Positions 1 to 64,000 of a stretch of DNA of 64,000 nt are shown one piece after another. The notes beneath the pieces were generated by a model. That model made no database searches. It saw only the letters and a program-made list of their open reading frames with translations, and was not told where the DNA came from. How positions within the stretch are numbered: position 1 is the first letter of the stretch; every line of letters begins with the position of its first letter. Source of the stretch: a virus. Its lineage: Duplodnaviria; Caudoviricetes. Where the stretch lies: positions 66,282 to 130,281 of IMG/VR virus record IMGVR_UViG_3300027860_000004. The stretch is one strand, 5' to 3'. Position numbers and translations under genes: made by a program.

Positions 1-13
1 AAGGAAAAGCACA

Positions 14-778
14 ATGAAACCTAAAAGATTAAGCGATGAATCTGAGATTACCGCAAATCAAAAGTTGTCAAATGCTATTGAATTATTAACAGATGTTGCG
101 AATGAAGTTAAAGATAACAGAATAGCAAATTATGCACGTTCTGCATCCTTAACAACAACCTCTTTAGATTCACAAGCACTTAATTATGCAGCAACAAGCG
201 TTGCTCAACCAGCAACTTTTGGAACAAACAACAACTCACACTATGTTGGTGATGTTGTATTACCATCTTCACCTTTACCATTTCCTCAACAAAAAGACCT
301 TGCTCTTCAAAATTTTCAATGGGGTTCAACACATACTTTACCTCAATTTTTTGAAGCATATGACCTTGGTAAATATCCAGTTGTTGATATTTCAGAAACA
401 AATATTAAAACTATGGGCTGGGAAGATGGCAAAACTATTTATAAAGAATCTAAAGGGTATTTAGTAAATATTTTTGTTCCGGGAGTTAATAAAGAATTAA
501 TTGAAATTGAACTTGAAGAGGGTGGATATGCAGGGGTGGCATTTTTTCCTCCTAAAATGCAAATTCGTGTTCGTAAAAATTCAACAGATGAAAAAGTTTA
601 TATTTTAAAAGAATCAAAAACATCATTCGCACATCGAATTGTTAGTTTACCTGCCGATGCAGATATTACTACAATTACATCTGGAAAAATGTCGGATGGA
701 GTTTTAAGTTTTACAATTCTCAAAGATGAAAAACCTGAACAACCTGTTATTCAAAAGAAAAAAGTTCAAATAAAATAA
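14..778 (+). CDS. Hsp20/alpha-crystallin domain small heat-shock-like protein
   Basis: C-terminal half has the alpha-crystallin pattern (YLVNIFVPGVNKELIEIEL...F.HRIVSLPADAD...GKMSDGVLSFTILK...KKVQIK); AAGGA RBS upstream. Confidence 0.7.
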   Translation: MKPKRLSDESEITANQKLSNAIELLTDVANEVKDNRIANYARSASLTTTSLDSQALNYAATSVAQPATFGTNNNSHYVGDVVLPSSPLPFPQQKDLALQNFQWGSTHTLPQFFEAYDLGKYPVVDISETNIKTMGWEDGKTIYKESKGYLVNIFVPGVNKELIEIELEEGGYAGVAFFPPKMQIRVRKNSTDEKVYILKESKTSFAHRIVSLPADADITTITSGKMSDGVLSFTILKDEKPEQPVIQKKKVQIK

Positions 779-808
779 AAAAGAGGGCGGAAAAATGCCG
801 CCTTCTTT
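779..808. terminator. Bidirectional intrinsic terminator
   Basis: GC-rich stem gagggcgg/ccgccttc flanked by A and T runs between convergent genes. Confidence 0.7.
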
Positions 809-1306
809 CTATTTTTCAAATTTACGTTGTTTTGAACCACCAACACTCTCCTCGTTAATGGCTCGCTCAAAAAATCCTACAGGCAATCGAATTTCAGGAT
901 TTGAAAAAACCCACATGTGATATTGATTTGCGGTATCAACCTTACGCGATTCAGCAGGGTAAATTTCAAATCCTTCATTTTCTTCGCCAACAAGAGCATT
1001 CTTAATATCTTGCATTATCCGCCAGTCACGAATTGGTTCTTTATCTGTACGTTTAATAGAGAGCCAAATAACTTCAGGAAAGGTGGAACCTTCTGGTTGT
1101 TCTGCTATACGAACATTTACTTGATATTCTTTATTTTCATCTAAATAAACTTTATCATTTTTAATGATTTCCTCATCCATAAGAGTTACTGCTTTTAGAG
1201 CATCATCAAATGATATAGGATTTTTAGATGTTTTTACTACAACCTTAGCACGTTCTATTCTTTGTTCTATAGAAGATGGATATAAGAATGCTTTAGAAAA
1301 TTTCAT
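809..1306 (-). CDS. Conserved phage hypothetical protein
   Basis: Motif WLSIKR.D..PIRDWR.MQ.IKN.LVG.E.EG.EIYP.ESR.VD.ANQYH.W recalled from phage hypotheticals. Confidence 0.6.
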   Translation of the reverse strand: MKFSKAFLYPSSIEQRIERAKVVVKTSKNPISFDDALKAVTLMDEEIIKNDKVYLDENKEYQVNVRIAEQPEGSTFPEVIWLSIKRTDKEPIRDWRIMQDIKNALVGEENEGFEIYPAESRKVDTANQYHMWVFSNPEIRLPVGFFERAINEESVGGSKQRKFEK

Positions 1307-1368
1307 TTTACTCTTCTTCTTTTGAGAATCATTTTTTATCTATTGACTAGTCTGATATACTATACCAC

Positions 1369-1713
1369 ATGAAGTCCGAATATGTCTACCTCATTGAAAA
1401 TTCAGCCACTAAATCCTTAAAAATTGGCTATTCAAACAATCCTACAAAAAGATTTAAAGCACTACAAACAGGAAGTTCTACTCCCTTGAGATTGGTTGCC
1501 ACCATAAAAGGCGATAGACATAAAGAAACTGAATTACATCACCAATTCAAACATCTTCGACTTGGCGGTGAGTGGTTTCGTTATGACAAACGTATTATTA
1601 AGGCTTTTCAAAAAAGAATTCCATTATGGAAATATGTTTTTCTGTGGATAGTAATTCCTCCTATAATTGTATTATCCATAATTGCTATGGGTAGAACAGT
1701 TATAGCCAATTAA
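1369..1713 (+). CDS. GIY-YIG (T5orf172/MUG113-like) nuclease-domain protein with C-terminal hydrophobic segment
   Basis: YVYLIE..KIGYS.NP.KR...LQTGS...E.ELH..F...RL.GEWF; own promoter TTGACT-N-TATACT with ATG 6 nt downstream. Confidence 0.8.
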   Translation: MKSEYVYLIENSATKSLKIGYSNNPTKRFKALQTGSSTPLRLVATIKGDRHKETELHHQFKHLRLGGEWFRYDKRIIKAFQKRIPLWKYVFLWIVIPPIIVLSIIAMGRTVIAN

Positions 1714-1918
1714 TGAAAGAAGACGAAGACTTTTATTTTTGTGATTATTGCTTAGAACCAACAATTCATTCTCATGAAATTATTTTCAATGAGAAAAAAG
1801 ATTTTATTGATGTTGTTTGTTGTTCTTGCTTTGATAGTTATAAAAATTTAAATATAATTCCCGTTGAACAACGAATAGAATTTTATTTCCGTTAATTTAA
1901 TTTATAATAATAGGAGTT

Positions 1919-2314
1919 ATGCAAAATGATTCTTATTTTTATTATGACCCGCTTTTTTGTTCAAGATGCCATAAAGTTATTCGGGAAATTAACGAAATTC
2001 ACTTCAATAATCAAATGAAACCTTGCAAAGCTTCAAAACTTGCTAAAGGTGCTTTTGTATATTTAATTCATGATGAAGATAAAAACTTATTAAAAATTGG
2101 TTTTACGGAAAATCCTACAAGAAGATTTAAAGAAATAAAAAATGCCAATAATAATAAAACTAAAATTATTGGTTATATCATAGGAACTAAAACAAATGAA
2201 GCCAATCTCCATCGTAAATGGAAACGGCTTCATGCAAAATTAGAATGGTTTAATTATGACGAAGAAATAATTGATTATTTCTTAAATCATCCTAGTTTTA
2301 AAAATTTAAATTAA
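1919..2314 (+). CDS. GIY-YIG (T5orf172/MUG113-like) protein, paralog of 1369..1713
   Basis: FVYLIH..KIGFTENPTRRF...EANLH..W.....LEWF. Confidence 0.75.
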   Translation: MQNDSYFYYDPLFCSRCHKVIREINEIHFNNQMKPCKASKLAKGAFVYLIHDEDKNLLKIGFTENPTRRFKEIKNANNNKTKIIGYIIGTKTNEANLHRKWKRLHAKLEWFNYDEEIIDYFLNHPSFKNLN

Positions 2315-2664
2315 TTTTTCTTTTTCTTTGAATTAGAAAAACTTGTTAATGTAGGTGTTGTTGTAATTACTCTCGGAGGCTTAATAAATGGAGCCGCTAC
2401 AGATACAGATAAAATTTTAATGTATTCTGGTACATGAAAGAAATATTCACCAGTTGGCGGATTTATTGCAGCACTTGGCGCAGGTGTAAAAGAAACAACA
2501 TAATCAGTATTCGTTTCTAAAACATTAGTGATGATAGAGCCATCAATTACCGTTTTTGTGTCTAGAACTTCAGAACTATCAACACGTTTAATATAAGCTA
2601 AAGAACCATTTGGAACAGGATTACGAGCAATTGAATAATTAACAAAATTCAAAGTATAAAACAT
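2311..2664 (-). CDS. Small beta-rich protein sharing its N-terminal module with 8815..9636 and 9664..10884 (possible virion protein)
   Basis: LNFVNY..PVPNGS..LDTKTV..Y.VSF..P.G.YFF shared; start placed at MFYTL. Confidence 0.55.
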   Translation of the reverse strand: MFYTLNFVNYSIARNPVPNGSLAYIKRVDSSEVLDTKTVIDGSIITNVLETNTDYVVSFTPAPSAAINPPTGEYFFHVPEYIKILSVSVAAPFIKPPRVITTTPTLTSFSNSKKKKN

Positions 2665-3004
2665 TTTAATCTTCTTTTTTAATTCGCCGAATTCTTTTGG
2701 GTTTAGTTTTGTCAGGAATTCCAGCAATTAATACACCGGGAACATCAATTTGTTCAAAATCAACATATTCTTCAACTTCTGCCCATATTTCTTCTTCTGA
2801 TAATAAAAAATTTTTTGAACTACTACTAGTTTCTATATCTTCTATAATCGAAGTATTAATATCAGCCGATTCTTGTTGAAGTGCTATTCCATCTAAATAT
2901 CTATCCATATATTTATAATATACAATTTTTTGACAAAGATAACGCAAATTTACCAAACCGCCACCGCGCAAATTAATTGTTTATATCTGTAAAAGAGACA
3001 TAAA

Positions 3005-3664
3005 ATGACTAGTAAAAAAATTAAATTTGTTGAAGATAGTTCTTTATTTCCTCCAGGTTTCTTTTTATTAAAGAAGTTTATAAACGAAGAAAAGTGTAAA
3101 GAAATCGTAGAAATCATTGATACACAGATAACAAAGGTTACACCATTCGACATATATAGTATGTATAATGGTAAGACGTTTAATTGTTTTATGACAAATT
3201 GTGGAGAATATGGATGGATAAGTGATGGTGCCAATGGTTATAGTTACAGAAAAGAAAATCTAAAAGGTATAAAATGGCTACCAATGCCTGAATTATTTAA
3301 AAGAATATCTTTAGATGCTTTAAAAGAAACAATAAAAATTATACCCGAAGGTTATGAACCTCAATCTTGTTTAATTAATTTGTATCCACCAGGAAATAGT
3401 GGGAAATTAGGTTCTCACGTTGATAATACAGAATTTTGTTCTATGCCAATTATTTCTTTTTCTATTGGTGCTTCTGCGGTATTTAAAGTAGAAAATATTG
3501 GAAATATATTGTTAGAAGAAGGGGATGTATGTATAATGAGTGGAGAATCAAGATTTGTACGACATTCAATAACAAAGATATTAGATTTTAAAAAACCAAG
3601 AATAGCATTAACAATACGTCAAGTATATAATGGAGTACCCGTTTCATATAGACATATGAAATAA
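3005..3664 (+). CDS. alkB: AlkB-family 2OG-Fe(II) dioxygenase
   Basis: MTNCG.YGWISD..GY.Y, W.PMP, CLINLY, HxD (HVD), distal H (RHSI), RIALTIR. Confidence 0.88.
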   Translation: MTSKKIKFVEDSSLFPPGFFLLKKFINEEKCKEIVEIIDTQITKVTPFDIYSMYNGKTFNCFMTNCGEYGWISDGANGYSYRKENLKGIKWLPMPELFKRISLDALKETIKIIPEGYEPQSCLINLYPPGNSGKLGSHVDNTEFCSMPIISFSIGASAVFKVENIGNILLEEGDVCIMSGESRFVRHSITKILDFKKPRIALTIRQVYNGVPVSYRHMK

Positions 3665-4003
3665 GGATATATAAAAAAATGAATGATGAAGATTATGACT
3701 ATGAAAAAAATAGGAAATTAGAACCTGAAGTAGTAACTAGAGAGTTATTAACTCGTTTAGGGCAAGTATTTTCCAAAGGTAATCATATAGAAAATTCTCT
3801 AAATCAATTGTCTGCTTCGGATTTAGCAAGATTGAATTGGGATAATGAGTTTGCATGTCTATTAAAGACATTTTTTAATGCAAGGGATGCTGTTTATTTA
3901 TGGCCTAAAAAGAAATTTATTGAACTTGGTGGAAAGCCAGAAGAATATGGTATTGCTTTACATGGTGAAGAGAGTTGGAATAAATTAAAAGATTTTTTTA
4001 AAG

Positions 4004-4825
4004 ATGAGATACAAAGACAGCATGACCGCCAAGAAGATTGATAATAATTTATTTATTTTATATCGAAAAAGTTTAACTGATAAAGAAGAACTAGAAGTTA
4101 TTAAAAAATATTTTCCTGATAAAAATTCAGATTGTATGGTAGGTATTCAAAATAAGGTTGTTTTGGGGCGTTATTCTTGTGTACCATTTTATTCAGAAGT
4201 CCAACAAGGTCTTGCTGTTCAAAATTCTAGATTAATAAATTCTTTATCTGAGCATTTATATATAGCCAACTTTGATTATTATTGGGATATAGAAAATTAT
4301 ACTCCTAAAACTTGGTTTTCTTTAGTTGGTTTGCAAGATTCAGATGGTCCATTTATTGTTAAAGGACAAACAAATTCTAAGAAACATCAATGGAATACAA
4401 TGATGTTTGCTCCAACAAAAGCAGATGCTATTCGTATTTCTATTGATTTAAAAAATGATTATTATTTAGGTTCTCAAGATATAATTATTAGAAAATATGA
4501 ACCTTTAATTAAGTTAGGTGATTCCATAAATGGTTTATCTTTTACTAATGAATGGAGATTCTTTTTTTATAAAGAAGAACTATTAAGTTATGGCTTCTAT
4601 TGGTCAGAATGTGATATAAAAGGTAGTATAGATGAGGCTGGAATAGATTTTGCTAAAAAAATATCAAAGATAGTAAGCAAAAGAACCAGTTTTTACACAA
4701 TAGATATTGGTCAAAAAGAAAATGGTGAATGGACTGTTATTGAATTAAATGATGGTCAAATGGCTGGATTTTCTGATAATGACCCACACAAATTATATTC
4801 TGGACTTTCGAAATTAAAAATATAA
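4004..4825 (+). CDS. ATP-grasp protein (R2K/DUF4343-like)
   Basis: PFIVKG.TNSKKH.W, EWRFF, F.TIDI....GEW.VIELNDGQMAG; true start may be MTAKK at 4022. Confidence 0.75.
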   Translation: MRYKDSMTAKKIDNNLFILYRKSLTDKEELEVIKKYFPDKNSDCMVGIQNKVVLGRYSCVPFYSEVQQGLAVQNSRLINSLSEHLYIANFDYYWDIENYTPKTWFSLVGLQDSDGPFIVKGQTNSKKHQWNTMMFAPTKADAIRISIDLKNDYYLGSQDIIIRKYEPLIKLGDSINGLSFTNEWRFFFYKEELLSYGFYWSECDIKGSIDEAGIDFAKKISKIVSKRTSFYTIDIGQKENGEWTVIELNDGQMAGFSDNDPHKLYSGLSKLKI

Positions 4826-5688
4826 TGCATAAAACCTGCATTTTATGTAAACGTTCTGGGCCAACACCTGATAAATTAGATTATCTTTGTTCCAAGGGTC
4901 GTTGCAGTAGCCTTAAACCACCGCCTGATGGCAGAGAGCCTATGATAAAAGCAGTAAGCACATATGAGTGTGAATGCGGTTATGATTGCTGTTATCCATC
5001 TTATTGTAGCAATTGTGGTGCCCATTGCTTTCCTAGTCATTATAAATATTTAGAAGAACAACAAGGAAATCATAATAATAATGATTATTAAACTTGAAAA
5101 AAGACACTATATATACATAGTTGCAAGCATAATTGGTATATTAGTTTGCTTATTAAGTGGATATATGATTGCAATTGGTAATGCCATTGGAATTTTTACA
5201 TTTTTATTAGGAATGGTAACTTTAGGAGTTGGCCGTTCATACCTTCAAGGATTACCTAATTCTAGAGGACAAGTTGAAGATGACTAAGGTTGAAAAAGAT
5301 AAACTTTTTTCATTAATGAATTCTTCTATTAAAGCCAAAATTCGTCAAGAAAAAGCGAACTTAGAAAAAAACAAGTTAGATAAAGCCTTACAAAAAGCAT
5401 GTAAGCACCCGTATATTGGTTCGCAATGGAGGCCAAGTCTTTCATCTGGTTATGATTGTAATGGTGGAAGTAACTATAACCCTGGGCATTTAATTTGTTT
5501 AGTATGTGGCCTTCAACATTTTAATGAATATGATGCAGGCCCTTTATATAATCTTCACTATAAAAATGAAGTTATAAGAGACAAAGATATAAATAATCTT
5601 TGGAAAATAGTGGGTTCTAAATTAATTAAAAGCATGATTCTTCAAGATATACCGGCAACAGAAGTAAAATATTTATTAGGAAAATGAT

Positions 5689-6825
5689 ATGGCAGAATTT
5701 AAAGTAATAGCAGATAAAATAAGATTATTTCCACACCCAGGAGCAGATAAATTACTTCTTGGTAAGGTTGGTCCATTTCAAGTAGTTGTTGGTAAAGACA
5801 ATGATTACAAAGAGGGAGACATTGTAATTTTTGCTCCTGAACGTAGTATTCTTCCTGATGAAATTAAAGGAGACTATTGTAATACAGAAACTGGTGTTTC
5901 TTATTTGAGCGGTCCTGATTCTAACCGTGTTAAACGTGTACGCTTACGTGGAGAATACTCTGATGGTGTCACGCTTAATAGAGATTGGGTTGTAGAAAAA
6001 CTTGGTCTTCCTGTACTTGAAGATATTGCTTTAAATTATGATTATTCAGAAGCATTAGGAATAAAAAAATACGAACCACCTATTCCATTTAATATGAGTG
6101 GACAACTTGAACGTATTGAAGATGTTTCTTTTGCGGTCAATCATGATGTTGAACAATTTCGTCTTTATGTTGATGAATTCATTGATGGTGAACCTGTAAT
6201 TGCAACCGAAAAAATTCACGGTTCTCAAGTAAACATTCAACGTACAAGTAAAGGACGTTGGTATGTTACTTCCAAAGGTATTGGTAAAAATGGTCTTGCT
6301 ATTCAAGAATCAGAAGGCAATCTTTATTGGCAAGCATTAAATAATTCTGGTTTGAGAGAATTACTTGATGAATCACTAGGAACAGATGAAAAGAACCAAG
6401 AATATCAATTCTTTGGTGAAGTTTTTCCATGTCAAAAAGGTTATAATTACGGACAAGATAAGGCTACACTAAGATTATTTAGATTGAGAATTGACGGAAG
6501 AGAAATCCCTTTTTATGAAGTAAAGACAACTTCTAAAATATTAAACGATGAAAATGCTTCTTTCCATGAAACATCAAACATATTTGGTAAATTTTGGGAG
6601 AAAATAATTGAACTTTGGGTTCCAGTCATTTATATGGGTCCATTTAATGTAGAAAAATTAGTTGAAGCATCAAAAGGTTTAGAACAAGTTTCTGGTAAAC
6701 AATTACACATACGCGAAGGCGTTGTTGTCTCGCCACAAGATACTCGTAGAAGTAAAGAAGGATTTCCTTTACTTTTAAAAATAATTAATCCTAAATACAA
6801 AGATACTGATGAAAGTTTCTCATAA
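5689..6825 (+). CDS. RNA ligase, DRB0094/Rnl2-like, with N-terminal OB-type domain
   Basis: HPGADKL N-terminus, RLRGEYSDG, motif I TEKIHGS, FFGEV, REGVVV, LKIINPKY. Confidence 0.88.
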   Translation: MAEFKVIADKIRLFPHPGADKLLLGKVGPFQVVVGKDNDYKEGDIVIFAPERSILPDEIKGDYCNTETGVSYLSGPDSNRVKRVRLRGEYSDGVTLNRDWVVEKLGLPVLEDIALNYDYSEALGIKKYEPPIPFNMSGQLERIEDVSFAVNHDVEQFRLYVDEFIDGEPVIATEKIHGSQVNIQRTSKGRWYVTSKGIGKNGLAIQESEGNLYWQALNNSGLRELLDESLGTDEKNQEYQFFGEVFPCQKGYNYGQDKATLRLFRLRIDGREIPFYEVKTTSKILNDENASFHETSNIFGKFWEKIIELWVPVIYMGPFNVEKLVEASKGLEQVSGKQLHIREGVVVSPQDTRRSKEGFPLLLKIINPKYKDTDESFS

Positions 6826-6827
6826 AA

Positions 6828-8498
6828 ATGACAGATGAAGAATTACGTAAAAAATTAAAAGATACATTTGAATCACTTTTAAATCAAACCGAAAATAATT
6901 TATTTTATGCAAAATTATCTTTAAATAAAAGTGATATTACTGAAGAAAAAAAGAAAGAATTAAAAAATATTATTGCGATTAATAATATTCAATTAATTTG
7001 CACTAAATCATATCTTACTGAAATTGAAAATTTTGACCGTGAAGTAATGGAAGTTCTTGTTGAATCTTTAGAACATTTTACTCCTCTACTTAAAGAAGCT
7101 TCTAATGAAATTCTTAATAAGACTCAAGAACTTTACAATAAAGAACTAAATTCATGACAAAAAAACAAAAATTAGATTCTTGTCCTTCCTGTCATCATCC
7201 TTGGGCTTGGCGTTCATTTGGATGGGGCGGTTCTAGAACTGGATGCTCTGAAGAAACTAGTTCTGGACCTTGTAATTCTGATTATTCATATTGTGAATGC
7301 AAACATGAATTTCATTGGATAACTAGATGTACCTTTGTAAATAAAAACATTAACAAACAAAATTATATTTATAGAGGTCGCGATTATGACCAAAATGGTA
7401 GATGTACTATTGAATCATATCTTATGACTCCAAACATGGAATGTGAAAAACATATATCTCCTCTTGACAAAGCACAAATAGATTTACTAATGGCAAATAA
7501 AAAAACAAAAGTCGAAGCTATTAGAAATAAAAAAGAATTAGATTTTAAAATAAAAGAAGCTAAAAATTTACTTAAAGAAAACGGCTACAAAATAGTAAAA
7601 ACATGAAATATAAGTGGGAACAAAAACAAAAAACAACAACTTGGGCAGAACTTCGAATAAATAACGATGAAGTTCGAGTTTGTGATTTTAATATGACGGA
7701 TGCTAAACCCGAAAAATGTAAAAATGGTATACATAGTGGTGTTTATCATTCAGACAGAATTTACTATGATGATGGCGGGTCTTGCTCATATATCAGAGTT
7801 TGTAGTAGGTGTCATGCAGAAGTCAAATCAGATATTTTGGATTTATTATATTAAATGAAAAAATTTCTTCAAAAAATATTCTGCAATTTTCAATTTCATT
7901 GGTGGATGACAAATGAATATTTTTTAAACCAAAAGTTTAAAACCGTAACAGCATATTGTTACTCAATAAAAAGAACTTGTAGAATTTGTGATATCAAAGG
8001 AGAGTTAATAATATATGACTGCTAATAATAATAAAACAGTTTGGGTTGTTGAATATCGAGAAATAGATGCAGTAGATAATTGTGTTGCACATATTGCTTC
8101 AACAAAATCTAAAGCTATTAAATTTATATTAGATAATCCCAATTTTAGCACAATAGAAACTAAATGGTATTGGTGGTTAGCAGAATATAATGTTGATTCT
8201 AATGATACCGTTTTTCCTTTTGATTTTAGCACGTATGTTTCACGTAATGGCTTTGAATCAAAAGAATTATGGCAAGTTTTAAATAATAATACACCCAAGA
8301 AAGTAAAAAATGAAGAATAAAGAAGATTTTAATTATGTAATTGCTCGTCAATGGGAATCTGGAGCTTTAAATTGTTATGCTTATCATACTCAAGTTAAAT
8401 TTGGTAATCAAGAAGATGCTGAATATTTCTTGAATTATGTTAAAGAACAAGAGCCAAATTATGAATGGAGAATTATTAAACTTAAATGGGATGAATAA
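6828..8498 (+). other. Run of tightly packed small hypothetical ORFs (6828-7157, 7154-7606, 7603-7854, 8015-8320, 8310-8498)
   Basis: Overlapping stop/start junctions on one strand, several Cys-rich; no family recognised. Confidence 0.6.
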
Positions 8499-8818
8499 TG
8501 TCAAAATTAAATACAATCAAAGTTAGTTTTGTTGACATAATGCCCGAAAAATTAGAAAATGGCATCGTTTATATTTCTGAAAAATTTGCTTTGGCAATTC
8601 ATAAATGTTGTTGTGGAGAATGTGGCTGGGAAACGGTAATGCCTTTTAATTTACCAAATTGTGATAGCCAAGCAAAAAATCCACATGCATGGGAAATAAT
8701 ATTGAAAAAAACAGAAGGCGCAGAAGATATTGTATCTTTCACGCCTTCAATTGGTAATTTTCAATATCCGTGTAAATCACATTACTACATTACAGATAAT
8801 AATATTATTTGGATTTAA
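8498..8818 (+). CDS. DUF6527-like small Cys/His protein
   Basis: MPE.LE.G.VYISE....A.H.CCCG.CG...V.P...SF.PSIGN...PC.SHY.I. Confidence 0.7.
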   Translation: MSKLNTIKVSFVDIMPEKLENGIVYISEKFALAIHKCCCGECGWETVMPFNLPNCDSQAKNPHAWEIILKKTEGAEDIVSFTPSIGNFQYPCKSHYYITDNNIIWI

Positions 8819-9636
8819 GGAATAGAATTTATAGTTACATAAACAAATAATGAAAAAGGAAATTGCAAACTAACAGGTGTATCTGTTAAAAATTGAAAAT
8901 CTAAATTAATTGCTGTGGTACTTATCGGTACAATTAAGGTTGAATTTGAAGTATATGGTAAACCAAGATTAGTTAATGGATTAACATAACTTGTTGATTC
9001 AGAAGTAAAAACCGGAACAGAACCGCCATTATAAAATTGTGTTTGGAATTGTATAAATTCAACAGAAGATTCAATCGTAACATCACTACAAAAAGCTTGG
9101 ACTATACATTCTAAATTTTGGTCGGTACAACCTTCTGGTACTGGTGGCGGAACTATTTGTAAAGATGCTTGAGGTGATGAAACTACACTTGCAGTTATTC
9201 CTCCGCTTGCAAATCTTTCAGTAATGGAAATACCTCCAGCAAAAAAATAACTATTTGTATTTTGACTACCAAATACAAATACATGACTTCCTAAATATCT
9301 AGATACTATATGAGAACTGCCGCTGTTGCTTCCACTATTATTACTACTAGTTTGAGGAGGATTAATTGAAATAACAATAGTATTTCCAATAGCATATCCA
9401 GTAGAAAAATAAAAATTACCTGTTGGAGCGCCAGAACCACTAAACGTAATATAATAATTATTTGATATATTTAATGATAATACTGAAGTAGAAATTTCAT
9501 TGTTATTTACTGTTTTTGTATCTAATAAAGTATTATTTTCGCCATCATAAATTTTAGCAGTTGTACCATTAGGAATAACTGATTGATTAATGTCACTAGA
9601 CGCAAAATTTACAAAGAGAAGCGTAAAAGTAGACAT
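8815..9636 (-). CDS. Ser/Thr/Asn-rich beta-strand protein, possible virion decoration or fibre
   Basis: Very few charged residues; shared N-terminal module; AAGGA RBS. Confidence 0.55.
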   Translation of the reverse strand: MSTFTLLFVNFASSDINQSVIPNGTTAKIYDGENNTLLDTKTVNNNEISTSVLSLNISNNYYITFSGSGAPTGNFYFSTGYAIGNTIVISINPPQTSSNNSGSNSGSSHIVSRYLGSHVFVFGSQNTNSYFFAGGISITERFASGGITASVVSSPQASLQIVPPPVPEGCTDQNLECIVQAFCSDVTIESSVEFIQFQTQFYNGGSVPVFTSESTSYVNPLTNLGLPYTSNSTLIVPISTTAINLDFQFLTDTPVSLQFPFSLFVYVTINSIP

Positions 9637-9663
9637 TTTGTTATTCCTTTAAAAATAAATTTA

Positions 9664-10884
9664 TTAATTATTAAATACACCAAAAGGTGTTACTTTAACA
9701 ACAACTGAAGGAATACTAATTGAAGTGGCACTTGAATCAGCATAACCAAATTGTACAGGAATACTTGATGGTATACTTGTTCCATTACCAATACAGGTTG
9801 AACCAGTAATACTATAAATAACTTTTGAACCACTTGCGTATGTGTAAGTAGATGTTGTTGGTGCAAAAGATATAACCATAGTATCTACCGATGTAACACC
9901 ATTAATACTGATTGTTGGTGTCGTTGTTGGAACACTTCCTAAAGTTAATTCTATGATTGCAGTTACTTCTACTAAAACATCAGCAATATCATTAAGATTT
10001 GGTGCAATAGAGGTGGCATTAGTAACACCAAAAGCACTTGCTCCAGGTAGACTTAATGTTCCATTTCCACTAGTCCATGTAAGTTGACCACCGCCAGCGT
10101 TTGTAGAAGATGCACTATCACTTTGGAACCAAGTTCCACCAACGATATTATTTGAACTAATACTAAAATTAGTGCCAAAATCAGCTAACAATCCTCTGGC
10201 ATAATAACCATTAGATTGAAGTGCAGTTTGAGAAATATAATCAAATCCAGTTAAACTATTTCCAAATGTAACATAACTTCCACCAGGAATAGTAGAAGCA
10301 TTACTAAAGGTTGGAGTTACAGTTAATTCTGTAGAACTTGGAACAGCAGTAACAAGTACAATGGCATAAGCAGAAGTTGAAGAATATACAACCAATGCAG
10401 AACCAGGTAAAAATTGTGAACTGTCAGTAACCATTAATGTTCCAGATACACCTAAACCAAAATTATCATCTTCAGCAGAAGGATTAATAGTTCCAGAAGT
10501 AAATGCAGGAAATACGGGACTATATGCAGCCGTTGTTTTTACAGGAAGACTAGCAATTGCAGTTGATGTTGTTGCATTATACAAAGATGGAGGAAGAACA
10601 GAAACACTCAAATTATTCGCATTGTTTGCATAATAAAGGGTGCTAGTATTGAAAAAATATGTTCCACTAGGCGCACCAGAACCACTAAATTTTACAGAAT
10701 ATTCAGCAGGGCCAGCAGTAAGAACAACAGCAGTTGTTGGTGCTACCCCATTTTGAACGGTTTGAGTATCAACTAATTGATTTGAACCATTATAAATCAT
10801 ACAAGTAGAACCATCTGGTACAACTGGTGTCTCGCTAGATGTAGCATAATTTATAAAATTTAATACGGTTGGTAAAACTGCCAT
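9664..10884 (-). CDS. Ser/Thr-rich beta-strand protein, possible virion decoration or fibre
   Basis: Start placed at MAVLP after GAGGA RBS; low-charge composition; shared N-terminal module. Confidence 0.6.
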   Translation of the reverse strand: MAVLPTVLNFINYATSSETPVVPDGSTCMIYNGSNQLVDTQTVQNGVAPTTAVVLTAGPAEYSVKFSGSGAPSGTYFFNTSTLYYANNANNLSVSVLPPSLYNATTSTAIASLPVKTTAAYSPVFPAFTSGTINPSAEDDNFGLGVSGTLMVTDSSQFLPGSALVVYSSTSAYAIVLVTAVPSSTELTVTPTFSNASTIPGGSYVTFGNSLTGFDYISQTALQSNGYYARGLLADFGTNFSISSNNIVGGTWFQSDSASSTNAGGGQLTWTSGNGTLSLPGASAFGVTNATSIAPNLNDIADVLVEVTAIIELTLGSVPTTTPTISINGVTSVDTMVISFAPTTSTYTYASGSKVIYSITGSTCIGNGTSIPSSIPVQFGYADSSATSISIPSVVVKVTPFGVFNN

Positions 10885-11529
10885 TTTATATTCCTCTTTT
10901 AAAAAAGATATTCTACATAAAATTATGCAATATTCATAAAATTTTAACTTATAAATAGACAATTTTCTTACTTTACTATATAATCCATTTACTATGAAAA
11001 TATTCGCTATACAAAATCCAAAGAAAAAAATCATAAATAAATGGCATATTTTTTCACATCTTGAAGATAATATTTTATATAGACCAAACTCAACGGTTTA
11101 TTATGCTTCGTGCGGTTCGAGTTATGAATATAATCCTAAACATGAAGATTCTATCTATACAAAATTTAAAATAAAACCGATTATACAAGAATATACCAAA
11201 GATGATGAAAAACTTCTTTGTCCATCCTGTGTAATGCAAGCATGGAAAAGTGGTATAATTATGGTAGTACCCGTACCAGAAAAAGATGAATTTTACAATG
11301 AAGACGACTATTGATATTTCATGTCCAAATACGCATGGCTCTCAAGAAGATTGGAATGGATTTAAATGAAATATAAAAAACCAAAAGTTAAACCATATAA
11401 AGATGCAAAAGAACCTGAAAGGATTATTCTTTCTAGAAAATCAAAATTAATTTTGCATAATTTAAATCAAGATGTGCATGAATATTTAAAAGAAAATCCT
11501 GTGCCCGAAATAGAAGTGGAATAATAATA

Positions 11530-12054
11530 ATGAAACGTAATTTATTTTTAAAATCAACAGCCGCTACAGCAGGACTAGTAGCAATATCTCCTATAACTGC
11601 TTTAGCAAATAATAATAAACCCTCAAAATTATTTGAAGGTATGTATAGAACAGAATATCAAGACCCTAATTCTTCTTATAAAGAATATTTAAAATATGAT
11701 GTTTATTTTAATGATGAAAAATTAGACCTTTTATCTATCGTAAATGATAAAAGTAATATATATTTTTTAATTTCTGATGGAGAAAATGGGCACAAATTTT
11801 TGGAAACCGCAATAGATAATCATGTTAATGTTTCTTTAGATATGGATTTTATTAAAAATAAAAAACTTAAAAATATTAAATGTTATTTATCAAAATTTAT
11901 AGACCATACTAACAAGACATATCATCCTTATTGGTTTTCAAATCAATATCCTTCTATGAAACTTCCTCTTAAAGGAATAAGCAATGATGGTGTTATCTTT
12001 GCAGAATATGTTGATATTTTTACCCCAATACCTAAAGGATATATACCAGATTAA
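11530..12054 (+). CDS. Hypothetical protein with Tat-like signal peptide
   Basis: MKRNLFLKSTAATAGLVA..ALA resembles a twin-arginine signal (KR variant); paralog of the next gene. Confidence 0.55.
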   Translation: MKRNLFLKSTAATAGLVAISPITALANNNKPSKLFEGMYRTEYQDPNSSYKEYLKYDVYFNDEKLDLLSIVNDKSNIYFLISDGENGHKFLETAIDNHVNVSLDMDFIKNKKLKNIKCYLSKFIDHTNKTYHPYWFSNQYPSMKLPLKGISNDGVIFAEYVDIFTPIPKGYIPD

Positions 12055-12074
12055 TAATAATTTCTTAAAAGATT

Positions 12075-12599
12075 ATGAAAAATTTTAAATATTTAAATCA
12101 ATTTTGTAAATTGACTGTCTCATCTTTATTTAAACAAAACAAAAAATATTCTGAATTATTTAAAGATTTGTTTGAAATAATACCTTGGGAAACCAAACAT
12201 GTTTTTGGTAATAGTGAAAGACTAGCCTGGCATTTTTATTTTAATGATGAAGTTGTAAACGTTCTACCATTTACAAAATCAAATAGCTTTTGTTTTACAA
12301 TGACAGATGGAGAAGGTGGCCATAAATTTTTAAAAACAGCAATTACAAATAATATAGTTGTAAAAACTGATATCACCTGGAAAATGAAAACAACACCTTA
12401 TAAATTTACTACTGAAACTTATACAATGGGACAACTATTTGACCATAAAAATAAAACATATCAACCACATTGGATTTCAGAAAAAATTTTATCTATTGGT
12501 ACAATTGTTTATCCAGGTTATGAATTTGCTAAAATGACAAACTCTATTCCAGAAAATTATAAACCAGTTGATTGGAAGACAAATACCTTCGTTATCTAA
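12075..12599 (+). CDS. Paralog of 11530..12054
   Basis: Shared YFNDE, DGE.GHKFL.TAI.N, DH.NKTY.P.W motifs. Confidence 0.65.
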   Translation: MKNFKYLNQFCKLTVSSLFKQNKKYSELFKDLFEIIPWETKHVFGNSERLAWHFYFNDEVVNVLPFTKSNSFCFTMTDGEGGHKFLKTAITNNIVVKTDITWKMKTTPYKFTTETYTMGQLFDHKNKTYQPHWISEKILSIGTIVYPGYEFAKMTNSIPENYKPVDWKTNTFVI

Positions 12600-13156
12600 T
12601 TTTTACTATCAGATGAATAAAAATAAAAATTATTCTTCAACCAACTATCCATTTCAATAGCCTTATCAGATGCACCATCATAATCAATCTTCCGAAATAA
12701 ATCACGTAAAGATAAGCCATAACGATATAACCAAGGGTCATGAGGATATTTAATAGCCCAATCCATAAATGAATCCTCTACCCAAATAGCCTTATTAAAA
12801 AGATAATGTCCATCATTAGGATAACCATAATCAGCACGAATATTTAAATCCTTTAACTCATTCCTAATCCCTAATATGGACTTCTTCATATGACCAAAAT
12901 ATGCATCCGCAGCAGCCATATCAGATAAATGAGAATTGTTAGTAGTAGTTGTTTCTTGGGCTAAAACCTTATTGCTTGTCAAAAATTCTAAACAGAAAAA
13001 TATAGCAATAAGTGTAGTAATAAAAATAACAACGACTTTTTTTGTTCTTTTCAAAATTTCCCTTCCCTTTCTACGGGCAATATAATAAATACCATAAACA
13101 TTGACTATTGTCAATAGAAGAATAATAATAAGAAGAAGAAGAAGAAGAAATATCAA
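12596..13156 (-). CDS. Membrane-anchored or secreted hypothetical protein
   Basis: Hydrophobic N-terminal stretch, then AAADAYFGHMKKSILGIRN...DW..KYP.DPWL; start uncertain. Confidence 0.6.
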   Translation of the reverse strand: MIFLLLLLLIIILLLTIVNVYGIYYIARRKGREILKRTKKVVVIFITTLIAIFFCLEFLTSNKVLAQETTTTNNSHLSDMAAADAYFGHMKKSILGIRNELKDLNIRADYGYPNDGHYLFNKAIWVEDSFMDWAIKYPHDPWLYRYGLSLRDLFRKIDYDGASDKAIEMDSWLKNNFYFYSSDSKN

Positions 13157-13368
13157 TATGCCCTACATACATCAAACAAAACGTCATAATCATCATGAAA
13201 TAGGAAAAATCTATAAAGTAGAATTTAACCCGGATATTACAAAAGAAGAAGAAGAAGAAGAAGAAATATCAATATGCCCTACATACATCAAACAAAACGT
13301 CATAATCATCATGAAATAGGAAAAATCTATAAAGTAGAATTTAACCCGGATATTACAAAAGAAGAAGA
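13132..13368 (+). repeat. Exact 116-bp tandem duplication bounded by (GAA)n tracts
   Basis: atgccctacatacatc... starts at both 13158 and 13274. Confidence 0.95.
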
Positions 13369-14065
13369 GAAAAAACAAAAATTACTCATAGATGAATATT
13401 ATTACTATGACCAAGAACAAGGTAAAGTCTTAATAGATGAAGAGTCCTTCTATAAGAAGAAAAAGGTGGTAGAACAAGAACCATCATCATCACTATTATC
13501 CTTTGAAGAAAAATTCCATCAATTTAAAACCAAAAATAATACACATAACAAAAAATGACATTAAAAACAGAAGATTTAATAATAGACCAAACCTCTCTTG
13601 TCCATGTAGACCCACATAATAGAACCCCTAAATCTATTGTATTTGTAGTTAAAGAAATCTTTAAATCTCAAGATGATGAAAAAGTTTATGTCAATGGTAA
13701 TTTTGTAGGATGGGTACTCTTGTCTTCATGTTATGATATCTATGATTTATGTGAAGTAGAAATTACAAAAGGTATTAAAAAAGCCGTTTCTAAAAAAATT
13801 TCATAAGAGAAAAAAAGACCGGGGTATTTTTAGAAAATCCTATTCGGCGATGCCGGAATTGAAAAAGCCTATACCCGATTTTTGAAAAATTTGCATATAG
13901 AGAAAATAGGCTTGGCTCTTTACGGCATAGGGCATAGCATCAGGATTTACCCCCCCTCCTCTTTACAAAAATTTTACAGAGAAATGTCAAGTCTTTTTTG
14001 TAAAGAAATCTATGTATTATACACAATAAAAGAGGGAGGACCTTTCGGCCCTCCCCTTTGTGCTT

Positions 14066-14734
14066 TTACTTATCGAATCCTGGCACGACCCATTCAATGT
14101 GGGCCGTGCGCGCTTGCTTTGATTCGTTGGGGGTCACGACGGCGTAGAGGGTGCCCGAATGGTCCGGCTGGTCGGAGACATAGATGCGACCCCCGTAGCG
14201 GGCACGAAGGGCGTTCGGCCCGTCGCTACGTGCGCCGCGCGTCACGGCATTGGGTTGATAGCGAATGAAGAGGGTTTCCTCCGAAGCCTGGGCCAAGCGC
14301 GCAGCCTGTTTGGCAGCATATTCGATGGCCTCGGTAAGGGCCTCCCCGTTGACGTCATCCTCCGTGACCAGGACCGGCATTTGGAGGAACCGTTGCTTTT
14401 GGGCCGGTTCACCGCAGGGGAGGATACCCTGGGCTTGAACCTCGGGGGATTCTTTAACTTCCGCTTCTTCCTTCTCGGTCATCGGACGGCGCAGGGCCGC
14501 GACGGCGATATATCCCGCCACGGGGTCCCGGTCATACGCCTCGCGCATAAGTTTAACCATCCCGACCGAGGAAACGACCTCCTCAAAGGACCGGCGTAAC
14601 TTCGCGCCACGGCCGGTCCGGTTCAGGGTGGCCTCATATGCTGCCCGCAGGGCGATGGTCATGTTCGTGACGCGAACGCCAAGCGCGACCTGTGCAGGGG
14701 TGGGGGCGGTGGTGACTTTTTGCATCGTTTCCAT
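14066..14734 (-). CDS. Hypothetical protein, GC-rich, leaderless
   Basis: TTGACA-17-TATAAT-TAGAAC-ATG upstream; terminator hairpin about 14030-14058. Confidence 0.75.
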   Translation of the reverse strand: METMQKVTTAPTPAQVALGVRVTNMTIALRAAYEATLNRTGRGAKLRRSFEEVVSSVGMVKLMREAYDRDPVAGYIAVAALRRPMTEKEEAEVKESPEVQAQGILPCGEPAQKQRFLQMPVLVTEDDVNGEALTEAIEYAAKQAARLAQASEETLFIRYQPNAVTRGARSDGPNALRARYGGRIYVSDQPDHSGTLYAVVTPNESKQARTAHIEWVVPGFDK

Positions 14735-14954
14735 GTTCTAATTATATCGAATTAGAAGGGTTATGTCAAACCGCTTGCGCGATATTGACGTAAGCGAAAG
14801 CAATCATTTTGCCTCGCGAATTGTTGAGGGTCACTTGGAGGCACCCTTCGCCCCAGGGGGTAAAGGTGCAATAGTAGCCGCGCTTGATGGTGAAGTTCTT
14901 AAACGGTTCCATGTCCTGATTATACAGAACAGAAGGGGTTATGTCAAATACATT

Positions 14955-15020
14955 AAAAAGGGAATACCTCGCATTCTCACTTCCTTCGCCCTACGGCGGG
15001 AAGGGGACCAACCTTCCCGC
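14955..15020 (-). ncRNA. Putative small RNA, about 60 nt
   Basis: Own promoter (-35 at 15046-51), 9-bp stem GCGGGAAGG/CCTTCCCGC, ends in a U run, no ATG at +1. Confidence 0.4.
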
Positions 15021-15047
15021 TTATTATAGAGTTAAAGGGTCGTTTTG

Positions 15048-15656
15048 TCAAATGGCCCCGCAGGGGTAATGGGTTGTCCTGGTCATCGGCGCGCACCCAT
15101 AGGCGACCAGAACACCAGAGAAGGCCCGTTCTGAATCCGTTAGGCCATCCAAACCGATTTGGTGGGGTTTGCGGCGTCCTTTGTGTTGGCCCTCTTTGTA
15201 GGCCCGTTTTTGGGCCTTCTTGTCGATACGTTGGGCCGCAAGGTCCGCTTCCAATTCTGCAAGGTGGGCCGCTTCCTCCTGGTCCTCTTCGACGGGAGCG
15301 GTTTGGGGAGCGGGTTTGACGGCGGACGCAATTTGACGAGAATACTTCGCCAATTTTCGGGCAACGAAGCGCGCTTGCTTCGGGGTTAAGGTTTGATACT
15401 TTTCGGAACCTTCCGCAATATCGGAGAGAATTTGCGCGTCGGTGCCATTGAACCCGGTTCCGTTATTATAGGCTGTCGCTTGGGCCATTTGTTCATCGGC
15501 CGTTTGGTTCGCATAAACGACTCGGAGCGCGCGGTACGTTACCTTCCGTTGAAACGGGTTGATAAGGGTCGGTTCCGTTTGTGCAACTTCTTGCAGGAAG
15601 GATTTAATACCTTCTTGTGTTTTGAGGTCATGCACGGTCGTCGTCGTGTTATTCAT
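15048..15656 (-). CDS. Conserved phage hypothetical protein
   Basis: RAL..VY.NQTADEQ....T...NG.GF.G.DA.ILS motif; leaderless promoter. Confidence 0.7.
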   Translation of the reverse strand: MNNTTTTVHDLKTQEGIKSFLQEVAQTEPTLINPFQRKVTYRALRVVYANQTADEQMAQATAYNNGTGFNGTDAQILSDIAEGSEKYQTLTPKQARFVARKLAKYSRQIASAVKPAPQTAPVEEDQEEAAHLAELEADLAAQRIDKKAQKRAYKEGQHKGRRKPHQIGLDGLTDSERAFSGVLVAYGCAPMTRTTHYPCGAI

Positions 15657-15693
15657 AACCTAATTATACATATTAGGTGGAGTTATTGCAAAT

Positions 15694-16008
15694 GAGGTTC
15701 CCCCAAAGTGACCAACCTCGGGAGAACCTCTTTGCGCCTAATCAATACACTTGAAGAGAGGTTTTGCTTTTCTTTCGTTTTTTCTTTCGTTAGTGTCTAA
15801 CCTTGTCGGATTCGGCGCGCAGTTCGCCTATCTCATACATTCAAGGTTTAAGACTCTAGGTGATTCGCTTTCTCCTTTCTTTTGGAGGAGACTCGACAAG
15901 GGCCAAGGTTACTCAGGGGAGGTGAACGTATCCCGCTAGTTCCTTGTCTCTTTCAAACCCTTGTCGATATACGTCGTAGGTGTATTCCTACGTTCCGCTT
16001 TCTCCTAC
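15694..16008 (-). ncRNA. Putative structured ncRNA, about 310 nt
   Basis: Promoter TTGACA-17-TAAACT; helices AGGAGA/TCTCCT, CGTAGG/CCTACG, TCGACAAGGG/CCCTTGTCGA; terminal GAGGTTC/GAACCTC hairpin; no minus-strand ORF. Confidence 0.6.
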
Positions 16009-17813
16009 CCTTTAAGTTTAATGCTTTTCGGGAGTTATGTCAAATGTCGAAGCGTAATACTTCTTTCCGACCGTATACGTTTCATAGGCGAGGCCATCGA
16101 AGTAATCGGCCAAGGAACAGAATCCTAGCCCGAAGTCTACAAGTAGCCAAAGGTCCGACTCCATGAAGTAAAGGCCCATACATTCGCAAATATCGCGCAC
16201 GTACACTTCTCCGGTGAAGAGGAGACGGAGCGCATTGTTGATGAGAAGGAAGGTGATAACTTTGAAGAGGTCGCAGTAAAGTTTCATCTTCGTTAGCATA
16301 CACCTTTCAATTTATTATGTCAAATGCCTTTTAGTCGGCAACCTTTACGCGAGCGTTGCGACGATGGTTCTTGTATTTGCCTTTCCCGCGCTTCTTATTG
16401 TAGGGGGAGTGCCAATCTTCGTGATACATCGTTCCGCGCTTGGTTTTGCGCGAGACTTCCAATTCGTAACGGAGGTTTGCTTCTCGAACATCCATGCGTT
16501 AAGTATAAACCTTCTTTTTAGTTAATGCAAACCAAGAGGAGGGGGTTCTATTTATTATAGTGCAAGAAAAGAGAAAGGACCCCTACCCTCGGGGGTCCGC
16601 TATTTCTCCCTTTTGGATGAGGTAGTCCGTCATTAGGTCCCCCGTAGACTTGAAGGGCGGAACATATGTCCGGTATGCTTCTCGACCCTCTTCCATCCAA
16701 GCGTCATAGCCATCTTGGTCGAGGATTGCATCGCATCGCATACAGGAGAGGAAACGGCCCTCATCGGTGGCATCATCACGCTTAATCGGTTTCTTCGGGT
16801 TGCCATACTCGAACTTTTCCATCGCGCAATCGACGCAGAGGCGTCTCTCGGATTGGTCGCTGTTGACTCGGTAGCCAACGATATCGTTTTCCATGTCCTA
16901 ACTATACACCTAACTTTTGGTTATTGCAAGTTACCAATCGAATTTAGTGCAAACGGGGCCGCATTTTTCGCGACATTCTCCAGAAGCATAGTGGTGGCGA
17001 ATATGTTCCGACCGTTTCGCTTCTCGTTGGGCCTCGCGTTGACGACGAACCTTCTCTGCTTGCGGGTCATAGGTCCGACCGAATCGGTTCACCGGGAGGG
17101 CACCGTTGGCGAGTTCATCACACCGGAGGCATCCTTCAACCTTCTTACCGAAGTTCGGGCCGTGATTGTGTTGCGTTCCCATAACCCTATATTACATTTA
17201 ATTAGGAGTTATGTCAAGGGATTTAGAAGTGCGAGAAGCCTTCTCAATTCCTTGATTTGTTCTTCTTTTGCTTCGATAGCCTTTTCCAGGGCCTTCTCGA
17301 ACGCTAGGATGGCCTCTTCTCCATCGGTGTAGAAGTCTTTGCGCGCGACGGAGTAGACTGTTCCGCAGGCAATTCTCCGACCATTATCGCGAACCTGTGA
17401 AACAGTAACTTCCCGAAGGTAAGGAATACCTTCGTGGTTACTGTCGATAATGAAACCTTCGGTTCCTTTGCGAATATCTTCCATCCTTTATATTTTAATT
17501 TAATCCCACAGTTATGTCAAGGAATAAGCCTATGATAAGTAGAAAGCAAAGAATGGAATAGAGGAGGGCTTGAAAAGCGCCCTCCTCTTTTTGGTTAATC
17601 ACCTTCGGTTCCCGTTGCTTGCAGAAACCGTTCCCGGTTGAAACGGGGGTTCGTTATCGCCAACGAATCGGCGAAGGCAAGGGCCGCAGAACGTCGAGCG
17701 GAACGGAGACTTGCCGAATGGGAAGGCATCCCTTTGATGGTGTCGGCAATCAGTTGAAAGTCTTTCTTCGTCATGTGCTTACTATAAACCTATAACGAAG
17801 TTTTGTCAAAGAC

Positions 17814-18212
17814 TTACTTTCTCCGCTTGTTGTGATTTCCCCATCCCACAGTTTTCCAAGAATGAGGGAAAATTTCTTCAATGAACATAGCGACCTTAAC
17901 AGGTATACCATACGAACGGTAGAGAGACTCCACTATGAGGGTTTGAAAGGTATCATGCCTTCCCCCTTCTCTTCCGTGATATACGTGGTCGATATAGTGC
18001 CCTAATTCGTGCAAGAGGGCCGCAGTATGTTCTGTCGTGGAACCATTTTTGCGGAAGTGTAGATAAATGATTTTGCTACGGGAAAAGTACCTTCCCGTAT
18101 CTTTGTGGGCATCACGAAGCGAAGCAACTATGACCCGAGGAGCGGGTATGCCATAATCTTTACAGACTATGTTTGCATATTCTTGTGCCCATGTGGTCAA
18201 AGAAATGTTCAC
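17814..18212 (-). CDS. Small zincin-like metallopeptidase-domain protein
   Basis: LLHELGH motif plus downstream H..F. Confidence 0.6.
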   Translation of the reverse strand: MNISLTTWAQEYANIVCKDYGIPAPRVIVASLRDAHKDTGRYFSRSKIIYLHFRKNGSTTEHTAALLHELGHYIDHVYHGREGGRHDTFQTLIVESLYRSYGIPVKVAMFIEEIFPHSWKTVGWGNHNKRRK

Positions 18213-18858
18213 TTGATAAGTATAACCTTTTTTAAGTAGTTATGTCAAAGGCTTGTTCTCTTTAATTTATTATAGAGTAAAAGAAAGAGAGGCTCCCAGG
18301 GCAAGAACCTCCTCTTCGCTTTACTTTTTCTTGCCTTTCTTGGGTTCCATGTTGCGTTGACCCTTGGAGGCACGGATTTGTGCCCGCGTCATCTTCTTAC
18401 GCTTGCGGGGTTGCTTGTCCACGGGGAGGGCCACAGGTGCCAGGATGGACAAACCCTGTTCCTCGGCGCGTTTATGCCCTTCCAGGACCCATTCGATATT
18501 GACCGGAACGGTGTTCGGATTTTGCGAGAAGTTCTTCGCAGCGAAGGGGGCGAAGGTGGTCGTCATTTGCTGTTCCATGAATTAAGTTTATACCTTCTCG
18601 GAAGTTTTTGCAAGCGAACCTTTGTTTTTATAGGCCGTTGTCCACTTGTGCCACTTGGTTCCAAAGTGTATCCCCATATGGTAGGAGACAACTCCACGAT
18701 TTTGTTTCAACGCATGAGCATAGCAGAAACGGTAAAGGCGTTGCTTCTGAAACTCTTTCACCTTCTTACTCTATCATAAACTGAAAGATAAAGCAAATAT
18801 AGTTTTAAGATATTATAGCATTAAAGGAAGAAAAGAACCCCCGGAGGGGGTCTAGTTG

Positions 18859-18885
18859 TTAGCCGAAAAGTTTGTCAAGTTTCAT
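18859..18885 (-). CDS. 8-aa minigene MKLDKLFG
   Basis: TTGCAA-17-TATAAT-CAGGTT-ATG, stop after 8 codons, then a terminator hairpin. Confidence 0.55.
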   Translation of the reverse strand: MKLDKLFG

Positions 18886-18924
18886 AACCTGATTATACCT
18901 TTTTGTTGATGTTATTGCAAATGA

Positions 18925-19007
18925 GAGGAGTTTTCAATTAACGGGAAGAAAACTCTTAACAACTCCCGGCCTTTTCTGTGTCCCATTCGACCACGGGGGC
19001 CAACCTT
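18925..19007 (-). ncRNA. Putative small pseudoknotted RNA
   Basis: Promoter TTGACA-17-TATACT; GGCC/GGCC-closed domain, then H-type pseudoknot CGGGAG/TTCCCG plus GAGTTTTC/GAAAACTC. Confidence 0.6.
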
Positions 19008-19944
19008 AATTTAAGTATAAAACTATTTGGTAGTTTTGTCAAACTTCCAGGTTGGCATGACTTCTTCGCGAGCCTGTTCTAGGCACAGGATGCACGTATA
19101 TTCGTCCGCAACGATGCGAACCGTATCCCGAGGGCGAAAGTCTGTTACCTTCGCACCACAACGAATTGATTCTGTTTTCTTGTCGAAAAGGTGGTTTAGC
19201 ATGAAAGTGCGAGAAGCCTTTCTTTCCAATCCGAGGAAAGTTTATCCCCTTCTGCTTTTTCTTGAAGAAGTTCGTACAGTTCGGGATAGGTAACATAATC
19301 CCGAGTATCACCTTCATCGGAGCAGAGAACCTCTACTGATTCACCTGCAACCGAATGAATCATGGGATTCGGTCCCATAAGAATTGAAACTTCCTTCCCA
19401 TTCTCGAAAGAGATTACCGCATGACGTACACCACGCGAGGTCAAGAAGTGTGGTTTGATTTCAACTCTCATGCACTAATTATATCTTAAATTGAAAGATA
19501 ATGCAAGAAGAAAAGAAGAAGCCTTGGGATGCTTGATTCCAAGGCTTTTCTAATATGTTATCCGTTATATTCGGAGAAACAACGCCCCTCGTCTAGTGCG
19601 ACTTGATAGCGTTCGATGGATTCGATACAACTTTCTAATTGTAGACGCGCCATCAGTAGGTCGCGATGAATCCCGCGATTATAGGATTTTTCGATGTTGA
19701 CTTTATCAATAGTATCACAGGAATCATATCGCGCATGATACTCTTGAAGTTTGTTCTTCATCGCTTCTAATGAAGTGATTACATCAGAAGTGTTAAAGTT
19801 AGAAACCTTCGATTTAGCCAAAATTTTCTCCTTAGAAGAGTAAGCCCTAGAAGGGCAAAATTAGTTTTTACAAACCAAAACATATCAAATTACCAAAGTT
19901 ATGTCAAATGTAGGTTGTTCTATATATAATAGTGTTGAAAATAA

Positions 19945-20168
19945 GAAGAAGGAGAGGTTAATTACTCCTCTCCTACTTTCCGCAAGGCGTCCCTTACTTG
20001 CCCGTTTTACATTCAGGTGGTGCCATACCTACACCATTCCGACAGGTGTTGTGGTTCTAAGTTTTTTAGTCCCTGGAAGTCAAACCCTAGACTTAAAAGC
20101 CTCCAGCGGGATTGTTTCCGTATCATCGCTTTTGTATCACGGTAAGGACGAACAATCAATTTCCTTAC
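19945..20168 (-). ncRNA. Putative structured ncRNA, about 220 nt, with 5' pseudoknot
   Basis: Promoter TTGACA-17-TATACT; GTAAGGA/TCCTTAC stem whose loop GATTGTT matches downstream AACAATC; terminator AGGAGAGG/CCTCTCCT. Confidence 0.65.
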
Positions 20169-20268
20169 AACCAAAGTATATCAAAGCATTGAAGTTATGT
20201 CAAATGGAGTTTTATTCTATGTATAATATACTTGAAAAGAGGAAGGGGAACCGGAGTTCCCCATTCTT

Positions 20269-20553
20269 CTACTTAATCCCGAGGCGGCGTTTGATTTCCG
20301 CTTTAACGAGGCGGGCTTGTTCGCCCTTGTAGGTGGTGGCGTTGGAGAGGAAATACATTCCAATGGACCGACCGGAGTCCGCACCATAGGCATCCTCGAA
20401 TGAGGCCATATCGGACATGGCCTCTAAGTAGGGAACCGCACCGAAGTAGATTTTGGGCTTCCAGGACTTGCGAACGATATACGCAAGTTCGTTGACCGTC
20501 TTGCTTTTGAGTTCTTCCGCCGAAACGACGTTGTTGTTGTTGCTGATTTCCAT
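20269..20553 (-). CDS. Conserved phage hypothetical protein
   Basis: YFGAVPYLEAM....D.YG.DS...I..YFLSNA.T..GE.AR.VK.E motif; leaderless promoter. Confidence 0.7.
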   Translation of the reverse strand: MEISNNNNVVSAEELKSKTVNELAYIVRKSWKPKIYFGAVPYLEAMSDMASFEDAYGADSGRSIGMYFLSNATTYKGEQARLVKAEIKRRLGIK

Positions 20554-22368
20554 AAACCTATTATACCTTTCGATAGAAGTTATTGCAAGAAAAAGAGCCT
20601 ATCAGATTTCCGATAGACTCTCCAGACTTAATCCTCTGTTTCGATTTCAAACATATCATTTCCTAGATAACGCACAGGCGTATCCGAAATGATATTGGCG
20701 ACAATTTCCAAACCTTTTCCAGACGCCTCTCTAAGGGTTTCGGTTAATTGATTCAAAAGGTCTTGAAAAGAAATAACTTCTTTTGCCATGTTTATATCAT
20801 TCTCTCTTTCTTGAAGAATCCCTTTAGACTTGTGAAAATTTAATAATCTTCCGCTCGCCGCGCATCGGTTTCGTCTTGGTTGACGCCACTTGCAATAGTT
20901 CGACCAGAATCTTCGTCGTTGAACGTATCGACTTCGGTTCCATCCGGTAATTCGATATATTCACGAACGAGGCATTCATCATCAACGTCAACATCGACTG
21001 TTTCGATATTACTCACGTTGAGGGTAGAAGGAAAGAAGTCGCAGGAGGAGCGCACTTCGGTGCCACCATCCCATACCGAAACGTATGTTGCTTTCATGTT
21101 TTTATTCTCCGAATCTATCGGGAACGATTTCCCACTTGCCGACTTTGTTTCCGTTGCTATCCAAGATATTCTCTTGGTCCCCGACGTATTGAGTGCTTTC
21201 ATCGGAGGAATAACCCCGGAAAGAATTGGCGATAGCCGTCTTGACTTCACCGAAGGTTTGCATCGCATCGTTGTCGAGATTGATTTCGAGCGTCATCTTC
21301 ATGCTTTAAGTTTAACAACTTTCGGCAGTTATTGCAAACCTAATGAACAATAGGAAAATGAATCGCCGGAACCCACGTTAATACCCACAGAACAAGCCAA
21401 CAGGGGTAAACGAATGGGCAGAAAATACCGAATATCGCGGCGACGTACCAAGGAGCCCAAACTCCAAAAACCCAGAAGAGAATAAACTCTGCCAGGAGAC
21501 AAGAAACGAGGTATATCACCGAAAGGAATAATAATTGTATACCATAGAAAAACTTAATAAATTCATCCATACTGTTATTCTACAACTTTGGGGAGGATTC
21601 TGCAAGGGTTCTGATTATTATAGTTTAATAAAAAGAAAGGCAGGCTTTTTCTCCTTAGCCTGTCTCTCTTTTTTTGAGGAGGGTTTCAGTATTGAATCCG
21701 AACAGCCCCGCCGATGGTCAACTCTTTCCCTTGAACCGGATTCATCGCTTCCCGAACGAGGGAGAGGAGTTCCGGGAAGGAAGCGACCTTGGCCCCGTAT
21801 TGGGTGTTAAGCATCCAAGTGCCGGGATGGCTTTTGGTCACGTTGTATAGTGCCAAAGCACTTTGTTTGTGAAGGGCGATGATTGCGTCATCTGATTGGA
21901 GGATGAAGTCGATATCCTCTTCTTTCGAGGGATAGATGACGAAGTTTCGCACCTTGCGGGCACCAGGGAGTTTGAAGTCAACGCTTGGAATGATGTTCTT
22001 CATGTCCTAAGTATAAACTAATAACGAAGATTTGTCAACTAATAGTCTTCTTCTTCGTCCTCGTTATCCTCCTCTAGGTTTACGTCGTCCATAACATCTT
22101 CGGTCGAATAGCCCAAGACGTAAGCCTCTGGAAGAATTTCTTTCCCATTCCAAACTTCTACCTTATCAGAAATAAGGTGATTGAAGTAAAGGTGTTTAAC
22201 ATCTACTACTACTTCATCGGGAACGCTAACATTGACCCAGGTGACAAAGGTTAAAGTTTTCATGTGCTTATCATACACCTTTCAGAAAGTTATTGCAAAT
22301 AGGGTTATTCAATTTATTATACACCAAAAGAGAGAAGAGAGAGCCGGAGCCCTCTACTTCAATCTTCC

Positions 22369-22791
22369 TTACACTTCCTTGACTTTGTACCCGAAGTTAT
22401 TGAACACCTTAAGCACGTTCTCGGCGGTGCCGAGTCCGGGATTGCTATAATCACGTTGGCGGTTGTAAAGGGTTTGAGCCATAACGAGACTGATTTTGTT
22501 ACGCGAAACCGTGAAGATGTAACCTTCGGTTTCGACAGCCTTCTTCGTTTCGGTCAAACCCATGCTGGTCAATTCGCGAAGGAATTTGATAGCCCCGATT
22601 TTATCGTAATCCCCATAAGGGCCGATAATGATAAACTTCAACGAAAGCGGGTCTTGCTTGCCTTCGATACGCAATTCGAGCAAACCCCGAAGGGCCATGT
22701 CGGTCACAATCGAAACGAAGGAGGTGCCATCCACCTTGTTATGGGGGATGAGGATTTCTTGGTCGCCTTGCTTCAAAACAATGTTCATCAT
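22369..22791 (-). CDS. Protein with ribosomal bL12 (L7/L12) C-terminal-like motif
   Basis: DKIGAIKFLRELTSMGLTETKKAVE resembles KI.VIK.VR.LTGLGLKEAK.LVE. Confidence 0.6.
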   Translation of the reverse strand: MMNIVLKQGDQEILIPHNKVDGTSFVSIVTDMALRGLLELRIEGKQDPLSLKFIIIGPYGDYDKIGAIKFLRELTSMGLTETKKAVETEGYIFTVSRNKISLVMAQTLYNRQRDYSNPGLGTAENVLKVFNNFGYKVKEV

Positions 22792-23295
22792 GTTTTTATT
22801 CTACCTTTTTCTTGAAGTTATTGCAAGAAAGAATTATTAGGGAACGTAGAAAACAGGTGAACCATAATCAGGATTGTATTCCTGAACAGTTTTCCATTCG
22901 ATGAGATTTTGTTCTTCCAAAGCCCGAATGGCTTGAAGTGCAGCAACGCGAGTCACACCCGGCAAGAAATGAATGACCGCCCCAACTTGCCGAGGTTCTT
23001 TGTTCTCATTGTTATTGTTCATACTTCTATTATCAACCTTTAGGGTAGTTTTGTCAAAAATTATTCAATTTATTATAGCATAAGAAAAGAAAGAGGGCCA
23101 AAGCCCCCTTTTAGTCCGGGTCGTACTCTTCCCCAGGCGCTTCGTCGTGCATATAGCGCATGACTTCAACATCTTCGACCTCCGCGAATTTGATTCGAGG
23201 AGTCTGCTTATATGCGGCGTCCCGAATCTCATCAATATCGGGGTTCGCATTATCCAGATTAACTTGATATTTGCGAACCTCCGTAACAGTTTCTG

Positions 23296-23496
23296 TTAGA
23301 ACGAACAGGGGCATCCGTAGTCCTCCTCTTCTTCCCATTCTTCATAGTCGATATTCTCGTCAAAGAAGTCCTCTTCTTCGACAAATTCGCCATTCGCTTC
23401 GGAAGCGAGGCAGTTTTCCTCGAAACGGATGGCATCCCCGAAGGGCATCGAGTCGTAGGGGTCGTAAGATTCGTAACCGCTGTAATCTTCATCCAT
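23296..23496 (-). CDS. Extremely acidic small protein
   Basis: 25 of 66 residues D/E, one basic residue; leaderless promoter. Confidence 0.7.
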   Translation of the reverse strand: MDEDYSGYESYDPYDSMPFGDAIRFEENCLASEANGEFVEEEDFFDENIDYEEWEEEEDYGCPCSF

Positions 23497-24676
23497 AAAC
23501 TAATTATAGACCTTCTCTTTAGTTACTGCAAGCGGAGAGAGGATACCAACGGCCACCATCTTTCCCTCCGCTTGCATGATAGCGAGGCAACTGCGGGACG
23601 CAGAAGATTTCCCCTTCCCGCTTCTTGGTAACGTAGCAAGGAACGTCTTTCAAGCGACCACGACGAGGTGTAGCGGCCTGAAGAAGGTTGGCATCTTTCA
23701 ACTAATCCACACCTTGTAGGCATCGGCAAGGTCGTAAAGATAGTCGAGCGAATCATTAAAGTCATCTACCGACCCATTTACAGATGACTTGTAAAAATCG
23801 TTTGATAAGTCCGTAGTGTCAAGAACATTGAAAGGTGAATTTACTCGAAGCCTTTCCATGATTTGATTTGCAGCGGCCTTGACTGAATCTTCATCTTCAG
23901 AAGTGTCAAGAAGGTCTTTGATTTGGAATTGAGACAGCCATTTACCCATATTATTTCTCCAGCAAAGCGACAAGGAACCCATGTTGATAGATGAAGGGTA
24001 AATTATCGAAGAGAGCCTTCTGGTTCTTCGTTGCCAGGGAGAGAGCAAACTCCTTCGCCTTGTTATAGGCGCTCAACTCCACAAAGGAGGAGGTCAAAAG
24101 TTCTTTCGCTTCATCTTTCGTCATCATGCTCTAAGTATAAACTTATTGCGGAGTTATGTCAAAGGAAGCGGAATTGTAGACTCGAACCAAACTTCTTTGT
24201 CGTAATCATTATACGTGATTTTAACATGGCTGTATTCTACGGCATGGCGATGAATAAGATTTTTCGCAAGATTCAATGCGCCTTGCTTTGAGTCCCGAGT
24301 CCAGAATTGGACTTGTGCGGGATATTCACGTAGGGTTGCAATGATGACAAATGGTTCGGTATACTTCATGCTATGAATATAAACCTATTCAGGAGTTTTG
24401 TCCAACAATGGGAGGAAAGAAACGATATTCTTTCTTAATTTATCATAAACAACTCGAACAGTCTGACCCTGCCATTCGAGCGTATGAATAGTGACCCGAT
24501 TTGATTGGGTCACAACATTTTGACTTCGACCGGACATAATATGACGCTTTAATTCTATCATATTTTGATGGTTGAAGTCAATTCCGTAACGCTCCAATGC
24601 CCTCCGCTTGGCATGTTTACGTTGGCACTTCCCTTTGCTAACTCGCTTTCCCATTATTGTTGTTCCCTTAAATAAT

Positions 24677-24764
24677 TGGTGGGGAAGGTGGGACTCGAAC
24701 CCACATGAGATTTCTCCCGTCGCGTTTTAAGCGCGATGCTTCTGACCAATTTAGCCACTTCCCC
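24677..24764 (-). tRNA. tRNA-Leu(TAA)
   Basis: Cloverleaf, anticodon loop CTTAAAA, long variable arm, GGTTCGAGTCC, encoded CCA. Confidence 0.92.
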
Positions 24765-25167
24765 GAATAGATGGATGACTATAATATCCTCCGCATTTTC
24801 GAGAACAATAATTTTCTTTTGTTACTTTATTTTTTTGTCTGTCTTGGCGCTCACGTTGACTAACTTCTGCTTGAAACTCTTTTCCGCAAGGGCAAGTATA
24901 TGTTTTATATTTTCTTTGCCTTCCGTGGTCAACCCAAACGGATTTTCTTCTATTTTCTATTCCGCTCAAAACTTGCAAGTTCGACAGTTCATTGTTTCTT
25001 ATGTTTCCATCCTTGTGGTCAACTTCTTCCCAATCCTCAAGTTTCCTTCCTAATGCTTCTTCCATGAGGTAACGAGGATAAGAAATAGTTATCAGGGATT
25101 TATCGTCTAATTGCTTGACAATTCTGCTTCTGCCGTCCTTGGCAGTATATGGTCCGTATATCTTCAT
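24751..25167 (-). CDS. HNH endonuclease (homing-type)
   Basis: RYLME..LGR.L...E.VDHKDGN..NN..SNLQVL; stop codon lies inside the tRNA-Leu gene. Confidence 0.85.
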   Translation of the reverse strand: MKIYGPYTAKDGRSRIVKQLDDKSLITISYPRYLMEEALGRKLEDWEEVDHKDGNIRNNELSNLQVLSGIENRRKSVWVDHGRQRKYKTYTCPCGKEFQAEVSQRERQDRQKNKVTKENYCSRKCGGYYSHPSIRGSG

Positions 25168-26212
25168 GGCTAACAACCTCTTTGTTAACCATTATATTAA
25201 AAAGTTATTTGGTTCGACCAGCAATAGCCTCTACATAATTTTCAAGGCAACGACGAGTATGATATTCTGGATTTTTGTTATTAAATTGACTGTAGTAATT
25301 CAACAGCCCTTGCTTTTGACTGTCACCTGGTTTAACTGTAACAGTAAACTCGTTAAACACAAATGAAACCGGATTGCCTAGCCGGTTTGCAAACTCGCGA
25401 GCATATTCAACTGCTCCGTTAATATGATGAATGCTGTTTATTGACATACTCCTATTCTATCAACTTTCTTTAGTTATTGCAAAAAAATGACTAAAGAGGA
25501 CCAGAACCTAAAAAGTAGTCCTCTTCCTCTTCTTCATCTTCTTCTACGGCGAAGGTGGCACTCAGTCCTGGATGACTTGTGCTAATAGTGTTATAGCGTT
25601 CTTCGGTAAGCCGAACCTCGCGTTCATAGATAGCAGAAGCGATGCGCGCAAGGCTACGTCCGTCGCTATGTTCGATACGTTGCACCAAGTCACGAATGAG
25701 GTCCTCGCGTTCAATCTTCATGACCTTATTTTATCAACTAATTGGAGTTCTTGCAACTCATACTATTTATTATATAACTAAAAGAAAAAAGGAGGACGAA
25801 CCTCCTTTAGACAGGGAATCGAGGAAGAGGTTTTTCGGTTTGAGGGCTTGCTTTGAGAAACTCTACGTGCCCCTTTAGGTCCTCTGCTGCCTTCAAGTAA
25901 TCACCACGCTTATACTTGCGGCCGGTGTATTCTGAAGCCATCTTGAGCATTTGAACAGGTCCAACGCCTCGGGTCGGAATCATCTTCAACTTTGCATAGC
26001 CGATGAGACTTTGTGCCAGGATAGCGGCCCGGAAAATATCCACATCCCCTTTGGCAAGGACTCGGCCGTTGTGGGTGCGTTCGGCAAATGATTGATTATC
26101 CATGACTTTATATTATCAACTTTAAGAAGATATTGCAAGTCATTTTATTATTTATTATATCATTATTCCACAACGAGGACCGGCGCTAGGCTCGGCCCTC
26201 CTTGGGATAACG

Positions 26213-26371
26213 CGCTAGGTCCCGGATTTGAACCGGAAACGCCACCTATTTGCTTAGGTCCGAACCTAGATGAAGTAAGAGGATGCTCGCACAACTTTTA
26301 TATGCTGCCGGTCAAGAGAGTCTTATCTCTCACGCTTTGTTTAGGCGGTCCTACTTGTCCACCTACCTAGA
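26213..26371 (-). ncRNA. tRNA-like RNA with about 95-nt insert replacing the anticodon loop
   Basis: Acceptor CTAGGT/ACCTAG, T-arm CCGG-TTCAAAT-CCGG, stem CCGCCTA/TAGGTGG, own promoter and about 20-nt leader. Confidence 0.75.
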
Positions 26372-28517
26372 ACCTTAGTTTGTCACTCTGTGATTAGATT
26401 ATATCTTCTTGAAGAAGTTTTGTCAAAACCCTTTAGTTAGAAGGGTCAACAGATTGGAGTCTAAAGGACCGTGCGGCTTCACGCATTTCGGCAAGCATAT
26501 TCTCTGCTTCACGATAGTCGCTAGGTCCTGGCGCATCCTTTGTATGGTCGCCAAGGATAACTTCAAGGGCAGCAATACGGTTCGGCGTGACCTTTACTGT
26601 TGCTTGGTTAGAAGTATCCATTATTTTTAGATGGTTGCCTTGAAAGAAACCAGGTTGTAAGAGTAGGGCGAGTTCTTGACCAACTCTTCATATTGCGGAC
26701 GAGTAAGGATACCCGCAGCAAGAAACTTTTTGGCGACCTCTACATCGGCCGTAAGTTTCTCGGGAACCTCCACAAAGTTAATCTTGAAGTTCCCCCGCTT
26801 GTTACGGAAGGTGCCGGAAATGAAGGTTTCTTTGTTCTCACCCAGGGCCTTGCGAATGGCCTTAATCTTGGGCTTGAGGTCTTTCTCCAACTTCGTTTCC
26901 GCAGCGGATTTCAGTTCGGAGGTAAGGATATAGTCCCGAAGAACGGCAACGATTTCGGTTTGCGTATCTTCGGTAAGTGCGGTGACACCTTCTGCGGTCA
27001 CGGGCACGATGACTGTTTGGGCGTTTTCGAGAAGTGTGTTGCTCATGTATAAACTATAGACCTTTCAGAGAGTTATTGCAAGCAGCGGTTGTACCCGCTT
27101 TGCCTACGGTGAAGCGAGTATAACATATAAAAAACAAAAAGTCAAGTGCATTCTATTTATTATAGCGTTGAATAAAGAAAAAGGAGGATTTTTTATTTCC
27201 CCTTCTTCTCCTGTTGAAGAAAATAGTTAATGACTTCTGCTACCCGATACTTATGATTGACCCAGGTAATAGTCTCTCTGAAGATAATTTGATACCCTGC
27301 GGGGTATTCTACGATGACAAGGTTTGCATTATCAGTAGGTAAACCTGCTTTAGCAAACTCTTGCTTGATATAGTTTTTTGAGAATTTTACTTGACTAGGA
27401 TTCATTGACAGTAGAAGGTAGAACGATTCGACCATCCCCCACGGCTTCGACCAGCGTGGCAAACATTTCGTTAGATGCCTTCTGTCGGTCAAGGTGACGC
27501 TGCCACGATTCCTGAAAGGCTTTGCTTTCTGCATCGCGATAACCTTTTCGATACTCAGCATCGAGCATTTCATCGAGTTCCGATTGCTTCATCATAACAA
27601 TCGGGTTTTTGTCTGTGTGAATAAGCATATTCTATTTATAGACCTTTCAAGGAGTTAAGTCAAATCTCCATCATGCCCGACAGTAAACATGACAATCTCA
27701 AACATATCACGGGCTTTGATTGCTTTAATTGCTTCGCGTTCTCCTGTGTCGAACCAAATGCAAACCGGAAAAGTTTGTGGAACCTCCATCAAACAATCAA
27801 GTAATTCCCCAACGGTCAAGGCTTGGCTTTCATCGGCCGGTTCTTCATCATAGAGGGGAGGTTCAATCGACTGAGCATTGATTGTAACCATTGACAAAGA
27901 CGGCGAACCCTCTACAGTTTCATAAGAAACATTTGTAAAGAAAGAACCATCATCCACCCGGCATTCAAACTCCGGGTTAGTGTAGAGATTGCGAAGCGTT
28001 TCTCGCAGTTCGCTAACTTTCATTAGCCTTGCAGAACCCCCAAGGTGCCGCAGCCCTTGCAAATATCATCCGGTTCTGGGGGATGACCAAAGTCCTCGAA
28101 AAACATTTCGATTGCTTCTGGGTCATAGTCAAGAGTGATTGTGTTAATCACTTGTCCCTGGTTTTCGCATCCCTTGGTTTCACAAACCACAGAGAAAGTC
28201 ACTTCTTCTAGCATGACCTTATTCTATCAATCTTAAAGAGTTATTGCAAATAAGGAGGCGGAGTTAGTCCCCGCTTGTGAAGCAATCCCAATTCGTTTAG
28301 AACCGCAATAGCAGTAGCCTGCATCCGATACTCATTCCAATCCTTAAAATCAAGTCGATTCTGCGGGGTGCTATTGCGAATGGCTCTCGCAGTTCGTTCG
28401 ATAAGGGCAACTTCTTCATCGGTATAATCCATAGTCAAAACATTATATCAAGAATTAGAAGTTATTGCAAGGGTTGTTATTCAATTTATAATAGAGTAAT
28501 AGTAAAAAAAGAGGCCC

Positions 28518-29012
28518 TTAGAAGGCCCCTGGGGTTAGTTGAGACTTCACAGGTGCATATACTACAACCTGTTCATTTCCGACCATTCCAAGGCGATTCT
28601 TGACCGCTTGGGATACATCTATGATTCGATGCGTCCATAGGTTTGGTCCTCTATCTTCTACTTTACAAGTAGCATACTTATGGGTCTTTACATTCTTGAT
28701 AATGACCCGAGTATGAAGAGGGAAGTACCAGGAAGCGCACATATTTTTGTGGGTATCGAATATGATTCCTGAAGCAGTAGGCTTCCCTTGTGTATTGTCA
28801 TCCCCCCAAGGGCATAGATTGCGGTTTCCGGCGCATCCATACCAAGAGGCTTCACCGCGAGCCTGTTGACGAAAGTGATTGTTTTGCTGCCCATGATGAG
28901 CAGCAATTCGTCGCGTATGCTTTAGGTGAGATTGTTCACTTCGCGGATGTTCTGTGCATCCGAAGAGGGAGACTCCAATCAATATGATTGAAAGATAAAC
29001 TCTTTTCGTCAT
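28518..29012 (-). CDS. RlpA-like double-psi beta-barrel lytic transglycosylase, probable lipoprotein
   Basis: Lipobox-like LFGC; GEASWYG, TASG..FD, CAS...PL.T.V.IKN, V.DRGP, RIIDVS. Confidence 0.85.
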   Translation of the reverse strand: MTKRVYLSIILIGVSLFGCTEHPRSEQSHLKHTRRIAAHHGQQNNHFRQQARGEASWYGCAGNRNLCPWGDDNTQGKPTASGIIFDTHKNMCASWYFPLHTRVIIKNVKTHKYATCKVEDRGPNLWTHRIIDVSQAVKNRLGMVGNEQVVVYAPVKSQLTPGAF

Positions 29013-29742
29013 GAATTAAGTTTATCATCTTCAATCAGTTAAATCAAATTATTGCTGATATATTACTACTACGGGAGTATGTCCCGGAACAGGGTGATAC
29101 TGAGAAAGACTTGCATCTTGCTTCAGCATTAACATAACACCCCAGAGAATGATAAGTCCGGTGACTCCACATTGAACTAGAATACCTGCAAGTTTTCTAT
29201 TCATGTCAAAAGCGCCCGTGATAATGCTTTTCCACTCGCGTAATCAACTTGACGCGCTGACCATCCTGGGTCATTTCTTTTTCTTGTTCGGACCAAGCAG
29301 GACGAGATTCACCAATGATACAATCCGTGCAACCGCAATCGCTTGGGTCAATATATTCGGTCGTTTCCTCAAAATAAAGGACCACACTTCTACGCTTATT
29401 ATTCATGATTATTAAACCTCCTCTTTTTCCAAAGATTTTTGAGATTGTAGCCATTTTTGATATTCGTGGTGACTATCATTAATGCCCCAATGACGTTTGA
29501 GGTCACGATAATTATGCCCTGTGCGAAAGCCTTGGTCAACTAATTGTTGTAAGATATTAGCGCGCATCTTACAAATGTCGCAATCAAGACCCCAATCACA
29601 AGAACTAAGTCCTACAAATAAACTATCTGTAATGTGTGAGGCTTCTCGGTCGCTAAGATTTAATTGAATGTTCTTCTTTTCCATACAAAGATTATATCGA
29701 AATCTTTTAGTTATTGCAAAAAATACTTTTATTTATTATAAA

Positions 29743-29911
29743 CAATAATGCCTACTAGGAACTTCCGTGTTCCGTTCGGCATTATTATGGTGTTTTATTA
29801 TGGTGTTTTATTATGATGTTGTAAGGGTAGGAAAACCCCCGCCTACCCTCGGGGTTTTGTAGGATGGCAAGCCCGGCCATCACGGGGTTCTTGTAGTGGT
29901 TGTCAGCCGAC
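29743..29911 (-). ncRNA. ncRNA with two tandem H-type pseudoknots and 13-nt repeats
   Basis: Promoter TTGCAA-17-TATACT; units (C)TACAA-AACCCCG...; stems GATGGC/GCCATC and AGGGTAGG/CCTACCCT; repeat CATAATAAAACAC about 2.5 copies; terminator TAATGCC/GGCATTA. Confidence 0.75.
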
Positions 29912-32900
29912 TATCTTAGTATACCTTATTGGGAGAGTAATTGCAAGACTTCTTCTGTTAAGGTTTTGCCTCGAAACTCAATCCAAATATCATCCCCAGG
30001 CCAAAACTCAAAAGTAGCAGTAACATTGTTTGTAATGAATACATCAATGTTAGAAGAACCCTTAGCAGGAACAATCTTCACAAAAGCAGGATTCTTTTTG
30101 ATTTCCCTCTTTGAAGAGAAGAACCCAAAGTGAAGCAGAATCTTCCAGAGAGGAACCATGTAAGTCCCTGCATATAATTGAACAGGAGAAGGTTCTAGTA
30201 CCCATACATTCTTTATCTGCGTAGGCATTAGAATAACCTTCTCCTCTACTTGTTCCATTACTTGAACGCCTTGGAACCCACAATCCGGTAGTATTCGTCT
30301 GCCGTTTGACTCATTCGATTGAGGTCGGAAAGTCCACGAACCTTCTCAAAAGGAGAGGGACAGGAGCAACCAGAGTCATGGCCCCAATAGACTTCCTTGG
30401 TTTCCAAATCTTCCCAAACTACAACCATATCAAATTGATAGGCTTCCTCGGAAAGGTGAATGACTTTGAGAATCTTCAAACCAACATTCTCAGGACTATA
30501 GTAAGGGTTAAAATCAGAATCAATCGTCCAATCGAAGGGTATCTTTTTGATAAATTTCGTATTATCAAAATCCCACTCGCCCTTTTCATTCAGGGTCATA
30601 ACGGAACCATCCGCAAAGGTGGCACTTACAATCTGTGATTCCCTGAAACTATCAGTACCGATGTTGCAGTTCCCGAAGTTTTCTGCTTGACTAATAATCA
30701 TAACAAAGACATTATATCGAATTTTTGAAGTTATTGCAAGCCCGTATAGACACAAACAAAGACAGGTTGGTGCCATAAATTAGAGAAATAGTTGGCAGCA
30801 AATTGCGCTTGTGTTGCTATACGAAAAGCATACAAAAGATTCCCTTGTTGAGCAGGACACCACAAAATGAAAAAGGTATCAGTTGGGCTTAAAGCGTCAA
30901 GAGGAATAAAAGATTCATCAAGCGACACAAAACCAGGAAGATTCTCAGGGAACATATTCTTCAATCCTATAATAAATTAGAGTAGTATTGGCATTTGTAT
31001 ACTACTCTAATCTATTCAAGATTGTACTAATCTACTGCTATATGAACGACCTGGACACCATTCTTTTCAGCAAGGTTGACACTTACTTCGTAACTCTTCT
31101 TTGCCTTGAAAAGAGCAGCAGCCTTTAACTGCGCTTGGTAGGAAGTCTCTGCATAGACTTCAATGCGCTTCCCTTTATAGAAACAAATGTAGCCGTTCAC
31201 CATTCTTCCTCCTCCTCAAAGTAATCTTCGTCATACTGTGAATCTTCTAGAAGAGAGTCGATAACATCTTGAGGTACAGGACTTGCAAGGAGGTCGATAT
31301 TGATAGCCGACTTTGCAACATTGTAGAGGTCCATTACCTTGAAAGCGATAAGACCACCTTTCTCTCCGTAATCGACAACAAGTAACGCCTGTTGTTCTGG
31401 ACCTTCAGAAAGAAAGGTATCATTATCTCCAAGGAAGGTGTAGATTGCTTCGGGTTCATCAGTCATTTAGGGCCAGCACTTCCTTAATTTCGGCATCGAG
31501 TTCTTCATCGGTAAAGTTGTCATATCCCTTGAAGCCGTGACGCAACAGCATTTCGATGAAGTCCCATTCACCCGTGAGGATACACTTCTCAACCGTATTC
31601 GCATCACGGTTGACAAGGAGTTCGACCTTCTCTTCTCTGTTCAATGCGCCTGCGGTGGCAAGAATGTAGTGGGCTTCTTCTATGTTCATGTATTGATTAT
31701 ACCTTCTCCTTGAAGTTAATGCAAACGTCCTAAAGCCAAACCTTCCATAATTTTGTTTGCCCCATTACGCAAGGTTGCAGCCATTTCCGGGTCTGCGGGA
31801 GGTCGCACGTACTGCTTACCAAGGTATGGACGATGTTCATACGTATACACTCTAGGAGTAGGGTTTTCTAACTCCTTAGCAAGCCCAAAAGCAGCCATAA
31901 ACACTTCAGCCCAAAGTTTTGCCGTTTTAGCATCACGACGCGCCTTGGCAATACGTTTACGGCGACCAGAGAGTTTTCTCTGCCATCGTCCTTGCGAATT
32001 CTGTTTGATAAACTGTGAGGCTGTCATAACTGAATCATTATATCATGAGAATGAAGTTATTGCAACCATCATTCAATTTATAATAGAAACGAAAAAGAAA
32101 GAGGACCGATGAAGGCCCTCTTAAGTTTATGCTACGGCTGCTTCTTCTTGGACGATTATGATGGGTTCTGCCGGAATGACTTTGATACCCTTGGGCAGGC
32201 TAGAGAAGTTGAATCCATTGGGGAGAGGCTTATGAAACCCCTCGCACTTGGTGAGGTCTTTGCGGGTCGTGGTGGTGCCTGCAAGAACGCCACGAATGAA
32301 GATTTTCTGAATCTTGGTGGTAGCCATCTAATTTATTCTCCTCTAGTTAGAAACAGCATTCTTCCGTGCAACCTTCACGGTGAAATGCAATGAAGTAATA
32401 ATGGTCATTAAGTTTTTCTTCTGAAAAGTGTTCAGAATAGGGATTGTAATATCGAGAACCCCCACTACGGTAACTCCCAAAATTTTCAATCCAGCGAAGA
32501 AGTGCTTTAACTTTTTGCACTTCGGTAAGACCTTCGCCTCGGCGAATAGTATATTTGACTTCTTCCATAAACCTATCTTATCAAGTTTTTGAAGTTATTG
32601 CAAGCCGACTTACTTGCGCTTGGACTTCTGTTTAGAAACCGATTCGATGAAGGAATGTTTGAACTTTGTGCTGTTATTACATTCCTTCTTAAAAGCATTG
32701 ACCAAGAATTCATAGAATTCCATAATGGTCATTTTCTTAATCTCTTCTACTCGGGGTAGAATTAGTCTAAACATGAAGTCATGAGAAATCAGGTAATCAT
32801 ACATTTCGTCAAAATCAAAACGCATATTACCTTTGGTAGTTGTTACATTGAAATCTTGTAGATATGAACTACCAAAGTCACAAGTTTCACAACCTGAATA

Positions 32901-34104
32901 CTGGCTATGTTCCTCAGAGAAGTTGAGAATGTCACCATCTACTAGTGACAACAAGGGTTTATCATCTTGCATCTTAATTCTTACTCACAAATGGAAGGCA
33001 GGAAGGAATATATTCATCTGCAATGTTACCATTCATGATGAATTTTGTTTTATGCACCTTCGTCAAATATGCTTTTTGCATAAGTTGATAGATGCGCTGT
33101 TGCACAAGAATTTGGAGGTCCTCATGCTTATCAAAGTCTGCATCGGAGCAACGGCCCACACGAATAGCAGCCTCTTTTATTTCTTGGTAGGCTTGAGCAG
33201 TAATCTTGCGCTGTTCTTGTATGCTTAACATATACTGATAATAAACCTTTCTTGAAGTTAAGTCAAACGCCTTCGGCCTGCTCCACCTTCGCGACGAACC
33301 AAAACTTTCCTACCAATCTCTTGCCGAATTACCAAACCATCCGGGGTAAGTTTGTCTAAAAATTCAACCTTATGTTCACGGGCAGCAGCAAATTCTTCAA
33401 GCCCTGGTTTATTAAACTTATGAGCCCTATTATGAGAAGCATTACAGAACCATTCTGTTTGGTGATATGCACCACCATTCTTGGTGTTCCGAATGATAAT
33501 TTTCTTACATTTCCACCATGCACATCGGCGAACAATAAACCTAGTCCCAAGAGCATTACTACATTGTACGCAAAGCAGTTTGCATGAAGTGTAATGCTTA
33601 CCGCAGTAGAGACAGGTTCTATGTTTAGAGGGCATAGTGGTACTACTATTATTGTTCTATAATAAATTGAAACAGTTATTTCTTTTTTTCAGAAATAATT
33701 CCGATGTATTTCCCGGTGTTCTCATCAAAGCGCACTTCTTTGACTTGAATCAATCCATTCATACAAATTTGTTGGAGTTGCTTCTGAAGAGTATAGAAGT
33801 CATGGTAGTCATCCACAGCGACTTCGGTTCCGTCTTTAATTGTCATTGCCATAAGATAACTCTACACCTTTTCTTTAGAAAAAGCAAACCCTGCAAGGAA
33901 GGCTTCGGCAAGGTCCTCCTCCGTATAGACCATAGCAAGGTTGCTATTCATGAAGTCCCAAGGAGCCCGCTTCTTCAAAGCGAATCGGCGGGCTTGGGCA
34001 GCAACTTCCTTGGATGGAGCCTTCTTCAAGGCTCGCAATTCATCGAGAGGCATGAATCAACTTTCTGATAAATTGCTTGAAGCAGTAGTCACATTTGCAC
34101 ATTG

Positions 34105-34935
34105 TTAGTTCCCCGTCAAGGCGAGTCGATTGTTACCGAACTCATGCTGAATCTTCATAGACTTACCACGTTCTTGACCACCAGCATAACCATTCCAACT
34201 CAGGTTACGCTTGGGGGGTTTAGCAGAGCCAGCCGAAGTGAAGGCAGCATTAAAGGCGTCATTTAACTTCTTTTCTTTGACGATAACTAAGGCATTGCCC
34301 CGTTCTTCGTCATCGGCAATATCATTGCGACGGCCAGCCTCAAACCTTGCAAGAATAGTTGCCACGATACCATACCGATAGGAGCGTTTCCAATCATTCT
34401 CGTTCGTGAAGGGGTTAAGGTCTTTCTCAACCTTCCAAGCATTGCGGGTAGCGACAATGATTTCGTTCTCAAGATACTTGTAAAGCGCCTTGACAACTTC
34501 AACATTAGTAGGTTGACCCACGATGCCAATGAAGCCCGAACTTTTAGCAGCACCGTTCTTGCGAACTTCACCATTCTTCTTCTTGGAAGGGCCTTGGCTA
34601 ATCAAACGGATAATCTTGCAGAAGTTATACTTCGCGATGACGCCAACCAACTGTTCACGCCAACCAACAGCATCATAAGAAGGCTTATTATTGCGTTGGT
34701 TCTTGCTACGTTTAGGACGGAGGTCCCATTCTTCAGCCGTGAAGGGTTCTTCGTACAACTCTTCAATGTCGGGAATATCCGCCATGTCGATATTATGCTT
34801 GAAGAGTAGACGAGAGATAGCAGCCGCCGCAGCCGCTGCTTCACCTTCAGACTTCGCGCCTTCCTTCAATGCGTTGAGTTTCGCAATGCGGGCACGAATT
34901 TCGTTCATCTGGTCGTTTAGTGCGCTATTATTCAT
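34105..34935 (-). CDS. DUF2786-like N-terminal domain protein
   Basis: RIAKL.AL......EGEA.AA.....RLL.KHNID; W...L...IA..NFCK; SYRYG. Confidence 0.7.
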   Translation of the reverse strand: MNNSALNDQMNEIRARIAKLNALKEGAKSEGEAAAAAAAISRLLFKHNIDMADIPDIEELYEEPFTAEEWDLRPKRSKNQRNNKPSYDAVGWREQLVGVIAKYNFCKIIRLISQGPSKKKNGEVRKNGAAKSSGFIGIVGQPTNVEVVKALYKYLENEIIVATRNAWKVEKDLNPFTNENDWKRSYRYGIVATILARFEAGRRNDIADDEERGNALVIVKEKKLNDAFNAAFTSAGSAKPPKRNLSWNGYAGGQERGKSMKIQHEFGNNRLALTGN

Positions 34936-34961
34936 AAACCCATTCTATCAAGAATAGAAAG

Positions 34962-35504
34962 TTATTGCAAGCCGGTTGTCGCTTCTACTCCACTCATAAT
35001 CTTGCCATTGGCAATAATCATGCTAGGAGCATAGCCTCCTTTGCAAACATTCAACCATTGTTCATAGGTAGCAGTAGAGTAAGCCCCTGCATTGGCCCCG
35101 GTTTCTGCAAGCCATTTAGCCAAGGCTTCTGCGGTTGGAAACACAGGTGAAATAGGGGTCCCTTCAGTAACAGTTTCAAACATCATGTAATGAGTTTGCT
35201 GTTCCTTGGGAATCAACATATAATCAGAGGCTTGAGGCGGTTCACCATACCATTCTGAAAATGTTGCACAACTCTCTTCTACAGACTTAGGAACAAAATC
35301 CCCGCTAACCCAATCAAGTGTATAGCCTTTTTTCCATTGCGCCTTTTGTAATTTATACTGTGCAACGGTTTCGGCAAATTTTTCAGGGGTTGCATAAAAA
35401 AGAGGTTTAAATCGACCTCGTAAACGTGGGTGTTCCCAAGTCTCCTCTTCACTATAAACAGGATGAACGTAATCTGCGGGCACCATTCGTACTTCTCTTC
35501 CCAT
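34962..35504 (-). CDS. Conserved phage hypothetical protein
   Basis: MGREVRMVP..Y.HP; THYMMFETVTEGTPISP.F.T.E.LA.WL motif. Confidence 0.75.
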   Translation of the reverse strand: MGREVRMVPADYVHPVYSEEETWEHPRLRGRFKPLFYATPEKFAETVAQYKLQKAQWKKGYTLDWVSGDFVPKSVEESCATFSEWYGEPPQASDYMLIPKEQQTHYMMFETVTEGTPISPVFPTAEALAKWLAETGANAGAYSTATYEQWLNVCKGGYAPSMIIANGKIMSGVEATTGLQ

Positions 35505-36796
35505 GATTTTATCCTACACCTTTTCTAAAGAAATTACAAATTGGGATTTAGTATATTATAAATTGAATCCACTAATTGCGGGTTGCCGTAACAAGCAAGC
35601 CGCGAACATCGGGAATTCTAACAGAAATATTCGGATTCCAAAGAGTCAACTGATTGCCATGTTTGAGGTAATCAGGAGTTTCTTCAGAATAGCGAAACCT
35701 TGGATATTTGTTTCTGTTGCTTTTACAGTCAAAGCAAATGCTATTCGCTTGTCTATCTTGAGCGGTGTAGGAACCTGTAGTAAGGTAGTCCTCTCGGTCG
35801 CAAGTATCACAGAACCCGAAGGTAGCAGTAACCCCAGAAACATGAGATACCATCTTTGTGTGATAATTGATAACTGTTTTCATTATGACCAAGGACATTC
35901 CTTCCAGGCTTTGAGCCATGCTTCCATCGGTTTACCATTGCCAATGGTTTGAGGAAGTTTCATGCTTTCTTTGTAGCAATCCTTACAGTATGGTTGCCCG
36001 AATTGGGGAGGATTCGGATGCGCTTTACAATGCATAGGCATTTTTGCTTCAAATGCACAAGAGAGAATGAACCATTTATCAGGATTCCCATTCTCACTCA
36101 TCATACATTTTTCGGGACTCAGAGTTAGTTGAAGGTGATAGCCAACTTTATATAGTTCGGCCTTCGTCTCTTCATACTTCTGAGGGGAAACAATAAGAGC
36201 ATCTACCCAATACTCATTGTTCATTCCGCCCCACTTCTTTTTAACTAATTGAATGTCCATACTCAAATTATAGCATTCATTTTTAGTTTAATCAAATGAA
36301 TGGGGTATGATACCGACCGCTGAAAGGTCCTTATTATGGAGAACCGTAGTCTTTTCAGGGTATGCTTCCCATGCTGCCTTGAATGCTACATAGGCCCACA
36401 GAAATCTGCGAATTATATCGGTCATTTGCCGACGTTATCGCCAAAGAGTTTCTTGAGGGTTTCGATAGGACCGAAGGCGCTGAAATAATTATCTTTGTAT
36501 GAGCCCTTGTAATCCCATACACCACAACGCACTCCGTCAACTGTAAAGCCCCAGGAGTATTTAACTTTGTAGGGGTCATCCTTGCAATTAGCAGGGAAAC
36601 CAATAATACTTTTGATTTGTGAGGCACTCAAACCTTTAATGGTATATTGAGCGTGGTCCCCGGCTTCATCTACAGGGAGGACGACAGGTTTTTTATCATC
36701 GGTATTATTATTCATGTACCCATTATATCTTTTAGTGAGAGTTTTTGCAAATTCTTCCAAAGATTTTGATATATGTTCCATTTATTATAGCCTTTA

Positions 36797-36914
36797 TGGT
36801 GGAAATAGAAGGATTCGAACCTTCATATAGTTGACACAAGTATCGCGAATACCTGGTGAGAAGAGACTAGTATTCTCTGTCAACCTGTTTTAATACCACT
36901 TAAACTATATTTCC
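36797..36914 (-). ncRNA. tRNA-like RNA with two-hairpin insert replacing the anticodon loop; encoded CCA
   Basis: Acceptor GGAAATA/TATTTCC-A-CCA, D-arm GTTT/AAAC, T-arm GAAGG-TTCGAAT-CCTTC, stem GTTGACA/TGTCAAC enclosing two hairpins. Confidence 0.88.
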
Positions 36915-36919
36915 CATAA

Positions 36920-37263
36920 AGAGGGCATCATGTCCTTTCCCCTCAGTCTTGCATTGAAATACAACCCGGTAAGATTGCCCTCGCGTTTCTTGCGGTCATG
37001 GGGCGTCTTATCTTAGTAGCAAGTCTTAAAAATTTGGGGCAATCCGGTAACGCCAAGAGGTTGCAACCCCTTTTTGCTTCCCATACGTAGCACATACGAT
37101 TCGGGTTCCTCACAAGCCGCATTGCCATGCCTTGTGAGTCCTGCCTGCCCTGGTTTGTCCGAGAGCCGTAAGAATTCTTGAATGGACAGGAATCATTCAA
37201 GTTGAGTTACGCAGAGGACCAGGATGTAAGGACTTCCGTTTCATGAACCGGCTAGAACCTTAC
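36920..37263 (-). ncRNA. Putative structured ncRNA, about 340 nt
   Basis: Promoter TTGACA-17-TATAAT; helices GTAAGG/CCTTAC, CCTGGT/ACCAGG, TTGAATG/CATTCAA, CTCACAAG/CTTGTGAG, GATTGCCC/GGGCAATC. Confidence 0.7.
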
Positions 37264-37301
37264 AAACTCATTATACTATTTGAATTTAGTTTTGTCAATT
37301 T

Positions 37302-37476
37302 AGATAATCGCCTCGGTGGAGGTTAGGCTCCTCCAATATCCCTTAACTCTCGCCATGTTTTTCCTTGCGGAACCCATCTGCTTCAAACGAGCGCAGGCTG
37401 ATAGACTTCGGTTGTCTATCTTAGGGCCTCTTTATTTTATTATCCGATACTACCGAATTTATTCCGGCGACCATCT
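37302..37476 (-). ncRNA. Putative 175-nt ncRNA with paired 5' and 3' ends
   Basis: Promoter TTGACA-17-CATAAT; 11-bp closing stem AGATGGTCGCC/GGCGATTATCT; internal GATAGAC/GTCTATC, TTCC-GCAA-GGAA, GGAGG/CCTCC. Confidence 0.75.
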
Positions 37477-37570
37477 AAAACTATTATGCCATTTTCATTT
37501 AGTTTTGTCAAGTACGGTTCCAACAGTAGGCGTGGAGAAAAAGTAGACGCCTAGTTTTACTATGATACGC

Positions 37571-37753
37571 TAGGGCATACAGGGCTCGAACCTATATTTC
37601 CCGATGTTCCCCCAAGCACAAACCGCCAAGTCTGAGCCACCTAATCATTCTCTTGCTTACTTTTTCGTAGTTGGCGCTAGGAATTTCAGCATGGATTGAT
37701 TCAGATTCAAGGGGTACTAGTCAAGGCGTTTTGTCCATTTAAACGAATGCCCC
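37571..37753 (-). ncRNA. tRNA-like RNA with about 110-nt pseudoknotted insert in the anticodon arm
   Basis: Acceptor GGGGCAT/ATGCCCT-A, D-arm GTTT-AAATGGACA-AAAC, T-arm ATAGG-TTCGAGC-CCTGT. Confidence 0.8.
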
Positions 37754-37759
37754 ATTCCC

Positions 37760-37988
37760 GTATCACGCCCATTGGACTGATTACTACACCTTCTGTAGTT
37801 TGATTTGAGAAGGTTTTCCTACTTCTCACCGGGTCGAGACATGTCCCGGAGGCTAGTTGTAGCGTCCCATTTAAGGGATACCAATGAACTCGAAGCACCG
37901 TGGGAGTATCTCATTGGCTGTCAGCAACGTCGTCTTGGGTGCTACCTGCTTCTCGGTTATTTTGTGACCAAGCGTTTCCGCTCACCAC
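37760..37988 (-). ncRNA. Putative structured ncRNA, about 230 nt, co-transcribed upstream of the tRNA-like RNA
   Basis: Promoter TTGACA-17-TAAGAT; GAGCG-GAAA-CGCTT, CCAATGA/TCATTGG, CCGGG/CCCGG, TGAGAAG/CTTCTCA, ACTACA/TGTAGT. Confidence 0.65.
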
Positions 37989-38466
37989 ATTTATATCTTA
38001 TACTATTTGGAGAGTTTTGTCAAATCCTTTTTGTTTAATTCAAAAAAGAATCTCCTGCCATGACGCCATGAAACTTTATGACTCTTGCAGGAGCAATAAT
38101 TGAAACGCTTCAAACTGTCCCCTTCTCAACTGCATAAATATACGCAGCAGAATCTTTACGACTTGAAGTAGGAGAAGAATCTGAATACAACTCTTTATAA
38201 TCCGCAGGACGCCCAGCAGCAAGGTTCTCTGCTCGTCTACGCTTGATTAAGGCTTTCTGTCTAGCAATAGCCTCCGCATCTTCAGGACCCAACAGAGCGG
38301 CAAGGAAGCCATCTACAATGCCATTTGCAGCATCTTCTTCAATGGTAGTCTCTCGCTTTGGTTGAAGGTCTACTTCGATATATTTCATTTTCAAAAGTAG
38401 TGTATCAATCTCTTACAGTTATTGCAAACAACAACAACAACAACATTCTATTTATTATATACAGCA

Positions 38467-38534
38467 GAACAGGAAACCAAGCGTATACTCTTGGCTCCCT
38501 ATCTGTGTAGTAGTCCTCATGGAGTGAGCGACTT
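38467..38534 (-). ncRNA. Putative small RNA, about 70 nt
   Basis: Promoter TTGACA-17-TATACT; hairpin AGTC(G)CTCA/TGAGGACT followed by a terminator hairpin. Confidence 0.45.
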
Positions 38535-38589
38535 GCATTTAGTATACCAAAGAGGAGCAGTTTTGTCAAGAACTGCCCCTCCCTGTATT

Positions 38590-39561
38590 CTAGACCTCTA
38601 CGAGGTACTTGAGGACTTCATCCTTCAAGGGTTCATCAAAGGTGCGGATATACTTGCGTTCGAGCGCACCGTTCGGGTTGTCCTTGGTTTGGTTAGTAGC
38701 CCGGTCATGGTCGAGGTAATCAACCGTGGCATTCCAGAGGCCGTAGGCGGTATCACGCACGTTCGCGATATCGGCAGCATTGAGCGCCTTATTGAACAGG
38801 TTACGACCCTTTTCAATTTCGGTTTCCTTGCGCTTACCAATCGACATTTCGGGAAGAGGAAGGAGGATTTGGTCACGAACGAATTCGATTTCCTTCGTGG
38901 TGACAGGCTTCTTGAGAAGGCCATTCATCACATCTTCAAACTTCGTGAAGTAATCTCCCGAGATTTTCAGAACGTCACGGGCCGCAAGAACCAGAGTGTT
39001 GGTATCCATTTGGTTCCCGATATGCTTGACACGGAAGGTATTCTTTGCACCTTGCAAGGCAGCAGTAAGGGTATTTTGGCAAACCACCCGAACCGGAGTA
39101 ATCACGCAGATAAAGGAACCTTTGCCGTCGTGATGATTCAGAAGCAGGATGTAACGAGAGATTTCATCCCCGGCAATTTTAGTGATGTTAGGAAGGCGCA
39201 TCAGAATCCATACGCGCTGCCCATTATCGAACGTGCCCGCCGTTTCAAAGAGGGACTCGTTCTGGATGCCCGTAATCGCCTCTGCGAGATTAAAGGCTTC
39301 TTCATTCTGAAGAGGTTTGTAGCGTTTCGTAACCGTACCGAGGATACGCTTCTCATCCATACGCACGACATTGAATGCGCCGTGATTCGGGATGAATTCT
39401 TCGCCGACTTTGGCATAAGAAGGATGGAGTTCTACAGTCCAATCAAGGCCACCAAGAACGCGGGCTTGAAGGGCGTTTAAGTCATGGTCGGGCACAACGC
39501 CAAGACCATGCCACGGGGTTTCACGAACGGAGACGATGGAAGTGATATTTCCAGCCGACAT
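38590..39561 (-). CDS. DUF932 (phage/plasmid TIGR03299-type) protein
   Basis: VRETPWHGLG, GLDWTVE, LG.V..RY.PLQNEEAF, ETAG....G.RVW, L.N.HDG, TPVRVVCQNTL; start placed at MSAGN. Confidence 0.9.
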   Translation of the reverse strand: MSAGNITSIVSVRETPWHGLGVVPDHDLNALQARVLGGLDWTVELHPSYAKVGEEFIPNHGAFNVVRMDEKRILGTVTKRYKPLQNEEAFNLAEAITGIQNESLFETAGTFDNGQRVWILMRLPNITKIAGDEISRYILLLNHHDGKGSFICVITPVRVVCQNTLTAALQGAKNTFRVKHIGNQMDTNTLVLAARDVLKISGDYFTKFEDVMNGLLKKPVTTKEIEFVRDQILLPLPEMSIGKRKETEIEKGRNLFNKALNAADIANVRDTAYGLWNATVDYLDHDRATNQTKDNPNGALERKYIRTFDEPLKDEVLKYLVEV

Positions 39562-40597
39562 ACTTTGTTCTTTATTCCTTTCAGGAGTTGGGGAGAACAA
39601 AATGATAGTACCAACTTCTGGTAGATAATGCAAGTGCCAATTTTTAGAGTGGTCCTATTTATTATAAGACTGAACAGGTTTTCAAGGATTTTACTCCTCG
39701 AAAACCTCAGACTCATCTACTCCATGATACATGAAGTAAACAAGCGTACTACAAACCAGAATCCACAACAAAGTCATCATGATTAAATTTGTTGAAACTT
39801 CTTATTGAATTTTTGACTATAGTGTTCCAACTTCATGTCCAAATAGGGCTTACCTTCGGGGGTATTATACCAATTTGGAATTCCTGCCAGGTTGTCATTC
39901 TTACAACGAACCATTAATTCTGCAAGTTCATCGGCAGTTAGGACTTGCGAAGTAGGCGTAAAGAATTCTACGCGGTCCGAAGAAATAAATTCTGCTTGGC
40001 AGATGAAAGTTCCAGGTTTAAATGGATAGACGTTTTCTCCATCCATGATAAGGAAATTCCAACCATTTTCAAATTTCAATTCCATATTTAAATTGTACCA
40101 TCCTTTTTAGGTTTTTGCAAACGCTGGTTCTCTTCTTCTTCTGCTGCATATTCAGGAATCTCAAACCGCTGTTCGTAAAGCCTTTGATACAGTTTATTAT
40201 AATTAAAAGCCGGATACGTACCCCTGTAGGGGTTATAGCAAGGCTTACCTGTTGGCGAAATGATTTTCAATGGAATTAACTACTAGTTTTTTTGTAGTCA
40301 TCAAAATCTTTGAAAGGACCTTGAGGACGCAAAGCCTCGCGCACGATATATTCCATTTCTGAAATGGCTGCGTCATCAGGAGTTTCATCAGCATCTTCGC
40401 CACGTTGACGAATGGCTTCCTTAACAAACCTTTTAGAAGGTTTGATTCCTGCTACATCAATTAAAGTAGCAACGACAATCTGAGCAATATCTTCGGGTTC
40501 CATAGTAACGAGGTTTGTTTCTTCGTTGTATTTTGGAGCAAATTCGATATCTTCTGTGTTTTCCATATCCTCATTATACCATTTGAGTTCAGAAAAA

Positions 40598-41230
40598 TCA
40601 AGCCGCAATCTTCAAAGGAATAGCAGGCTGACGCTTTAGTTTTTCAACCCTATGAGACTTTGTAAGACGAATCCATGCCAACCAGCATATTGCCTGCAAT
40701 TCATAGGGACGCAAACCAAACTTCTTGGCAGCAATCTTATATGCACTAGCAATAGTGTCATAATCAGTATCAGTTAGGGACCAAGGTTCAGAACGCTTGC
40801 CCATATAGATTGAAAATGCATGAATGTCTACAGTAACTTCTTTTGATTCTGTATAGCCAATATTATGACAGAATGAACGCACCTTCTTGCTAGTATACGC
40901 AAGCGAAGGATTGTTCTCACGAAGAATTCTAAAGGCTTTTTCCTTATTCTTTGTGAAAGTCCCAACTCGAATAGATTCTGGACCTCGACCTTCTGAATTT
41001 GCTTGGAGAACCGTAACCAAATCCTTTAGGTTCTGTTTCCATTTATTTCGCGGAGAAAGGGCCGCAAGAACCGCAATAGCAGTATCAAGAGGAACATTAA
41101 ACTTACCTGCGGCTTCAGCACAATATGCGCGAGCCACAAGATACCAATTCAATCCATCAATTTTTTCTGCTGCGGTGGCCTGTTCATAGACCTTTAGAAT
41201 ATTGGCAATTCCTGTACGCTTATTTTTCAT
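40598..41230 (-). CDS. DUF7178-like phage protein (possibly HhH-glycosylase related)
   Basis: G.NWY..A, AVLAALSPRNKW..N, K..SF..NI, VTVDIHA, Y..IA.AY, LQAI.W. Confidence 0.65.
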   Translation of the reverse strand: MKNKRTGIANILKVYEQATAAEKIDGLNWYLVARAYCAEAAGKFNVPLDTAIAVLAALSPRNKWKQNLKDLVTVLQANSEGRGPESIRVGTFTKNKEKAFRILRENNPSLAYTSKKVRSFCHNIGYTESKEVTVDIHAFSIYMGKRSEPWSLTDTDYDTIASAYKIAAKKFGLRPYELQAICWLAWIRLTKSHRVEKLKRQPAIPLKIAA

Positions 41231-41344
41231 ATCGAAAAGATTATATCAGATTGAAAAAGTTATCGCAAGGGCTTGCTCGCTTCTGTTTTATTTATAATAT
41301 ATTTAATTAAAAAGAGGGCTCCTTGTTGTAAGGAGCCCCCTTTA

Positions 41345-42004
41345 TTAAAGTGAACAGTAAATCGGTTCTTTCATTTTGATTGCCCTCTTCAAGAAGGTAA
41401 CCAACGCTTTTTGACGAGACTTGAAGTAAGCAGAATTCTTCTCAAACTCTTTCTGATACTCTTCTGCTTGTTCTTTGGCATACTTTTGATAGGTTGTATT
41501 ATCTTTAAGTTTACGTTCAATGACCTGTTTAAGGTCAATTTCGAAGTCTAACTTTTTGAGAAGTTCTTTTGCTTGTTCAGGATGAAGATAATTTGCAGAA
41601 TGTTCATCCCCATCAAAAGGGCATTCTTTATCTTCACGCAAAGGGCAAGGCGTTCCATCTTCGTGACGGAGCATCGGAGACACATCTTGCCACCAAGAGA
41701 AGTAACCAAGGCTAGAAAGTCCCCAACTATTGTAGGGGTCTCGGAAATATCCGCCACCATCATTCATGGCTTTATAGTATTTATTAACTTTCTTCTGAGC
41801 ATCATTCAGAAGTTTAACTTTTTCCCGAAGTGCTGCGGGAGGTCGTGGAGTAGGACGAATTCCCCAAACATCTTTCATGTAAGGTTGGACTTCAGGAAAT
41901 TTATTCGCTATATCATCGCGCGTTTTGACCGCAATATTGAAAAGAGGTTTGTACTTTGCATCCTGCTTTTGAGAAATGCTTTCGATATAAAGGTCCGCTC
42001 CCAA
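41345..42004 (-). CDS. Conserved phage hypothetical protein
   Basis: MGADLYI...YFRDPYN...FSWWQDV...IYCSL. Confidence 0.65.
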   Translation of the reverse strand: MGADLYIESISQKQDAKYKPLFNIAVKTRDDIANKFPEVQPYMKDVWGIRPTPRPPAALREKVKLLNDAQKKVNKYYKAMNDGGGYFRDPYNSWGLSSLGYFSWWQDVSPMLRHEDGTPCPLREDKECPFDGDEHSANYLHPEQAKELLKKLDFEIDLKQVIERKLKDNTTYQKYAKEQAEEYQKEFEKNSAYFKSRQKALVTFLKRAIKMKEPIYCSL

Positions 42005-42083
42005 ATCTTTCTCCTTGAATTCTTGTGAAGTAGTTGTGGACTAATTATAGCAATGATTTTTAGTTATTGCAAACCACAACTAC

Positions 42084-42569
42084 TTACCAAGAAGCCTGGT
42101 AGTAGAAACTACAGTCGCGGGCTGCTTCATCTTCAAGAAGGAATTTAAGACGGTCCCTAGTGTATTCCAAGTCATGGAGATAGTATTCGTCAATTTCGGT
42201 ACTACCAAAAAAGAACCCAGACTGAGGAGTAAGAAGTTCCTCTGCCTTTTCAAAATCTCCAGCCTTATAGGCTTCGATTGCTTGAACACAGGTATCCCGA
42301 AGTTTTTCGAGTTGTTCTCTTTCAACATACGAACGTTGACATTCATCCTTACCATCTTGAACATTTTGGACAAACCAAGAATGAATCGCATTCGCTTTAC
42401 GCCAATAAGCAACAGTCACTTCGACATAAATGCTAGGCGTAGACTTCTCAAGAAGATGAGTCATGTTGGATGCTTCTAAAACAAGAGGAACCATCTTCTT
42501 GTCTGTCTCACTTGAGAACTCGTAGTTCGAGGCGTATTTTTCCGCCATGAGGTACATATCTAATCCCAT
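42084..42569 (-). CDS. Conserved phage hypothetical protein
   Basis: MGLDMYL, YWRKANAIHSWFV, LL.PQSGFFFGSTE.DEYY, YYQASW. Confidence 0.8.
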   Translation of the reverse strand: MGLDMYLMAEKYASNYEFSSETDKKMVPLVLEASNMTHLLEKSTPSIYVEVTVAYWRKANAIHSWFVQNVQDGKDECQRSYVEREQLEKLRDTCVQAIEAYKAGDFEKAEELLTPQSGFFFGSTEIDEYYLHDLEYTRDRLKFLLEDEAARDCSFYYQASW

Positions 42570-42676
42570 GTACGTACTATATCAAAACCTGTAAGTTATT
42601 GCAAATACATACATGCGCGTTCAATTTATTATATTTATGAAAAAAATCAGCCTGCTTATTAGGCAGGCTGCTGTGT

Positions 42677-43408
42677 TTACAACTTCTCAGTTTTGATAAG
42701 GTCGTTTTCGAGAAGAAGTCTCAAAACTTCCGGGAGAGGTTCTTCACCTTCATAGGCATTTAGAGGGTCCCCAGGAGTCTTGAAGCGAGTATACAACTTC
42801 TCATAATTAGACTTTACATTATTAATTTTACGAAGAAAGAAGGTTTGAAGATATTTATTTTCCCAAATAGTGGCGTCTACATTGTAGATTGCATTTGAGT
42901 ATTCGTTGTTAATATACGAACTCAAAATTTGAGTGGCATTATCTTGAATATCTGCCCCATCCATTTCACCATCATCGCCAAATTCTTCACCCCGCCAGCG
43001 AACACTTCCAGAAACTTTATACCCCCAGGGTGTCAAGAAGTTGTGGCAAATGTAGGCAAACCATTCCTTGTATCTGTAGAATTTTTCTCCGCCATCCCAT
43101 TCAATACCTTGAAGGTCTTGTGTAGGAACCCATTGACACCAAAGGCCAGGTTGAGTACGAGGAGGTTCATTGTAGTCAATAACGCTAGTTAATATTGCTT
43201 CATTAATATCATCGCCTACATAAAATTCTCCATCAATACCTGGAGGCAAATGAACGGCAATTCGAACTTCATCAGGAAGAATAGCAGTTGCTTTCTGACT
43301 ACGAAACATTCTTCGGGTATCAGCAAACTTTTTTAAATAAAGTGCTTGGTTTTGAGTTAAAGGTCTGTCTAAATCAAACCGACCACGGAATTGAGTGTCA
43401 TAACCCAT
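42677..43408 (-). CDS. Conserved phage hypothetical protein
   Basis: MGY.T.F.G.F.LD.PL, QPGLWCQW, WDGGEKFY motifs. Confidence 0.75.
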   Translation of the reverse strand: MGYDTQFRGRFDLDRPLTQNQALYLKKFADTRRMFRSQKATAILPDEVRIAVHLPPGIDGEFYVGDDINEAILTSVIDYNEPPRTQPGLWCQWVPTQDLQGIEWDGGEKFYRYKEWFAYICHNFLTPWGYKVSGSVRWRGEEFGDDGEMDGADIQDNATQILSSYINNEYSNAIYNVDATIWENKYLQTFFLRKINNVKSNYEKLYTRFKTPGDPLNAYEGEEPLPEVLRLLLENDLIKTEKL

Positions 43409-44788
43409 TATAAATTAAAAACCTTTGCCCTTTCAGGATTTACAGGAAGTTTAATACCCTTGACCGTTACATGGATATCTTCAGAGATATCCTGGCAGAT
43501 AAATCCAGGCGAACAAGGACACGCACAGCCTGCGTAGTGCGACCATCGAATGCCCTTTATAGGCACATCAATGTTTAGTTGCTTAAAAACCTCTGGAAGA
43601 AGTTTTCGGTATTCCTTGTGAGGTTCGACACCCCGAGCCACAAGCATATCAAAGACGCCTGCGCCTTGTACAAAGAAGTAAATTCGACCATTTCTCTTTC
43701 GATAATTGCGCCGATTGGCAGGAGAAAAGAATTTCGCTTTCACAATTTCTAACATATGAGTATCTTACATTATTTTTGAAGTTATTGCAAATGCTGATTA
43801 GTCCCTACTACATTAAGAGACAGGTTCAATGTAGTAGAGACTAAATCTTATAAACTTCTTCGGGACGCACTTCATGGACATAGGACATAGCCCGGCGAAC
43901 GGTTCTATCCGTTTCGTCCACAAGATGGCATATTGTGAAATGAATGTCTGATTCAAATAACGAAGCCTTCAACTTCTGAATCATAGAAGGAGGACCCTGC
44001 AACTTCTCTAAGAAGGAGGGTTTTAGTAAGGGCGTGTTAGCCCTATGAGAGGTCGTACAGCAACCTCTCCGGCAGCGAAGTTCCTTCTCATATGTTACAT
44101 CAATATGATTGGGAGTGAGTAATTCGGAATCAACATGTTCTAAAAACATATTGACATTATATCATATTTGAAGTGTTTAGTCAAAGAATGAAGCATAAGA
44201 TAATTGATAAGAATACCACAGCAATCTGTCCATCTTATCAAGAACTCCTACATTATGACCGCGCTTCTTCATTTCGTTGAAGAAGTGACCCTTGTAGCGT
44301 TCAGTATCTGTAATGGCATCTTCAACACCAAGTATCTTGGCATCGTTAATAGCCTTGAATTCTGCTTCAGTAAATTGAGTCATGATTATATTCTATCAAA
44401 AATGAACAGTTTAGTCAAAAGCATCCATATTTCGTTTAGGATTACTTGAACGCTTATCAGCAGGATTCTTATGATATCCTGTGCCTCTGTTGGCTTTAAA
44501 AAAGTCCTGAAGCTCCTCGGGAGTCATTTTATGCTTGCTTGGAGCAGAAGGCTTTTCAAGTTTGATGACATTTTTATCAGGCTTGACTTTTGGTTCCCAC
44601 ATTTTCCCTTTACCGCCAAGTGAAATAAGTCTGGTTAAAAGTTTCGGTATCATTATATCATATCTCTCCAGAAATTGCAATCTTCAATCTATAATAATCA
44701 AGAAGAGAAAGAATGGAGCCCTGGTGAGGGAAGGCGGAACCTCACCAGGGCTCTTGGACAAGCCTAAGACGGAGTTTGCAGGGTCGTC

Positions 44789-45688
44789 TTAGGCTACGTT
44801 TTGTTCGAGAGGTGAACCCTTCCAAGCAATGGGTTTCCAATGCTTAGGATTACCCCGACGAGGTTCACAACCGATTGCTTTCAACTGAGCGGATACTTCA
44901 GCAGGGTACATACCCAATTCGGCCGCGAACGTACCAACCGGAACCAAGTCTTCAAGGTGACGCTTGGCCATCTTCTGAAGAGTTTCGTTGTCAATAGTTA
45001 CAACTTCCTTCTTCATACGGGGAGCCCTATCCTCCTTGGGAGCCTTTTCAACCGGAGTACGATTCTCTGCCCTTACGGCGCGAGCCTTAGCCAACGCTTC
45101 GGGATTCGAATTACCTCGCTTGATGGTTCGGCCCTGTTCCTTCAAGTAGTTTGAGATATAGGTAGGTTGTACATTGTATTCTTTAGAAAGAACCACGACA
45201 CCGTTACCTTTATCAAACTTTTCAAGGACTTCAGCAAGTTCAGTAGAATCCAGAGCAAGTCGCGTAGTACGCACTCGACCACGTTTGCCCTTCTCGCCTG
45301 TACGTGCAGCCGTTCCCAAATTCTTTTCTGCGGATTCATTTTCAATTGTAGAATCAGGTTCCGAAATCCGAGAAGAAGAAGATTTTTCTTGATTCTTATA
45401 GAAGGTTTGCCAATCTTCTGCATTCATGAACTTGGTTCCATAACCAGGACGATGTTTACAGAAGTTGTACATAAACCCACAAGATTTGCAGAAGATTTGG
45501 TCATGACGAGCAATCTCATCAATCTTATCCCAGGGAATCTCTTCTGCAAATAAACCAATGCCAGATTGTTCAGAGTAAGGCTTGTTTGCCAACTTGGCAA
45601 TAGCCATACTTTCTGCAACAGCCGCCTCCAGCATGTCGTTTATTTCTTGAACAGAAAGAACACTACGAGAAGTATTATTGTTTTCCAT
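44789..45688 (-). CDS. Hypothetical protein, possibly with two HTH-like segments
   Basis: Leaderless promoter; LSKEYNVQPTYISNYLK and FAAELGMYPAEVSAQLK, each followed by RGN. Confidence 0.55.
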   Translation of the reverse strand: MENNNTSRSVLSVQEINDMLEAAVAESMAIAKLANKPYSEQSGIGLFAEEIPWDKIDEIARHDQIFCKSCGFMYNFCKHRPGYGTKFMNAEDWQTFYKNQEKSSSSRISEPDSTIENESAEKNLGTAARTGEKGKRGRVRTTRLALDSTELAEVLEKFDKGNGVVVLSKEYNVQPTYISNYLKEQGRTIKRGNSNPEALAKARAVRAENRTPVEKAPKEDRAPRMKKEVVTIDNETLQKMAKRHLEDLVPVGTFAAELGMYPAEVSAQLKAIGCEPRRGNPKHWKPIAWKGSPLEQNVA

Positions 45689-46071
45689 GACCAGATTATA
45701 GCAAGGTCTTTAAGTTATGTCAAACAACCACTACTGCAAATAGATTATTAATTTGTTGAACAATAAAGAATCTATCACCAGGTTCTATTTGTTCTTTAAG
45801 ACAAAAGTTTAAAGATTCATCTAGAAGATTTCGATAGGTTATATGTTCTCCTTCTTCATTGGTAACTCCATACCATTTATCTTTAATTCGAGAAGGAACC
45901 TTAGCAACTACCTTATGGTCCTTAAATGCTACTTGACCTAACTCGGGAGTTGTTGTGCGAGGGGTAACATGAAATACAGATTCAAAAATAGAATTGAACC
46001 AACCTGGATATTCATTCTCCTTTTTTTGAATCTTAGATTGAATTCTTTTTAATGTTCTTAGAGTTGAAAGT

Positions 46072-46470
46072 TCATCCATGAGAGCGATAACGCTTGGGAG
46101 TAGGAGTATTAGATACCATATGAAAATTCTTATGTTTAGCCCATTCACGTACTAGACGTTTACCTTCTGGGTTAGAAGATTGACAACGAATAATATGGTT
46201 ATCAGGCGTGAACTCGTTATGAAAAAGTTTCTCGTCAATAAAATTCAACACAGGACGAATCGTATCATCCCCGCCTAAATCATGGTCCAACCACAATTCA
46301 GAAATATTAGGCCATTGTTTCTCTATGAAATCAATAGCAGCCTCACTTGATTTAGCATGGATGACTAACTTTCCATCATAAGAATTCTGATAGATTCTAT
46401 CATCATCAATTACTAAAATAAGTTTTCGAGGCAAAATAGTATCGGCGAGAAGGTTCATAACAAATAACAT
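46072..46470 (-). CDS. Cyclic-phosphate-processing receiver-like (cREC) protein
   Basis: LVIDDDR, SEAAI, LWLDHDLGGDDT, SSNPEG. Confidence 0.7.
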   Translation of the reverse strand: MLFVMNLLADTILPRKLILVIDDDRIYQNSYDGKLVIHAKSSEAAIDFIEKQWPNISELWLDHDLGGDDTIRPVLNFIDEKLFHNEFTPDNHIIRCQSSNPEGKRLVREWAKHKNFHMVSNTPTPKRYRSHG

Positions 46471-46536
46471 TGTAGCATTTCCAAATAGTTATTTCAAGTA
46501 GTCCCTACTACTCTATAATAAATAGAACATCAAATG

Positions 46537-46759
46537 AAAAAACCGAGGTCATGACTCTCGGTTGTTCCACGCTCTTGTACTTCGAACTTGCACCGTGATG
46601 CTTACGCTGTATCACCCTTGCCAGGGTTCAAGCGTCTGCAATTTACCATCCTAAACATTCGGAGGCTGTGCCAGCCCGGCCAATTTCATAACACGCATGG
46701 CCCTGACGTATCCGTTCAATACCCCACAGAAACTGAACGGACAAGTGTTTCTGTTTCGC
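46537..46759 (-). ncRNA. Putative ncRNA, about 220 nt, with a strong 5' H-type pseudoknot
   Basis: Promoter TTGACA-17-TATTAT; ACAGAAAC/GTTTCTGT and TCCGTTCA/TGAACGGA interleaved; terminator ACCGAG/CTCGGT-U run. Confidence 0.75.
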
Positions 46760-47222
46760 ATCTATATAATATCAGATGCAGGGTGTTTTGTCAAACCTTG
46801 GGGTTAAGAATTTTGATTCGAAGAAGAGTGCCGTATACAAGTTCGAAGCGATATTCTTTTTGTGCTTCGTTCAAACGAGCAAGCAAAGCAGGCAGAGTAA
46901 CAAGACGAGGAATCGCATTCGCTTCTTGTGAAGAAGGACCAGGAACCCAAACGAATTTATCTTTACCAGCACTCTTCACAGTACCAACATTTTTAATGGG
47001 ACCGAAGAGATATTGAATGACCCGAATGATTTGTTTACGGTTATCAATACTAGAATTAATGTTTAGGACATATTGCCCATTCTTTTGTTGGACAGTCTTT
47101 TTAAAAAAATTACCGTCTAAAGTATGAGCATTAACAGAGGACGAATCAATAGTTGAAGAAGTATTCATACACCTATCTTAGAAGAAGTTTGCAAGTTTTG
47201 TCAATTATTACTTTAAAAAATA

Positions 47223-47298
47223 TGGTAGGGCTAAGAGGATTCGAACCCCTTCCTCAAGCTTAGAAGGCTCGCGCGCTGTCCCATTACACCATAGCCCC
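47223..47298 (-). tRNA. tRNA-Arg(TCT)
   Basis: Cloverleaf, loop CTTCTAA, GGTTCGAATCC, CCA. Confidence 0.88.
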
Positions 47299-47714
47299 GC
47301 GCCTACTGTTTCTAAAATTTTCTATTGTGAAAAGAAATGGGACGAGGATTACCCTTTACAAAATGCCCTTCTGCATGAACAGGACAAGAAATAACAATTC
47401 CTCCTTCAGGAATTACCATTGAAAGAGGTTGACCAGCAGTACATTGATTAACCATTTTTATCTTTCCCTTCAATATCTAAGATAGAGAATAAATGAATTT
47501 CTTGAGCAGTAAACATAACCAGGTAAGTAAGTTCACGACCAGGAACACTATCTGCGTACTTCGCAAAGATGGGGCGAAGGGCCTCTTCAACTTCACGGGA
47601 AACTTCGTGGGCCTTCTTAGTCCAATCCCTTTGACGAGGCCCGGTAAAAACACTTTCGACAATATCCATGAAAGAATTCTATCAACTAAATTTAGTTATG
47701 TCAAATAATAATCA

Positions 47715-47791
47715 TGGTGGGCCTGGTGGGACTTGAACCCACTTAAGTCTGCTTAAAAGGCAGCGGCGTCGTCTACTTCAGCTTCAGACCC
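47715..47791 (-). tRNA. tRNA-Lys(TTT), atypical D-arm
   Basis: Loop CTTTTAA, GGTTCAAGTCC, CCA. Confidence 0.8.
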
Positions 47792-47807
47792 ATAAAGATT
47801 TTTGATG

Positions 47808-48263
47808 CTAAGAAACTACATGAATTTTGCATCCATTACAATTCTTTTTTCTGCATCTTGGTCTTATTTTTCTATTGTTTTTATTATACTCTTTATAAAA
47901 ATTCTTACAAATTTCACATCGACAATATTTGTAAGAACTTATAGTTCCATGAATATCTTTACCTTTTACTTCTTGAAATCCTTTTTCTAAAATTGTTTTC
48001 GTATTATGACAAGGTTTACAAAGTAATTGACATTTTTTACATTCTTCAACGGCTTTGTCATATGCCATTGTATTTAATTGTGCTATAGTAAATGATTTAG
48101 TATTAGGGTCAATATGGTCAAATTCTAATTGATTTACTGAACCACATACCATACATTTACCTCCAAGCAATTCTATTAACTTGGCACGTTTTTTATGATA
48201 TTTTTCGAGCATATACTTACGCATGTACTCGTTATAAAATTCTTTATTATCTCTTTTTCTCAT
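47808..48263 (-). CDS. HNH endonuclease
   Basis: LGGKC..CGS...LEFDHIDP, KCQLLC..CH..KT. Confidence 0.85.
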   Translation of the reverse strand: MRKRDNKEFYNEYMRKYMLEKYHKKRAKLIELLGGKCMVCGSVNQLEFDHIDPNTKSFTIAQLNTMAYDKAVEECKKCQLLCKPCHNTKTILEKGFQEVKGKDIHGTISSYKYCRCEICKNFYKEYNKNNRKIRPRCRKKNCNGCKIHVVS

Positions 48264-48305
48264 ACTTATATGATAGTTAAGTATGATTTGCTTTTTTATA
48301 AAAAT

Positions 48306-48384
48306 TGGTGAGTGCGGAGAGACTTGAACTCTCTAAATCTCCGACTTAAAAGGACGGGGCATGGACCACTTTTGCTTCGCACCC
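48306..48384 (-). tRNA. tRNA-Lys(TTT), second divergent copy
   Basis: Loop CTTTTAA, U-U mismatch in anticodon stem, AGTTCAAGTCT, CCA. Confidence 0.78.
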
Positions 48385-48438
48385 ATAACCATTGATTATA
48401 AAAAAATCATATTTTTAAAGTTTGAAATAAAGATTTTG

Positions 48439-48512
48439 TGGGCATTGCTGGATTTGAACCAGCGCGCAACTCGTTATGAGCAAGCCGCTCTACCAGACTG
48501 AGCTAAATGCCC
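48439..48512 (-). tRNA. tRNA with CAT anticodon (Ile2 or elongator Met)
   Basis: GGGCATT/AATGCCC acceptor, TAGCTCAG, loop CTCATAA; no encoded CCA. Confidence 0.85.
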
Positions 48513-48520
48513 AGGAAAAT

Positions 48521-48596
48521 TGGTCCTGCGTGAGAATTTTGCAATCTCAACCCCCGCCTTATAAAGACGATGCTCTAACTTTTGAGCTAACGCAGG
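48521..48596 (-). tRNA. tRNA-Ile(TAT) with non-canonical T-loop
   Basis: CCTGCGT/ACGCAGG-A-CCA, TAGCTCA, loop TTTATAA, T-loop TGCAAAA. Confidence 0.75.
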
Positions 48597-48816
48597 ATGA
48601 TTATTAGTTTATCAAGTTTTCAATGATTACTTCAAACAATTCCTACAAAGCAGGAGGGCTCCCTGTACCTTCATAGTTTTTACACATTCTTTGCATGGAC
48701 TAACTCCACATCTATCACATCGTAGAAAGAGTTTCATTGTAGGCTTTCTACATAATTTACATATCTTCATCTGTTGCTAGTCTAGCAAGTCTTCTTATGT
48801 AAAGTCAATTAACTTA

Positions 48817-49293
48817 TTATGCTGCTTTTAAATATGGCTGTCTATTTTTCTTGGTTGGTCTAGGTTTGGCTTTATAATATTGATAATTAACTTTACATTG
48901 TTTTGCTCTTAGGATTAGAAGTTCTCTATCTACAAATGAATACCTTTCTAATAAGTCCATAAATATAGATACAAACTTTGGTCCATGATTTGTTCTTCTA
49001 CCTGCTAAAGCATGAGCTACTTCATGTAAAACACACGCTCTATTTAGCATTTCCTTTGGAATATTTATTGCTGTAGAAGTTCCCCAAGAGTTAAATGCTG
49101 TAGCGATTAAATCTTTACCATCTTCTGAATACTCATCATAGAAAGTTAAACTCCAAGGTTTTGTATAGCAGTAATCATCAAAGATGTTGCATATTAACTT
49201 GAATGCTCTCTTCTTAGATAATTTAGGATTCCATATTTCATCTTCGAGTGCCCAATCAAAGTTGTACACTCTATGTTTTTGATAATCTCTCAT
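48817..49293 (-). CDS. Zincin-like metallopeptidase-domain protein
   Basis: RD.Q..RVY, VLHEVAH, HGPKF. Confidence 0.7.
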   Translation of the reverse strand: MRDYQKHRVYNFDWALEDEIWNPKLSKKRAFKLICNIFDDYCYTKPWSLTFYDEYSEDGKDLIATAFNSWGTSTAINIPKEMLNRACVLHEVAHALAGRRTNHGPKFVSIFMDLLERYSFVDRELLILRAKQCKVNYQYYKAKPRPTKKNRQPYLKAA

Positions 49294-49344
49294 CCTGTAA
49301 TATTAGCAAATACAAGTTAGATTATCAATTTATAAGTAAAATAA

Positions 49345-49578
49345 AAATGGCCTGGTCATTTTAACCAAGGCCACATATCTTATAAAACAAATAATAAAAA
49401 TCTAGAACGCAGAGTGGCCTCCTGCGCCAGATAATGATTGTTTGTTTCTTTTTATATTGATATGATTCATTTTAAAAATTGAGGTTCCACGACCCCGGTC
49501 TGCACAGGTATGTGATATAAAGATTTGAATTCTCGGTTGGTCATTGATTTCGACACCAGCCGAGAATTCCTTGACTCT
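49345..49578 (-). ncRNA. Putative ncRNA, about 230 nt
   Basis: Promoter TTGATA-TAACT-..-TATACT; hairpin GAATTCTCGG/CCGAGAATTC; CGCAG/CTGCG hairpin; terminator TGGCCT/AGGCCA-U run. Confidence 0.5.
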
Positions 49579-49671
49579 TTTTATAGTATACAACATTTTC
49601 AGAGTTATATCAAGTAGGAGACTCATTTACGGATAAATGAAAGACTCCTAATCAATATATTTTTTTTATTG

Positions 49672-50166
49672 CTATACGCGATAGATAGCAACCGAGACAG
49701 TTCCACCCGCTTTTAGAAGTTGCTTGACAGCCCAAGACATATCAAGAATTCTAGAATTAAATGGACCTCTGTCCCAAATTTGGCAAGTTGTGCTTAATCC
49801 ATTTTTGAGATTTACTATTCGGATTATTGTTCCAAAAGGTAAATATCTATGGGCACACATTGCCGCGTAAGTGTTAAAGCGGCGACCGCTTGAGGTACGA
49901 GCGCCTTGGAAACCATCGCCTACTCCATAATAAGAGGCGACACCTCGTTGAATAAATTTCCCAAGAGAAAGTTTGTTCAACACTTTTGACACCAACGCAG
50001 TTTGTGGCTTTTGTTCCTTCTTCCTCTGAGATACAAACAAACCTTGGCCTGTATGCATCCTTTGAAAGAAAGTATCGTCTGCTTTTGCTGGATGAGATAA
50101 CCCGAATATCATCATCAAACATAGGACCAGAGCGAAAGCCTTTGCTGCTGTTTGTCTGAGCATCAA
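49672..50166 (-). CDS. Second RlpA-like lytic transglycosylase, with signal peptide
   Basis: G.ASYYG..F.G.RTSSG.RF, CAHR.LPFGT, I.DRGPF..RILDMS. Confidence 0.88.
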   Translation of the reverse strand: MMLRQTAAKAFALVLCLMMIFGLSHPAKADDTFFQRMHTGQGLFVSQRKKEQKPQTALVSKVLNKLSLGKFIQRGVASYYGVGDGFQGARTSSGRRFNTYAAMCAHRYLPFGTIIRIVNLKNGLSTTCQIWDRGPFNSRILDMSWAVKQLLKAGGTVSVAIYRV

Positions 50167-50583
50167 TGACTCCTTTCATCAGGTCATTCTTTCATTATAG
50201 AACATTCCATCAGTTTTTGCAATGAATTGTAATCTATAATAAATTAAACAGAGTCACACTTTAAATGCAACTCTGTTTTCTATTTAAATAATAATAAATT
50301 TAATAACAATCTTCAGAATACGTTTCTGACCACCTTACAGGACCTACAGGGCATACCTGCCTACGTGAACCACAAGAACATATAGCATCAAATAAATGAG
50401 CCCCATTGCGGTCACAATATCCATGATAATTAGATGTGCCATCAGGAATACCCCAAGCAAGGTTTATATCTAAACCTCTTGACTCAAGATATTCCCGCCA
50501 GGCTTTTTCTGAAGCTTTATGATTATGCTTTTTCATAAAGCAATTCTACTAAATTGAGCGAGTTATTACAAGTAGTAGTAGTC

Positions 50584-51141
50584 TTATACTTTTTCTTCTT
50601 GTTGTTTCTTCAAACGAACTTGAAGGTAACCATAGATACGGTCTGGGAAAACTTCGATATTCTTCACAACTTTGTCATCCTTCAGAGGAGCGACATACAG
50701 TTTGCTGGTTTCATCAGTAATGATTTTTTTCTTTTTGAAGTCATGACGAATTAAAATAACATTCGAATTATTATTCCACTTCGCTGTGGCATTTTGCATT
50801 TCTTCTAAAACAATATCAATCGGACCTTGAAAGGTGTAGAAGATATCGTCATACTCTGTATTGATTTCACCAGCAGCGATTAGTTCAGCATAACGTGCTT
50901 CATCGAAATTATGTTCTTTAGTCATTTGCTCGATAAAAGCATCGCCATTTTCAAGAGCAAGTAACACTTCATCGCGGAGCAAGTTCACACGACCCGCAAA
51001 AGGATGGAGAACAGGACGCCCTTTTTGTTTCTTCTCTTTTTTGTCGAGAGAAACGATATGCATATTTGTAGTTGTTTCCAACACAGGAGCAGAGTCCTGA
51101 TTATCGTTAGATACTAATTCTTCTTCAATAACTGCGGTCAT
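50584..51141 (-). CDS. Hypothetical protein
   Basis: 185-aa ORF with AAGGAAG RBS. Confidence 0.65.
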   Translation of the reverse strand: MTAVIEEELVSNDNQDSAPVLETTTNMHIVSLDKKEKKQKGRPVLHPFAGRVNLLRDEVLLALENGDAFIEQMTKEHNFDEARYAELIAAGEINTEYDDIFYTFQGPIDIVLEEMQNATAKWNNNSNVILIRHDFKKKKIITDETSKLYVAPLKDDKVVKNIEVFPDRIYGYLQVRLKKQQEEKV

Positions 51142-51313
51142 GTAAGACTTTCTTCCTTCAGTAATATTATTAGTAGTGATAGTGATTTATTTTCTAAAAA
51201 TTATTAGTTCTTGTGTTGTTATTGTAGTTAACAACATCTTGTAATTGTTATTCAATCATATGAATATCTACATGTCAATAACTAACAAACCTCTTTAGAT
51301 ATATGTTTTATTT

Positions 51314-51955
51314 TTAAATAAGTAAACCTGCATATTGCAATACTTCTAAATAATCATCTGGATAAGTACGATGTATTTTGTCGGCATATTTTATTAAAAG
51401 ATTTTCTCTTTCTGCTTTTTTTAATTTTTCTGCTGAAAAGTCAATCATCTTCACAATGCCAGTTGATTTTTCAATGATGAAATTTTGTTCGTGATGGTCC
51501 TTACAATGAACCATACCTACTTGACAAATCCGCTTACATAATTCATCCATCTGCTTTAAGATAGGAACAAACTCAGAAGAATTCCATCCAACAGAAAAAG
51601 CAGACATTTTATTATTTATTAATTGAGGCTGAAGTTTGATACCAAGATTTAAAGCATAGTCATATGCGGTCACACCATTTATATGATGCATCCATATGAT
51701 GGGAAGAAGATTATTCGAATAGCCCCTCTTGGGATATTTTATTTTTGCTTGACCACAAGCAATAGGAAGAGAAGACCTTCCTTCTAAAATATCGTAGGCC
51801 AAAAGATTTATAAGATATTCGTCCTGAGCCTTCTTTATAGAAGGAGACTTCAATATCTTCACACCCAATTCTGAATTCAATGAAAGGTAGAATCCATCAT
51901 AGCCTTCTTTGATTCTTCTATTTTGAAGATTGAACTTACCAATAAACGACTTCAT
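51314..51955 (-). CDS. Protein-kinase-like protein
   Basis: G..G, GVKIL, EY, IWM.HI.G, H..D.H..NFII, VKMIDFS; start placed at MKSF. Confidence 0.65.
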   Translation of the reverse strand: MKSFIGKFNLQNRRIKEGYDGFYLSLNSELGVKILKSPSIKKAQDEYLINLLAYDILEGRSSLPIACGQAKIKYPKRGYSNNLLPIIWMHHINGVTAYDYALNLGIKLQPQLINNKMSAFSVGWNSSEFVPILKQMDELCKRICQVGMVHCKDHHEQNFIIEKSTGIVKMIDFSAEKLKKAERENLLIKYADKIHRTYPDDYLEVLQYAGLLI

Positions 51956-52073
51956 AATAGAGAAATAATATACCAAACCTTCACAGAGATTCAGCCCTTT
52001 CAACTTCGCCTTTCGGACTAGTCTAGCAGACAAGCGAACCCCATGTCAATCAGAATATCCCCAGAAACCACGA

Positions 52074-52120
52074 CAAACGTATGTTCGATAAGGAGAGCAA
52101 CCCAGGCGAACACATATTCG
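52074..52120. promoter_or_regulatory. Two putative LexA (GAAC-N4-GTTC type) boxes
   Basis: CAAACgtatGTTCG (52074-87) and CGAACacatATTCG (52107-20), one mismatch each, between divergent genes. Confidence 0.55.
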
Positions 52121-52252
52121 AGTCATAAACTTCTTTGAAAGACTTGATTTAACTTATGGGATATGATATAAATGCTGTGGAAGTAAACACAAACGCTTCC
52201 TTCAATTCACAAACAACCTCACTATTAAGTGAAAGGATACCAAAACAAAATC

Positions 52253-52561
52253 ATGTCTACCATCGCAGAAGTCACGAAAAAGCGCCCCGGCCGCGTTCGC
52301 ACGGCCAACTCGGAACGTATGTCCGAGGCCATGTTCAAGGCGAAGAACGTCCAAGGTCTGACGCTCCAAGCCATCGCCGATAAGTACAACAAAGACAAGC
52401 GCCGCCAGGAAGCGGGCAAAACCCTCACCGCCCAAGCCGTGTATGCCCGTATCAAGGACTTCGCAGCCCGTAACCCGGAGAAGGTTGCGGAAATCCTGGG
52501 CTCGGTCGAACCGGAGAACGTCGCCTCCGCTGAAACGACCGACGCTCTCGCCGTCGCCTAA
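52253..52561 (+). CDS. Small basic HTH-like DNA-binding protein
   Basis: GLTLQAIADKYN...LTAQAVYARIK; strongly GC-biased codons; AAAGGA RBS; opposite strand to the upstream early genes. Confidence 0.65.
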   Translation: MSTIAEVTKKRPGRVRTANSERMSEAMFKAKNVQGLTLQAIADKYNKDKRRQEAGKTLTAQAVYARIKDFAARNPEKVAEILGSVEPENVASAETTDALAVA

Positions 52562-52857
52562 AAAAGTACCACGAAAAGATACAAACTAGGGTTAGTGATA
52601 AAACACTAATCCTGGTTTGTTATCTGTTGACAAATAGGTGCATGGTCGGTATACTGCCCCCATGCCACTCTCTAAACGAGTCCGAGTTTTGCGTAATCTT
52701 ACCCATGATAATGGATGTAAGAAGGACATACCTCGGCTAACTATATGCAAAACAGAACCATCAAAACATCGAATAGGTAATTCTACTTGTCCGGTGTTTT
52801 GTCCACATTGCAAAAATATAATGCGTGTACCTAATAGAGCATTGAAACCAGCATAAG

Positions 52858-52969
52858 AAAAAATCCTATTGGCTCATATGACTTGCGTAACGCATACCAA
52901 TAGGATTTTTCCCTTGTTCGGATTATTGCTCCGAACATTGTCGCGGGCGCCAGTAGGCCATGACCCTAC
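52858..52969 (-). ncRNA. Putative small RNA
   Basis: Promoter TTGACA-17-TATAAT; GTAGG/CCTAC, TGTTCGGA/TCCGAACA; terminator AATCCTATTGG/CCAATAGGATT. Confidence 0.6.
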
Positions 52970-53037
52970 ACCGACATTATAACATAGAACCGAAATTATG
53001 TCAAACAATATCCAATTTATAATAGATTGAATGACAT

Positions 53038-53128
53038 AAGAATAGTAGTACCCCAGTAAATTTACTACCAAGATACTACTATTACTCAGGGGCTATAATC
53101 GCCCTCCACCAGTAGTTTCTTATCCTAC
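53038..53128 (-). ncRNA. Putative small RNA related to 52858..52969
   Basis: Same promoter spacer TTTCGGTTCTATG and same 5' pattern GGTGTAGG..CTACTGGYG; long terminator hairpin. Confidence 0.55.
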
Positions 53129-53272
53129 ACCATGATTATAGCATAGAACCGAAATCCTGTCAAATAATACCCATTTATAATAAATAAGACTAAACACAAT
53201 AATACCCAGAATTTCTCCTGGGTATTATTGCATCCCGAAGCCCTTTACGGCTACTCCATCTATAGTATACTC

Positions 53273-53905
53273 TTAAAAGAACATACTTTCAACAACAGCA
53301 GTTTTCCGAGTTGTGGCAATTCCGTACTTCTGAATCTTCTTCACAAGAGAACGAATTCGACTCGCCACATATCGAGGGCTTCGATGACTATGAGGATAAT
53401 TTGCAGGGTCAAATAGATAATCTGCTTGATTTTTGGTAATTCCAAAAAACATTGTAGCGGCATCAAAGTTTACATAACCTTGAAATTCTACATCAATAGG
53501 AGTAACACCTGTAATGCATTTAAAACGAAGTTCTTCTTCATCATACTTATATGCAGAACTCCACTTCAATCCTTTAGAAATAAACCAAGGATGAAGGGCA
53601 GCAGTTCCTAATGCACATGCACTACTTCCACACTTTAGTTCTTTAACTTTTTTGTTTGCAATAGCCTCAACAGGAACATAACCAAAACTGCTTAAATCAA
53701 AATTTTTAACAGGAATAGAAAGTTTTTTACGTTCCTTAGAAAATTCTTCAAGAACTTCTGCAAGTTTTAAAAGACGTTGCGGTTTAAAAGGAGTAGGAGC
53801 ATAATCATTCTTTGTATAAATAAAAGAATGGTTCGCATTACTTGAATAGTAAGTGGTAGTCTTTTCGCAAGGAATAACTTCGTCTTCAGTAGTAGTAGTC
53901 ATCAT
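53273..53905 (-). CDS. Phage hypothetical protein (CG..ACALG motif)
   Basis: Leaderless promoter; RLLKLA, FDLSSF, CGSSACALG, FFGIT..QA..LF.P..Y. Confidence 0.7.
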   Translation of the reverse strand: MMTTTTEDEVIPCEKTTTYYSSNANHSFIYTKNDYAPTPFKPQRLLKLAEVLEEFSKERKKLSIPVKNFDLSSFGYVPVEAIANKKVKELKCGSSACALGTAALHPWFISKGLKWSSAYKYDEEELRFKCITGVTPIDVEFQGYVNFDAATMFFGITKNQADYLFDPANYPHSHRSPRYVASRIRSLVKKIQKYGIATTRKTAVVESMFF

Positions 53906-53956
53906 ACAAAGAAGTATACCAATGCACTTTAGTTCTTGCAAGTAATACTTAAAACA

Positions 53957-54276
53957 CAAAAACCCTAGTATTTCTACCAGAGTTTTTGTGCAGATGGTGG
54001 GACTTTACATACCCACACGTTCGGAGTGAAGAGTTGCCTTTGAAGTACAAATTTCCCTACTTGCTCTGCAACGAAGCTGCCGCCTCATCAACATCAAATT
54101 GTCACCAATCTGATTGACATTCCTACTTAGTATGCCTACTAAGACCCACTATACCCCTCAAGCACTTGCCCGTCAAAGTATAGTCCAGGGAATTCCGAAC
54201 TTTACAGGACCTTACTCCCGGCCTTCACCATAGAGTTTTTCGGTCACATCCTAGTTTACTTGCCGTCGCTTTCAAC
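53957..54276 (-). ncRNA. Putative structured ncRNA, about 300 nt
   Basis: Promoter TTGACA-17-TATAAT; ATGGTG/CACCAT, GTTCGGA/TCCGAAC, ACTATAC/GTATAGT, CTTAGTA-GGCA-TACTAAG, ATCAGATTG-GTGA-CAATTTGAT; no ORF. Confidence 0.75.
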
Positions 54277-54419
54277 CTTTTTATTATAGGACACAAACAC
54301 AGTTCTGTCAACACCAAATCAAAAGATTTTTACCCACAGACTTCTACACACTATCCACAAGGAAAAAGTTTAAAATTCTCCTGCTTGCAATTTCTCTTCC
54401 CATATCCTATAATGAATGA

Positions 54420-54632
54420 GTTAGCGATAACGGCTTCGTCCGAACGAAGCATCGCTGAAAGACCTCGATATCTGCGAGTTTACGCTCAATAGTGATTATC
54501 TGGTGCTTTCAGGTAAAGAGTGAATTAATCCCTTTAAGGTCGGACTTCATGGGACGGTTGGTGTTCTTGACCGATAACTCTGGCTCTAGGTTTATGTAAC
54601 AAAGCTCCGCAAGGAGATACCTACCCAGGTTC
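54420..54632 (+). ncRNA. Putative structured ncRNA, about 215 nt
   Basis: Promoter TTGCAA-17-TATAAT; AGCGAT/ATCGCT plus GCTTCGT/ACGAAGC hairpin whose tip GTCCGA matches downstream TCGGAC; CTCC-GCAA-GGAG. Confidence 0.7.
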
Positions 54633-54699
54633 AAAAAAAGAATTAGGTTTTGAGGGTTCCCTAGCGTAAACAAAATCCTCTTCAATAATCTTTAAAAGA

Positions 54700-54840
54700 A
54701 ATGCTTGATGGAGCATCATAAATCCACCCAAGGGTTCGACGGGTACTTTACAGAGTTCCCACTCCAGTAGCTGTAACTACTGCCTTGCTTTAAGCCCTGC
54801 GCCACCACACAGAGTAGGTTAGCGGGGCTTCTTGATTTTT
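54700..54840 (+). ncRNA. Possible structured RNA
   Basis: CAGTAG/CTACTG and AAGCCCTGC/GCGGGGCTT (G:U favours + strand), then a U run; no clear promoter. Confidence 0.4.
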
Positions 54841-54938
54841 GTTTCAATTCTATAATAAATAGAGTATCTTTAAAGAGATACTCTAAAAAATCCTTACTTG
54901 ACAAAACATACTCAAAACACTATACTAAAAATGGATAT

Positions 54939-64000: not shown

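Follow-up and report, generated by a model that had tools for sequence, protein, structure and literature searches.

The background on type III toxin–antitoxin systems, on tenpI, and on phage phiTE is taken here from the accounts in PMC3401426, PMC3475682, PMC12283969, PMC13682666, and PMC5086642. In those accounts, the antitoxin repeats of type III systems are H-type pseudoknots with single-stranded ends that bind the toxin, and the array is cleaved by its cognate toxin to give units that neutralise this toxin. The features by which such a locus is recognised are given as a ToxN-type toxin gene, a terminator before it, a tandem repeat array before that, and preferably a promoter (Blower et al., 2012). 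ToxI is described as 5.5 near-identical copies of a 36 nt repeat. For tenpI, two non-identical repeats are reported, both of them functional, which differ by 'up to 35%', are longer than the repeats of toxI and cptI, and are missed by Tandem Repeats Finder; the tenpI repeat is described as an H-type pseudoknot in which the first loop is 1 nt, stem 1 is conserved, stem 2 covaries, and there is an A stretch. Both tenpI and cptI are presented as having a long second loop, with the toxin bound by the single-stranded ends.

In the literature drawn on here, non-coding RNAs by which a phage acts on the defences of its host are few, examples being the pseudo-ToxI of phiTE and the RNA anti-CRISPRs (Racrs). 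The phiTE pseudo-ToxI is reported to have been recognised by its match to the host ToxI at most positions, and phiTE escape mutants are reported to have an altered repeat number. Racrs are described as solitary CRISPR-repeat mimics in phage genomes (PMC10651486). A tandem, pseudoknot-capable RNA apparently running from promoter to terminator makes a concrete candidate for this class of counter-defence RNA, and an element of this kind, resembling a mimic of a type III antitoxin, was proposed in the initial annotation of the phage locus described below.

The window, which is the whole stretch of 64,000 nt that was analysed, is the last 64 kb of an IMG/VR virus record of 130,281 bp that is classed as linear and estimated to be 78 % complete. 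This phage is far from anything cultured, the nearest cultured match to its portal protein being in Bacillus phage G (38.6 % identity), and its DNA is present in moss and soil metagenome runs. The proposed element is on the minus strand, in a spacer of 241 nt between two ORFs (Table 1).

Table 1. Features of the spacer and its flanks, in order along the minus strand (positions are those of the window).
Feature	Position	Strand	Description or basis
110-aa ORF	29926–30258	minus	Upstream flank; no family match
Whole promoter, TTGCAA-17-TATACT	29946–29918	minus	TTGCAATTACT...TATACT
−35 box, TTGCAA	29941–29946	minus	Lies over the final codons of the 110-aa ORF
−10 box, TATACT	29918–29923	minus	17 nt spacer; no start codon at +6/+7
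Predicted transcript start (~29911) and 15 nt leader	29897–29911	minus	Promoter geometry; start 7 nt past the −10 box
Unit 1, 34 nt	29896–29863	minus	Linker, S1 of 4 bp, 1 nt loop, S2 of 6 bp, 3 nt loop
Unit 1 linker, CTACAAGAA(C)	from 29896	minus	Sequence; RNA form CUACAAGAA
Unit 1 S1 5′ arm, CCCG	29886–29883	minus	Followed by T at 29882
Unit 1 S2 5′ arm, GATGGC	29881–29876	minus	Pairs with GCCATC; in RNA, GAUGGC/GCCAUC
Unit 1 S1 3′ arm, CGGG	29875–29872	minus	Followed by CTT at 29871–29869
Unit 1 S2 3′ arm, GCCATC	29868–29863	minus	Sequence
Unit 2, 39 nt	29862–29824	minus	Linker, S1 CCCCG/CGGGG of 5 bp, S2 of 8 bp, loop GUUUU
Unit 2 linker, CTACAAAA	from 29862	minus	Sequence; RNA form CUACAAAA
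Unit 2 S1 5′ arm, CCCCG	29854–29850	minus	Sequence
Unit 2 S2 5′ arm, AGGGTAGG	29849–29842	minus	Perfect inverted repeat; RNA form AGGGUAGG
Unit 2 S1 3′ arm, CGGGG	29841–29837	minus	Followed by GTTTT at 29836–29832
Unit 2 S2 3′ arm, CCTACCCT	29831–29824	minus	Perfect inverted repeat; RNA form CCUACCCU
Third, partial linker copy, TTACAAC	29824–29818	minus	Sequence; RNA form UUACAAC
13 nt A-rich repeat, CAUAAUAAAACAC (RNA strand), 3.0 copies	29782–29820	minus	Tandem Repeats Finder
Closing hairpin, presumed terminator	29742–29788	minus	Outer stem AAUAAUGCC/GGCAUUAUU of 9–11 bp, inner stem GGAAC/GUUCC of 5 bp
U/A-rich tail with recurrent intergenic motif TATAATAAAT	29716–29741	minus	Extends to the −35 box of the promoter that follows
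Next family promoter, TTGCAATAACT...TATAAT	29691–29719	minus	Drives the 90-aa gene; ATG at 29684, 6 nt past the −10 box
90-aa ORF	29412–29684	minus	Downstream flank; no family match

When the eight neighbouring proteins were searched against Pfam, PADLOC, and PHROGs, there were no matches to PADLOC defence families and none to an informative PHROG or Pfam family. An Atlas search with the two flanking proteins returned nothing above noise level, and these are orphans. Megablast and blastn searches with 29400–30300 gave no matches in 50,697 phage records. No relatives were found by protein-anchored scans, either of viral contigs with the 110-aa, 172-aa, and 90-aa neighbours or of metagenome contigs with the 147-aa DUF7574 protein. 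Likewise, DNA patterns for the units and the 5′ leader had no matches in the viral contigs and none in the metagenome contigs. There were no Rfam matches at 29600–30050 (E≤10), nor was anything found at the locus when the 42 kb block was searched (E≤1). The RNA unit belongs to no known RNA family.

Two tandem units of 34 and 39 nt with the same interleaved topology had been annotated, and the sequence is as described, with both stems (S1 and S2) perfect in each. The elements follow the same order in both, linker, S1 5′ arm, S2 5′ arm, S1 3′ arm, short loop, and S2 3′ arm, on the shared plan CUACAA(G)AA, CCC(C)G, an arm of 6–8 nt, CGGG(G), a loop of 3–5 nt, and the perfect complement of the arm. 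A repeat search also recovered the 8 nt arms of unit 2 as perfect inverted repeats. The TACAA linker is conserved as annotated, with CUACAA(G)AA opening both units and TTACAAC following them. Between the units, the linker, the S1 arms, and the loop CGGG are retained, while S2 differs, as read from the sequence, by one compensated change from A:U to G:C, one compensated inserted pair, and an extension of two pairs. Stem 2 had been called fully different in the two units yet still paired; the pairing stands, but the difference amounts to these few compensated changes. In a MAFFT alignment of the units, 22 of the 39 columns are identical and 17 are different. Both share a constant part of approximately 13 nt plus CGGG, their hairpin loops measure 7–10 nt, and the single-stranded parts come to 8–10 nt per junction. 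The units were not reported by Tandem Repeats Finder with a minimum score of 30. Nowhere else in the 130 kb record is the 13 nt motif that opens the units present in this form, the sole other regular-expression match being at genome position 57605, with no hairpin behind it.

The terminator scan identified the S1 hairpin of unit 2, together with its U run, as terminator-like on both strands. Compared with the terminator rule, there are five GC pairs and an 8 nt loop, then GTTTTCC, with a U run of just four bases. Hairpins of this type would be expected if the spacer were passive punctuation, consisting of terminators or 3′-end stabilisers of the upstream operon within slippage-prone DNA. It is possible, if on balance unlikely, that the spacer is of this kind, in which case the interleaving would have arisen incidentally through local duplication and the promoter would drive nothing of consequence or be the relic of a lost gene. 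Two features of the locus speak against this: S2 has been kept by compensated changes between the units, and the strong terminator hairpin is a separate one, 40 nt or more downstream of the terminator-like hairpin of unit 2.

To assess how frequent interleaved stems of this kind are, both strands of the 64 kb were scanned for compact arrangements in which S1 had 4 bp or more, S2 had 6 bp or more, all pairs were perfect, and the loops measured 0–2, 0–1, and 2–6 nt. The minus strand has 13 loci that fit and the plus strand 14, with many AT-rich ones among them, and nowhere except at the two units do two such loci adjoin. Minus-strand pseudoknot-like patterns at 17673, 17591, and 19378 are in coding sequence or in a plain terminator. 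When the 75 nt stretch was shuffled 5000 times with its dinucleotides preserved, a pattern arose at least once in 29 shuffles and twice or more in none; in shuffles of the 177 nt transcript, one pattern was present in 24 out of 5000 and two in 0 out of 5000. The two-unit pattern is real and non-random, and that two perfect interleaved patterns were never reached by shuffling is difficult to accommodate in a spacer that serves only as punctuation.

The nested fold of the whole transcript has an energy of −45.6 kcal/mol (z=−1.13), and 25 of the 200 shuffles fold at least as well. As modelled, this nested fold is unremarkable; a well-defined structure is seen for the closing hairpin alone, which is present in both the MFE and centroid structures with pair probabilities of 0.99 and 1.00. 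An unremarkable nested fold would be in keeping with passive terminators, as would the searches, which found no homologue. Every unit helix has a probability of no more than 0.24 in the nested ensemble, where the helices are weak because their G- and C-rich arms compete with one another, also across the units. Taken singly, the S2 hairpins have energies of −7.1 kcal/mol (unit 1) and −11.5 kcal/mol (unit 2) and the S1 hairpins −4.7 and −9.7 kcal/mol, respectively. When the S2 arms were masked, refolding recovered S1 in both units, in a longer 8 bp register in the case of unit 2, and when the S1 arms were masked, S2 was recovered in both.

On this modelling, S1 and S2 could coexist within a unit only as a compact H-type pseudoknot, and we infer that this structure is formed. 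Stacking contributes a total of −22.8 kcal/mol in unit 1 and of −30.4 kcal/mol in unit 2, and the initiation of a pseudoknot carries a penalty of approximately 9–10 kcal/mol each. By a rough hand estimate, the double knot would be at about −33 to −35 kcal/mol, compared with −24.2 kcal/mol for the best nested fold of the 97 nt domain. Under the rules for loop length, unit 1 is comfortable, with a 1 nt loop over 6 bp and a 3 nt loop over 4 bp; unit 2 at full length has a 0 nt first loop over 8 bp and is strained unless one S2 pair opens.

The units had been credited with a promoter of their own, and the sequence directly upstream of them, TTGCAA-17-TATACT, is indeed of a type that recurs in this phage. 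A regular expression identified 40 such promoters on the minus strand between 14.7 and 55.2 kb of the window, which form a near-identical family, and the same expression matched five times on the plus strand of the window and seven times in the rest of the record. Within the family, NAAC follows the −35 hexamer in 31 of the 40 and the spacer is 17 nt in 37. A start codon is positioned exactly 6 or 7 nt past the −10 box in 16 of the 40, which implies leaderless mRNAs. When scored with a leave-one-out weight matrix, the promoter of the units reaches 24.0 bits (rank 25 out of 40), level with those that drive ORFs, and the next promoter, which belongs to the 90-aa gene, reaches 28.9 bits and is among the best of the family. 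This 90-aa gene is the first ORF of at least 35 aa downstream of the units' promoter, 233 nt away and with a promoter of its own. A promoter of family grade directly upstream of the units, with no ORF to drive, would be unexpected if the spacer did no more than end the upstream operon.

At the other end, the next promoter sets the downstream limit of the RNA unit. The annotated terminator after the repeats corresponds to the strong closing hairpin (29788–29742), and the 13 nt repeat that precedes it was likewise found, with a copy number of 3.0 according to Tandem Repeats Finder rather than about 2.5. The TATWATAAAT motif, between hairpin and promoter, has 65 matches where 19.7 are expected. 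Other family promoters are also without a nearby ORF, some with end hairpins, including three in tandem (approximately 53292–52850) and those at 54311, 19042, 16043, and 15051; one of the three tandem units closes with a hairpin based on AAUAAU...AUUAUU, as is the case here. Judged from these sequences, 29946–29735 would be one of several non-coding units in this phage that extend from promoter to terminator, giving an RNA of about 170 nt, and it is likely, more so than any particular function, that this is a genuine non-coding transcription unit. Among the non-coding units of the phage, GGGTAGG is not enriched, with six found and 3.26 expected. GTAGG-N4-14-CCTAC was found three times with 0.21 expected, a count of three being reached in 1 out of 100 shuffles; all three sites are downstream of family promoters without a nearby ORF, which is a weak lead.

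Natural relatives of the locus were available as contigs of four public runs over 28400–31200, approximately 90 % identical, and these contigs retain the promoter and the 5′ end of the RNA. The contig from a second sample (X2) has no differences over 28839–30260, and therefore the sequence is not a one-off assembly product. This second sample may share a sampling campaign with the source. A soil contig (X3, depth 28.7), in which the flanking genes are about 95 % identical, has six letters in place of 29786–29881, so that little of unit 1 is left and unit 2 and the 13 nt repeats are missing entirely. Over 29882–30023, which contains the promoter and the 5′ end of the RNA, it has one difference in 142 nt, and over its other aligned piece, the downstream genes, 29 differences in 583 nt. 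The letters that X3 retains are specific to unit 1, therefore it is read as a deletion derivative, and since it is without both modules, these are dispensable in its lineage.

In contig X5, and in X4 via a loose end, 19 letters are present in place of 29786–29837. Within these, the S2 3′ arm of unit 2 is unchanged and the loop has five letters, while the 13 nt repeats are absent. The S1 3′ arm of unit 2 reads CGGGC in these contigs, as in unit 1, leaving an S1 of 4 bp that is one pair shorter; both contigs continue through unit 1 without a joint. Among the differences listed for the relatives, no compensated variation was seen in S1, and in the terminator stem one pair looks compensated and two do not.

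These comparisons indicate that the 13 nt repeats are a recent expansion in this lineage, that the long terminator-like register (AAAACCCC/GGGGUUUU) is specific to it, and that a two-module core with a 4 bp S1 and an unchanged S2 is common to three lineages and was lost in one. The relatives differ in modules and in repeats, and the element is therefore accessory and fast-changing. Indels in the spacer among close relatives, a lineage-specific expansion of the 13 nt sequence to three copies, and the existence of X3 without both modules are consistent with a slippage-prone spacer of passive terminators. However, the 4 bp S1 of unit 2 in X4 and X5 would make a poor terminator, yet S2 is unchanged there. 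If the locus were mere punctuation after all, it would serve as a warning that interleaved perfect complementarity can resemble a type III antitoxin.

The relatives also bear on the coding potential of the spacer. An open frame of 31 codons from the ATG at 29880 spans both units and ends in the 13 nt repeats, as a small protein gene might, but it has no Shine–Dalgarno sequence and its ATG is not at the 5′ end of the transcript, unlike the leaderless genes of the block. As read from the sequences, the frame is largely deleted in X3 and is broken by a one-base length change in X4 and X5. No ORF is conserved in the spacer, and a small protein gene here is highly improbable.

Every stem pair in both units is Watson–Crick, and for this reason the strand on which the units act is not readable from the pairing and a role at the DNA level is possible. 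The HK022 put RNA and the T4 origins oriF and oriG offer analogies for a cis-acting reading, in which the locus would be a put-like processive antitermination RNA or a transcription-primed replication origin. The position directly after a promoter, among genes almost all of which come with a promoter and a hairpin of their own, would suit such an element, and so would the G-rich RNA segments that are followed by the 13 nt sequence in three copies and an AT-rich tract. It is nonetheless a slim prospect: the 13 nt repeats are absent from X3, X4, and X5 and the modules from X3, which ill fits an origin or antiterminator that is essential, a strong promoter of its own makes read-through needless for the next gene, and no Rfam match was found.

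The reading that we put forward, tentatively, is that of an accessory, trans-acting, structured small RNA that functions as a decoy or sponge and is encoded by a stand-alone gene in an early-type block. Host RNA polymerase would start at the sigma-70-type promoter of phage consensus (29946–29918) and produce a non-coding RNA of about 170 nt, stopping at the AAUAAUGCC...GGCAUUAUU hairpin (29788–29742), and some transcripts may end early, where unit 2 has its hairpin and U run. Two diverged copies of a module, each with an A-rich single-stranded linker and a GC-rich interleaved core, would make up roughly the first 90 nt. Acting in trans, the RNA would present itself as a structured decoy or sponge to an RNA-binding protein or ribonuclease, with the knots as stable scaffolds and the repeated linkers as the parts that are recognised. 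Such a decoy function would be accessory, because the natural relatives differ in carrying the modules. If the element is simply a structured small RNA, the early block would contain short non-coding units beside its uniform leaderless genes, which would provide a lead into early expression. The natural deletion series among close relatives makes a role in counter-defence testable.

Compared with intrinsic terminators, the S1 hairpin of unit 2 and its GUUUU fit the terminator scan, and the closing hairpin matches in style that of another module in this phage, as is seen for phage intergenic hairpins. Terminators, however, need no second helix that pairs with the loop, no duplicated linker module, and no promoter of their own, and in the relatives it is the S1 of unit 2 that is weaker while S2 is unchanged. 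With Racrs, the locus shares the character of a small phage non-coding RNA of the kind proposed as mimics of host immune RNAs (PMC10651486). Here, by comparison, the constant part is just about 13 nt plus CGGG and the hairpin loops are 7–10 nt.

With regard to type III systems, the initial annotation noted that no toxin gene is adjacent, and this is borne out: none is recognisable nearby, no ToxN-family gene follows the repeats, and PF13958 (ToxN_toxin) has no match in the 130 kb record (E≤1). The gene that does follow encodes a 90-aa protein that matches no family, in place of TenpN or another toxin; whereas a type III toxin is expressed by read-through of the terminator, this gene has its own strong promoter. 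The resemblance to a type III antitoxin holds for the architecture and not for a match to the ToxI model (RF02519), which over the whole record gave five noise hits of at most 15.5 bits, none of them at the locus, against a gathering score of 50 bits. When 185,579 species, with one genome each, were searched for an exact 20-mer from unit 2, a single match was returned, in a Syntrophorhabdus MAG. This match is without the second arm of either stem, about one match is expected by chance, and by this estimate it fits chance.

If the RNA were an orphan that mimics a type III antitoxin of the host (ToxI, CptI, or TenpI-like), the host toxin would cut it in its A-rich linkers and be neutralised by its pseudoknot units, in the manner of phiTE. 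The layout of promoter, pseudoknot-capable tandem repeats, and terminator is the published one apart from the toxin, the units of 34 and 39 nt are close in size to the 36 nt of ToxI as described, and while some relatives carry the modules, one does not, which recalls the changed repeat number reported for phiTE escape. Weighing against it are the lack of an RF02519 match at the locus, of a ToxN-family gene in the record, and of a defence-family match among the eight neighbours, and the chance-like result with the unit 2 20-mer; in addition, the natural change seen here is a deletion rather than an expansion. This particular mimicry is rather improbable. A counter-defence decoy that mimics the antitoxin RNA of an abortive-infection system, either type III (TenpIN- or ToxIN-like) or a related RNA-guided one, in a soil or moss bacterium is also improbable. 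Were a mimic to prove correct, it would be the second natural antitoxin-mimic RNA after the phiTE pseudo-ToxI, and the first to be found from sequence alone, and lineages would be expected to gain and lose modules as the arms race shifts.

Like ToxI and the phiTE pseudo-ToxI as they are described, the units are pseudoknot-capable non-coding repeats of about 36 nt in a phage intergenic region, with a copy number that varies between closely related phages, as in phiTE. ToxI has near-identical copies of 36 nt, whereas there are just two diverged units here, and the phiTE pseudo-ToxI is known by its similarity to the host ToxI, whereas the present units do not match the ToxI model and no host antitoxin like them is known. 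The description of tenpI is closer in several respects: a promoter and a terminator flank two tandem, non-identical repeats that escape Tandem Repeats Finder, and each repeat is pseudoknot-capable, with a first loop of 1 nt, an A-rich stretch, a stem 1 that is conserved, and a stem 2 with compensated differences. Compared by description only, the present units are shorter than those of tenpI and diverge more, at 17 of 39 columns against the 'up to 35%' reported, their second loop of 3–5 nt is not long as in tenpI and cptI, and their single-stranded ends, with linkers of 8–10 nt, are very short. By this analysis, the likeness to type III antitoxins appears to be one of architecture, and to be closer than was first noted.

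On the minus strand, between window positions 14700 and 55200, there are 40 near-identical promoters of the sigma-70 type (TTG[AC]CA-NAACT ... TATAAT), against five on the plus strand of the window. Of these 40, 16 have a start codon exactly 6-7 nt past the -10 box. Judged from this spacing in the sequence, the minus-strand block is implied to consist of leaderless early genes.

The motif TATTATAAAT recurs in the intergenic spacers of this minus-strand block, for example at 28484, 29731, 32076, 41290, 53015, and 53173. When one mismatch is allowed, it has 65 matches, compared with 19.65 expected. In several spacers it precedes the -35 box by approximately 20 nt. Its candidate roles are those of a terminator tail, an UP element, and a second class of promoter.

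Based on 5-kb bins, the G+C content of the block (window ~14000-54000; 80-120 kb in the numbering of the whole 130-kb record, here termed genome) is 41-49 % as far as genome 110 kb and drops to 37-39 % beyond this point, while the remainder of the record is at approximately 30-36 %. The contrast between block and remainder could be due to a mosaic genome, a module of different origin, or an assembly chimera. In the low-GC part, a Shine-Dalgarno-like GAGAGGA lies between a promoter at genome 62322 and its ATG, in contrast to the leaderless genes of the higher-GC block.

Additional promoter-driven stretches have no nearby ORF, including 53292-52850 on the minus strand and those 3′ of the promoters at 54311, 19042, 16043, and 15051. 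The first of these contains three tandem units, each of which has a separate promoter of the family and ends in a hairpin; related hairpins, GGUGUAGG...CUACUGG, open the predicted RNAs from 53163 and 53004. None of these ORF-less stretches has a match in Rfam at E<=1. A T-arm-like CCGGTTCAAATCCGG is present at ~26240-26220 on the minus strand, within approximately 230 nt of promoter-driven non-coding sequence 3′ of the promoter at 26426; neither ARAGORN nor Rfam makes a call here.

For tRNAs, Rfam identified seven and ARAGORN four. The tRNA starting at 36800 may carry an insertion.

tRNA calls and tmRNA-like match in the window
Feature	Position	Strand	Remarks
tRNA	36800-36914	-	115 nt long
tRNA	47718-47791	-	
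tRNA	48309-48384	-	
tRNA	48524-48596	-	
Weak tmRNA-like match	54939-54999	+	26.5 bits, against a gathering score of 47

Immediately upstream of the putative non-coding RNA unit with two pseudoknot-capable modules is a 110-aa ORF (29926-30258). X3, a soil metagenome contig from a related phage, lacks 103 nt within this ORF (30073-30175; depth 36.7). In the X3 lineage the ORF would therefore be shortened or broken, so that its conservation as a gene is uncertain.

Matches to the 596-aa portal protein, encoded in locus L009 (genome 43400-48300) and assigned to PHROG 16240 (E = 4.6e-54), do not point firmly to a particular host. The closest portal protein is that of Bacillus phage G, with 38.6 % identity over 75 % of the length, followed by those of large mycobacteriophages at approximately 25 %.

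What the first reader, a model, noticed from the sequence alone, without database searches (positions are those of the whole stretch)
36797..37988. 1.2-kb all-RNA locus with a repeated design: structured RNA followed by a tRNA-like RNA
Seen: three back-to-back promoters (-35 at 38018, 37506, 37293). Units 1 and 3 are a 230- or 340-nt structured RNA immediately followed by a tRNA-like element. The same arrangement recurs at 55036-55300. Inference: RNase P cleavage at the tRNA-like 5' end would define the 3' end of the upstream RNA, as in MALAT1/mascRNA-style or tRNA-punctuation processing.
Basis: partly seen in the sequence, partly recalled or inferred. Interest (0 to 1): 0.72.

Follow-up and report, generated by a model that had tools for sequence, protein, structure and literature searches.

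The report
Phage RNA operon with interrupted tRNAs
A 1.2-kb protein-free stretch of an uncultured phage is transcribed from three strong promoters and holds two tRNA-shaped RNAs whose anticodon loops carry extra inserted RNA, a design of unknown purpose that also turns up in many other phages.

Summary
The locus is real and lies on the minus strand of a 130-kb uncultured myovirus from a moss metagenome. Three promoters carry the phage's own extended -35 motif (TTGACAAAACT). No ORF inside the locus has coding-like codon usage. Metatranscriptome contigs from two runs cover parts of it.

The anatomy needs revising. Both "tRNA-like elements" are complete tRNA bodies with canonical acceptor, D and T arms, but their anticodon loops are interrupted. 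Element A (36914-36797) ends in CCA and carries a 40-nt insert. ARAGORN in intron mode calls both, and calls none in 20 shuffles of the window. An RNA contig spans B's insert unspliced.

Cleavage by RNase P at these bodies is plausible but nothing here shows it. The upstream "structured RNAs" have no homologues, no Rfam match (GOLLD, ROOL and mascRNA included) and unremarkable folding energies. Only the middle unit folds better than shuffles.

Whether the inserts are retained (a natural tRNA scaffold) or spliced out (tRNA-Thr) remains open. The closest precedents are the "enigmatic introns" of Lak megaphage tRNAs and the T4 tRNA-region RNAs C and D. A partial scan of IMG/VR found 97 more insert-bearing tRNAs. 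I rate it a new variant of a known kind, of moderate interest.

The parts
38042..38093 (-). Terminator-like hairpin (7-bp GC-rich stem, long loop) followed by a T-run. It closes the upstream gene (stop codon at 38110) before promoter 1.
   Evidence: Read by eye.
37995..38023 (-). Promoter P1: TTGACA, 17-nt spacer, TAAGAT, with the phage's extended -35 motif TTGACAAAACT. The start site is inferred at about 37988.
   Evidence: 10 of 12; exact 11-mer.
37755..37988 (-). Unit-1 leader RNA, about 234 nt, with no credible ORF.
   Evidence: ORFs score negative. Fold z = -1.35. No Rfam hit at E <= 10.
37569..37754 (-). tRNA body B. It has canonical acceptor, D and T arms and a 5-bp anticodon stem. ARAGORN reads it as Thr(AGU). 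CCA is not encoded.
   Evidence: ARAGORN intron mode. The cloverleaf appears in the unconstrained MFE fold. RNA contig 37550-37736 in run X3.
37606..37714 (-). 109-nt insert in B's anticodon loop, after position 37. It is predicted to extend the stem and then branch into two hairpins.
   Evidence: The arm's z-score is -0.43, which is not significant. The X3 RNA contig contains the whole insert and no joint was reported.
37483..37511 (-). Promoter P2: TTGACA, 17-nt spacer, CATAAT, with TG before the -10 hexamer.
   Evidence: (11 of 12).
37299..37476 (-). Unit-2 RNA, about 178 nt. The fold is multi-branched and closed by pairing between the 5' and 3' ends. An RNA 5' end was observed at 37461.
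   Evidence: Fold z = -3.06, 0 of 200 shuffles as stable. RNA contigs from X3 and X4 both stop at 37461, and in X3 adapter letters follow directly.
37270..37298 (-). Promoter P3: TTGACA, 17-nt spacer, TATAAT.
   Evidence: (12 of 12).
36915..37263 (-). Unit-3 leader RNA, about 349 nt, with no credible ORF.
   Evidence: Fold z = -0.73. RNA contig 37052-37461 covers its 5' 212 nt.
36797..36914 (-). tRNA body A. It has canonical acceptor, D and T arms and encodes a 3' CCA. ARAGORN reads it as Thr(UGU).
   Evidence: Rfam tRNA 44.9 bits. ARAGORN intron mode. MFE fold is a cloverleaf, z = -2.18.
36841..36880 (-). 40-nt insert in A's anticodon loop. The anticodon stem extends to 8 bp and then branches into two hairpins.
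   Evidence: Arm z = -2.24, with 7 of 300 shuffles as stable.
36422..36781 (-). First protein gene downstream (119 aa, unknown function). Its start codon lies 15 nt after the CCA of A and no strong promoter lies between them, so it is probably co-transcribed.
   Evidence: Codon log-odds +0.28. Relatives found in 5 viral loci and 7 metagenome loci.
55001..55299 (+). Second site with the same outline: promoter, about 190 nt of ORF-free RNA, then a weak tRNA-like element at 55227-55299.

Best explanation
This is a transcribed, non-coding, multi-promoter RNA operon in the early region of an uncultured myovirus.

Three promoters of the phage's own consensus type fire in the same direction. No intrinsic terminator was detected between them. 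RNA polymerase therefore makes overlapping precursors that run through leader 1, tRNA body B, unit 2, leader 3 and tRNA body A into the next small gene.

A and B are complete tRNA bodies. The host's tRNA-maturation enzymes (RNase P at the 5' side, 3' trimming, and CCA addition for B) should recognise them and cut the precursor at their borders.

My preferred reading, at about 0.4, is that the inserts stay in. On this reading the tRNA body acts as a natural scaffold that gives defined ends and stability to a branched two-hairpin RNA domain sitting where the anticodon loop should be. These 118-nt and 186-nt RNAs, rather than the leaders, would then be the main products. They cannot decode. A role as decoys or binders of tRNA-recognising proteins is possible but speculative.

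What is shown: the promoters, the non-coding character, the tRNA bodies with their inserts, transcription of the locus, and the presence of B's insert in RNA. What is inferred: the start sites, cleavage by RNase P, retention of the inserts in the mature RNA, and any function.
For: Promoters. Non-coding character.

tRNA bodies: Rfam 44.9 bits for A. ARAGORN intron mode calls exactly two insert-bearing tRNAs in the 130-kb genome, and both lie in this locus. It calls none in 20 dinucleotide shuffles of the window, 1.28 Mb in all. The cloverleaf with a branched anticodon arm is the unconstrained MFE fold of both elements.

Transcription: in two metatranscriptome runs, all 7 phage-like RNA contigs laid on 19.6 kb fall on five places. 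Two of these places are in this locus: 37052-37461 (X3) with 37311-37461 (X4), and 37550-37736 (X3). Contig 37550-37736 contains the whole 109-nt insert with 22 and 56 nt of exon on either side, and no joint was reported. Contig 37052-37461 bridges promoter 3.

Against a decoding role for A: after removal of the 40 nt, the anticodon loop would be CUUGUGU, with G at position 37. From my own knowledge, tRNAs that read ANN codons carry A37.

No splicing endonuclease (PF01974) and no RtcB (PF01139) was found in the record. A relative's genome, G005, has a tRNA-like gene with a 62-nt insert that also folds into two hairpins.
Against: No RNA end was observed at either tRNA border.

Contig 37550-37736 runs 19 nt past B's 3' end, so at least some of the RNA seen is unprocessed precursor. 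Standard RNA-seq libraries under-sample 75-nt mature tRNAs (my own knowledge). An unspliced contig therefore does not exclude splicing.

B's anticodon loop after removal of the insert would be a textbook CUAGUAA, with the insert at the canonical 37/38 position.

B's arm is no more stable than shuffles (z = -0.43), and neither is the B region as a whole (z = +0.46).

No homologue of either insert was found, so there is no covariation evidence.

The record is only 78% complete, so absent enzymes prove little. An RNA ligase family protein is present.
Confidence: 0.4

Rival explanations
1. A and B are genuine intron-bearing tRNA-Thr genes (UGU and AGU), of the kind reported as 'enigmatic introns' in Lak megaphage tRNAs. 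An unknown host or phage activity removes the inserts and the halves are ligated. The mature tRNAs supply A/U-ending Thr codons for an AT-rich phage, and the upstream RNAs are merely long leaders.
For: ARAGORN finds an anticodon loop in both elements. In B it is CUAGUAA, with the insert at the canonical 37/38 position. In both pre-tRNAs the anticodon pairs with the insert, as it does in eukaryotic pre-tRNAs (my own knowledge).

The phage's other tRNAs all read A/U-rich codons. ARAGORN calls Leu UAA, Arg UCU and Met CAU. I read Ile UAU and two Lys UUU-type loops by eye from the folds.

The phage backbone is about 32% GC.

Insert-bearing tRNAs sit inside ordinary phage tRNA arrays elsewhere. Devoto et al. 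2019 report introns in phage tRNAs, including a tRNA-Thr(TGT) (PMC6784885, passages seen).

An RNA ligase family protein (PF09414) and a small AAA_33 kinase are encoded.
Against: No spliced form was seen, although contigs cannot show absence.

A would have G37. The two inserts sit at different loop positions (31/32 in A, 37/38 in B) and share no motif.

The MFE folds show no bulge-helix-bulge motif. No EndA, RtcB or PNK3P was found.

Both genes lie outside the phage's tRNA cluster at 47-48.6 kb.
Confidence: 0.3
2. The 234-nt and 349-nt upstream RNAs are the functional structured RNAs. The tRNA-like element is mainly a signal that lets RNase P form their 3' ends, as for MALAT1 and mascRNA.
For: Each leader has its own strong promoter and is non-coding. 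A tRNA body follows each leader directly. Part of leader 3 is present in RNA. A similar layout occurs at 55001-55299.
Against: The leader folds are not more stable than shuffles (z = -1.35 and -0.73). There is no Rfam match at E <= 10, including GOLLD, ROOL and mascRNA-menRNA. No homologue was found in 50,697 phage records, in the relatives, or in the pattern scans.

The tRNA parts are not minimal by-products; they carry large inserts. No RNA end was seen at the predicted cleavage sites.
Confidence: 0.15
3. The locus is a decaying remnant. Former tRNA genes were disrupted by insertions, and spacer DNA is transcribed only because strong early promoters happen to lie there. It has no function of its own beyond driving the downstream gene.
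For: The locus has no homologues. The neighbouring 119-aa gene has relatives in 12 loci (5 viral; 7 metagenome). In the 16 loci then held, which include these 12, ARAGORN called no insert-bearing tRNA and blastn found no match to the locus. In the 9 loci I listed, ORFs of 70 aa or more fill the DNA upstream of the gene's relative. B's insert has an unremarkable folding energy.
Against: Every stem and every tertiary-contact base of both tRNA bodies is intact, which is unexpected for pseudogenes. A encodes CCA. The RNAs from this locus were assembled in runs where most of the 19.6 kb gave no RNA contig. Unit 2 is markedly structured. A second sample (X2) yields 28 of 33 laid contigs at 99% identity or more, and no differences were listed.
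Confidence: 0.1

Closest known systems
'Enigmatic introns' in the tRNAs of Lak megaphages (Devoto et al. 2019, PMC6784885; abstract and passages seen; supplements closed)
   Same: These are phage tRNA genes that only an intron-aware tRNA finder recognises, with inserts in the anticodon loop. One affected tRNA is a Thr(TGT). The same genomes have large, highly expressed intergenic regions. Neither the fate nor the mechanism of the inserts is known.
   Different: Lak phages are 540-kb Prevotella phages that use an alternative genetic code. Here the phage is a myovirus of 130 kb or more with sigma-70-type promoters. The two genes lie outside the tRNA cluster, each behind its own promoter and a long leader. 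I could not compare sequences with the Lak introns because they are in the supplements. The inserts here lack the hairpin-plus-CAGCAA module that I found in many other viral contigs.
Phage T4 tRNA region with the stable RNAs C and D (PMC3014915 and PMC9697503; passages seen)
   Same: A phage produces small stable non-coding RNAs of unknown function that lie next to tRNA genes.
   Different: No sequence or structure comparison was made here. That T4 RNA C and D are matured by tRNA-processing enzymes is my recollection, not something I saw in the passages.
MALAT1 / mascRNA and MEN-beta (Rfam RF01684)
   Same: A long non-coding RNA is followed directly by a tRNA-shaped element at which RNase P would cut (biology recalled).
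   Different: RF01684 gives no match in the locus at E <= 10. mascRNA is a reduced 61-nt tRNA mimic in a eukaryotic nucleus. The elements here are full tRNA bodies enlarged by inserts, in a phage.
Engineered 'tRNA scaffold' for expressing recombinant RNA in E. coli (Ponchon and Dardel 2007; recalled, not read here)
   Same: A foreign structured RNA replaces the anticodon loop, and an intact tRNA body supplies processing and stability. This is the architecture predicted for A and B.
   Different: The scaffold is a laboratory design. No natural example was verified here, and retention of the inserts in the mature RNA is not shown.
GOLLD and ROOL, large ornate RNAs often encoded next to tRNAs in phages (Rfam RF02032; PMC12286853, listing and abstract start only)
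   Same: They are large phage-borne non-coding RNAs near tRNA genes. A relative found through the neighbouring gene carries a GOLLD RNA: L002 8469-8857, 161.1 bits against a gathering score of 150.
   Different: Rfam gives no match to either family in the locus, even at E <= 10. blastn finds no similarity between the locus and L002.

Membership tests
tRNA (Rfam RF00005) | Score at or above the gathering threshold on the covariance model | tested here: met
   A scores 44.9 bits against a threshold of 29. B is not reported even at E <= 10. ARAGORN finds B only in intron mode.
tRNA (Rfam RF00005) | A contiguous 7-nt anticodon loop closing a 5-bp stem | tested here: not met
   In A, 47 nt lie between the stem strands. 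In B, 116 nt do: the 7-nt loop plus the 109-nt insert.
tRNA (Rfam RF00005) | Conserved core: 7-bp acceptor stem, U8, A14, G18-G19, T loop TTCGA | tested here: met
   Read from the ARAGORN cloverleaves and the Rfam alignment. B has a G1-U72 wobble pair.
Phage tRNAs with 'enigmatic introns' (Lak megaphage type) | A phage tRNA gene recognised only when an insert in the anticodon loop is allowed | tested here: met
   default mode calls none in the locus, intron mode calls two. Control: 0 intron calls in 20 shuffles.
Phage tRNAs with 'enigmatic introns' (Lak megaphage type) | Sequence relationship to the published Lak introns | not testable with these tools
Archaeal/eukaryal tRNA introns | Bulge-helix-bulge motif at the exon-intron borders, and a splicing endonuclease | tested here: not met
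   The MFE folds show no pair of 3-nt bulges separated by a 4-bp helix (inspected by eye). PF01974 is not found in the 130-kb record, although the control search hits 4 archaeal genomes. The record is 78% complete.
Group I intron in a tRNA anticodon loop | An intron of 200 nt or more with a group I core (Rfam RF00028) | tested here: not met
   The inserts are 40 and 109 nt. The locus gives no Rfam hit at E <= 10 apart from tRNA and four weak unrelated matches.
mascRNA-menRNA (RF01684) | Match to the family model | tested here: not met
   No match in 36300-38400 at E <= 10. Elsewhere in the window, 54939-54995 scores 18.9 bits against a threshold of 42.5.
mascRNA-menRNA (RF01684) | RNase P cleavage that releases the upstream RNA's 3' end | not testable with these tools
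   Contigs cannot show RNA ends, and none coincides with 37754 or 36915.
GOLLD (RF02032) / ROOL | Match to the family model | tested here: not met
   No match at gathering score or at E <= 10. The model does detect GOLLD in relative L002.
tmRNA | tRNA-like domain plus a tag-coding region | tested here: not met
   ARAGORN with the tmRNA option finds none in the window. No Rfam tmRNA hit falls in the locus.

The most novel reading that the evidence does not exclude
Phages make natural 'tRNA-scaffolded' RNAs. A complete tRNA body is used as a chassis that host RNase P, 3'-end trimming and the CCA-adding enzyme excise and stabilise. A branched RNA domain inserted in place of the anticodon loop carries the function, for example as a decoy or sponge for tRNA-targeting defence nucleases or other tRNA-binding proteins. 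On this reading the locus is a processing-punctuated operon of such RNAs. The many insert-bearing tRNAs in other viral contigs, including the conserved hairpin-plus-CAGCAA module, would be a widespread and so far uncharacterised class of phage RNA rather than introns.
Probability: 0.3. Interest if true: 0.8.

Novelty: new variant of a known kind. Interest (0 to 1): 0.55.

Why it matters
Phage tRNA genes are usually explained as codon-usage aids or as replacements for tRNAs that host defences cut. This locus holds complete tRNA bodies that cannot decode as transcribed. They are driven by strong early promoters and detected as RNA in the environment.

If the inserts are spliced out, bacteria-infecting viruses have a tRNA-splicing route with no known enzyme. 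If the inserts are retained, phages invented the tRNA scaffold long before RNA engineers did, and they use it for an unknown purpose.

Either answer bears on the 'enigmatic introns' that have stood unexplained since 2019. A partial scan of IMG/VR turned up 97 further examples, so the question is general and not a curiosity of one contig. The locus is short (1.3 kb) and has sigma-70-type promoters, so it can be tested directly in a laboratory host.

Tried and rejected
Homologue searches that found nothing:
- blastn (distant mode) of 36700-38100 against 50,697 phage records gave no match.
- The upstream 347-aa gene has no relative in viral contigs.
- The downstream 119-aa gene gave 5 viral loci and 7 metagenome loci, at 47-69% identity. 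None shares DNA with the locus. ARAGORN called no insert-bearing tRNA in them. In the 9 loci I listed, ORFs fill the DNA upstream of the gene's relative.
- A pattern scan for A's D arm plus T arm gave 0 stretches.
- A scan for the D-arm consensus shared by A and B gave 6 stretches. ARAGORN called only two plain tRNA-Gly genes in them.
- Self-blastn of the locus against the genome found paralogy only between promoters and T arms.

Rfam gave nothing beyond the tRNA hit, whether at gathering score on the window, on the rest of the genome and on the relatives, or at E <= 10 on the locus.

Splicing toolkit: no RtcB, no EndA and no PNK3P. The AAA_33 hit is a generic small kinase, so I draw no conclusion from it.

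Parts of the locus without an RNA contig are 37755-37988, 36797-37051, and the second site at 54612-55900. Absence of a contig is not evidence of silence, and I do not use it as such.

No sequence variants were listed for run X2, so population covariation could not be used.

In L075 I aligned the insert-bearing 'His' gene with the plain tRNA-His next to it. The two are not close copies, so the insert's borders could not be defined this way.

A T-arm-like hairpin in the promoter-driven RNA at 26391-26190 was not called as a tRNA by ARAGORN in either mode. I did not count it.

Supplementary files of PMC6784885, which hold the Lak intron sequences, could not be seen.

Beyond Devoto et al. 2019 I found no paper on the mechanism of phage tRNA inserts in those listings. 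That is not proof that none exists.
Full report
WHERE THE LOCUS LIES. The window is bases 66282-130281 of a 130,281-bp virus record that is estimated to be 78% complete. Pfam finds a tail sheath, a Mu-type portal and a lytic transglycosylase/M23 tail protein in the left half, so the virus is a myovirus. Sequencing-run look-up places near-identical DNA in two moss-metagenome runs, one of which may be the source. Parts of it also occur in two metatranscriptome runs. The finding lies on the minus strand of an early-type region packed with small genes.

THE PROMOTERS ARE REAL AND BELONG TO THE PHAGE. The consensus scan finds -35/-10 pairs at 38023/38000, 37511/37488 and 37298/37275, matching 10, 11 and 12 of 12 positions. 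All three carry the extended -35 motif TTGACAAAACT. Allowing one mismatch, this 11-mer occurs 28 times in the window against 2.9 expected; the most in any of 100 shuffles was 7. Of the 28, 27 are on the minus strand and 25 lie between 14 and 56 kb. A GC-rich hairpin followed by a T-run (38093-38042, read by eye) separates the upstream gene from promoter 1. The terminator scan found nothing between the three promoters or after them.

THE STRETCH DOES NOT CODE. The longest ORFs inside it are 85, 77, 76, 67 and 63 aa, most with TTG or GTG starts. I built a codon log-odds score from 15 long genes of the same region. All 7 ORFs tested inside the locus score negative (-0.11 to -0.19 bits per codon). 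All 11 held-out small flanking ORFs score positive, 0.05 to 0.51.

THE TWO tRNA-LIKE ELEMENTS ARE FULL tRNA BODIES WITH INTERRUPTED ANTICODON LOOPS. Rfam's tRNA model scores 36800-36914(-) at 44.9 bits against a gathering score of 29, with 47 nt inserted between the anticodon-stem strands. Default ARAGORN misses this element. When allowed introns of up to 200 nt, ARAGORN reports two extra genes in the window. Both lie in this locus.
- A is c[36797,36914], with a 40-nt insert and an encoded CCA.
- B is c[37569,37754], with a 109-nt insert after position 37.

The same run over the whole 130-kb genome and over 12 fetched loci adds no further intron call. Twenty dinucleotide shuffles of the window give one plain tRNA call and no intron call.

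Both cloverleaves have a 7-bp acceptor stem, U8, A14, G18-G19, a 5-bp anticodon stem and a T arm with the loop TTCGA. In the unconstrained MFE folds the cloverleaf forms. The anticodon stem then continues into the insert and branches into two hairpins. For A, the whole RNA (z = -2.18) and the arm alone (z = -2.24, 7 of 300 shuffles) are more stable than shuffles. For B they are not (z = +0.46; z = -0.43).

THE UPSTREAM RNAs AND UNIT 2. The 234-nt and 349-nt leaders fold no better than shuffles (z = -1.35 and -0.73). Unit 2 (37476-37299) forms a closed, multi-branched fold with z = -3.06, and 0 of 200 shuffles are as stable. At E <= 10 Rfam reports nothing in 36300-38400 except the tRNA and four weak unrelated hits. 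There is no GOLLD, ROOL, mascRNA, tmRNA, group I intron or Y RNA.

THE LOCUS IS TRANSCRIBED. I laid two metatranscriptome runs and two DNA runs on 36300-55900. Eight RNA contigs were laid: six from X3 and two from X4. One of them (48447-48494) carries 5 other letters in 48, and I set it aside as probably from another organism. The other seven fall on five places:
- 37052-37461 (X3, 410 nt) together with 37311-37461 (X4)
- 37550-37736 (X3)
- 46576-46747 (X3)
- 52212-52405 (X3)
- 54026-54265 (X3, depth 245) together with 54016-54261 (X4, depth 28)

Four of the five places are promoter-proximal and free of ORFs, and two are in this locus. Three points follow.
- Contig 37550-37736 contains the whole 109-nt insert of B, flanked by exon on both sides. 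No joint was reported, so an unspliced form exists as RNA.
- Contig 37052-37461 runs from unit 2 across promoter 3 into leader 3. Reads therefore bridge the units, which fits the lack of terminators.
- Contigs from both runs stop at 37461, and in X3 this position is followed directly by what I recognise (from memory) as Illumina adapter letters. That is a weak hint of a real RNA end 22 nt downstream of the -10 hexamer, more likely a processing site than a start site.

There are limits to this evidence. Contigs cannot show strand, level or ends. Contig 37550-37736 also runs 19 nt past B's 3' end, so it includes unprocessed RNA. No contig end coincides with 37754 or 36915.

NO RELATIVES OF THE LOCUS WERE FOUND. 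Searches of INPHARED, of loci found through the neighbouring 119-aa gene in IMG/VR and in JGI metagenomes, and two pattern scans gave no homologue. In the 9 of those loci whose ORFs I listed, ORFs fill the DNA upstream of the gene's relative. No covariation test of the leaders or of the inserts was therefore possible.

INSERT-BEARING tRNAs ARE COMMON IN VIRAL CONTIGS. One relative (G005, 139 kb, 44 tRNA calls plus a tmRNA) has a tRNA-like gene with a 62-nt insert that also folds into two hairpins. I scanned IMG/VR for a consensus D arm and T arm set 52-82 nt apart, which is too far for a normal tRNA. ARAGORN calls a tRNA with an anticodon-loop insert (5-57 nt) in 97 of the 114, a plain tRNA in 13, and nothing in 4. 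There are 73 distinct inserts of 20 nt or more. At least five of the loci come from giant-virus bins and have tRNA-Tyr introns at the canonical position. Most of the rest look like phage tRNA arrays.

Rfam's tRNA model independently reports genes of 114-127 nt in such arrays, three or four in a row in L044, L106 and L066. Of the 97 inserts, 37 contain CAGCA. In 23 of the 29 distinct examples a hairpin of 6 bp or more, often with a GUNN loop, ends 0-4 nt before that motif. Only 9% of shuffled flanks show this, and the stems differ in sequence while keeping their pairing. A and B lack this module.

The only description in print that I found is that of Devoto et al. 2019. They report Lak megaphage tRNAs with 'enigmatic introns', among them a tRNA-Thr(TGT), and state that introns in phage tRNAs had not been reported before (PMC6784885, passages). 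Two further searches found no later work on the mechanism.

WHAT IT MOST LIKELY IS. The robust part, at about 0.8, is this: a transcribed, non-coding, multi-promoter operon that contains two complete tRNA bodies with structured or at least sizeable inserts. The open point is what happens to the inserts.

I lean slightly towards retention, meaning a natural tRNA scaffold, at 0.4. My reasons are as follows.
- A would have G37 after excision.
- The two inserts sit at different positions in the loop and share no motif.
- No bulge-helix-bulge motif, splicing endonuclease or RtcB was found.
- The genes sit apart from the tRNA cluster, each behind its own promoter and leader.

The intron reading, at 0.3, has real support too.
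- B would regain a textbook CUAGUAA loop, with the insert at position 37/38.
- The Thr anticodons UGU and AGU would fit a set of phage tRNAs that all read A/U-rich codons, in a backbone of about 32% GC.
- An RNA ligase family protein is encoded.

The leaders show neither unusual structure nor conservation. A decaying remnant gets 0.1, because both tRNA bodies are flawless.

VERDICT. Relative to what is known (phage tRNA/stable-RNA operons such as the T4 tRNA region; phage tRNAs with unexplained inserts) this is a new variant of a known kind. Interest is moderate. It rises sharply if the inserts prove to be retained functional domains, or if they reveal a bacterial or phage tRNA-splicing route.

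Noticed in passing
window 53960-54277 (-): This is by far the most abundant phage RNA in both metatranscriptome runs: contigs 54026-54265 (depth 245, X3) and 54016-54261 (depth 28, X4). A perfect 12-of-12 promoter lies at 54311-54283 and a terminator-like hairpin near 53990-53962. The 316-nt fold has z = -3.29, with 0 of 100 shuffles as stable. Rfam gives no match at E <= 10.
   Followed up: partly
window 54939-54999 (+): A 61-nt mini tRNA-like RNA with its own 11-of-12 promoter at 54898. It has an acceptor stem, a T arm and an encoded CCA but no anticodon arm. It aligns to the two ends of the tmRNA model (26.5 bits, threshold 47) and weakly to mascRNA (18.9 bits).
   Followed up: partly
window 46535-46760 (-): A further ~215-nt ORF-free RNA with a phage-type promoter (46794) and a hairpin plus T-run terminator. 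RNA contig 46576-46747 in run X3 covers it. It has no Rfam family at gathering score.
   Followed up: partly
window ~14000-56000 compared with the rest of the 130-kb genome: The base composition is mosaic. About 42 kb has ~42% GC (up to 49-53% near 14-17 kb) and is set in a backbone of 29-36% GC. Of the 28 TTGACAWAACT-type promoter motifs, 25 lie inside the GC-richer block. One Logan contig of run X1, which may be the source sample and so is not independent, spans the right-hand junction.
   Followed up: partly
window 47718-47791, 48309-48384, 48524-48596 (-): Three non-canonical tRNAs that Rfam finds (39-48 bits) but ARAGORN misses. By eye, two have CUUUUAA loops (Lys UUU-like) with odd D arms, and one has a UAU (Ile) loop with an odd T loop.
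   Followed up: partly
A conserved module recurs across many nominal isotypes: a 6-8-bp hairpin, often with a GUNN loop, then 0-4 nt, then CAGCAA. It is present in 23 of 29 distinct CAGCA-bearing inserts against 9% of shuffles. Rfam has no family for it.
   Followed up: partly
G005 (relative record) 59546-59680; L002 8469-8857: Relative G005 carries 44 tRNA calls, a tmRNA, and one tRNA-like gene with a 62-nt two-hairpin insert. Relative L002 carries a GOLLD RNA (161.1 bits), which ends about 1.4 kb before a tRNA-Lys.
   Followed up: partly
window 3005-6825 (+) and genome 61734-62273 (-): A cluster of genes that look like RNA or nucleic-acid repair functions: a 2OG-Fe(II) oxygenase (AlkB-like fold family), an ATP-grasp R2K protein, and an RNA ligase family protein with a PHA02142 OB domain. 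A small AAA_33 kinase lies elsewhere in the genome.
   Followed up: partly
window 52880-53200 (-): Two tandem, similar units. Each has an A/T-rich upstream stretch and a TTGACA(G/T)(G/A)ATTTCGGTTCTATG(C/T)TATAAT promoter, followed by a short hairpin RNA. One ends in a hairpin plus T-run (read by eye).
   Followed up: no
window 52229-52561 (+): A visibly GC-rich 110-aa ORF on the opposite strand to its neighbours, with no Pfam family. RNA contig 52212-52405 covers its 5' part.
   Followed up: no
genome 50850-53201 (-) (L009 10850-13201): A 783-aa ORF with weak Hint/intein-type domain hits, both below Pfam's cut-offs. It may be an intein-containing gene.
   Followed up: no
window 26190-26391 (-): A promoter-driven (26426), ORF-poor ~200-nt RNA that contains a perfect T-arm-like hairpin (CCGG-TTCAAAT-CCGG). 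ARAGORN does not call it a tRNA in either mode. Fold z = -1.35.
   Followed up: partly
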